Assembly (NCBI GenBank): GCA_963718065.1 | Contig: CAVQYE010000019.1 | Coordinates: 185,513 to 217,512, forward strand | Reading direction: 5' to 3' | From: an uncultured Actinomycetes bacterium | Lineage (GTDB): Bacteria > Actinomycetota > Thermoleophilia > Gaiellales > Gaiellaceae | Length of the DNA: 32,000 nt | Shown here: positions 1 through 32,000 of the stretch, one piece after another | Layout of the letters: each line of letters opens with the position of its first letter | How positions within the stretch are numbered: position 1 is the first letter of the stretch | Notes under the pieces: generated by a model | Seen by the model: the letters and a program-made list of their open reading frames with translations, nothing else | Database searches by the model: none | What the model was told of the DNA's origin: nothing | Position numbers and translations under genes: made by a program

Positions 1-1250
1 ATGACGCCGGGGCGAGCGTAGAGCCGGTGTCCCGACTCGAGACTCGACACGGTCACGGTGCCGAACGTGTCGGCCAGGTAACCGAGGACGGCGAGCACCC
101 GGACGTCGATCCGTCCGGCCTCGACATCTGCACGGCCCGAAGGCATCAGCACGACCCGTTCGTCAGCGAGCAGGCGCTTCGAGAGAGCGTCCTTGCGGGC
201 CTTCAGGCCCTGGACGAGCGAGAGCATGCCGACGGCCCGGTCGTAGTGGGCGAGTGCGACTGCGCGATCCGCGACGCCGGTGTTGCCGGCACTCGCGAGC
301 ACGCGGTCCCACGCCCGGCCGTGCCCGGAGGCGAGCCGTGAGGCGAGCTCCTGCAGGCTTCCGTTCGCACCCTCGGCGCGATACGTCCCGAGCAGGAGCG
401 CCCAGTCGACGTGGTATTGACGAGCGACCGCGCGGACGCGCTTCGCGAAGCCCTTCGAGAGCCGCGCGCTGGGCGGGATCGGGTCGGGCAGCGCCGCGTT
501 GACCCAGACGATGCTCGCCGAGCTCGGTGCGTGGACTTCCGGATCGGGGGCGGGCGCGGCGAGGGGAGCAGTCGCGACCGGCTCCGATACCGCCTTCGGC
601 TCGGCGGCGACCGTTGCGCGATGCACGACGTGCACCGGCTTCGGGGCAGCGGCCGCCGGCGCAGCGCTCGGCGCCGACCAGGTGCCGTGGACGGCCTCGG
701 GCGCGGCCGCGACGTCAACCGCCGGTGCGGGGGTTGCTGCAGGAGCCGGGACTGCTGCCGGCACCTCGACGGGCGTGGGCGTTGCTGCCGGTGCGGCTTC
801 CGGTGCAGGCTCTGCGGCCGGCGCGGCCGCCGGGTCGGTCGCCGTGGTCTCGTCGGTCGCTCCGTCCGGGTCGAGCGTCTCGGCTGAGACAGCGTCAGTC
901 GTCGTCGCCGTGGTCGACGTGTCGGTCGCGGTGGCGAGCGTGGGCGGATCGTCGAGCAGCTCGGCGACCCGCGAGCCGGCGCCGGCCGTGAAGGCGGCGC
1001 CCGCGAAGAAGATCACGGCCATCGCCGCGACGGCAAGGCGGTGATGGACGCGCGGACGGCTCAGCCGGGAGGCGCGCAGGCGCGGCTCGGCGAAGATCGG
1101 CGGCGGCACGGACGCGGGCGGCGGGCCCGCCGGCATCGCGTCGGCCCGCGCGGGCAGCGCGGTCCCAGCAGGGGCACGGTCGCGCCACGAAAGTGCGGCG
1201 GCGACACCGAGCGCGAAGACGAACAGGACATGAAGGCGGCGTAGGGGCAT
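1..1250 (-). CDS. Partial (3' end off-window) membrane-anchored or secreted protein with a long Pro/Ala/Thr-rich linker; C-terminal domain possibly LAS/M15-peptidase-like (weak)
   Basis: Absent from the ORF track because it runs off the left edge. ATG at 1250-1248 (minus) has GAGGAG 7 nt upstream. The translation MPLRRLHVLFVFALGVAAALSW... is open down to position 1. It has hydrophobic N-terminal segments, a ~150-aa P/A/T-rich stretch, then an unbiased domain (...YHVDWALLLGTYRAEGANG...LAVLGYLADTFGTVTVSSLESGHRLYARPG). The peptidase idea rests only on the SGH context. Confidence 0.6.
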   Translation of the reverse strand, partial: MPLRRLHVLFVFALGVAAALSWRDRAPAGTALPARADAMPAGPPPASVPPPIFAEPRLRASRLSRPRVHHRLAVAAMAVIFFAGAAFTAGAGSRVAELLDDPPTLATATDTSTTATTTDAVSAETLDPDGATDETTATDPAAAPAAEPAPEAAPAATPTPVEVPAAVPAPAATPAPAVDVAAAPEAVHGTWSAPSAAPAAAAPKPVHVVHRATVAAEPKAVSEPVATAPLAAPAPDPEVHAPSSASIVWVNAALPDPIPPSARLSKGFAKRVRAVARQYHVDWALLLGTYRAEGANGSLQELASRLASGHGRAWDRVLASAGNTGVADRAVALAHYDRAVGMLSLVQGLKARKDALSKRLLADERVVLMPSGRADVEAGRIDVRVLAVLGYLADTFGTVTVSSLESGHRLYARPGV

Positions 1251-1406
1251 TGCCCAACTCCTCGGATTGGGCGCCCAGGCCACCCCTGCGGCGCGATTTC
1301 GGTCTTGCCCTACGTGGACCCGCCGCCGCAGACGGGCTCACCCCCTCAACGTCGGCAGGCGTCTCACCTTCTCCGTCCCTCACATGAGGGATCCGCGGCC
1401 GAAAGA

Positions 1407-1742
1407 TCAGCCGAGCGTCAGCTGCTCGCCCTCGCGGAGCCCCTGCCCCGCTCCCTCAGCGAGCTCGATCACGGCCTTCGCGCCACGCTTGGAGGCGAAC
1501 CGCCACGGCCGGACCGTCTGGACACCGACCACGCGCAGCTCCCGGTCGACAAAGACCGCGTCGATCGCGAACCGCATGAAGAGCATGTGGATCGATCCGG
1601 CCGGCTTGAGGAAGATGCCCTCGTCCGGATCGAGCGAGGCTCGGCCGAGCAGTCCCCGCATCCGCGAGAACGGGTTTGAAGCGACCGCGCAACGAGCGCA
1701 CAGCACGGTTCCGTCCTCGCGAGTCACTGCCGCCGTCTTCAT
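1407..1742 (-). CDS. DUF192-family small protein
   Basis: Lies in ORF 1407..1892(-). The likely true start is ATG at 1742 (MKTAAVTREDGTVLCARCAVASNPFSRMRGLLGR...GIFLKPAGSIHMLFMRFAIDAVFVD...VIELAEG), which matches the DUF192 pattern as I remember it. It is divergent from the flp operon. Confidence 0.7.
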   Translation of the reverse strand: MKTAAVTREDGTVLCARCAVASNPFSRMRGLLGRASLDPDEGIFLKPAGSIHMLFMRFAIDAVFVDRELRVVGVQTVRPWRFASKRGAKAVIELAEGAGQGLREGEQLTLG

Positions 1743-2005
1743 GGCGCTAAACCTAGCCCAGTCACTCGATCGAGTGAATCGGCGCGCACCGGCGCAAGAA
1801 TCGCCCACCTGGGGGTTCTTAGACCTCGCAACTCGCCCGACAGTTGGGTCAAGCAAACGAGCAGGCGGCGCGGCACGCCGAGGGAGGTTCACCCTTCGTG
1901 ACCAGCGCTACCACTCGTCCCACCACCCCTATCAGCAATTGGTCGACCGGCACGTCTGACGCAGCCGTGTCCGACCTCCCCGTGCATCGAAGGGAGGTGA
2001 ATCGC

Positions 2006-2167
2006 ATGCAGAAGTTCATCGCTCGCTTCCAGCGCGAGGAGGGCCAGACGATGGCGGAGTACGGCGTCGTGTTGGCCGTCATTACCGTCGCCGTGGTCGG
2101 CGTTCTGATGCTCCTTTCCGGCTCGATCCAGGCCGCAATCCAGGGCGTCATCGACGCTATCTCGTAA
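2006..2167 (+). CDS. flp: Flp-family type IVb prepilin
   Basis: ATG at 2006 lies 5 nt after GGGAGGTGA. The 53-aa product is MQKFIARFQREEGQTMAEYGVVLAVITVAVVGVLMLL..., with the Flp processing motif G/xxxxEY followed by a hydrophobic helix. The ORF-track start at 1844 is too far upstream. Confidence 0.85.
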   Translation: MQKFIARFQREEGQTMAEYGVVLAVITVAVVGVLMLLSGSIQAAIQGVIDAIS

Positions 2168-2181
2168 GGAATCGCATTTCG

Positions 2182-2223
2182 GCGGCGGGCCTCGATCCGC
2201 ATGAGGCTCGCCGCTTCTTTCCC
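2182..2223 (+). terminator. Stem-loop plus T-rich tail immediately after flp (intrinsic terminator or attenuator candidate)
   Basis: GCGGCGGGCCTC (2182-2193) pairs with GAGGCTCGCCGC (2203-2214), giving 12 bp with one G-U pair. The loop is 9 nt and the stem is followed by TTCTTTCCC. Confidence 0.5.
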
Positions 2224-2295
2224 AGTCCGATCCCGCCGCAACACGTTCCACTCACACACCCGTCCCACCCGCCACCGCAAGACCAAACGCCGCCA

Positions 2296-2691
2296 ATGAA
2301 ACTTTTCCGCATCAAGCACAGCTCAGAGCGAGGCCAGGCCATGGTCGAGTTCGTCCTGGTCCTCCCCGCCCTGCTCCTGATCCTGCTGGCGATCATGCAG
2401 CTCGGGATCGTCTTCAAGAACTACGTCACGCTGACGGACGCCGTCCGCGCCGGCGCACGCAAGGCCGCGGTCTCGCGTCGCGATCCCTGTCCGGTCTGCG
2501 TCGCCACGGCCGCCGTGAAGAAGTCCGGCGCCGGGCTCGGCACCAGCCTCGTGGTCAACGTCACGCCCTCACCCTGGACAGCAGGATCCGACGTCACCGT
2601 CTCTGCCACCTACAACTACGAAGTCGATCTACTCGGCCTCGTCCTGCACAGCGGGAAGATGACGAGCTCGACGACGGAGCGGGTCGAATAA
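2296..2691 (+). CDS. tadE: TadE-like pseudopilin
   Basis: 131 aa. The N-terminus MKLFRIKHSSERGQAMVEFVLVLPALLLILLAIMQLG carries the TadE/TadG-type motif (G-x-x-x-VEF plus a hydrophobic helix). It sits between flp and cpaB. Confidence 0.8.
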   Translation: MKLFRIKHSSERGQAMVEFVLVLPALLLILLAIMQLGIVFKNYVTLTDAVRAGARKAAVSRRDPCPVCVATAAVKKSGAGLGTSLVVNVTPSPWTAGSDVTVSATYNYEVDLLGLVLHSGKMTSSTTERVE

Positions 2692-2770
2692 CCGCTCGCG
2701 GCATCCAGGCGGCCCGAAGTTCGGGCTCGCGACCTCGCACTCGACGACCAACGCAAAGGAAACGGCACAC

Positions 2771-3547
2771 ATGACCTACCGCGCCAGAAACATCCTCGTC
2801 GCCGTGGCGCTCTCGCTCGTTGCCGCGCTGCTGACGACCTTCTATGTGACCAACTACAAGCGGAACGTCCAGACCGGCGAGGACAACGTGAAGGTCTTCG
2901 TCGCCGCCAAGGACGTACCGGCCGGTACCTCCGGCTCCGAGCTCGTGAGCAAGAACCTCCTCACGTCGGAAAGCGTCGCCAAGCGCACGGTGGTCCCGGG
3001 CGCGATCTCCAGTCCCGACCAGGTCCAGCGCCTCGTCCTCAACGAGCCGCTGTACGCCGGCGAGCAGGTCACCGCCCGCCGCTTCGGCAGCGTCCAGCAG
3101 CAGGGCATCCAGGCCAAGCTGAAGGGGACGCTCCGCGCCTACCAGCTCCCCGGAGACACGAACCAGCTGCTCGCAGGGACGCTCAACGATGGCGACCACG
3201 TCGACGTCGTCGTGACGATCCGGCCCGATCCCACGAAGGAGGACCGCGTAACCCGCATCGTGCTCCGGGACCTCGAGGTCCTGCGCGCACCGGTCTCCCC
3301 CGAGGTCTCGGGCAGGCTGTCCAACACGTCATCCGGCCAGGCCAACGTCCAGCTCGCCGTTCGCGATACGCAGGTGCAGAAGCTCCAGCAGGCGACGGCA
3401 GCCGGCGCACAGTCCGACTGGTCGCTCCAGCTCCGCCCGGTCGTCGATCCGGCAGACAGCCCGGAGACGCTCGAGTCGAACGACACCCTGATCAAGGACG
3501 GGCTCCGCGCGTCCGAGCTCAAGAACCTCCCGAGGAGTGGAAGATGA
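2771..3547 (+). CDS. cpaB: CpaB/RcpC-family Flp pilus assembly protein (N-terminal TM plus SAF-like domain)
   Basis: 258 aa and intact. It has a TM helix (ILVAVALSLVAALLTTFYV) and then VKVFVAAKDVPAGTSGSELVSKNLLTSESVAKRTVVPGAISSPDQV...LNEPLYAGEQVTARRFG, typical of CpaB. Its stop overlaps the next start as ATGA at 3544. Confidence 0.85.
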   Translation: MTYRARNILVAVALSLVAALLTTFYVTNYKRNVQTGEDNVKVFVAAKDVPAGTSGSELVSKNLLTSESVAKRTVVPGAISSPDQVQRLVLNEPLYAGEQVTARRFGSVQQQGIQAKLKGTLRAYQLPGDTNQLLAGTLNDGDHVDVVVTIRPDPTKEDRVTRIVLRDLEVLRAPVSPEVSGRLSNTSSGQANVQLAVRDTQVQKLQQATAAGAQSDWSLQLRPVVDPADSPETLESNDTLIKDGLRASELKNLPRSGR

Positions 3548-4753
3548 GCACCGACAATCAGACCAACGACCCGGGTCACGAGCGCGTCCGCATCTTCGTG
3601 ACGGGTGACTGCGAAGGGCTCGCGTCACTGCGCGACTCCCTCGCCGCCCATCACGAGCTCGAGCTCGTCGGTACCTCGGAGCACGTCGCCCAGGCCACCG
3701 CCACGCTCGCCGGCGGGCATCTCGACTGCGTCCTCCACGCGACGCGCATCGAGCTCGCTTCCCGCCGGCGAGATCGCGGCGATCCGCGAGCAGACGCGCG
3801 CGCCGATCTTCGTGATCGCCTCGGGCGAGTCCTCCGCGCTGCTCGAGGAGGCGCTCGAGGCCGACGTCACCGACGTCCTGCTCCTGCCGCAGCTGACGGA
3901 GAACGTCGTCTTCGCGATCCGCAAGGCCGCCAACGCGAAGCGGCGGTCCACGTGGCCAGCGGCGCGGCGCAAGCACGACGGGCGCATCGTCACCGTCTTC
4001 TCGCCGAAGGGCGGGACGGGCAAGACCGTGATCGCGACGAACCTCGCCGCCGCGTTCGCCAAGTACGAGCAGAAGCGCACGCTGCTGCTCGACCTCGACC
4101 TGCAGTTCGGCGACGCCGCGATCATGCTCGGCCTCGAGCCGGACAAGACGATCTACGACCTCGTCGTCGCTCCGGGCGAGCTCGACGCCGAGAAGCTCGC
4201 CGGCTACATCACCCGGCACCCGTGCGGGCTCGACGTCCTCCCCGCGCCGCTCCGCCCGGAGGACGCAGAGCTCGTCACGGAAGGCAAGCTCGCGCGCCTG
4301 CTCGAGGTCGCCCGCGAGCGCCTACGACGTGATCGTCGTCGACACCTCGCCGTTCTTCCACGGCCCGATGCTGGCGACGCTCGACCGCACCGACGAGCTG
4401 CTGATGGTCTGCGGGCTCGACGTGCCGACGCTGAAGAACGTCCGGCTCAGCCTGCAGACGCTCGAGCTGCTCTCGTTCCCGTCGAAGCGGATCCGCTTCG
4501 TCCTGAACCGCGCCAACTCGAAGGTCGGCCTGAAGAAGAGCGAGGTCGAGGCGGCGCTCGAAGGTGAAGATCGAGTTCGAGGTGCCGAGCGACCGGACGG
4601 TGCCGCTGTCGGTCAACCGCGGCAACCCGGCCGTCCTCTCCGACCCGGGTGCGACTTCTCGAAGGCGATCCGCGAGCTCGCCAAGAGCGCTGCAACCCGA
4701 CCGAGGACAAGCAGAAGCAGCGCAGGCGCGTCCTCTCGCTTGCGAAGGCCTGA
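3544..4753 (+). pseudogene. cpaE: CpaE/TadZ-type pilus-assembly ATPase (REC-like N-domain plus MinD/ParA-like domain), readable only across about 5 frame changes
   Basis: Pieces in successive frames are MSTDNQ...RIFVTGDCEGL...LDCVLHAT, then PAGEIAAIREQTRAPIFVIASGE...GRIVTVFSPKGGTGKTVIATNLAAAF...LLEVARER, then YDVIVVDTSPFFHGPMLATL...[23 protein letters not shown], then [28 protein letters not shown], then [12 protein letters not shown], then [18 protein letters not shown]. The junctions lie near 3750, 4320, 4560, 4648 and 4695. TGA at 4751-4753 sits 2 nt before the cpaF ATG. Confidence 0.8.
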
Positions 4754-4755
4754 CG

Positions 4756-6202
4756 ATGGGCCTCCACGACCGCCTCTCCAAGCAAACGGCGCCGACTCAG
4801 AACGGCACCGCGCTCAGCTCGCGCCGACGCAGGCGCAAGCAGGACACGGACGTCGAGGTTCGCCGGGCGGCCGATCCGTACGCGCGAGCTGAAGACGCCG
4901 GATCCACCACGCCGTGCATCGCCAAGCTCGGCCCGGAGCTCTTCAAGAGGGAGCCCGCCGAGGACCTGATGGAGCGCGTGCTCCGCGGTCGTCACCGAGC
5001 AGCTCGCGCTCGACCGGACGCCGCTGACCCGCGACGAGCGGCGGCGGATCGTCCGCGAGATCACCGACGACATCCTCGGCTACGGGCCGCTCGAGCCGCT
5101 CCTCGCGACGACTCCGTCACCGAGGTCATGGTCAACGCCTACGACCAGGTCTACGTCGAGCGCGCCGGCAAGATCGAGCAGACGGACGTCCGCTTCGTCG
5201 ACGACGCCCACCTGCTGCGGATCATCGACAAGATCGTCTCGCAGGTCGGCCGCCGCATCGACGAGTCGTCGCCGATGGTCGACGCCCGCCTCCCGGACGG
5301 CAGCCGCGTCAACGCGATCATCCCGCCGCTCGCGCTGCGCGGGCCGACGCTGACGATCCGGAAGTTCTCGCGCGACCCGTACACGATGGACGACCTGATC
5401 GCGTTCGGCTCGCTCACGGCGAAGGCCGCGCAGTTCCTCGCCGCCTGCGTCAGGGGCAAGCTGAACATCCTCATCTCCGGCGGTACCGGCACCGGCAAGA
5501 CGACGATGCTGAACGCGATGTCGGCGTTCGTCCCGGACGACGAGCGCATCGTCACGATCGAGGACGCGGCCGAGCTCCAGCTCCAGCAGGAGCACGTGAT
5601 CACGCTCGAGTCGCGCCCGCCGAACATCGAGGGCCAGGGCGAGGTGCGGATCCGCGAGCTCGTCCGGAACGCCCTGCGCATGCGCCCCGACCGGATCATC
5701 GTCGGCGAGGTCCGCGGCGCGGAGACGCTGGACATGCTCCAGGCGATGAACACCGGCCACGAGGGCTCGCTGACGACGATCCACGCGAACTCGCCGCGCG
5801 ACGCGCTCGCCCGGCTCGAGACGCTCGTGCTGACCGCCGGCGTCGAGCTGCCGCTTCGCGCGATCCGCGAGCAGATCGCCTCGCGCGTTCGACCTGCTCG
5901 TCCAGATCTCGCGCCTCGTCGACGGCTCGCGCCGCGTCACGCACATCACCGAGGTGCTCGGCATGGAGTCCGACGTGATCACGCTGCAGGACATCTTCGT
6001 CGCGAAGCCGCCGGACGAGGAGCAGGCGCCGACGTCGCGCGGCACCCGCCTGCTCGCGCCGCTCGCCTGCACCGGCCTCAAGCCGCACTTCCTCGAGAAG
6101 ATGGCGACGAACGGCGTCGTCCTGCCGCCGACGTTCTTCCGGCGGACGAGCCGAGCAGCCGCCCGACGTTCGCCGCAGCCGGCTTCGGCAGGCTACGAGT
6201 GA
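4756..6202 (+). pseudogene. cpaF: CpaF/TadA secretion ATPase, readable only across about 6 frame changes
   Basis: It carries Walker A (GGTGTGKTT), [12 protein letters not shown] and the His box [13 protein letters not shown]. Frame changes lie at 4885, 4898, 4914 (all +1), about 4987 (+1), about 5105 (-1) and 5884-5887 (+1). Bridging them restores [72 protein letters not shown] and [43 protein letters not shown]. The gene ends in the frame of ORF 5954..6202. Confidence 0.85.
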
Positions 6203-8129
6203 GGCGCGTGCTCGCTCTGCAACCGGCGGCGCTGCTCGCGCTCGCCGCGGTCGCCGCCGCGGCGGGCCGCCGCGGCGGCGGCGCGGAGTCCATCTGCGCC
6301 GTCGACACGACCGGCTATCCCGACGTCCGCGTCTCCGGTCGTCACGCGTCCGCCGTCGTCGACCACCGCCCGCGCTCACCGAGAACGGCCGGCCGGTGTC
6401 GCGGCGCTCGAGACGCAGAACCTCGGCCGCGCGAAGAGCGTCGTGCTCGCGATCGACCGTTCGCAGTCGATGACGGGCCAGCCGATCGCGCGACGCGATC
6501 GCCGCCGCGCGGGCGTTCGTCGCCGGCGAAGGCCGACGGCCGATCGGGTCGCGATCGTCGCCTTCGGCCACACGCGCCGTCGCGCTGACCGGCTTCTCGG
6601 CCTCGACCATCGACGCCGACACCGCGCTGCGCTCCGGCCGTCGACGTCGACGCGACAGCCGGCACCGCGCTCTACGACGCCGTCGATCCTCGCCGCCCGC
6701 AGCTCTGCGCGCCGAGCCGCTGCCGGGCCGGGTCGCTGATCGTCGCTCACCGACGGGCACGACGTCTCGAGCAACGCCACGCTCGAGGACGCCGATCGCG
6801 ACGCGCGCGCGCAGCACGGCGTCGCCGTCTACCCCGTCGGCGATCGAGGCGCCCAGCTTCGACGCCGCGCCGCTCCAGCGTCTCGCCGCGTCGACCGGCG
6901 GCACGCTACCACGCGGCACGCTCGACGAGCGCGCCTCGCCGGCGATCTACGCCGCGCATCGCGGACGAGCTCGCACGCACCTGGCGCGTCGCGTACCTGA
7001 CCGCCGCCCGCCCGGGCGACGCTCTGCGGCTCCGGCACGCGTGCCCGGCACCGGCTCCGCGGCTGCATCCGTCGCGCTGCCCGCGCGGTCGCAACTCGGC
7101 GCGGCGCCGGCTGCCGAGCCGTCGCGCCTGCTTCCGGCTGCGCTCTACGACGGCGCCGGCACGTTCGTGCTCGGACTCGCGGTCGCGCTCCTCGATCCTG
7201 CTCGCGTACTGCGTTCGCTCCTCGCCGCGCGGGAGGGCCGCGGCTCACGCGCCGCCTGGCGCCGCACCTCGCAGGGATCGCGAAGGCGCGAAGCGCAAGC
7301 GCCAGGCGCGACGAGCGGCTCGCCGGCTTGCCGCAACATCCTCGAGGCGACCGAGCAGCCTTCGGCGCACCTGAAGCAGTGGCACGCGGTCCAGCGCCTG
7401 CTCGAGCGCGCCGACCTGCCGCTGAAGACGGTCGAGCTCCTCTACATCGCCGTCGGCGTCGGGCTTCGTCTCGGCATCCTCGTCGCCGTGCTGGCGTCGC
7501 CGCCGCTGATCGTGCTCGTCGCGCTTCTTCGTCGGCGGCTCGCTCCCGTTCCTCTTCGCGACCTTCAAGGCGACGCGCCGGCTGACGCCGTTCGAGAACC
7601 AGCTGCCCGACCTGCTGATCACGATCGCCGCGTCGCTCAAGGCGGGCCACAGCTTCCGCCAGGGCATCCAGACCGTCGTCGACGAAGGCCCGCACGCCGG
7701 CGGCGAAGGAGTTCAAGCGCGTGCTCACCGAGACGCGCCTCGGCCGTCCGATGGACGACGCGCTCGAGCGACATGGCCGACGCGCGTCGGCTCGAAGAAC
7801 CTCGACGTTCGTCGTCACCGCCGTCACGATCCAGCGCCAGGTCGGCGGCTCGCTCGCCGGGCTCTTCGACATGGTCGCCGAGGCCGTCCGCCAGCGGCAG
7901 CAGTTCGCCCGCAAGATCAAGGGCCTGACCGCGATGGGCCGCATGTCCGCCTACGTGCTCGTCGGCCTGCCGTTCTTCATCGCGCTCGCGCTGACGCTCA
8001 TGAACCGCGAGTACATGGCGCCGCTCTACCACACCTCGACCGGCCACAAGCTGATCATCGGTCGGCGCTCGTGATGATGGCGCTTCGGCAGCGTCCTCCT
8101 CAAGCAAGATCGTCTCCTTCAGGGGGTGA
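6199..8129 (+). pseudogene. tadB: Fusion of an N-terminal vWA domain (MIDAS DxSxS) with a TadB-type (T2SS-F family) platform protein; extremely fragmented (my hand count is about 30-40 frame changes)
   Basis: GTG at 6199 overlaps the cpaF stop (GTGA). vWA fragments are scattered over three frames: [139 protein letters not shown] and IADELARTWRVAYLTAARPGDALRL. TadB fragments are HLKQWHAVQRLLERADLPLKTVELLYIAVGVGL, FFVGGSLPFLFATFKATRRLTPFENQLPDLLITIAASLKAGHSFRQGIQTVVDEGP, AAKEFKRVLTETRLGRPMDDALE, RVGSKNLD and FVVTAVTIQRQVGGSLAGLFDMVAEAVRQRQQFARKIKGLTAMGRMSAYVLVGLPFFIALALTLMNREYMAPLYHTSTGHKLII. The likely stop is TGA at 8127-8129. Confidence 0.75.
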
Positions 8130-9054
8130 ACCCGATGCTGCTCGTACTCGCCGTCCGCCTGTCTCGCCGCCGCCGCCTATCTTCGCTCGGCGAGGTCGTC
8201 ACGTCACCCGCGCGGGAGCGCCAGCGCGTCGGTCCGGCGCGCGCGCCGACTACGGCCGCGTGCGCCTGCCGGAGCGCCGGCCGAGCGGCGCGCGCTTCCA
8301 CGAGCGCGTCATCGTGCCCGCTGGCCGGCTCGCTCGCCGCGATCGTCCTCCGCCTCAACCCGACGCACGACCATCGAGGCGATCGCAGCGAGGCTGCTCG
8401 CAGCCGGCCTCCGCAGCGTCACGCCGACGACGTTCCTGGCCGCGAAGGGCGGGCTGCGGCGGCTCGGGCCTCGTGCTCGGCCTGCATCGCCGGCGGCTCG
8501 AAGGGCCCCGGCGACGGGCTCCTCGTTCGCCGCTGCTCTTCGGCAGCGCTCGGGTTCATCGCGCCCGGACGTGCTGCTCACCTCGAAGCGCGCACGCGCC
8601 GGCGCGACGCGATCCGCGAGCCAGCTGCCGGACGCGCTCGACCTGCTCGCCGTCTCGGTCGAGGCCGGCCTCGGCTTCGACGGCGCGGTCGACGAAGCTG
8701 ACCGAGCACATGGACGGCGCCGCTCGTCGAGGAGTTCGCGCTGACGCTCGGCGAGATGCGGATCGGCGAGTCCGGCAGGACGCGCTCAAGAAGCTCGCCG
8801 AGCGCGTCGCACGCGCCGAGGTCGCCGCGTTCGTCCGCGCGATCATCCAGGCCGACCAGCTCGGCATCTCGCTCGGCCGGATCCTGCGCGTGCAGGCCGC
8901 CGACACGCGGCTGCCGCCGCCAGGCGGCCGCCGAGGAGACGGGCGATGAAGGCGCCGATCAAGATGCTCTTCCCGACGGTGCTCTTCATCTTCCCGGCGA
9001 TGTTCCTCGTCATCCTCGGCCCGGCGTTGATCAACCTCGCGCAAGGTCTTCTGA
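8126..9054 (+). pseudogene. tadC: TadC-type (T2SS-F family) platform protein, fragmented (about 15-20 frame changes by hand count)
   Basis: GTG at 8126 (or ATG at 8135) overlaps the tadB stop. Fragments in three frames are MLLVLAV, ACLAAAAYLR, ADYGRVRLPERRPSGARFHERVIVP, LAGSLAAIVLRLNP, TIEAIAARLLAAGLRSVTPTTFLAAKGGL, SQLPDALDLLAVSVEAGLGFDGAV, LTEHMDG, DALKKLAERVARAEVAAFVRAIIQADQLGISLGRILRVQAADTR, RRQAAEE and MKAPIKMLFPTVLFIFPAMFLVILGPALINL. The 3' end is uncertain. A TGA at 9052-9054 (frame 1) overlaps the next ATG as TGATG. Confidence 0.7.
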
Positions 9055-10780
9055 TGTCGGCTGAGACCGAAAAGGGCTTCGGCACCGGTCTTCGCGCGCA
9101 GCTCGAAGCGGCGCGAGGCGGAACGAGCCGCAGGAGTCGAGGAGCGCCGCCGTCGAGGCGGAGGAGCCGCCGCCGCAACCGCCCCGCCGCTCGCCGCACG
9201 GTCTTCGACGACCTGGACATGCTCCGCGCCGAGCTGAAGGCGTCGCTTTCGCGTGAGGAGGAGCTGCGCAACGCTCTCTCCCGGCAGGTCGAGATCTACA
9301 AGCGGGAGCTCGAGGCTGCCGGCGACACGTCGCGCATGGCGTCCGAGGTCGCCCAGAAGGAGGCGCAGCTGGAGGCAGCCGAGGAGGCGATCGCCGCGCG
9401 CGAGCGCCAGCTGGCCGAGCAGCAGGAGGCCTCGAAGACGCGCTGCGCGAGCTGCAGGCCCGCGAGCGCGAGATCGAGACGTCGTAGCGGCGGCTCGACA
9501 CGGCGCAGCAGCAGCTCGGCGAGGCCCGCCGCGAGCTCGAGGACCGCCAGCGCGAGCTCGGCGACCTCCAGGCCCGGGCGACCGCGGTCGAGGCGCGTGC
9601 CGCCGAGCGCGAGGCGCAGGTCGAGGCCAAGCTCGAGACGCTCACCTCCGCCGACGGCGAGCGCGAGCTCGCGGCCGCCGAGGTCGCCTCACAGCTGCAG
9701 GCGATCGGCGATCAGGAGCGCCAGGTCGCCGCCCGCGAGGAGGAGCTCGCCCGTCTCCGGAGCGAGCTCGACGCCGAGTCCGAGCGCAAGCGCCGCGAGC
9801 TGGAGGACATGCTCGCCGAGCGCCAGCGCGAGATGGCCGCGCGCGACGCGGCAGCCACCGAGCGCGAGGTCGCTGCTGAACGAGCGCGACACGCCTCGCG
9901 CGGGAGCGCGAGTCGTCATTCACCACGCGCGAGCGTGAGCTCGAGGAGCGGTTCCGGGCCGTCGCAGCGATCCAGACAGACTTTGCGAAGCAGCACAGGC
10001 CGAGGTCGAGGCGCGAGCGCAGGAGCTGACCAAGCTCGAGACCGAAGCTCGACGCACGCAAGCTGGCACTGACCCAGGGCGAGGCCGGCATGGCCGCCTG
10101 GGAAGGCCGCCTGCGCGCCAACCAGGACCGGCTCGAGCGCGAGCGCGCGGGCCACGGCCAGACCTCGCAGGAGGCGTTCGCGCTTCTCTCCGAGCTCGAG
10201 CAGCGCGAGGCTGAGCTCAACCGGCGCGAGCAGGAGCTGCTCGTCGCGCCCGAGGCCGGCGGCGCGCGTGGCGCCGAGCTCGACTCCCGCGAGGCCCTGC
10301 TGGCCGCGCGCGAGGCAGAGCTCAACCGCCGCGAGGCGTCGATCGTCCGCGACGACGAGCGCACGGCGTCGGTGCGTCGCCCGCGAGCGCGAGCTGAACG
10401 CCCGCGAGGCCGAGGTGACGAGCGCCGAGAAGCTGTTCGACTCCCAGAAGACGAGGCTCGAGCGGCTGGAGAAGCGCCTGCAGCGCACCGAGGACGCGAT
10501 CGCCGAGCAGATCAAGGAGCTGGAGCGCCGCGAGGAGGAGATGACGCGGCACGAGGCTCGCCAGGAGGCCGATCAGGAGCTCCGCGACGAGAAGCTCGAG
10601 AAGCGCGAGCGCCATGTCGCCGAGCGCGAGCAGCGCCTCGGCCGCCGCCAGGAAGACCTCGCGGCCTACGTCGGCGAGCTGCAGGACAAGCTGGACGACC
10701 GCGAGACCGAATGGTGGCGCAAGCAGCTCGGAGCAGACCCGGTCGAGTCCGAGCCCGAGCCGACGAAGCTCGCCGGCTGA
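9054..10780 (+). pseudogene. Large (~570 aa) Glu/Arg/Ala/Leu-rich coiled-coil protein at the distal end of the Tad operon; about 8-10 frame changes plus one in-frame TAG (9485-9487)
   Basis: ATG at 9054 begins MSAETEKGFG.... Long heptad-like segments include FDDLDMLRAELKASLSREEELRNALSRQVEIYKRELEAAGD, EDALRELQAREREIETS*RRLDTAQQQLGEARRELEDRQRELGDLQARATAVEARAAEREAQVEAKLETL...AAREEELARLRSELDAESERKRRELEDMLAERQREMAARDAAATEREV, RERESSFTTRERELEERFRAVAAIQTDFAKQ and KLALTQGEAGMAAWEGRLRANQDRLERERAGHGQTSQEAFALLSELEQREAELNRREQELL. The last ~400 nt are uninterrupted (ARERELNAREAEVTSAEKLFDSQKTRLERLEKRLQRTEDAIAEQIKELERREEEM...KQLGADPVESEPEPTKLAG*). The junctions I could place lie near 9117, 9183, 9432, 9871, 9893, 9995, 10044 and 10375. 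Confidence 0.6.
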
Positions 10781-10821
10781 GCGAAATCCACCGAAACGCT
10801 GCCGCTACACTGTCCGTCCGC

Positions 10822-10904
10822 GCGGATGTGGCGGAATTGGTAGACGCGCACGGTTCAGGTCCGTGTGGGGGCAACCCGTGGAGGTTCAAGTCCTCTCATC
10901 CGCA
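10822..10904 (+). tRNA. tRNA-Leu (anticodon CAG), type II with a long variable arm; CCA not encoded
   Basis: The cloverleaf was folded by hand. The acceptor GCGGATG pairs with CATCCGC. The D-arm is GCG-GAATTGGTAGA-CGC. The anticodon stem CACGG/CCGTG encloses the loop TTCAGGT, giving anticodon CAG. The variable arm is TGGGGGCAACCCGT and the T-arm is GGAGG-TTCAAGT-CCTCT. The discriminator is A at 10904. Confidence 0.9.
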
Positions 10905-10987
10905 TAGCCGTTTTTGAGCGGGAACCGGGAACACTCCGGGAACAAACGGATGAGTGGCGGCGCTCTGCCGCCCGGCCGCGATTTCTG

Positions 10988-11368
10988 TCAGGGCTTCCGG
11001 GCTCGGATGGCCGTGTTCGCCGCTCGCCGATCTCCACGAGATCGTAGGGGCTTGGATGGTCCACATGGTCGTACTCGGCTGTGTATTCGAGTGGCAGCCG
11101 GTAGATGGATTCCTGCGCCATCCGCACGTTGAATTGCAGCGACTGCACTACAGACACTGAGTCGTCGAGCCCGGCTTCGTCGAGGACGGCGCGGACTTCC
11201 TTCTCGAAGGCTCGACGACTCCGATTCGCGAGCTACGACGCCGGCAGTGCGAGTTTCAATCTCGTTGGTCAGCGCGGTGATCTCTTGCAGTTTGGCGTTG
11301 CGTTCGGCTTCGTACCCGTCGGCGAGGTCGGTCAGTTGGTCAACTGGACCGCGCGATATCGTCAGCAT
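10988..11368 (-). pseudogene. Orphan hypothetical gene with a frame change near 11205-11225; 3' end uncertain
   Basis: ORF 10988..11368(-) begins MLTISRGPVDQLTDLADGYEAERNAKLQEITALTNEIETRTAGVVA with unbiased composition and then turns Arg-rich. The sensible continuation AFEKEVRAVLDEAGLDDSVSVVQSLQFNVRMAQESIYRLPLEYTAEYDHVDHPSPYDLVEIGE lies in the frame of ORF 10855..11157(-), which then runs nonsensically into the tRNA. Confidence 0.35.
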
Positions 11369-11750
11369 GTCGTTGGGCTAGCAGTGCAGTCTGGCTGCTC
11401 ACCGGGAAGAAGATCCAAAGCCGTCCAATACGTCGGCGTGTATCAAGAAGGGTGTTGCGCACATCTCCGGCCTCGCGCCGCAGGCCTTCGTAGTCGAAGC
11501 CAAGCTCGGAGGGCCGGTACTTCGAGAACAACGCTTCGGCGGCGGTAATGCAGGCACTGAGTCCCTCTTCGGCGAAAGTGATGGCTTCTGTCATCTTGTC
11601 GCGACGCTTCTCTTTGCGTTCGTAGCTCGTGGTGACCACTGCGGCAGAAGCCGCACCCGCAAGGAGACCGAAGACACCAGTCGTAACCGCGACGGCGATC
11701 GCCGCCCAGGCTGGCAATTCCGTTGCGGCGACGATTCCGGTCACTCCCAT
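11340..11750 (-). CDS. Hypothetical membrane-anchored protein (136 aa)
   Basis: It has an N-terminal TM segment (LPAWAAIAVAVTTGVFGLLAGAASAAVV) followed by a soluble part of mixed composition (KMTEAITFAEEGLSACITAAEALFSKYRPSELGFDYEGLRREAGDVRNTLL). I recognise no family. It may be continuous with the next gene. Confidence 0.45.
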   Translation of the reverse strand: MGVTGIVAATELPAWAAIAVAVTTGVFGLLAGAASAAVVTTSYERKEKRRDKMTEAITFAEEGLSACITAAEALFSKYRPSELGFDYEGLRREAGDVRNTLLDTRRRIGRLWIFFPVSSQTALLAQRHADDIARSS

Positions 11751-11809
11751 GGAGAACGGTTACTTACTCCGCGTTTGTGCAGAAGGCAAGTATCGGTCTC
11801 GACCACGCT

Positions 11810-12109
11810 TCAGTATCTGGCTGCCCGGGCGTCGTAGCGATCGAACGCCGCGCGCAGATGGTCGTCTGTCCGCTTGAGCCAGCGCGCATACGTGTCTTCG
11901 AGCTGTGTCACGGACGCGCCCATGATCGTCGCCAAGTGCCATAGGTGGACACCATCCTCGATCGCAAAGCTATGCCGCATGTCCACGATGCGTCGATGGT
12001 CGATCCCCGCGGCCCGGAGCGCGGGCGTCCACACACGGTGCCGGACCTTCTCGGCGTCGATGTAGCCTCCGCGCGCGGCAGGGAACAGGATCGGCGTGTC
12101 GAGTGTCAT
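11810..12109 (-). pseudogene. C-terminal fragment of a tyrosine recombinase / phage-type integrase (N-terminal ~2/3 missing)
   Basis: The 99-aa product is TPILFPAARGGYIDAEKVRHRVWTPALRAAGIDHRRIVDMRHSFAIEDGVHLWHLATIMGASVTQLEDTYARW. It has the catalytic-domain box II pattern (H-x-x-R-H ... H/G-x-x-x-x-T-x-x-x-Y). The core-binding domain and the first catalytic Arg region are absent. Confidence 0.7.
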
Positions 12110-12220
12110 GGTGAGCCCTTCGCTGTCCCTGGTCTAGACCAGCACGTGTACGTTTCGCAAGGGTCTGGCGCCGGCCCCGATGGTCGCTAGCGACGACGAG
12201 GAGCCCTGCCATGGTGCCTG

Positions 12221-12708
12221 TTAGGGCTGTGTGGGCGTCACCGTCTCACCGAGCGCCGACCTTGGGGTGTCACTCCAGTCGAACGTTGCTGCGGCCGGCG
12301 GTGGAGCAGCGGAACCGGCTTGTGCGATTGCGCTCGCCTGCAGGCTGGTTGCCGAGGAGGCGTCCTTGAGGGCCGTCGGCGGCTTGGTCCCCGTCGACCT
12401 CAGTGAGACAAGACTGGTCAGAAGACCGAACCAGAACGGCGCGCCGAGCATCACCATGAGTCCGGTCAGGATCCAACCCCGAGCATGCCCCATTGGGCCG
12501 ATGTCCAGTTGAGCGGGGATCGGTTCTTGTTCCACGCATCCTTGGATGCGTTGTCCCAACCGACGGGGAGACTGAGCTCTTTCAGGCTGTCGGTCGTCGC
12601 GGCGACGCTTGTCAGATCCTTGGGCTCGCCGCTATCGGCGACGCCGGACGCGGCTGTCGCGACCGCTTGGCGCGTGAATGGCGATCGTTCCCGCCGCAGC
12701 CGCTCCAA
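12221..12708 (-). pseudogene. Orphan membrane protein with a frame change near 12480
   Basis: ORF 12466..12708(-) ends ...LSLPVGWDNASKDAWNKNRSPLNWTSAQWGMLGVGS*. The TM helix continues in ORF 12221..12559(-) as GWILTGLMVMLGAPFWFGLLTSLVSLRSTG.... The junction is in a G-run (ctcggggttgg). Confidence 0.4.
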
Positions 12709-12782
12709 GCCTGCTACGGCTCACTCTCCACGGCTGCGGCGGAGACAACCTCTACTCGGTCAAACACGACGGGCGAGGACGG

Positions 12783-13214
12783 CTACTTGCGCAGGACCTT
12801 GCAGAAATAGCCTTTCGAGTAGTAGTTCGATCTACCGCTCCCGTCGGTGAAGTGATTGAACGTCTCCACCCTCAGCGAGCCACTGTCGAGGACGCCTGTG
12901 ACGATCGCGACCTTGAAGGCGAACTTGTACTGGGCACTGAAAGCGACAGCTGCGCTTGAGCTGACGTCGGCGGCATAGGCGAGCCCCGGCACCTTCCCCC
13001 AGTCGCATGGCGTGGGGGTGCAGGCGCCGAACGCCTGCACGGTGATCGAGGAGCCTGAGGCAGCGATCACGATCTTCACCAGGTTCCGGGTGGCACCATC
13101 GCAAGCGTTCCAGGTGCCGACCAACGCGGCCTGTCCCACGACCGCGGCAGCCTTCGCTTCGGCTGCTTTCTGGGCCAGGTCTGACGGTGCTTTGAATTCA
13201 TGCTTCGCGGGCAT
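12783..13214 (-). CDS. Hypothetical 143-aa protein, apparently beta-rich, with 4 Cys; intact
   Basis: ATG at 13214 is preceded by AGGGAGTGAGAA. The product is MPAKHEFKAPSDLAQKAAEAKAAAVVGQAALVGTWNACDGATRNLVKIVIAASGSSITVQAFGACTPTPCDWGKVPGLAYA...GSLRVETFNHFTDGSGRSNYYSKGYFCKVLRK. Its composition is unbiased, unlike the spurious ORFs around it. Confidence 0.6.
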   Translation of the reverse strand: MPAKHEFKAPSDLAQKAAEAKAAAVVGQAALVGTWNACDGATRNLVKIVIAASGSSITVQAFGACTPTPCDWGKVPGLAYAADVSSSAAVAFSAQYKFAFKVAIVTGVLDSGSLRVETFNHFTDGSGRSNYYSKGYFCKVLRK

Positions 13215-13510
13215 TTCTCACTCCCTAATCGGCTGTTCCGCTCCGGAATCCGTTCTCGGTTTCCGGAACCTTCGAGCTCACGAAGATCAGAATCACCCTC
13301 CTCTCCCAGCGGCGTGGCCGGTAGCCGACGCACGTTGTGGTGGGCCGCGAAAGAGCTTGCGCTTGTGGCAGCACAAGCATGGCTTCGACGGCCGCGCACG
13401 CCCGTTCCGAGCAGAAGCGGGGCTGACCCAACGTGCGGCAGCGACCTCGCATCCGACATAGAAGTCTCTTGGACTTGGACTAGAGCTAGCCGCTTACTAA
13501 GCGCAATACC

Positions 13511-13539
13511 AAGCTATGTCCGCGGACACCAACAGTCAA
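13511..13539 (-). promoter_or_regulatory. Candidate sigma-70/SigA-type promoter (-35 TTGACT, 17-nt spacer, -10 TAGCTT), with the palindrome CGCTTA-C-TAAGCG (13491-13503) just downstream
   Basis: The minus strand reads caagaCTTGACTgttggtgtccgcggacaTAGCTTggtattgCGCTTAgTAAGCGgc. It points toward the 143-aa gene about 290 nt away. This is a motif match only. Confidence 0.25.
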
Positions 13540-13578
13540 GTCTTGCTTTGCCGAATGGCGACAGCGTGTTGTCGCTCC

Positions 13579-13594
13579 ATGAGAGGACTTGAAC
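13579..13594 (-). repeat. 16-nt inverted copy of the tRNA-Leu segment 10884-10899 (GTTCAAGTCCTCTCAT)
   Basis: The plus strand at 13579-13594 is atgagaggacttgaac, the exact reverse complement of tRNA positions 10884-10899. The flanking bases do not complete a tRNA: there is no matching 5' T-stem and the acceptor differs. Confidence 0.6.
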
Positions 13595-13874
13595 GCCTGT
13601 CCTGACAGCTGAGGTCACCGCGGGGCGTATCTCGAGCCTCGTCTTTGTGGTCGGTGCACAGGGAGAGTGAACTCGGGTACGTCGGGGTGCGCATAGCCGT
13701 TTTCTGGCGATGGAACGGACGAGACGTGTGTCCCTGCGCGCACCGTAGTTCGCCGACGCGGCCAAGGCGGACACCGAGGTCACGCTCGCGAACTAGCGCT
13801 AACGGACAACCGGCACCGGCCGGGGAGCCTGTCCCTCCCCGACCCGTGCGGGCCTCGCTCGGCGTGAGCGCCGC

Positions 13875-14993
13875 CTACGAGGCGGTCCAGTAGATGTCCT
13901 CGGTCCAGCAGTGCGGGCCGCCGTAGACCCCCGTGTAGTCGACGACGCGCACGGTCCCGCTCGCGCTCCCGGGGGCAGTGAGCTTTCCCGCGACGGACAG
14001 GGTGAGCACCATGTTGGACCCGACGGTGCTCTTGCTGTTGATCACGAACCTTCCTTCCGGATCGACGGGAATCGTGCCCTCGACCCAGACCTTGGCGTCG
14101 CGAATGAACGAGAGCGGGGTATCGCAGGTCAGGTCGACGAAGAAGTACAAGCCCCACAGAGCCGTGGCACCCGAGCCGACCTCGAAAGCGATGTACTTCC
14201 ATTGGGCGGTCGACCCCGAGTAGGGGCCGTCGCGCGCCGCGACATCGTCGTTCTTGATCGTGCCCGTCGCGGTCCCGTCGGCGATGGAGGCGTTGACCGG
14301 GCTGGACAGCGTGACCGTCAGGGTTTCGTCGGGCTCGACCGCTTTGTCACTGGCGACCGCGACCGTGACGGCGGTCGTCGTTTGCCCCGGCTTGAAGGTG
14401 ACTACGCCGCCCGCAGCCGTGTAGTCGCTCGCGGCGACGGCGGTTCCGTCGGAGATCGCGTAGTGCGCCGCGACGCTGAGCGGTGTCGCCGCCGAGAGGC
14501 TGACGGCGAAGCTCAGGGTCGAGCTTCCCTCGCTTCCCTCCACCACCGAGGCGTCGGCAACGGAGATCGACGGCTTCGGGAGCGCGCGAATCTGGAGGCT
14601 AGCGATCCTCGTGGCGGTCGAACCGGCGGACTGGATCGTCACCTTCACCCGGAGCACCTTTCCGTTCGCCGCCACGGGGACGACGAACGAGACGCGCGCG
14701 AGTCCTTGCTTGAACGACTCGGCGTGGGCGATGACCTTCCCTGCATAGGACGGCTCGCAGATCATCCTGCCGCGGGTCAGGGGCGCGCCGCTGTCGCTCC
14801 GCGTTACCCTGAAGATGACGGTCAAGCGCTTTCCGGGCGACGCCTGGGAAGGAACAGCGACAGGTCGCCCGATCACGGGCTTCGGCCCGGTCGACGCGCT
14901 GCCGGCGCTCGCGGCCGAAGCGCCCGCGGCGAGGACGCAGATGATCAAGCCCAGCAGACCGGCGTGCATCGGTGCTCGCCAGATCGAGAACAT
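13875..14993 (-). CDS. Secreted protein with a Calx-beta domain
   Basis: The likely start is ATG at 14993, with GGGAGGG just upstream. The signal-like N-terminus is MFSIWRAPMHAGLLGLIICVLAAGASAASA. The central region SVADASVVEGSEGSSTLSFAVSLSAATPLSVAAHYAISDGTAVAASDYTAAGGVVTFKPGQTTTAVTVAVASDKAVEPDETLTVTLSSPVNASIADGTATGTIKNDD is a textbook Calx-beta pattern. I do not recognise the flanking domains. Confidence 0.75.
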   Translation of the reverse strand: MFSIWRAPMHAGLLGLIICVLAAGASAASAGSASTGPKPVIGRPVAVPSQASPGKRLTVIFRVTRSDSGAPLTRGRMICEPSYAGKVIAHAESFKQGLARVSFVVPVAANGKVLRVKVTIQSAGSTATRIASLQIRALPKPSISVADASVVEGSEGSSTLSFAVSLSAATPLSVAAHYAISDGTAVAASDYTAAGGVVTFKPGQTTTAVTVAVASDKAVEPDETLTVTLSSPVNASIADGTATGTIKNDDVAARDGPYSGSTAQWKYIAFEVGSGATALWGLYFFVDLTCDTPLSFIRDAKVWVEGTIPVDPEGRFVINSKSTVGSNMVLTLSVAGKLTAPGSASGTVRVVDYTGVYGGPHCWTEDIYWTAS

Positions 14994-15165
14994 GACCCTC
15001 CCTTCGGGACGGGGCGCAAGCACGCCCGAAAAGGACGTCCTCTCGGGCGTTGATGGTCGAGTCCTCTCCCGTGCGGGCCTCGAGACGATTGGGTCCGGCC
15101 CTCATCACGCTGCGGACAACTACCGATCCGTCTTGCGCGAGACGGCGCAACAAGGGCGGTTCAGC

Positions 15166-15888
15166 TCAACGCGCGCTCAAGGCGGGATGCAGAACGGGGC
15201 GCCCTTCCTCGCGGAGGATCGGAGACGACGCCTTGAATCCCCAGATCAGCGGGTAGATGCCAAGCGAGAGCTCCCAGATGATCTCGGGGATCGTCGCGAT
15301 GCCCTGCACCGGTGCGCCTGCGTCGTAGAGATCGAACAGCACGCCGATGCCCGAGAGGATGAGGAGCGGACCTCCGATCAGTCCCAGCATGGCCAGGCCC
15401 CTGGGCATCAGGCCGGACTTGTACATCAGGTAGCCCAGGATCAACCCGTTCCCGATGCCGACGACGAAGCCGGGGCCGAGCAGGAACGTCCAGTCCTTGA
15501 TCGCGGCGAGCGATTCCGCCAGGCCACCGAGTGCGGCGGCGTCCGCGCCCGCGTCATGCCGCAACGTCACGATCGCAAGGACGGCGATGATGCCGACGAG
15601 GATGAAGACGCACTCCATGATGCGAGCCGTGACGTAGCCGAACGTGAGGATCTCGTTCTGCCGCTTGAGGATCGGGATCAGCACGACCGCGGTACCAATG
15701 TTCGCGAGGATGAGGATCAACTCGAGGAGCGCCCCGAAGTAGATCTGGTTGTCGGCGCCGGCGCCGGCGATGTAGCCCTGGGGATCATCGAGAACCGGCT
15801 GGTACAGACCAAGCGCCGGGATCGACGTGATGAAGGTGATGAGGTAAAGCGCGCCAAAGGCGACCGCAATCCTTCTCTGTGCAGTCAT
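15166..15888 (-). CDS. DUF4386-family integral membrane protein
   Basis: The likely start is ATG at 15888 (MTAQRRIAVAFGALYLITFITSIPALGLYQPVLDDP...). There are multiple TM helices. The pattern ...LLELILILANIGTAVVLIPILKR...FGYVTARIMECV...GYLMYKSGLMPRGLAMLGLIGGPLL matches DUF4386 as I remember it. Confidence 0.65.
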   Translation of the reverse strand: MTAQRRIAVAFGALYLITFITSIPALGLYQPVLDDPQGYIAGAGADNQIYFGALLELILILANIGTAVVLIPILKRQNEILTFGYVTARIMECVFILVGIIAVLAIVTLRHDAGADAAALGGLAESLAAIKDWTFLLGPGFVVGIGNGLILGYLMYKSGLMPRGLAMLGLIGGPLLILSGIGVLFDLYDAGAPVQGIATIPEIIWELSLGIYPLIWGFKASSPILREEGRPVLHPALSAR

Positions 15889-16044
15889 GTTGACCCCTTT
15901 CGTCGCGGTCACGGCGGCGCGAGCGTACGCCGCCGCGGAATGATCCCAAGTTCGCGTGACCGCCGCCTCTTCCGCTGATCCGATATCCGCGAATCCACCG
16001 ATGTAGGGTCGGGTGCGTCGCCGCAGGATTCGGGGGGAAGGTCA

Positions 16045-17167
<1,123 letters not shown>

Positions 17168-17181
<14 letters not shown>

Positions 17182-17636
17182 CGCGTTGCTCCGCGACGTG
17201 CCCGTGTTCCGCGGCCTGGCGGACGACCAGCTGACGCTGATTGCCGGCTGCGGCTCGAATGTCCACTTCGAAGAGGACACCGTCCTCTTCCGCGAAGGCG
17301 ACCAGGCGGACGCCTTCTATCTTGTCCGGCAAGGTGCGGTCGCGCTCGAGACCTTCGCGCCCGTGCCGGGGAGCGATGACGATCGAGACGCTCGAGGCCG
17401 GTGAGGTCGTCGGCTGGTCGTGGCTCTTCCCGCCCTACCGCTGGCACTTCGACGCGCGGGCGCTGACGCCGATACGCGCGACGATGTTCGACGGCGCGTG
17501 CCTGCGCGGAAAGTGCGAGACGGACACGGCGCTGGGCTACGAGCTGATGTCCCGCTTCGCACAGATCCTGATCGAACGGCTGCAGTGGACGCGCCTCCGG
17601 CTCCTCGACGTCTATGGCGATGGCCGTTCACGCTGA
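17168..17636 (+). pseudogene. Cyclic-nucleotide-binding (Crp/CAP effector-type) domain protein embedded in the hydrogenase operon; single frame change near 17366-17374
   Basis: The first half, [68 protein letters not shown], lies in ORF 17150..17404. The second half of the same beta-barrel, [71 protein letters not shown], lies in ORF 17241..17636. The gene overlaps both neighbours. Confidence 0.75.
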
Positions 17637-18447
17637 GCCTCTTCTGGCGGAGGCGCCCCGGCCGTTCCGGGTCCTCAGCCGGCGACTCGAGACCTACGAC
17701 ACGTGGACACTCGAGCTCGAGCCGGTCGACGGAGCGCCGCTCGTCCCGCAACCGGGCCAGTTCACGATGCTCTACGCGTTCGGCATCGGCGAGGTCCCGA
17801 TCTCCGTCTCCGAGATCGGCGGCGGCAAGCTCGTCCACACGGTTCGCGCCGTCGGCGCCGTCACCGAGGCGATCTGCGCTGCTCACCCGGGAGTCACGCT
17901 CGGCGTGCGCGGCCCGTTCGGCAACGCGTGGCCGGTCGCAGAGGCAGCCGGTGGCGACCTCGTCGTGGTCGCCGGCGGTATCGGCCTCGCCCCGCTCCGC
18001 CCGGCGATCCGCCACGCGATCGCGAACAGGCCGGAGTACGGGCAGGTGACGCTCCTCTACGGCAGCCGCACGCCGCGCGACCTGCTCTACCGGCGGGAGC
18101 TCGATCGCCTGTCCGAGATCGCCGTCGACATCACGGTCGACACCGCCGACACGGACTGGCGCGGCAAGGTCGGCGTCGTGCCGAAGCTGATCGCCGGCGC
18201 GGACTTCGATCCTGCGAAGACCACCGCGCTCGTCTGCGGCCCGGAGATCATGATGCACTTCGCCGCGCTGGCGCTCCTCGAGCGCGGCGTGCCGGCCGAG
18301 CGGATCTACGCCTCGATGGAGCGGGACATGCGCTGCGGCGTCGGCCACTGCGGTCACTGCCAGCTCGGGCCGACGCTGATCTGCCGCGACGGCCCCGTCT
18401 ACCGCTGGAGCGAGCTGGAGCCCCTGCTCGCGGTGAGGGAGCTGTGA
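17614..18447 (+). CDS. hyhG: FAD/NAD(P)-binding plus 2Fe-2S oxidoreductase subunit (sulfhydrogenase gamma / AsrB-like)
   Basis: 277 aa and intact. The ferredoxin-reductase-type fold is indicated by [20 protein letters not shown]...[17 protein letters not shown]...LLYGSRTP. The C-terminal Cys cluster is [20 protein letters not shown]. Confidence 0.85.
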
Positions 18448-19211
18448 GCGCGCCCCCCAAGCCGACCCTGGCGGTATGGAAGTTCGCCTCCTGCGACGGC
18501 TGCCAGCTCTCCCTCCTCGACTGCGAGGACGAATTGCTGCAGCTCGCGGGTGCGGTCGAGATCGCCTACTTCGTCGAGGCGAGGCGCGCGACCGCCGAGG
18601 GGCCGTACGACCTGTCGCTCGTCGAGGGGTCGGTGACGACGGAGCACGACATCGAGCGGATCAAGGAGGTCCGGCGCGTCTCGAAGAAGCTCGTCACGAT
18701 CGGCGCCTGCGCGACCGCCGGCGGCATCCAGGCGCTGCGCAACAGCGCCGACGTCGCCGAGCTCACCTCGCTCGTCTACGCGTCACCCGAGTACATCTCG
18801 ACGCTCGCCACCTCGACGCCGATCTCCGCTCACGTGCCGGTCGACTTCGAGCTGCACGGCTGCCCGATCGACAAGCGCCAGCTGCTCGAGGTGCTGACGG
18901 CGTTCCTCCACGGCCGCCGGCCGAACATCCCCTCGACGAGCGTCTGCACGGAGTGCAAGAGGCGCGGCCTCGTCTGCGTGATGGTCGCGCACGGGACGCC
19001 GTGCCTCGGTCCGGCCACGCATGCCGGCTGCGGCGCACTCTGCCCCTCCTACCACCGCGGCTGCTACGGCTGCTTCGGGCCGATGGAGACCCCCAACACG
19101 GCGTCGCTGACGAAGCAGCTGCGCGTGCTCGGCATGGACGAGCGCAACGTCGATCGGGTCTTCCGCACGTTCAACGTCGAGGCATTCGAGGAGGCGCGGG
19201 CCAATGGCTGA
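18444..19211 (+). CDS. hyhS: [NiFe]-hydrogenase small (delta-type) subunit, group 3
   Basis: GTG at 18444 overlaps the hyhG stop (GTGA). The product [32 protein letters not shown]...[15 protein letters not shown]...[10 protein letters not shown]...[12 protein letters not shown]...[27 protein letters not shown] carries the FeS-cluster Cys patterns of F420/NAD-type small subunits. Confidence 0.85.
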
Positions 19212-20496
19212 GCGGCGCACGATCCAAACCGACTACCTCGCGCGGGTCGAGGGCGAGGGCGCGATGACGATCCGCCTCCACGACGGCGAGGTCGAGCACG
19301 TCGAGCTGCGCATCTTCGAGCCGCCGCGGTTCTTCGAGGCGCTGCTGCGCGGCCGCTCCTTCCTCGAGGCGCCGGACATCACCGCCCGGATCTGCGGCAT
19401 CTGCCCCGTCGCGTACCAGATGAGCGCTGTGCAGGCGATGGAGGACGTCTGCGGGGTCGTCGTGCCGGAGCCCCTGCAGCTGCTGCGGCGGCTCCTCTAC
19501 TGCGGCGAGTGGATCGAGAGCCACGCGCTTCACGTCTACATGCTTCACGCGCCCGACTTTCTCGGCTACGAAAGCGCGATCGAGCTCGCGCAGGACGCGC
19601 CGGCGGCTGTCGAGCGCGGCCTCGCGCTGAAGAAGACGGGCAACCAGGTGATGACGCTCGTCGGCGGCCGGGAGGTGCACCCGATCAACGTCCGCGTCGG
19701 CGGGTTCTACCGCGCGCCGACGCGCCGCGAGTTGGGCACCCTCGTCGAGCCGCTCGAGCGGGCCCGCGAGGCGGCGCTCGAGACGGTGCGCTGGACGGCG
19801 GGCTTCGAGTTCCCCGATCGCCAGGTCGAGTGCGAGCTCGTCGCGATCTCCCACCCCGGCGACTACGCGATCGAGCGCGGGCGGGTCGTCTCCGACCGCG
19901 GCCTCGACATCGCGGTCTCCGAGTACGACCAGCACTTCGTCGAGGAGCACGTCGAGCGCTCCAACGCGCTCCAGTCGCACCGCGCCGACGGCGGCACGTA
20001 CCTCTGCGGCCCGCTCGCGCGCTTCGCGGTCAACAGGGAGCAGTTGACGCCGCTCTGCCTGGACGCGGCGCGTGAGGCCGGTCTCGACGGGCCGTGCCGC
20101 AACCCGTTCCAGAGCATCGTCGTCCGCAGCATCGAGCTGCTCTATGCCTGCGACGAGGCGCTGCGGCTGATCGCCGCCTACGAGGAGCCGGACGCCCCGG
20201 CCGTGCCGGTCGAGCCGCGGGCAGGCGTCGGGTTCGGCGTCACCGAGGCGCCACGCGGGCTCTGCTACCACCGCTACGAGCTCGACGACGAGGGGACGAT
20301 CCTCGACGCGAAGATCGTGCCGCCGACCTCCCAGAACCAGCTCGCGATCGAGGACGATCTGCGCGCCGTCGTCGGCCGGTACTCGACCCTCGGCGACGAG
20401 GAGCTGCAGATTCTCTCCGAGCAGACGATCCGCAACTACGACCCGTGCATCTCGTGCGCCACCCACTTCCTGACGCTCGAGGTCGAACGCCGGTGA
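19204..20496 (+). CDS. hyhL: [NiFe]-hydrogenase large subunit, group 3b-like
   Basis: 430 aa and intact. It has RVEGEG near the N-terminus, the N-terminal Ni-Fe ligand motif [10 protein letters not shown], and the C-terminal motif DPCISCATH followed by a short tail for protease processing. The operon context (hyhB/hyhG) argues for group 3b. Confidence 0.9.
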
Positions 20497-20960
20497 GCCG
20501 TGTCGTCGTGATCGGCATCGGCAATGTCTATCGCGGTGACGACGCGGTCGGGCTCGCGGTGGCCGAGCGGCTGCGCGCGCGCGAGCCGAGCGGTGTCACC
20601 GTTCTCGACTGCGAGCAGGAGCCGACGCGGCTGCTCGACGCGTGGGAAGGCGCCGACGTCGCGCTCGTCGTCGATGCCGCCGCCTCCGGCGCGGTCGAGG
20701 CCGGGACGGTGCACCGGTTCGACACGAGCGAGGGTCGCATTCCCGCCCGCGTGTTCCGCTCGTCGACACACGCGTTCGGCGTCGGCGACGCCGTCGAGCT
20801 CGCCCGCGCACTCGGGCGGCTGCCGGGGCGAGTCGTCGTCTACGGCGTCGAGGGCGCGGACTTCACCACCGGCGCAGCGCTGAGCGCGCCGGTCGAGGCG
20901 GCCGTCGAGGGCCTCGTCGACCGGCTGGAGGAGGAGAGCCGATGCACGAACGGGCGTTGA
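20493..20960 (+). CDS. Hydrogenase maturation endopeptidase (HycI/HoxW family)
   Basis: GTG at 20493 overlaps the hyhL stop (GTGA). The product is [27 protein letters not shown]...[20 protein letters not shown]...[34 protein letters not shown], with the conserved GxGNxxxxDDGxG and H-x-x-G motifs. Confidence 0.8.
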
Positions 20961-21205
20961 TGCGCGACCTCGTCGCGCGGATCGAGGCGACGGCGCAGGC
21001 GGAGGGCGCGACTCGGGTGACGAAGGTCGTGGTGCAGCTCGGCGCGCTCTCTCATTTCACGCCTGAGCATTTCCGCGAGCACTTCGAGGACGCAACCCGC
21101 GGAACGGTCGCGGACGGCGCGGCGGTGGAAGCCGCGCTCGAGGAGGACATCTCCTCGCCGCGGGCGCGCGACGTCGTGCTGGCAAGCGTGGAGGTCGAGG
21201 TCTGA
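20942..21205 (+). CDS. hypA: HypA-like nickel metallochaperone lacking the zinc-binding CxxC...CxxC module
   Basis: The 87-aa product is [87 protein letters not shown]. The MHE N-terminus and overall HypA layout are present, but the protein has no Cys at all. Confidence 0.6.
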   Translation: MHERALMRDLVARIEATAQAEGATRVTKVVVQLGALSHFTPEHFREHFEDATRGTVADGAAVEAALEEDISSPRARDVVLASVEVEV

Positions 21206-21438
21206 TGTGCCTCGGCACGATCGCCGTGCTCGTCGAGAGCTGGGAGGCGGGCGGCACCCAGGTCGGCCGGCTCGACAGCGGCGAGGTCGTGTCGCTCGCG
21301 TTCGTCCCCGGCGCCCGCACCGGCGCGCACTTGCTCATCCACCTCGGGATCCCGGTCGAGGTGCTCGATCCCGCGGACGCCGAGGTGGCGCTCGCCCTGC
21401 GCTCAGACATTCGGACCGACAAAGGAGTAACGCGATGA
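21205..21438 (+). CDS. hypC: HypC/HybG/HupF-family hydrogenase assembly chaperone
   Basis: 77 aa. It has the MCLG N-terminus with the essential Cys2, followed by GRLDSGEVVSLAFVPGARTGAHLLIHLGIPVEVLDPADA. Its start is coupled to the hypA stop as TGATG. Confidence 0.85.
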   Translation: MCLGTIAVLVESWEAGGTQVGRLDSGEVVSLAFVPGARTGAHLLIHLGIPVEVLDPADAEVALALRSDIRTDKGVTR

Positions 21439-22385
21439 CCACGTTCGCCGCCTCGCTGACAGCCCGCCTCTCGAGCCGCGCGATCGGCGTCTGCTTCGCC
21501 TTCGTCGCGGCGATCGTCAGCGGTGTCTCGGTCTACGTGAACTCGAAGGGCGTCTCGCACTTCGACGACGCGACCGTCTACACGACCGCGAAGAACGCCG
21601 TCGCCGGCGCGCTGCTCGTCGTGCTCGCGATCCCCGTCATCACCGCGGCGGCGCGCCCGGGCTCGCGCGCGCCGCGGCCGCAGGGCCGGCGGCAGTGGCT
21701 CGGCCTCGTTGCCATCGCGTGCATCGGCGGCAGCATCCCGTTCGTGCTCTTCTTCGAGGGCCTCTCCCGCGCGACCGCGACCCAGGCCGCCTTCCTGCAG
21801 AAGACGCTCGTCATCTGGGTGGCGCTGCTCGCGGTGCCGCTGCTCCGGGAGCGAATCCGGCCGGTGCATCTCGCCACGATCGCGCTCGTCGTGGCCGGGC
21901 AAGCCTGGATTGCCGGCGATGTCGGCACGGTCACCTTCGGCAGCGGCGAGGCGATGATCTTCGCCGCGACGATCCTCTGGGCGGTCGAGGTGATTCTCGT
22001 CAAGCGGCTCGTCGTCGGCATCGACCCGCGGACGCTCGCCGCGTCGCGGATGGCGCTCGGTGTGGTCGTGCTCGGCGCTTGGATCGCCGTCTCGGGCCGC
22101 GCTTCCGAGCTCGCCGGCCTCAGCGCGGCGCAATGGCAGTGGGCGACGCTGACCGGCCTGCTCCTGACCGGCTATGTCGCCACGTGGTACGCGGCGCTCG
22201 CCTTCGCCCCGGCGATCGACGTCACCGCTGTGCTCGTCTTCGGCGCCGTCATCACGGCCGTGCTGGCCGGGACGATCGACGGTGCGGCGGTCAGCGTCGC
22301 CGGAATCGCTCTGATCACGGCGGGTGTCGCGCTCGTCGGAGTCGGCGCCCTGAGGAGAAGCACCGCGCAGGCCGCACGATCGTGA
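21435..22385 (+). CDS. EamA/DMT-superfamily transporter (10-TM type)
   Basis: ATG at 21435 overlaps the hypC stop (ATGA) and is preceded by AAAGGAG. The 316-aa hydrophobic protein has two EamA-like halves (...IACIGGSIPFVLFFEGLSRATATQAAFLQKTLVIWVALLAVPLLRERI... / ...TGLLLTGYVATWYAALAFAPAIDVTAVLVFGAVITAVLA...). Confidence 0.8.
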   Translation: MTTFAASLTARLSSRAIGVCFAFVAAIVSGVSVYVNSKGVSHFDDATVYTTAKNAVAGALLVVLAIPVITAAARPGSRAPRPQGRRQWLGLVAIACIGGSIPFVLFFEGLSRATATQAAFLQKTLVIWVALLAVPLLRERIRPVHLATIALVVAGQAWIAGDVGTVTFGSGEAMIFAATILWAVEVILVKRLVVGIDPRTLAASRMALGVVVLGAWIAVSGRASELAGLSAAQWQWATLTGLLLTGYVATWYAALAFAPAIDVTAVLVFGAVITAVLAGTIDGAAVSVAGIALITAGVALVGVGALRRSTAQAARS

Positions 22386-23138
22386 CGGCCGGCCCGCTCC
22401 TGTTCGCACGCTACGCCTATCCGCCGAACGCACTCGGGCTGCTGCGGCGCCGACGAGACGAGGACGTTGCTCGAGTACGGCGCGGCGGGCGCGTCCGACG
22501 GAGGCCTGTCGGAGCTGGCGCGCACCTTCGAGGGAGCATGGCCCTACCTGACGCTGATCGCCGACTCGAACCGGATCGCTGACCCGCTCGACCCACGCGT
22601 CGTCGAGGCGTACTGGGTCGGCAACGACCTCCTCGACCAGGTCACGGCGGGCACGCTCTCGCGTCACGTCGAGGACCGGTTCCGCGGCCGGATCGGGCAG
22701 AGCTGGCGGCGTGTGGTCGACGCCGTCGCCGCCGGAGCCGTGCCGCACCACACCTTCCACGTCCTGGCCGTCTACCCCTGGCTCGGCCTGCTCCGGACGG
22801 GGGTCGTCGACGAGCCGCTGCACGTGCTCGACCAGTGCCGGACGACGCCGGCTCTGGTGCAGTCGGTCGACGGCGACAGCGCGCGCGTGCGCCTGCGCCC
22901 GCTCGTCTGGGACGGCCGCGCACTCGAGCTCGGGCCGCGGACGTCGCGCGACGTGCGCTGGCGCGACGACGGGCTCGCGCTCGTCGCGGCACCGGAGCCG
23001 GGCGAGTGGGTGTCGCTCCACTGGGACTTCGTCTGCGACCGGCTGACACGGTCGTCGGCGGCCCGGCTTGCCTTCGAGACGCGCAGGACGCTCGCCGCGG
23101 TCAACAGCTCGTCGACGGCGGCCGCTGCGCTCGCGTAG
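22382..23138 (+). pseudogene. Conserved hydrogenase-cluster accessory protein (from memory resembles the actinobacterial DUF6390-type family); frame change near 22435-22445
   Basis: GTG at 22382 overlaps the EamA stop (GTGA) and gives VTAGPLLFARYAYPPNALG. The sequence then continues in the frame of ORF 22467..23138 as CGADETRTLLEYGAAGASDGGLSELARTFEGAWPYLTLIADSNRIADPLDPRVVEAYWVGNDLLD...WVSLHWDFVCDRL.... Confidence 0.5.
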
Positions 23139-23172
23139 CGACGGCCAAGCCATCGAGAATCCGGCTACCTTG

Positions 23173-23697
23173 ATGGGCATGCGGAAGGCACCGCTCGCAG
23201 CTCTCGTGATCGTCCTCGCGCTCGCGACGCCCGCGACCGCGGCCGCACCACCTCAGGTCGTGAAGCTCCGGAAGCAGGTTGCGGCCCTCAAGATCCAGGT
23301 GAAGCGGGTCACGGCGCAGAAGAACGCCGCCCTTCGCCGCGTGGCCGCGCTGAACGCGCAGGTGGCGGCGCTGAAGGCGCAGCTGACGCCGAAGCCGACC
23401 GGGAGCGTCAAGCTCGAGAACGGCGAGAACGGCGATCACGCGAAGGTCACCGGCGCGGGCGTGAACGCGGACGGCGACGTGCTCGGACAGATCGAATACG
23501 TCGGCGGGCTGACCTGCACCGACCTGGGCCCGTACCTGAGCGTCGACGTGACGTTCTTCGACGCCGCGGGACAAGTTCTCGAGACCGGGAACGCCACGAT
23601 CACCGAGGTCGTGGCAGGTGTTCGCTACCCGCTGAAGATCGTCGGCGCCGACGGTGCAGTGCGCGCGGACGGGGTCGTCTCGATCACCTGCTTCTGA
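23173..23697 (+). CDS. Secreted protein: signal peptide, short coiled coil, then a C-terminal beta-rich domain
   Basis: The product starts MGMRKAPLAALVIVLALATPATAAAPP (ATG at 23173 or 23179). It continues VVKLRKQVAALKIQVKRVTAQKNAALRRVAALNAQVAALKAQL and then a ~100-aa domain with 2 Cys. I recognise no family. Confidence 0.6.
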   Translation: MGMRKAPLAALVIVLALATPATAAAPPQVVKLRKQVAALKIQVKRVTAQKNAALRRVAALNAQVAALKAQLTPKPTGSVKLENGENGDHAKVTGAGVNADGDVLGQIEYVGGLTCTDLGPYLSVDVTFFDAAGQVLETGNATITEVVAGVRYPLKIVGADGAVRADGVVSITCF

Positions 23698-23700
23698 GCG

Positions 23701-25722
23701 TCAAGCCGGGACGTTCGCGTCCAGGAGCTCGCGGACATGCCGGCCGAGATCGACGATCGTAAACGGCTTCTGGAGGAAGTCGGTGCGTGAGTCCCGCGTG
23801 GAGGCGATCGAGTCCTCGCCGTCCGGATAGCCGGACATGAACAGCACTTTCAGGTCGGGCCGCTTCAACCTCAGCCGCGCCGCGAGCTCGCCGCCGCGCA
23901 TCTTCGGCATCACGACGTCGGTGACCAGGAGGTCGCACGTCACACCTTGCTCGTCGAGCGCCAGGGCCTCGTGGGCGTCAGCCGCCACGACGACGCGATA
24001 GCCGTCTTGCTCCAGAATCTTTCGCGCCAGGTCGCGCACGATCTCCTCGTCCTCGACCAGGAGGATCGTCTCGCTTCCCGGCGAGCTCCTCGGCGGACTG
24101 CTCCGCCCTTCGGTCGGGGCCTTGGTGCTGAGCGGGACGAACATGCGGAACGTGGCGCCCTCGCCCAACTCGCTCTCGACGGTGACGAAGCCGTCGCTCT
24201 GCTGGAGGATGCCGTAGACCGTGGCGAGGCCGAGGCCGGTTCCCTTGCCGACGTCCTTGGTCGTGAAGAACGGCTCGAAGAGGTGCGCCCTCGTCTCCTC
24301 GTCGATCCCGCGGCCCGTGTCCGTGACCGAGACGACTGCGAAGCGGCCCGGCTGCAGGTCGCTGTTCGAGTGAGCGGCGGCCGTGTCGATCTCGAGCTCG
24401 GTGCACTCGATCGTGAGCGTCCCTCCGTCCGGCATCGCGTCGCGTCCGTTGATGGCGAGATTCATGATCACCTGCTCGAGCTGCGCCGGATCGGCCTCGA
24501 CCATCAGCGGCCCGGCCGCCGTGCCGGTCACCAGCTCGACCTCCTCGCCGATGATGCGGCGCAGCAGGTCGTCGAGCCGGACGACGATCTCGTTCAAGTC
24601 CAGCACCTTGGGCTGCAGGATTTGCTTGCGGCTGAAGGCGAGAAGCTGCTGGGTCAAACCGGCGGCCCGCTCGCCTGCCCGCTGGATCTCGTGCAGATCG
24701 GTCCGGGCGGCGCTCTGCGACTCGTCGAGCCTGTTGAGCGCCAGGCTGCTGTAACCCGAGATGGCCGTCAGGAGATTGTTGAAATCGTGCGCGATCCCAC
24801 CCGCGAGGCGTCCGACCGCTTCCATCTTGTGCGCCTGGCGAAGCTGCTCCTCGAGCTTGACGCGGGCCTCCTCCGCAATCCGGCGCTCGCTCACGTCGAC
24901 CATGAAGCCCTGGCAGTAGAGCGGCCGGCCCGAGTCGTCGCGGACGACGACCGATACGTCGCTGATCGAGACGATGGACCCGTCCCGCGCGACGATGCGG
25001 TACTCGCAGTCGAGTGACGCGCCCGTTTTGTGCATGTGGGTGAACTCCTCCAGCACGCGCTCGCGGTCATCCGAATGGAGCACCTTGCCGAAGAAGTCGC
25101 GATCGGCGATCCATTCGTCCGCGGTGTACCCGGCGAGGGCCTCGATCTGCGGGCTGATGTAGGAAGCGCTCGATCCGTCGAGATCCTCGATGTACGTCAC
25201 GAGGGGCAACTGCTCGACGAGCCGTCGATTCCGCGCCTCCGCCGCATGCAGGTCCAGCTCGAGTTGCTTCGCCTCGGTGACGTCGACGAGGTAGCCGTTG
25301 ATCTCGAGCAGCGCGCCGCTTGCGTCCCGGCGATAGATCGCCTCGTCGTGCACCCAGATTGTCGTGCCGTCCTCGGCGACCATGCGATAGTCGCCCGAGT
25401 AGATGGCGTCATCGAGCCGCGCGCGGCGCCACGACTCCACGACCCGGTCGTGGTCGTCGGGGTGAAGCATCCGGTTGTAGAGGCCCGGGTCGGACGTGAA
25501 CGCTTCCGCGGAGCGACCGAGGATCGCTTCCCAACGCCCTGTGTAGAGGGTCGGCTGCCCGCCGTCGAGAACGGATGCGTAGACGGCGAGCGGCAGCCGC
25601 TCCATCAGCCCCGAACGCGATGTCGGTCCCTCCATGTCGGCGGGCCGCGCCGCGCGACCCTCGCTCAGGGTCGCTTCGTCGCTGCGGAACGGGGATCTCG
25701 GCGCCACAGTATTTTCGAGCAT
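23701..25722 (-). CDS. Cytoplasmic hybrid sensor histidine kinase (PAS-PAS-HisKA-HATPase_c-REC)
   Basis: 673 aa and intact. It has two PAS-like blocks (...[17 protein letters not shown]...[17 protein letters not shown]... and ...[14 protein letters not shown]...[16 protein letters not shown]...). The H-box is [11 protein letters not shown], and the N/G boxes are [17 protein letters not shown] and [13 protein letters not shown]. The C-terminal receiver reads [11 protein letters not shown]...[13 protein letters not shown]...KVLFMSGY. Confidence 0.9.
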
Positions 25723-25831
25723 CTCGACACCATCGTCACAAGCAGGCGTTCCCTGGACCCACGGATCGGCGCGACCGGCAATGGCCCTTCTGGCCCGGGT
25801 TTACGCTGCTTTCAGGGCCTGTGATGCCGCG

Positions 25832-27298
25832 TCAGAGGCCGGCGTGGAACCGAAGCTGGCGGTCGAACCAGGGAGAGAGCCCGACGCGATCCAGGGACGC
25901 GCTGAGCCGATCGGCCTGCTCTCTCGTCGGCACTCCCGCTGACGATGCCTTCCGCCCGAACCACTCGTGCAGCGCCGAGCGCGCGTACTCCCGCACGCTC
26001 TCGTTCGGATCGTCGTAGAGCGCGAGCGCAGCGACCGGCGCGTCCCAGCCGGGGCGGCTGCGCGCTATCCCCAGCGCGGCCTGGCGAGTCCATGCGTGCG
26101 GACTGCCGACGAGGCGATCGAGCGCCGTGCCCGAGAGGGTGAAGCCGAGCCGGCGTAGCTGGCGACCCGCCTCCCGCGCGACGCCTGGCTGATCGGCTTC
26201 AAGGAGCGGCGGAAGCAGCACCAGCAGAAGCTCACTCGGCGCGCGCCAGCCAAGTGCGCGAACCGCTGCGCGTCGCACCGCCGGCTCCTGTCGTTCGTCG
26301 ACAAGCTCGACCAGCCGATCGACGTCGGCGTCCGATCCCGTCTCACCGAGCCCGAGAACCGCTGTTCGGGCCGGAAGGTGGCGACGGTACACAGCGGCCG
26401 CGTCGACCTCGAGCGTTGTGGCGCGCGCCTGAGCCGCGCGACGCAGGAGCGCGCTCCGGTCCAGAAGCAGCTGCTCGAGGCGCGGCCTCACGAGCTCGTC
26501 TGGCGCAGCCGCGACGGCCAGCGCCCGCACGCTCGCGGGGCGAACCGCGAATAGCTCGCCGGCGACTGCAACGTCCTGCGCGATGGCCCGGCGGGCGGCG
26601 CCGAGGCGGGCGTGCAGGTCGCGATCCGCAACGGCGATCTCGACCAGTTCCGTGGAGGTCAACGGCGCACGCTCGACGGCGAGACGGCGCGTCTCATTGT
26701 CCTGCGATCGAACCAGCGAGCGCAGTGTCTCGCCCGAGAGGCGCGTGAGGTAGTCGGCGACGAACCCCGCGGCGACCTTTCTCCCTTCTACCGCCAGCAG
26801 GATGGGGACGATCACCGCGGCATCGCTACACGAGGTCCGCCCAGCCAGCGCTGGCCGCGCCGGCTCGCGCACCTCTGACACGTGGTCGGTGGTCCGCAGC
26901 GCCAAGGCGGCCGACGTGAGCGCGCCTGTGCGTTCGGCGAGCAGCGGTATCGTCCGCTCGCGCAGGAACCCATCGCGGTGCGTGCTCGCGAGCACAAGCA
27001 GAAGGCTTGAAGCTCCCGCTTGCTCGATCGCGGCAGACCAGCCGCCGCGCGGTGTGTGCTCGACGTACTCCGTCCGTGCATCCAGCCGCACCGCGTCGAG
27101 CCCGAGCCAGCGACGCGGCGGCCAGTCCTCCAGTGCCGCGACCGCGCGGTCGTACTCCGGAGACGCGGGCCCCTCGGCGGTGACCACGAGCGCCCATGTG
27201 TGCCCCGCGGGCTCGGACAACGCGAGGTCGAGGGCTGCGGCTTCAACTGCGGGAAGAGAGCGCGAACTGCGTCCCAGGAGTGATCGCAGCCAGCCCAT
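25832..27298 (-). CDS. Alpha-helical repeat (HEAT/ARM-like) protein, function unknown
   Basis: 488 aa and intact, Leu/Ala/Arg-rich but with recurring HEAT-like units (ETRRLAVERAP, EPAVRRAAVRALGW, NESVREYARSAL). It lies immediately upstream of the kinase on the same strand. Confidence 0.55.
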   Translation of the reverse strand: MGWLRSLLGRSSRSLPAVEAAALDLALSEPAGHTWALVVTAEGPASPEYDRAVAALEDWPPRRWLGLDAVRLDARTEYVEHTPRGGWSAAIEQAGASSLLLVLASTHRDGFLRERTIPLLAERTGALTSAALALRTTDHVSEVREPARPALAGRTSCSDAAVIVPILLAVEGRKVAAGFVADYLTRLSGETLRSLVRSQDNETRRLAVERAPLTSTELVEIAVADRDLHARLGAARRAIAQDVAVAGELFAVRPASVRALAVAAAPDELVRPRLEQLLLDRSALLRRAAQARATTLEVDAAAVYRRHLPARTAVLGLGETGSDADVDRLVELVDERQEPAVRRAAVRALGWRAPSELLLVLLPPLLEADQPGVAREAGRQLRRLGFTLSGTALDRLVGSPHAWTRQAALGIARSRPGWDAPVAALALYDDPNESVREYARSALHEWFGRKASSAGVPTREQADRLSASLDRVGLSPWFDRQLRFHAGL

Positions 27299-27369
27299 TT
27301 AGGGCACGGTAGTCGAGGCTTCCTCTGGTCGAAGCTCCTAACACCTTCTCAACGTCTCGCGGCTACGTT

Positions 27370-29796
27370 GTGTCCGTGCGCAGGGTCGTCCTCGTGCTTG
27401 CGGCCCTGGCCGCTGTCGCCACCCTCGGCGGTTCGAGCGGTGCGATAGCCCATGCGGCCGGCTCGGTCGAGGTCGTCGTGACGCTGAAGGCGCCGCCGCT
27501 GGCGCAGGTTCCGCGCAGCACCGCACGCCTGGATCTCGACTCGGCCGCGAGCAAGGCCTACCTCGCCGGGCTCGAGCGGCAGCAGAACGCGGTCGCGTCG
27601 CGAATCGTCGCCGCGATCCCCGGCGCCCGTCCCCGCTGGCGCTACGGCGTGACGCTGAACGGGCTCGCGATCGTCGTCCCAAGCCGGCAGGTGGCAAAGC
27701 TCGAGCACGTCGCCGGCGTCGACCACGTCTGGCCGACGGCGACGTATCACCTCGCTCGCACCACGGTGGGCACGGCGGCGGCGATCGGCCCGGCCGTCGA
27801 CGCGATCGGCGCCTCCGCACTCTGGGGTCCGACCTTCGCCTCGGCTGGGAACGGGGTGAAGATCGCGATCATCGACGACGGGCTCGACCAGAGCCATCCC
27901 TTCTTCAACCCGAGCGGCTTCACGATGCCGGCCGGGTATCCGAAGGGGAACACCGCGTACACGACGGCCAAGGTGATCGTCGCGCGCGCGTTCCCGCCGC
28001 CGAGCCCGAAGTACGTGGACGCCAACAAGCCCTTCGACGCCAAGAACTCGTTCCACGCGACGCACGTCGCAGGCATCGCCGCCGGCGACCGCGGCACGCG
28101 TTCGCCGCAGGGCGCGATCTCGGGCGTGGCGCCGATGGCCTATCTCGGCAACTACAAGGCCCTGACGATCCCGACACCCGACTTCGGGCTGGACGGCAAT
28201 GCGCCGGAGCTCGCGAAGGCGATCGACCAGGCGGTGCTCGACGGCATGGACGTGATCAACATGTCCCTCGGCGAGCCGGAGATCGAGCCGTCGCGCGATC
28301 TCGTCGTCAAGGCGATCCAGGGTGCGACGGCGGCCGGCGTGGTGGCGGCGATTGCGGCGGGGAACGACTTCAACGACTTCGGCTACGGCTCCGTCGGCTC
28401 GCCCGGAAGCGCCGCGGCCGCGATCACGGCCGGCGCCTCGACCGGCACCAACGCGATGGCCTACTTCTCGTCGTCGGGACCGACCCCGCTCTCGCTCCGC
28501 CTGAAGCCCGACGTGACCGCGCCCGGGGCATCGATCCTCTCGTCGGTCCCCGACGGGGAGTACTCGGAGCTCTCCGGGACGAGCATGGCGTCGCCGCACG
28601 TCGCCGGCGCCGTCGCGTTGCTGGTCCAGCGCCATCCGACCTGGACGCCCGAGCAGATCAAGTCGGCGCTCGCCCAGAGTGCCGCCGTGCTCGGCGTGCC
28701 GGTGATGCGGCAGGGCGGCGGCCTGATCGACCTCCGCCAGGCCGACACGCCCCTCCTCTTCGCCTCCCCCACCTCGCTCTCGTTCGGCGAGCTGCATCCG
28801 GGCGCGCCTGCCGTCACGCAGACGATCCAGCTCGCCGACGCCGGCGGCGGCGCCGGTGCGTGGACGGCGACCGTCGAGGTTCGCGACGGCCAGGGCTCTC
28901 AGGTGCTCGCGTCGCCACCCGTCGTCACCGTGCCGGGATCGCTGCAGGTGAGCGCCACGGTTCCGGCCGGGCTTCCCGAGGGCGATCACGCCGGCTACAT
29001 CGTCCTGCGAAAGGACGCCGTCACGCGGCGGATTCCGTACTGGTTCACGGTCAGCGTGCCCCGCCTCGCCGACGAGCCTCACGTGACTCTTCGTCGCGCC
29101 GGCACCTACTCGGGCACGACGCGGGGCAAGCTCTCGCTCGTCTCCGCGTACCGCTATCCGACCGATCCCGCGGGCGCGGGCGTGACAGCCGCCATGCCCG
29201 GGCCCGAGCAGGCGTACCGCGTCACGATCCCGGCCGGCATCGCGAACTTCGGCGCAGTCGTCCTCTCGGGCACGGCCGAGGCGCGCATCGTCCTCGCCGG
29301 CAACGAGACACGCCTCGCCGGGTACGCCGCACTCCCGCTCTATCTCAACCCGTACACCGATCGCTACGGCGAGCACGTCCCCGCCGTGGGCGTAGCGGTG
29401 CCCGCGCCGGGTGCGTACGACATCGTGCTCGACACGCACGCTGCCGCGAAGGCCGGCGCCTACTCGTTCCACTACTGGGTGAACGACACCACGCCGCCGG
29501 CGATCCGCGTCCTCACCGCGAAGGTCGCTGTCGGCAAGACACTCGCGATCGCGCTCACCGACACGGGCGCCGGGGTCGATCCCGGCTCGATCGTCGTGCG
29601 CATCGACGGGGCGAAGCGCACGTATCGGTTCTCGCGCGCCGCCGGGCGCATCAACGTCTCGCTCGGCAGCCTCGGGCGCGGCCGCCACAAGCTGGTCGTC
29701 ACGGCCGCCGACTGGCAGGAGACGAAGAACAACGAGAACCAGTCGCGGATCCTGCCGAACACCCGCACGCTGACGACGAGCTTCGTCGTCCGCTAG
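27370..29796 (+). CDS. Secreted subtilisin-like serine peptidase (S8 family) with a large C-terminal extension
   Basis: 808 aa and intact, with a GTG start. The signal peptide is VRRVVLVLAALAAVATLGGSSGAIAHA. The catalytic triad contexts are VKIAIIDDGLD (Asp), HATHVAGIAAG (His), AAGNDF (oxyanion Asn) and SGTSMASPHVAGAVALL (Ser). Confidence 0.9.
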   Translation: MSVRRVVLVLAALAAVATLGGSSGAIAHAAGSVEVVVTLKAPPLAQVPRSTARLDLDSAASKAYLAGLERQQNAVASRIVAAIPGARPRWRYGVTLNGLAIVVPSRQVAKLEHVAGVDHVWPTATYHLARTTVGTAAAIGPAVDAIGASALWGPTFASAGNGVKIAIIDDGLDQSHPFFNPSGFTMPAGYPKGNTAYTTAKVIVARAFPPPSPKYVDANKPFDAKNSFHATHVAGIAAGDRGTRSPQGAISGVAPMAYLGNYKALTIPTPDFGLDGNAPELAKAIDQAVLDGMDVINMSLGEPEIEPSRDLVVKAIQGATAAGVVAAIAAGNDFNDFGYGSVGSPGSAAAAITAGASTGTNAMAYFSSSGPTPLSLRLKPDVTAPGASILSSVPDGEYSELSGTSMASPHVAGAVALLVQRHPTWTPEQIKSALAQSAAVLGVPVMRQGGGLIDLRQADTPLLFASPTSLSFGELHPGAPAVTQTIQLADAGGGAGAWTATVEVRDGQGSQVLASPPVVTVPGSLQVSATVPAGLPEGDHAGYIVLRKDAVTRRIPYWFTVSVPRLADEPHVTLRRAGTYSGTTRGKLSLVSAYRYPTDPAGAGVTAAMPGPEQAYRVTIPAGIANFGAVVLSGTAEARIVLAGNETRLAGYAALPLYLNPYTDRYGEHVPAVGVAVPAPGAYDIVLDTHAAAKAGAYSFHYWVNDTTPPAIRVLTAKVAVGKTLAIALTDTGAGVDPGSIVVRIDGAKRTYRFSRAAGRINVSLGSLGRGRHKLVVTAADWQETKNNENQSRILPNTRTLTTSFVVR

Positions 29797-29807
29797 ACGC
29801 GGCCCTC

Positions 29808-30035
29808 CTACGTCTTCCGGTCGGGCTCGATCGTCGGCAGGTTCTCGAGGTCCCGCTGCACGGCCGCCTCGAACTCGTCGCTCTCGGTCTTCAGCAGCTT
29901 CAGCTGCGACTTGCGCTTCGCCCGGTCGCGGCGGCGACGCGCCTCGTTGCCGAACCTCGGCGCGAGCCGTGGCCATTCCGCACCGATCACGACCGTGGCG
30001 GCGGCGAGCAGCAAGAAGACTGAGAAGAGGCCCAT
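29808..30035 (-). CDS. Small single-TM protein with a basic/acidic tail (75 aa)
   Basis: The product is MGLFSVFLLLAAATVVIGAEW followed by RRRRDRAKRKSQLKLLKTESDEFEAAVQRDLENL. It is convergent with the S8 gene (11-nt gap) and has no clear RBS. Confidence 0.4.
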   Translation of the reverse strand: MGLFSVFLLLAAATVVIGAEWPRLAPRFGNEARRRRDRAKRKSQLKLLKTESDEFEAAVQRDLENLPTIEPDRKT

Positions 30036-30077
30036 GGCCCGATTCTAGCCCCGCAGAAACGGTGGTACCCTCGTCCG

Positions 30078-31334
30078 GTGCGGATCGCCCTCCGCTTTGC
30101 GCTCGGCCTGGCCGCGCTGGCGTTTCCCGGGCACGCGCTGGCAGGTGAGCAGACGCTCGTCTTCCGGACCGCACCGATCACGATCGGCGCCTACGAGGTC
30201 GGCCAGGGCGTCCAGGTGATCGACCATCCGCAGGTCGACGGCTACGTCGTCGGCATGAGCGCAGACGTCGTCGACGCCGACGGCAACCTCGTGCCGATTC
30301 GCCGGGTGATGCTCCACCACGTCGTCTTCGCGAAGATCGGCACGCCCGACCTCACGTGCCCGAGCGCCGCCACGCAGCGCTTCTACGCCAGCGGCGAGGA
30401 GCGCATGCAGCTCGCCTTGCCGCCGGGTTACGGCTATCCGAATCGCGGCCTCGACAACTGGGGCCTCCTCTACATGCTGATGAACCACCGCCCGGTCGCG
30501 GACACGGTGCGGGTGCAGTACACGGTGCGCTACGTCACCGACGAGCCGCTGCAGGCGGTGAAGCCCGTCTGGCTCGACGAGCACAACTGCTCCGCGGACC
30601 CGATCTTCAACGTCCCCGGTAACGGCAAGGTGTTCTCGACGTGGACGAAGACAACCGACTGGGTCGCTCCGGAGGACGGGGTCGTCGTCGCCCTCGGCGG
30701 CCACCTGCACGGCGGCGGCCTGCGGCTCGAGCTCGCGGACACGACCTGCGGCCGGGCGCTGTACACCTCCGAGCCCACGTGGGGGTTGCCGCTGATCAAG
30801 CCGGTGATGCACGAGCCAGGGCCGCTGCACATGAGCACCTTCACGAGCACAGAAGGGTTGCCGGTCGCTGCCGGAGCCCGGCTGCGGCTCTCGGCGGTCT
30901 ACGACAACAGCCTGCCCCACGTCCGCGCGATGGGGATCATGCTCGCCTACTTCGCGCCGAAGCCGGTCATTGCCTGCGGGCCTCTGCCGGTTCTCCAGCC
31001 GGATCCCGCGAGCCGGCCGGGGACGCCGCCGCGCATCAAGCTGCCGCTGTTGCGCGAGCCGAAGGGGCCCTTCGCCGGCCTGCAAGCCACGTTCGTCAGC
31101 GACTACGCGTACGGGCGCCAGCGGGTCACGGTCAAGAAGGGCTCGACCTTCACGTGGCGCTTCGCGGGGCCCGCATTGCACGACGTCACGCTCGCGAGCG
31201 GACCGGTCGGGTTCGCGTCTCCGTGGTCACCGGCCGGCTCGACGTTCTCCTTCAGGTTCACGAGAGCCGGCACCTACCGGCTGTTCTGCTCCCTCCACCC
31301 CGCGCGCATGACCCAGGTCGTGATCGTGCGCTAA
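30078..31334 (+). CDS. Secreted two-part copper protein: an N-terminal PHM/DBH-like (copper type II monooxygenase-like) region fused to a C-terminal type-1 cupredoxin domain
   Basis: 418 aa and intact. The signal peptide is MRIALRFALGLAALAFPGHALA. Candidate CuH ligands are H80/H81 (VMLHHVVF) and H137 (LYMLMNHRP). Candidate CuM ligands are H209/H211 (GGHLHGGG) and M285 or M288 (HVRAMGIMLAYF). The spacings of 56, 72 and about 75 aa compare with 64, 70 and 70 in PHM as I recall it. The C-terminal cupredoxin has H368 (PALHDV) and C404-x2-H407-x3-M411 (YRLFCSLHPARMTQVVIV). Confidence 0.7.
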   Translation: MRIALRFALGLAALAFPGHALAGEQTLVFRTAPITIGAYEVGQGVQVIDHPQVDGYVVGMSADVVDADGNLVPIRRVMLHHVVFAKIGTPDLTCPSAATQRFYASGEERMQLALPPGYGYPNRGLDNWGLLYMLMNHRPVADTVRVQYTVRYVTDEPLQAVKPVWLDEHNCSADPIFNVPGNGKVFSTWTKTTDWVAPEDGVVVALGGHLHGGGLRLELADTTCGRALYTSEPTWGLPLIKPVMHEPGPLHMSTFTSTEGLPVAAGARLRLSAVYDNSLPHVRAMGIMLAYFAPKPVIACGPLPVLQPDPASRPGTPPRIKLPLLREPKGPFAGLQATFVSDYAYGRQRVTVKKGSTFTWRFAGPALHDVTLASGPVGFASPWSPAGSTFSFRFTRAGTYRLFCSLHPARMTQVVIVR

Positions 31335-31365
31335 GGGCTGGCCCGCCCGCTGCCGATAGGAAACC

Positions 31366-31527
31366 ATGCTCACGCTGGGGATCTCAGCCGCGACACTCGT
31401 GCTAGCCGCCTCGATGGTGCGTGCACTCTTCGTGCAGGCCAGGATCGCCCCGCCGTTCTGCCATCGCTGCGGCGAGAAGCTCGAGCGTCGCCGCCTCGGC
31501 GACAAGATCTGCAACTGCCGCCACTGA
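31366..31527 (+). CDS. Possible small (53 aa) membrane-anchored Cys/His-rich protein
   Basis: It is below the ORF-track size cutoff. ATG at 31366 gives MLTLGISAATLVLAASMVRALFVQARIAPPFCHRCGEKLERRRLGDKICNCRH*. It has one TM helix and then CxxC...CxC. The RBS is weak (AGGAAACC). Confidence 0.3.
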   Translation: MLTLGISAATLVLAASMVRALFVQARIAPPFCHRCGEKLERRRLGDKICNCRH

Positions 31528-31613
31528 GCCCCTGAAGCGCGCGTCGCCTCGGTTTCCGGGCGCAGCCGCGAGTCTTTTGCAGGTCATAACAATCTGCCGT
31601 CAAACTCGGTGGG

Positions 31614-32000
31614 ATGGTCAGGCGCTCTGCGCTCCTACTCGCGGTTCCACTCGCGCTCATCGTGCTCGCCGGCTGCGGCGGCTCGCAGGAGTCGGCGACG
31701 ACCTCGACCGCCGGCCCGGCCGGGACGACGACCTCGTCGGACGAGAAGATGGCCGTCTACCCGTACTTCCTCCGCAACGAGCAGGTCGCCATCACGCGCG
31801 CACACGTCCCCAAGAGCGCCGGCGTCGCGCGCGCCTCGGTCGAGGCGCTGCTGGCCGGCGCGCCCGAGGGGTCGTCGACCGCGATCCCGGACGGCACACG
31901 CCTCCTCGGGCTGACGATCGCCGACGGGGTCGCCACGGTCGACCTCTCGAAGGAGTTCGGCTCGGGCGGCGGCTCCTCGTCGATGCTGGGCCGCCTTGCC
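31614..32000 (+). CDS. Lipoprotein with a GerMN-type domain (partial, continues off-window)
   Basis: It is absent from the ORF track because there is no stop in the window. ATG at 31614 gives MVRRSALLLAVPLALIVLAGCGGSQ, with the lipobox LAGC. It continues ...MAVYPYFLRNEQVAITRAHVPKSAGVARASVEALLAGAPEGSSTAIPDGTRLLGLTIADGVATVDLSKEF, the GerMN pattern. ORF-track entry 31609..31914 is the wrong frame. Confidence 0.7.
   Translation, partial: MVRRSALLLAVPLALIVLAGCGGSQESATTSTAGPAGTTTSSDEKMAVYPYFLRNEQVAITRAHVPKSAGVARASVEALLAGAPEGSSTAIPDGTRLLGLTIADGVATVDLSKEFGSGGGSSSMLGRLA

Follow-up and report, generated by a model that had tools for sequence, protein, structure and literature searches.

Has the Tad/Flp pilus machinery been lost from a locus whose genes can be read only by hopping between frames, or is the sequence of the locus itself at fault? 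The locus lies in the window, as we call the whole stretch of 32,000 nucleotides of DNA analysed here, in which an earlier note, made by hand, had described a block of frame disruptions at 3740-10380 and read it as a locally unpolished or low-coverage patch. Every sequence-level test that we ran supported that reading, and we put the probability at about 0.9 that the block is a patch of low-quality consensus within an assembly of long reads and not a real biological feature.

Genes of the operon

The genes were followed through the window by frameshift-aware protein-to-DNA dynamic programming, with proteins from locus L081, the closest relative, as queries and with L004 for the N-terminus of cpaF. 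All five genes to the left of the block gave 0 events and are intact. Two of them are on the reverse strand, namely an ortholog of a 480-aa protein of L081 (3..1250; 59% identity), for which the Pfam search matched no family, and a DUF192 gene (1410..1760; PF02643; 77% identity to L081). The other three, like all further features described here, are on the forward strand: a Flp-type pilin gene (2006..2167; 79% identity to L081), a tadE-like pseudopilin gene (2296..2691; PF07811, TadE) and rcpC/cpaB (2771..3547; PF16976, RcpC; GC3 0.91), the last without frameshifts against both L081 and L004. Matches of the pilin to Flp_Fap and DUF4244 were weak and under the Pfam cut-offs (Flp_Fap 23.6 bits, cut-off 32.2).

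The stop codon of rcpC/cpaB overlaps the start codon of cpaE/tadZ (ATGA at 3544), which encodes a ParA/MinD-like ATPase (3544..4752; 84% identity to L081) and in which about seven disruptions were placed, the first at 3748 and the others at 3945, 3958, 4319, 4560, 4652 and 4696; once its frame is corrected, the protein matches AAA_31, CbiA and ParA in Pfam. About eight disruptions were found in the secretion ATPase gene cpaF/tadA (4754..6202; 89% identity to L081), at 4885, 4898, 4914 and 4987 in the N-terminus, by comparison with L004, and at 5106, 5884, 6141 and 6190, by comparison with L081. The core of this gene, 5107-5883, has zero events and encodes GGTGTGKT, as befits a Walker-motif secretion ATPase, and the frame-corrected CpaF matches T2SSE (PF00437) at 9.8e-70. 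The densest part of the block is a vWA-tadB fusion gene (6199..8129), with 31 disruptions from 6265 to 8105 and a corrected protein that matches VWA, VWA_2 and T2SSF; the same fusion is one intact ORF in L002, L003, L004, L007, L008 and L081. It is followed by tadC (8135..9054), with 14 disruptions from 8153 to 8939 and a corrected protein that also matches T2SSF, PF00482 thus being present in both corrected platform proteins, TadB and TadC. The last gene, encoding a coiled-coil protein (9054..10780; 576 aa in L081), carries at least nine disruptions, the last at 10375, and a single in-frame stop at 9485-9487, which resembles a +1 and a -1 event separated by a few bases; its final 400 nt are free of events, and ORF 10268-10780 has a GC3 of 0.92. 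An intact tRNA-Leu(CAG) gene (10822..10904; Rfam RF00005, 53.9 bits; also found by ARAGORN) marks the right end of the operon. Among the start/stop overlaps that had been listed as intact, ATGA at 3544, GTGA at 6199 and TGATG at 9052 are present, while GTGA at 8126 turned out to be the stop of tadB only, tadC starting with ATG at 8135.

The gene order is flp, tadE, rcpC, cpaE, cpaF, vWA-tadB, tadC and the coiled-coil gene, and the components expected of a Tad/Flp system were found as a T2SSE ATPase, two T2SSF proteins, TadE, RcpC and an AAA_31/CbiA protein, the Flp match being weak. From flp to tadC, the window shares the gene order of the Tad/Flp (tight adherence) type IVc pilus operon in its actinobacterial form with a vWA-TadB fusion, and its Pfam domains and synteny agree with those of L081, L003, L004, L007 and L008. 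It deviates in the frame disruptions only, which we attribute to error and not to a biological difference.

Extent of the frame disruptions

Alignment to L081, and to L004 in the N-terminus of cpaF, gave at least 69 frame changes at 3748..10375 of the forward strand, a number to be read as a lower bound. Fifty-seven of these are +1/+2 and 12 are -1/-2 (83% +1/+2), all being of 1-2 nt, and they amount to about 10 per kb over the block, with a peak of about 17 per kb at 6.2-8.9 kb. The hopping is also visible in a plot of GC3 phase, which switches repeatedly within the block and is constant in intact genes such as that at 2771-3547, and in the output of a codon-usage Viterbi decoder allowing frameshifts, which needed more than 25 short segments of differing frame to cover 3.5-10.8 kb. 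Its limitation to about 3.75-10.4 kb is confirmed by these three independent lines, namely GC3 phase, Viterbi decoding and protein-to-DNA alignment.

The manual description in the earlier note was accurate in most respects. Its block was recovered with nearly the same limits, its tally of about 5 events in cpaE, 6 in cpaF, 30-40 in vWA-tadB, 15-20 in tadC and 8-10 in the coiled-coil gene compares with 7, about 8, 31, 14 and 9 in the alignment, and its density maximum at about 6.3-8.8 kb coincides with the aligned peak. All junctions placed by hand were found again (4319, about 4560, about 5106, 5884, 6337, 6572, 6633, 6745, 6839 and three within 8061-8105), and the frameshift-aware alignment with homologs that it had called for needed multiple frames per gene, not a single one. 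The block edges do fall inside genes, the left one within cpaE and the right one within the coiled-coil gene. Within the block, events become denser where local GC is higher (rho 0.47, p 7e-4) and toward the block centre; the local indel rate is about 1%, up to 1.7%, which is about 100 times that of the remainder of the window, and is confined to 6.6 kb.

Both flanks had been called clean, which is true of the left and only partly of the right. About 18 kb of coding sequence in the right flank contain two isolated +1 events only. One lies near 17372 in a cNMP-binding gene (17150..17636), where the PF00027 profile is split over two frames (positions 2-31 and 23-88) and the Viterbi decoder places a +1 at 17372, and the other near 22444 in a DUF6390 gene (22385..23138), where the Pfam match begins at profile position 36, the N-terminal 'FARYAYPPNALG' is found in the adjacent frame and the decoder places a +1 at 22445. 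Moreover, 10.9-13.9 kb is without long ORFs, and the ORF at 17703-19211, previously taken as an intact one of 1.5 kb, is in one half an out-of-frame shadow, the true gene beginning near 18444. The right flank showed no synteny with any fetched locus. Two further candidates for frameshifts were rejected: the segment 10.8-13.9 kb is not homologous to the operon-adjacent gene of L081 (a 1042-aa cyclase), of which it might have been a frameshifted ortholog, and at about 21.2 kb, in place of a frameshifted hypA, a short intact HypA is followed by HypC in the next frame.

Selection on the frame-corrected proteins

Once frames are corrected, the proteins of the block are without evolutionary decay and have a fully selected look, in line with what had been concluded from the peptides between the events. 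Between the window and L081, dN/dS is 0.20-0.43 for the block genes and 0.18-0.45 for the flank genes, GC3 of the corrected block genes is 0.93-0.99, and all Pfam domains were recovered full length. Where the other relatives are invariant, 9 private amino-acid changes were counted in the window from cpaE to tadC, compared with 19 in its sister L081. The relaxed selection of a genuine pseudogene block was seen neither in dN/dS nor in GC3 nor in the private changes, and this lack of decay argues for an assembly or consensus error and not for a biological event.

Substitution errors are a separate matter. A patch of single-read quality should carry them too, and none was detectable in the block when private changes were compared with those of relatives, which counts against reading the block as such a patch.

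Spectrum and context of the insertions

DNA alignment of the block to L081 revealed 58 single-base insertions and no deletions of more than 5 nt. With 49 of the 58 being C or G, the suspected prevalence of +1 events with one extra C or G was borne out. The insertions are found outside any homopolymer in 81% of cases, the inserted base copies a neighbour in 19%, against 41% for simulated random insertions (p = 4e-4), and 36% of the insertions fall between the two bases of a GG or CC, compared with a null expectation of 20% (p = 0.005). A uniform random-insertion model is rejected by these context statistics. The four-base contexts at the events are diverse and have no motif in common.

Slippage is expected to duplicate the neighbouring base in close to 100% of cases, and because the inserted bases avoid homopolymers, replication slippage and mismatch-repair deficiency are excluded. 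The deletion bias, mixed sizes and concentration in homopolymers or repeats that mark a natural indel spectrum were not found. Nor does the block show the homopolymer association that is the classical signature of nanopore consensus; the position of the insertions outside homopolymers points to low-depth or polisher noise and speaks against systematic homopolymer error.

Comparison with related loci

The look at orthologous loci that had been proposed showed genes in a single frame and nearly event-free: with the same alignment method, L001, L002, L003, L004, L007 and L008 gave 0 events in nearly every gene, and L081 has one frame break, in the N-terminus of cpaF. Across 80 loci, cpaF carries at most two events, mostly at its variable termini. 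The loci from short-read MAGs (L002, L007 and L008) have 0 events in cpaE, cpaF, vWA-tadB and tadC, and loci from nanopore-only MAGs show, in a small sample, sporadic single-base frameshifts outside homopolymers, six in L005 and one in L001.

A same-species assembly was sought among genome contigs, in the protein database and among metagenome contigs, and no hit exceeded about 93% identity in CpaF or 80% in RcpC; exact-protein look-ups for two clean genes of the window gave no match in the contig index. The best identities were 91% in the genome-contig scan, 93% in the protein database and 80% in the metagenome-contig scan, cluster members being short fragments only. As the searched collections hold no assembly of the same species, an intact version of exactly this operon was not seen.

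Origin of the disruptions

If the block is a consensus patch, the locus beneath it would be an unremarkable and functional Tad/Flp pilus operon in a Gaiellaceae-like actinobacterium of high GC content, and the roughly 70 disruptions at 3748-10375 would be consensus errors in one assembly patch rather than mutations. Their likeliest cause would be a contig stretch built from long reads, probably those of a metagenome assembled from nanopore data alone (we infer the platform), the consensus of the stretch being backed by very few or mis-recruited reads, presumably through low depth or mixed strains, so that spurious and context-dependent single-base C/G insertions may have survived polishing. 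What we observed, indels dominating the noise while the encoded protein is otherwise unaltered, is as expected of an error patch. Errors of this type recur sparsely in other parts of the contig and in nanopore MAGs and are absent from short-read loci, the sample compared being small.

Nanopore consensus indels have been described as giving rise to frameshifted gene calls, bins below about 40x coverage needing polishing, and in its classical form nanopore consensus error consists of indels in homopolymers, which are often deletions (PMC9262707). The MFD-LR catalogue, the source of most close relatives, is nanopore-only and was assembled with Flye and one Medaka round (PMC12313526). Like the residual indels of nanopore-only MAGs (Sereika et al. 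2022, PMC9262707; MFD-LR, PMC12313526), the disruptions of the window are indel-dominated and break ORFs with residues unchanged; their rate is likewise far above that in short-read MAGs of the same family, and sister nanopore MAGs show sporadic events of this kind. The published signature is homopolymer-associated, whereas that of the window is insertion-dominated and 81% non-homopolymer, and the window differs also by an extreme local rate limited to 6.6 kb. That the events are non-homopolymer insertions, unlike classical nanopore error, is a point against the patch reading.

A particular form of artefact, possible though rather doubtful, is one in which mixed populations or a repeat confused the consensus, reads from related co-occurring Gaiellaceae or from a second copy of the operon having been recruited in polishing and having given rise to spurious insertions, or the region having gone unpolished through ambiguous mapping of its reads. 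A conserved Tad operon is widespread among Gaiellaceae that co-occur in soil, and frameshifts tend to be fewer in the most conserved segments, with none in the cpaF core at 5107-5883, but this trend is weak (Spearman -0.26, p = 0.07) and confounded with GC. Insertions often make C/G alternations beside third codon positions, at which differences between related strains would be expected, yet no significant enrichment was found, as 42 of 54 events adjoin a third position with 67% expected; the retention of both alleles at polymorphic third codon positions, tried as a source of the insertions, was rejected on the same count. Judged by the letters alone, such an artefact would look the same as simple low depth.

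That the pilus machinery was genuinely pseudogenised very recently, in a localised and insertion-biased mutational process that brought about 70 small insertions into 6.6 kb, is very unlikely. The sequence undeniably contains the frame disruptions, the genes on the pilin side (flp, tadE and rcpC) are intact, and genuine pseudogene clusters of reductive evolution, such as those of recently host-restricted pathogens, also have multiple frameshifts in adjacent genes of one system. However, 70 indels with no rise in dN/dS, no loss of GC3 and no private changes to match would need an indel-only process, and we know of no mutational process of this sort. In the decay of bacterial pseudogenes, deletions prevail and indel sizes vary broadly; here, all indels are of 1-2 nt and insertions exceed deletions by about 5 to 1, the opposite of that bias, and the avoidance of homopolymers leaves neither polymerase slippage nor mismatch-repair deficiency as a source. 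In contrast to genuine clusters, the window has no relaxed selection, no substitution-derived stops, no deletions of more than 5 nt and no deletion bias, and its disruptions begin and end inside genes, the block edges ignoring gene boundaries. Unrelated genes and further long-read MAGs also show single events of the same type.

Were the sequence correct as written, it would describe a soil Gaiellaceae population whose Tad machinery was inactivated purely through non-homopolymer insertions of single C or G bases, about 70 in all, which we regard as highly improbable. The insertions would then have come too fast for accompanying substitutions, and either an unknown, locally targeted process that generates insertions or a mechanism for tolerating them would have to be at work. 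Recoding, by which programmed ribosomal frameshifting, quadruplet decoding or transcriptional slippage would keep the operon functional as written, fits the perfectly conserved proteins between events but appears effectively refuted by the absence of site conservation in relatives, in all of which each gene is single-frame, the roughly 70 sites having no shared motif, slippery heptamers or homopolymer tracts and including both +1 and -1 events.

Implications

With a consensus patch as the preferred reading, the signature described here, non-homopolymer C/G insertions that split GG or CC at a local rate of about 1%, would be missed by homopolymer-focused quality checks and is relevant to the polishing and filtering of high-GC long-read MAGs. 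Gene callers would turn the locus into dozens of junk ORFs and miss CpaE, CpaF, TadB and TadC, and such calls would add spurious proteins to databases and falsely imply the loss of the pilus in an organism whose Tad pilus operon is almost certainly normal.

The Tad operon and its relatives

At a GC content of about 70%, the window is most closely related to MAGs of uncultured Gaiellaceae and Thermoleophilia. Most close relatives were drawn from the MFD-LR catalogue, which is nanopore-only and was built with Flye and a single Medaka round (PMC12313526). The closest relative, L081, is a 321-kb ENA contig reached via a CpaF protein with 93% identity, and the left part of the window matches it gene for gene: both carry, on the minus strand, genes for a 480-aa protein and a DUF192 protein, and share the gene order flp, tadE, rcpC, cpaE, cpaF, vWA-tadB fusion, tadC, and a gene for a 576-aa coiled-coil protein. 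All of these genes occur as single ORFs in L081 and in the relative loci L002, L003, L004, L007, and L008, with the sole exception of L081 cpaF, whose N-terminus has a frame break of its own at 9720-10000 of that locus, observed only as a broken reading frame. In the collections searched, no independent assembly of this species turned up for direct comparison.

Frame changes in the operon

In the window, three methods agreed on repeated frame hopping at about 3.75-10.4 kb. A GC3 phase plot, steady in clean genes, switches phase many times inside this block, and a Viterbi decoder based on codon usage, with +1 and -1 moves allowed, yields more than 25 separate fragments over 3.5-10.8 kb. Using a purpose-written local protein-to-DNA aligner in which frameshifts are explicit moves, and the L081 proteins as reference, we located 7 frame changes in cpaE, 4 in the C-terminal 384 aa of cpaF, 31 in vWA-tadB, 14 in tadC, and 9 in the coiled-coil gene; with L004 as reference, the cpaF N-terminus revealed 4 further +1 events. 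The block thus holds at least 69 frame changes between 3748 and 10375, 57 of them +1/+2 (extra bases) and 12 of them -1/-2, a lower bound since the only in-frame stop, at 9485-9487, has the look of a +1/-1 pair a few bases apart that the alignment did not separate. Event density amounts to about 10 per kb versus about 0.1 per kb in the remaining coding sequence; inside the block it increases toward the centre and is positively correlated with local GC (rho 0.47, p = 7e-4). The hand-placed junctions and per-gene tallies of the earlier note are closely matched by the aligner, and the operon start/stop junctions are as described there, apart from "GTGA 8126", which is just the tadB stop codon, tadC starting at 8135.

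The same aligner found no frameshifts in the five left-flank genes, and with the same reference proteins 0 events per gene in L002, L003, L004, L007, and L008, even at 50-60% identity; cpaE, cpaF, vWA-tadB, and tadC of the three short-read MAG loci (L002, L007, and L008) are free of them. Across 80 loci, cpaF never showed more than 2 events, mostly at variable termini. Two MFD-LR loci, L001 (1 event, at 13175) and L005 (6 events, at 8400-14000), display sporadic single-base frameshifts in the Tad operon, outside homopolymers.

Right flank

Viterbi transitions in the right flank fall on gene boundaries with two exceptions. In the cNMP-binding protein gene (17150-17636), an isolated +1 near 17372 divides the domain between two frames, and in the DUF6390 gene (22385-23138), an isolated +1 lies in the N-terminus near 22444, where the context "GGG C TGC" marks a C insertion outside a homopolymer that resembles the block insertions. 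The first sits in an otherwise intact [NiFe]-hydrogenase cluster (16045-21400) encoding a Fer4_22 protein, a NAD_binding_1/DHODB Fe-S protein, the small subunit (Oxidored_q6, with its true start at about 18444), the large subunit (19204-20496), HycI, an 87-aa HypA, short and without the zinc-finger region (20942-21205), and HypC. A 1.5-kb ORF at 17703-19211, previously listed as intact, proved to be composite, its 5' half being an out-of-frame shadow of the gene at 17614-18447 and its Oxidored_q6 domain starting at residue 264. Long ORFs by themselves are no evidence of intact genes in a genome of 70% GC.

Closer to the operon, a tRNA-Leu(CAG) gene (10822-10904) precedes a stretch of about 3 kb (to 13880) that is lower in GC (61-65%), has no long ORFs and gives a weak host-type codon signal. 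A minus-strand ORF at 11810-12109 looks like the C-terminus of a tyrosine recombinase ("RHSFA...Y"), but has no Pfam match at E <= 0.01. The region 10822-13880 is not syntenic with L081 and probably represents the degraded remains of an integrative element located at the tRNA.

Origin of the frame changes

The block is best explained by poor consensus within a local patch of a long-read assembly (probability about 0.9), and the earlier proposal of a locally unpolished or low-coverage patch is supported by indel spectrum, selection, and controls alike. Such a patch could stem from low depth, or from reads mis-recruited from related strains or a repeat. Nanopore consensus indels are known to yield frameshifted gene calls, and bins under about 40x coverage require polishing; the published errors, however, are homopolymer errors, while the block events are not (PMC9262707), and this mismatch is the chief detail that the patch explanation does not account for.

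DNA alignment to L081 resolved 58 insertions of a single base, which was C or G in 49. For a null, we removed the inferred insertions, put back random composition-matched bases, and repeated the same alignment pipeline in eight runs. The inserted base duplicates a neighbour in 19% of cases (null 41%, p 4e-4), separates the two bases of a GG or CC pair in 36% (null 20%, p 0.005), and forms CG or GC with the left-hand base in 64% (null 46%, p 0.008). Replication slippage and mismatch-repair failure are excluded by the first value, as either would lengthen base runs, and uniform random insertion is excluded by these context statistics. The pattern points to context-dependent basecalling or polishing error. 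Throughout 3748-10375, the inserted base never equals its 5' neighbour, stands within a pair of like bases in 36% of cases (GG to GCG, CC to CGC), and tends to produce C/G alternation; these contexts may represent a reproducible basecaller or polisher signature.

A genuine, indel-only inactivation of the pilus operon is very unlikely. Bacterial genomes are biased toward deletion, whereas insertions here outnumber deletions 5:1 and no larger deletion occurs. A true pseudogene with time for about 70 indels would be expected to hold hundreds of unconstrained substitutions, yet none of that kind are visible in the frame-corrected block genes. Their dN/dS versus L081 (0.20-0.43) lies in the same range as that of flanking genes (0.18-0.45), and their GC3 is 0.93-0.99. 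At sites invariant in the other relatives, private amino-acid changes from cpaE to tadC number 9 in the window and 19 in its sister L081, and the corrected proteins recover the domains AAA_31/CbiA, T2SSE, VWA+T2SSF, and T2SSF. Recoding of the frame changes is effectively excluded, since the event sites share no common motif and no relative carries them.

Once their frames are corrected, the block genes appear to be under full selection. In every close relative (L002-L004, L007, L008, and L081), as in the window (6199-8129), TadB carries an N-terminal fusion to a signal-peptide-plus-vWA domain (620-635 aa), and a coiled-coil protein of 475-576 aa without a Pfam match is always encoded 3' of tadC in close relatives. 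The vWA-TadB fusion and the long coiled-coil protein are conserved lineage-specific additions to the Tad operon.

What the first reader, a model, noticed from the sequence alone, without database searches (positions are those of the whole stretch)
30078..31334. Secreted PHM/DBH-like copper monooxygenase fold fused to a type-1 cupredoxin: a possible self-contained, ascorbate-independent peptide or small-molecule hydroxylase
After a signal peptide, residues ~30-300 carry the ligand pattern of copper type II (peptidylglycine alpha-hydroxylating / dopamine beta-monooxygenase-type) enzymes:
- an HH pair in a hydrophobic strand (VMLHHVVF, H80/H81)
- a lone His 56 aa later (LYMLMNHRP, H137)
- an HxH 72 aa further on (ALGGHLHGGG, H209/H211)
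- a Met in AMGIMLAYF (M285 or M288) about 75 aa after that
As I recall PHM, the equivalent residues are H107/H108, H172, H242/H244 and M314, in the contexts VHHMLLFGC, LQVHYG, HTHHLG and EMCNLYIMYY.
Residues ~335-418 form a complete blue-copper cupredoxin (H368, C404, H407, M411; YRLFCSLHPARM).
In eukaryotic PHM/DBH the CuH site is reduced by ascorbate. A covalently attached cupredoxin could serve as the electron-entry module instead. I am not aware of a characterised bacterial enzyme with this architecture, but I cannot check databases here.
Basis: partly seen in the sequence, partly recalled or inferred. Interest (0 to 1): 0.7.

Follow-up and report, generated by a model that had tools for sequence, protein, structure and literature searches.

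The report
Bacterial PHM-like copper enzyme with cupredoxin
This gene encodes a secreted bacterial protein whose core is predicted to fold like the animal copper enzymes that amidate peptide hormones and make noradrenaline; it keeps most of their copper-binding residues and carries a fused blue-copper electron-transfer domain, and it belongs to the Nod19 family, found in plants, fungi and bacteria, whose biochemical function is still unknown.

Summary
ORF 30078-31334 (+) encodes a 418-aa protein with a Sec-type signal peptide, a ~277-aa core, a Pro-rich linker and a C-terminal cupredoxin. All listed residues sit where stated.

- **Fold:** two AlphaFold2 models (pLDDT 86 and 83) hit PHM and dopamine beta-hydroxylase as their top 26-27 PDB matches (Foldseek E ~2e-8, prob 1.0, ~300 columns).
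- **Family:** by sequence it is not Cu2_monooxygen/Cu2_monoox_C. It belongs to Pfam SURNod19 (PF07712), and profile comparison with plant Nod19 gives 99.5%, E 4e-22.
- **Conservation:** across 72 divergent bacterial representatives and 99 plant Nod19 proteins, the HH pair, the HxH and the Met are essentially invariant.
- **Correction:** the position equivalent to PHM H172 is M133, not H137. All 25 cupredoxin-fused representatives (26 with the window protein) carry M133-x-M135-x-H137.
- **Cupredoxin:** the H368/C404/H407/M411 ligand set is invariant and amicyanin-like.
- **Distribution:** the fusion occurs in at least 154 species genomes, nearly all Thermoleophilia. I found no paper giving the family a biochemical function.

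Best reading: a three-copper, O2-activating oxidase or hydroxylase with a tethered electron donor. Substrate, copper binding, Cu-Cu distance and electron-flow direction are untested.

The parts
30078..31334 (+). Whole gene: 418-aa secreted SURNod19 (PHM-like) core fused to a cupredoxin; GTG start, TGA stop
   Evidence: GC3 0.93; at least 610 homologues, top 120 all full length
30078..30143 (+). Sec-type signal peptide, residues 1-22, predicted cleavage after ALA
   Evidence: Read from the sequence; helix 2-15 in the model; A20 invariant and A22 >=90%
30147..30572 (+). N-terminal beta-sandwich subdomain of the core (residues ~24-165), equivalent to the PHM CuH subdomain
   Evidence: Foldseek; hhalign N-domain vs PHM N-domain P = 1.5e-4, 103 columns; Pfam SURNod19 best stretch 26-86
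30315..30320 (+). H80-H81 pair (VMLHHVVF), putative 'H-site' copper ligands, aligned with PHM H107/H108
   Evidence: 72/72 and 71/72 conserved; 99/99 in plant Nod19; alignments
30474..30488 (+). M133-L-M135-N-H137 strand. M133 is the position homologous to PHM H172 and the plant Nod19 His. The M-x-M-x-H pattern marks all cupredoxin-fused members.
30573..30977 (+). C-terminal beta-sandwich subdomain of the core (residues ~166-300), equivalent to the PHM CuM subdomain
   Evidence: Foldseek; hhalign C-domain vs PHM C-domain P = 0.031; distant homologues match SURNod19 profile positions 255-375 here
30702..30710 (+). H209-x-H211 (GGHLHGGG), putative 'M-site' ligands, aligned exactly with PHM H242/H244
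   Evidence: 71/72 each; 99/99 in plants; alignments
30930..30932 (+). M285 (RAMGIM), putative M-site methionine, equivalent to PHM M314
   Evidence: 71/72; plant Met 98/99; M285 aligns with the plant Met and the plant Met with PHM M314
30978..31088 (+). Pro-rich interdomain linker (residues ~301-337), lower model confidence
   Evidence: pLDDT 57-60 for residues 331-350; sequence
31089..31331 (+). Type-1 (blue) cupredoxin domain, amicyanin-like, with ligands H368 (31179-31181), C404, H407 and M411 (31287-31310)
   Evidence: Pfam PF00127 22.7 bits vs cut-off 21.2; amicyanin PDB hits 4e-6 with ligands in register; Foldseek amicyanin TMt 0.64-0.66; all four ligands invariant
27370..29796 (+). Upstream 808-aa subtilisin-family (S8) peptidase, a syntenic neighbour in Gaiellales-type genomes; functional link unproven
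   Evidence: Pfam PF00082 E 7e-52; adjacent in 64/84 loci and 40/40 Gaiellales-type loci with full flanks; absent in Solirubrobacterales-type loci
29808..30035 (-). Divergently transcribed 75-aa ORF (one hydrophobic helix plus a charged tail), conserved between the S8 gene and this gene
   Evidence: GC3 0.93; called as a 75-aa gene in L001-L003; BLAST match in 67/84 loci; no Pfam hit

Best explanation
The gene encodes a secreted, three-copper redox enzyme.

**Core.** The mature core (residues ~24-300) is a member of the SURNod19 family. I infer that this family is a distant branch of the PHM/DBH 'non-coupled binuclear copper monooxygenase' fold. It consists of two beta-sandwich subdomains, each carrying one mononuclear copper site.
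- An 'M-type' site is formed by H209, H211 and M285. In PHM this is where O2 is activated and the substrate C-H bond is attacked.
- An 'H-type' site is formed by H80 and H81 plus the Met/His face of strand 133-137 (M133, M135, H137). In PHM this site stores and passes on the second electron.

**Electron-transfer domain.** A ~35-residue Pro-rich linker tethers an amicyanin-like type-1 cupredoxin (H368, C404, H407, M411). The most likely role of this domain is to deliver single electrons from an external donor to the H-type site. That would replace the ascorbate used by the animal enzymes, which bacteria generally lack.

**Net reaction proposed.** RH + O2 + 2e- + 2H+ -> ROH + H2O, acting on an extracellular substrate that is not identified. 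A peptide or protein is possible but only weakly suggested.

**Shown here:** the gene, its conservation, the predicted fold, the family assignment, the ligand conservation and the fusion architecture.

**Inferred:** copper occupancy, O2 chemistry, the direction of electron flow and the substrate.
For: **Fold**
- The full-length AF2 model has pLDDT 86 and pTM 0.84. The core-only model has pLDDT 83 and pTM 0.82.
- In both, every one of the top 26-27 Foldseek PDB hits is PHM or DBH, with E 2e-8 to 3e-6, prob 1.0 and ~300 aligned columns. Core TMq is 0.45-0.61.
- The next hits are viral double jelly-rolls (E 6e-5, TM ~0.34) and PNGase F-II (E 1.4e-3).

**Residue mapping by profile-profile alignment** against a 110-sequence PHM profile
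- N-domain to N-domain: P = 1.5e-4 with HH on H107/H108.
- C-domain to C-domain: P = 0.031 with H209/H211 on H242/H244.
- Cross-domain controls gave P = 0.66 and 0.0096.

**Conservation**
- H80, H81, H209, H211 and M285 are kept in 71-72 of 72 representatives of 50%-identity clusters.
- The family has 1723 such clusters at E <= 1e-3.

**Family link to plants**
- The bacterial profile against 99 plant Nod19 proteins gives prob 99.5%, E 3.7e-22 over 277 columns.
- Plants keep HH (99/99), His (98/99), HxH (99/99) and Met (98/99).
- Bean Nod19 (PHAVU_006G127300) is a validated target of miR398b and falls under copper deficiency. miR398 is the microRNA that also targets Cu/Zn superoxide dismutase (PMC3882225).

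**Cupredoxin**
- Pfam PF00127 scores above its cut-off.
- Amicyanin aligns with all four ligands in register.
- The ligands are invariant.

**Other support**
- Some homologues have four TM helices plus long His-rich linkers and His tails, which points to metal handling.
- All 25 cupredoxin-fused representatives share the M133-M135-H137 pattern, so the H-type site and the cupredoxin co-vary.
- Tethered cupredoxin or cytochrome donors are an established solution in three-domain copper nitrite reductases (my own knowledge; the cupredoxin-fused nitrite-reductase-type chain 9cck appears among the hits).
Against: - There is no sequence-level match to Pfam Cu2_monooxygen or Cu2_monoox_C. PHM is not reached by a profile search of PDB sequences.
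- Full-length hhalign probability is only 19%, so the link to PHM rests mainly on predicted structure.
- The third H-site ligand is not the canonical His. The homologous position is Met133, and that position varies (M/H/D/E) across the family.
- The models fit the closed conformers 4zel_A and 6ala best (PMC6123673). In those crystal structures only a single copper is bound.
- No electron-donor or substrate gene is conserved next to the gene. Stand-alone homologues have no neighbouring cupredoxin.
- Nothing here shows copper binding or catalysis.
Confidence: 0.6

Rival explanations
1. It is a copper-handling or copper-resistance protein rather than a substrate oxygenase. The His/Met sites and the cupredoxin would bind, buffer or oxidise Cu(I) outside the cell, as CopI-, CopC- or PcoC-like proteins and cuprous oxidases do.
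For: - The strand M133-L-M135-N-H137 is Met/His-rich, and the ligands at these positions vary across the family.
- Some homologues have a membrane anchor, long His-rich linkers and His tails.
- Plant Nod19 transcripts rise with excess copper and fall in copper deficiency (PMC3882225).
- Cupredoxin-type proteins do occur in copper-resistance systems (my own knowledge).
Against: - No cop/cus/cso or metal-regulator genes lie in the window or in related loci.
- The residues conserved most deeply are exactly the catalytic PHM set (HH, HxH, Met), held in a two-domain cleft fold, not a generic Met-rich motif.
- The nearest structural neighbours are enzymes.
- miR398-type regulation is what is expected for a copper-consuming enzyme such as Cu/Zn superoxide dismutase.
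Confidence: 0.15
2. Electrons flow the other way. The core oxidises a substrate without inserting oxygen, or acts as an oxidase making H2O2. The cupredoxin then accepts the electrons and passes them to the respiratory chain, as amicyanin does for methylamine dehydrogenase.
For: - The cupredoxin's closest solved relatives are amicyanins, which are physiological electron acceptors.
- No reductant system is encoded nearby.
- The family's substrate is unknown.
Against: - PHM/DBH-type His2Met sites are known for O2 activation that consumes electrons (established knowledge of PHM, DBH and TBM; PMC12164859).
- A secreted soluble protein with no membrane anchor is poorly placed to feed a respiratory chain.
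- Sequence similarity of a cupredoxin to amicyanin says nothing about the direction of electron transfer.
Confidence: 0.12
3. The PHM-like fold is only a scaffold. The core would be a non-redox binding or hydrolytic module, such as a PNGase F-like glycan or peptide binder, and the conserved His and Met would be structural.
For: - PHM and PNGase F share the fold (established SCOP/ECOD grouping, from my own knowledge).
- PNGase F-II 4r4z appears among the hits, with TMq 0.47 and E 1.4e-3.
- An S8 peptidase is a conserved neighbour.
Against: - PNGase F ranks far below 26 PHM/DBH chains.
- Near-universal conservation of HH, HxH and Met from bacteria to plants is hard to explain without metal binding.
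- Fusion to a redox-only domain, a type-1 cupredoxin with all four ligands invariant, argues for redox chemistry.
Confidence: 0.05

Closest known systems
Peptidylglycine alpha-hydroxylating monooxygenase (PHM, catalytic core of PAM; PDB 1PHM, 1OPM, 1SDW) and dopamine/tyramine beta-monooxygenases (DBH, PDB 4ZEL)
   Same: - The predicted two-beta-sandwich catalytic core is the same, with Foldseek E ~2e-8 and TMq up to 0.61.
- The HH pair sits in the N-subdomain, and HxH plus Met sit in the C-subdomain, in the same order and at similar spacing.
- Both are secreted or luminal.
   Different: - Identity is about 11% and there is no hit to PF01082 or PF03712.
- The position of the third CuH histidine (H172) is Met133.
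- This protein is bacterial.
- It has no DOMON or lyase domain and instead carries a C-terminal type-1 cupredoxin.
- The predicted domain arrangement resembles the closed conformers.
Plant Nod19 / MtN19 proteins (Pfam SURNod19, PF07712)
   Same: - They belong to the same family: Pfam scores above its cut-off, and hhalign gives 99.5%, E 3.7e-22 over 277 columns.
- The HH, HxH and Met signature is shared.
- Both have a signal peptide.
   Different: - Plants have His where this protein has M133.
- Plants carry a large Cys-rich insertion between the subdomains.
- Plants have a C-terminal hydrophobic helix and no cupredoxin.
- Their biochemical function is described as unknown or elusive in 2022-2023 papers (PMC9632046, PMC10326430), and a July 2026 paper (PMC13355928) treats the family only phylogenetically, with no biochemical function mentioned in the passages read.
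Amicyanin and related small type-1 cupredoxins (PDB 1AAC, 2QDV; Nitrosopumilus cupredoxin 5FC9)
   Same: - The C-terminal 80 residues align with 27-34% identity.
- The His, Cys, His and Met ligands are in register.
   Different: - The ligand loop is C-x2-H-x3-M, against C-x2-H-x2-M in amicyanin.
- The score is far below the NCBIfam amicyanin equivalog cut-off (30.9 vs 110.2 bits).
- It is a fused domain, not a free carrier.
Three-domain copper nitrite reductases with a tethered cupredoxin or cytochrome c domain (for example the cupredoxin-fused 9CCK; known from my own knowledge of the NirK literature)
   Same: The design principle is shared: a copper enzyme with its one-electron donor covalently attached.
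   Different: The catalytic core is unrelated (multicopper-oxidase-type trimer against a PHM-like monomer), and so is the chemistry.
BURP-domain peptide cyclases (AhyBURP, PDB 8SY3)
   Same: They are plant copper enzymes whose two copper centres resemble PHM's His2Met site and act on peptides (PMC12164859).
   Different: They are not detected as structural neighbours here. They form a different family and fold, and their similarity to PHM is at the level of the active site.

Membership tests
Pfam SURNod19 (PF07712, Stress up-regulated Nod 19) | Whole-protein score at or above Pfam's gathering cut-off | tested here: met
   The score is 27.1 bits against a cut-off of 25, E 2.3e-6. PF07712 is precomputed for all 120 listed homologues. 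Ten distant homologues score 27.7-40.4 bits.
Pfam SURNod19 (PF07712, Stress up-regulated Nod 19) | Homology to bona fide plant Nod19/MtN19 over the whole domain | tested here: met
   hhalign of the 72-sequence bacterial profile against 99 plant Nod19 proteins gives prob 99.5%, E 3.7e-22 over 277 columns.
PHM/DBH copper type II ascorbate-dependent monooxygenases (PF01082 + PF03712) | Sequence match to Cu2_monooxygen and Cu2_monoox_C | tested here: not met
   Neither family hits at E <= 10. PHM is not found by a profile search of PDB sequences. Full-length hhalign gives prob 19%, P = 1.3e-3.
PHM/DBH copper type II ascorbate-dependent monooxygenases (PF01082 + PF03712) | Two-subdomain beta-sandwich catalytic core | tested here: met
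   This holds for predicted structures only. The top 26-27 Foldseek PDB hits are all PHM or DBH, with E 2e-8, prob 1.0, ~300 columns and TMq 0.45-0.61.
PHM/DBH copper type II ascorbate-dependent monooxygenases (PF01082 + PF03712) | CuM site: H-x-H plus a downstream Met in the C-subdomain | tested here: met
   H209/H211 align exactly with H242/H244. M285 aligns with the plant Met, and the plant Met with PHM M314. Conservation is 71/72 in bacteria and 98-99/99 in plants. The geometry was not verified.
PHM/DBH copper type II ascorbate-dependent monooxygenases (PF01082 + PF03712) | CuH site: an HH pair plus a third His in the N-subdomain | tested here: inconclusive
   HH aligns with H107/H108 and is universal. 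The position aligned with H172 is M133. It is His in plants but M/H/D/E in bacteria. H137 lies four residues further on and is invariant only in the fused clade.
PHM/DBH copper type II ascorbate-dependent monooxygenases (PF01082 + PF03712) | Two copper sites about 11 A apart across a solvent cleft (non-coupled) | not testable with these tools
   Structure prediction returns no coordinates. Indirectly, the model fits the closed conformers best: 4zel_A 0.61 and 6ala_A 0.60, against 0.45-0.54 for open PHM (PMC6123673).
PHM/DBH copper type II ascorbate-dependent monooxygenases (PF01082 + PF03712) | Copper- and reductant-dependent hydroxylation of a substrate C-H bond | not testable with these tools
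   This needs biochemistry.
Type-1 cupredoxins (Pfam Copper-bind PF00127, plastocyanin/azurin family) | Family match plus His, Cys, His and Met ligands | tested here: met
   The score is 22.7 bits against a cut-off of 21.2. The ligands are in register with amicyanin H53/C92/H95/M98. H368, C404, H407 and M411 are invariant.
Amicyanin (NCBIfam TIGR02657, equivalog) | Score at or above the equivalog cut-off | tested here: not met
   The score is 30.9 bits against a cut-off of 110.2. It is amicyanin-like but not an amicyanin.
PNGase F-type glycanases (same fold group as PHM) | Closest structural neighbour is PNGase F | tested here: not met
   PNGase F-II 4r4z ranks 49th, with E 1.4e-3, behind 26 PHM/DBH chains.

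The most novel reading that the evidence does not exclude
The whole SURNod19 family would be an unrecognised, ancient branch of the PHM/DBH copper monooxygenases. It comprises at least 1700 bacterial clusters at 50% identity, together with fungal effector candidates and plant Nod19/MtN19.

The Thermoleophilia version would be a self-sufficient three-copper enzyme. Its fused type-1 cupredoxin would feed electrons into a His2Met-type H site, with no ascorbate needed.

If so, three things follow:
- A 30-year-old orphan plant nodulin family gets a chemistry.
- The targeting of Nod19 by miR398 is explained.
- A small bacterial system becomes available for studying inter-copper electron transfer and the open-versus-closed mechanism debated for PHM and DBH.
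Probability: 0.45. Interest if true: 0.8.

Novelty: new variant of a known kind. Interest (0 to 1): 0.66.

Why it matters
- **Reach of the enzyme class.** PHM, DBH and TBM are the only well-studied non-coupled binuclear copper monooxygenases. They are treated as eukaryotic, ascorbate-driven enzymes of peptide-hormone and catecholamine synthesis. A large prokaryotic and plant sister family with the same fold and nearly the same ligand set would widen the class considerably.
- **A tractable model system.** The cupredoxin fusion is a natural experiment. It has a defined, spectroscopically visible one-electron entry point tethered to the H-type site. That could make it directly measurable how the second electron reaches the O2-activating copper, and whether a closed conformer is on the pathway. 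This could be done in a 400-residue secreted bacterial protein, and one carrier, Svornostia abyssi J379, is cultured.
- **Plant biology.** Nod19/MtN19 is used as a stress and nodulation marker, yet the papers read either call its function unknown or elusive or assign it no biochemical function (PMC9632046, PMC10326430, PMC13355928). A copper-oxygenase assignment would give a rationale for its control by miR398.
- **Caveat.** Everything rests on predicted structure and conservation. Domain databases may already list the fold relationship, which I could not check.

Tried and rejected
1. **Single-sequence or shallow-profile alignment to PHM** gave nothing useful. Global hhalign modes failed. Only diverse profiles split by subdomain gave interpretable alignments.
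2. **Adding plant sequences** to the bacterial profile did not improve the PHM comparison. The plant profile alone against PHM was not significant (P = 0.61), so I used it only for the local placement of the Met.
4. **A separate cupredoxin gene beside unfused homologues** was not found. No cupredoxin ORF lies in the flanks of 80 metagenome loci of stand-alone homologues, and no conserved partner appears. The only recurrent neighbour is an SGNH/GDSL-like ORF in 13 loci.
5. **Conserved neighbours in Solirubrobacterales-type loci:** none. The S8 peptidase synteny in Gaiellales may simply reflect regional synteny, because genes 3-5 kb downstream are also conserved in 32-38 of 40 loci. I therefore do not use it as evidence for a peptide substrate.
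6. **Heme-binding CxxCH motifs** in extended homologues: only one isolated case.
7. **Exact-sequence lookup** of the window protein's own contig returned nothing.
8. **A false literature lead:** a hit for 'PHM' plus cupredoxin (PMC9240420) turned out to refer to plasmids named pHM.
9. **PNGase F-like function** was considered and rejected.
Full report
**1. What is there**

ORF 30078-31334 (+) starts with GTG and encodes 418 aa. Its third-codon-position GC is 0.93 in a 70% GC window, like the flanking genes. The long ORF on the opposite strand (30045-31181) is a high-GC shadow.

The N-terminus, MRIALRFALGLAALAFPGHALA|GEQ, is a typical Sec signal, with A20 invariant and A22 nearly so.

**2. Family assignment by sequence**

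Pfam gives two hits above their curated cut-offs:
- SURNod19 (PF07712): 27.1 bits against a cut-off of 25, with the best stretch at residues 26-86.
- Copper-bind (PF00127): 22.7 bits against 21.2, at residues 344-417.

There is no hit to Cu2_monooxygen or Cu2_monoox_C, even at E <= 10. NCBIfam sees only sub-threshold amicyanin/halocyanin similarity. PDB sequence searches, with the single sequence or with a profile, find only amicyanins and other cupredoxins for residues 340-416. In those alignments H368, C404 and H407 match amicyanin H53, C92 and H95. M411 lies one residue further along the ligand loop than amicyanin M98.

**3. Homologues and distribution**

The large protein database returns at least 610 hits. 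The best 120 are all full-length proteins of about 420-430 aa and 57-85% identity. Sources label them 'hypothetical', 'plastocyanin', 'Stress up-regulated Nod 19' or 'cupredoxin domain-containing protein [Gaiellaceae]'.

In a 52-sequence alignment the following are invariant:
- H80, H81, M133, M135, H137, H209, H211, M285
- four cysteines (C94, C171, C224, C300)
- the cupredoxin ligands H368, C404, H407, M411

A scan of one genome per species finds the full-length fusion in 154 genomes. Almost all are Thermoleophilia (Gaiellaceae/Gaiellales and Solirubrobacterales), including the cultured Svornostia abyssi J379.

An exhaustive HMM search with the core domain alone finds 1723 clusters (50% identity) at E <= 1e-3 and 228 at E <= 1e-30. 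Among the 71 best representatives that cover the whole domain:
- about a third carry the C-terminal C-x2-H-P-x2-M cupredoxin
- about a third are stand-alone proteins of 300-350 aa
- about a dozen have 270-400-residue N-terminal extensions

All ten distant members tested also score above the SURNod19 cut-off.

**4. Predicted fold**

The full-length AlphaFold2 model has pLDDT 86.3 and pTM 0.84, and is all-beta apart from the signal helix. Foldseek against the PDB gives PHM chains as hits 1-27, apart from DBH 4zel_A at rank 13. E-values run from 3e-8, with prob 1.0 and about 308 aligned columns. These are followed by copper nitrite reductases with extra domains and by amicyanins for the C-terminal domain.

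A second model of residues 24-300 alone has pLDDT 83 and pTM 0.82. It gives the same picture:
- The top 26 hits are all PHM or DBH, with E 2e-8 to 3e-6 and TMq 0.45-0.61.
- A clear gap follows, to viral double jelly-rolls (E 6e-5, TM ~0.34).
- PNGase F-II appears at rank 49 (E 1.4e-3).

The best TM-scores are to 4zel chain A (0.61) and 6ala (0.60 and 0.58). These are the 'closed' conformers, in which the C-subdomain is rotated by about 18 degrees towards the N-subdomain (PMC6123673). Open PHM structures give 0.45-0.54, and DBH chain B gives 0.52.

**5. Residue equivalences**

Because the tools return no coordinates, I used profile-profile alignment. The query was a 72-sequence profile of divergent bacterial representatives. 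The target was a 110-sequence PHM profile built.

| Comparison | Result |
|---|---|
| Full length | P = 1.3e-3, prob 19%; VMLHHVVF on TAHHMLLYGC, LPPGYGY on LPKGVGF |
| N-subdomain vs N-subdomain | P = 1.5e-4, prob 52%, 103 columns; H80/H81 on H107/H108 |
| C-subdomain vs C-subdomain | P = 0.031; H209/H211 exactly on H242/H244 |
| Control: C vs N | P = 0.66 |
| Control: N vs C | P = 0.0096 |

PHM H172 aligns with M133, not H137, although this part of the alignment has low confidence.

**6. The plant bridge**

A partial Medicago ruthenica SURNod19 sequence, printed in a paper's supplement (PMC9203031), allowed a search that returned 120 plant Nod19/MtN19 proteins. The bacterial profile against 99 of them gives prob 99.5%, E 3.7e-22 over 277 columns. 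In that alignment:
- HH aligns with HH.
- With the conserved Trp (W128) as anchor, the plant His aligns with M133.
- GGHLHGGG aligns with AHQHSGG.
- RAMGIM aligns with GVMGLF.

In the plants the putative ligands are HH 99/99, His 98/99, HxH 99/99 and Met 98/99. This includes the bean protein PHAVU_006G127300.

The best local alignment of the plant profile with PHM is not significant by itself (P = 0.61). It does place the plant Met on PHM M314, so M285 maps to M314 by transitivity.

Across the 72 bacterial representatives, conservation is as follows:

| Residue | Conserved in |
|---|---|
| H80 | 72/72 |
| H81, H209, H211, M285, E108 | 71/72 |
| M135 | 62/72 |
| H137 | 43/72 (Met in 17) |
| Position 133 | M 38, H 12, D 12, E 9 |

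All 25 cupredoxin-fused representatives, and the window protein itself, have M133-M135-H137. Unfused ones vary. The M-type site is therefore canonical. The H-type site keeps the HH pair but has a Met/His-rich third strand.

**7. Context**

Upstream on the same strand lies an 808-aa S8 peptidase (27370-29796, Pfam E 7e-52). Between the two genes, on the opposite strand, is a 75-aa ORF with one hydrophobic helix (29808-30035).

- This trio is present in 64 of 84 related loci, and in all 40 Gaiellales-type loci with full flanks.
- It is absent from the 12 Solirubrobacterales-type loci, which share no neighbour.
- Genes further downstream are also often conserved, so this may be plain synteny.

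Nothing copper-related is nearby. Downstream is a GerMN-domain ORF. Elsewhere in the window are a HEAT-repeat protein, a PAS histidine kinase, NiFe-hydrogenase-related genes and Tad pilus genes.

Stand-alone homologues have no cupredoxin gene in their flanks and no conserved partner. N-terminally extended homologues carry four predicted TM helices, long His-rich linkers and His tails, which fits metal binding.

**8. Literature**

Papers from 2022-2023 call the function of the SURNod19 domain unknown or elusive (PMC9632046; PMC10326430). A July 2026 paper treats it only phylogenetically (PMC13355928). Bean Nod19 is an experimentally validated miR398b target, is down-regulated in copper deficiency and generally rises with excess copper (not in leaves) (PMC3882225). 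Searches combining Nod19 or PF07712 with PHM, DBH or monooxygenase terms, and searches for bacterial PHM-like enzymes, found nothing relevant. PAM itself is reported missing from land plants (PMC6529398).

**9. Interpretation**

The best-supported reading is a secreted three-copper enzyme with three parts:
- an O2-activating His2Met site (H209, H211, M285)
- an electron-storing site (H80, H81 plus M133/M135/H137)
- a tethered type-1 cupredoxin as the electron conduit

It would work like PHM or DBH but draw on a protein-borne electron supply instead of ascorbate. That last point is an inference. It rests on the architecture, on the co-variation of the M-x-M-x-H pattern with the fusion, and on the known precedent of tethered donors in copper nitrite reductases.

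The protein should be filed as a member of SURNod19 and as carrying a type-1 cupredoxin domain. It should not be filed as a member of the Pfam PHM/DBH families, because that sequence test failed. The claim is that it works like them.

The rival readings are copper handling, reverse electron flow and a non-redox scaffold. They are less well supported but not excluded. Substrate, copper stoichiometry, site geometry and the direction of electron flow remain open.

**10. Verdict**

- Novelty: a new variant of a known kind.
- Interest is fairly high. The same reasoning extends to the whole Nod19 family, and the fusion offers a tractable system for an open mechanistic question. All of the evidence is computational.

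Noticed in passing
window 29808-30035 (-): This is a 75-aa ORF with one N-terminal hydrophobic helix and a highly charged tail. Its GC3 is 0.93 and it has no Pfam match. It is conserved (47-77% identity) between the S8 peptidase and the Nod19-cupredoxin gene in 67 of 84 related loci. Its start codon is only 42 bp from the divergent start of the main gene.
   Followed up: partly
window 30066-30080: There is no Shine-Dalgarno-like sequence before the GTG start. A TANNNT-type hexamer (TACCCT, 30066-30071) ends 6 nt upstream of the start codon. This arrangement is typical of leaderless actinobacterial mRNAs (my own knowledge). The sigma-70 consensus scan found nothing.
   Followed up: no
window 27370-29796 (+): This is an 808-aa S8 (subtilisin-family) peptidase with a long C-terminal extension. 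It lies immediately upstream in all Gaiellales-type loci, and several related genomes carry a second S8 paralogue nearby (L002). Any functional tie to the copper protein is unknown.
   Followed up: partly
proteins P0239, P0249, P0265, P0207 (homologues): In these SURNod19 homologues the core is preceded by about four predicted transmembrane helices and a 100-200-residue His-rich low-complexity linker, and is followed by a short His tail. This suggests membrane-anchored, metal-scavenging versions of the family. No Pfam family covers the N-terminal part.
   Followed up: partly
plant Nod19 proteins (P0391-P0510): Plant Nod19/MtN19 proteins keep HH, His, HxH and Met at 98-100%. They also carry a Cys-rich insertion (GCTECKCDLYNVT...GGLLCCYD) between the third His and the rest of the N-subdomain, which is absent from the bacterial proteins.
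   Followed up: partly
window 10822-10904 and 10900-13870: A tRNA gene (Rfam, 53.9 bits) is followed by about 3 kb with lower GC (61-63% against ~70%) and no ORF of 150 aa or more in any frame. This may be a remnant of an integrated element or another non-coding stretch.
   Followed up: no
window 16045-20496 (+): This is a cluster of redox genes: a 4Fe-4S dicluster protein, an NAD-binding/FeS oxidoreductase subunit and a NiFe-hydrogenase large-subunit-like protein. It looks like a soluble hydrogenase module. DUF6390 and a hybrid PAS histidine kinase with a receiver domain follow.
   Followed up: no
window 2771-6588 (+): These are Tad/Flp-type pilus assembly genes: RcpC/CpaB-like and a T2SSE ATPase.
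   Followed up: no
locus L081: A contig labelled 'MAG: Bifidobacterium breve' carries a Solirubrobacterales-type copy of the fusion gene (44% identity). The same holds for single Gemmatimonadales and Acidimicrobiia MAG contigs. Mis-binning or mislabelling is more likely than true occurrence.
   Followed up: no
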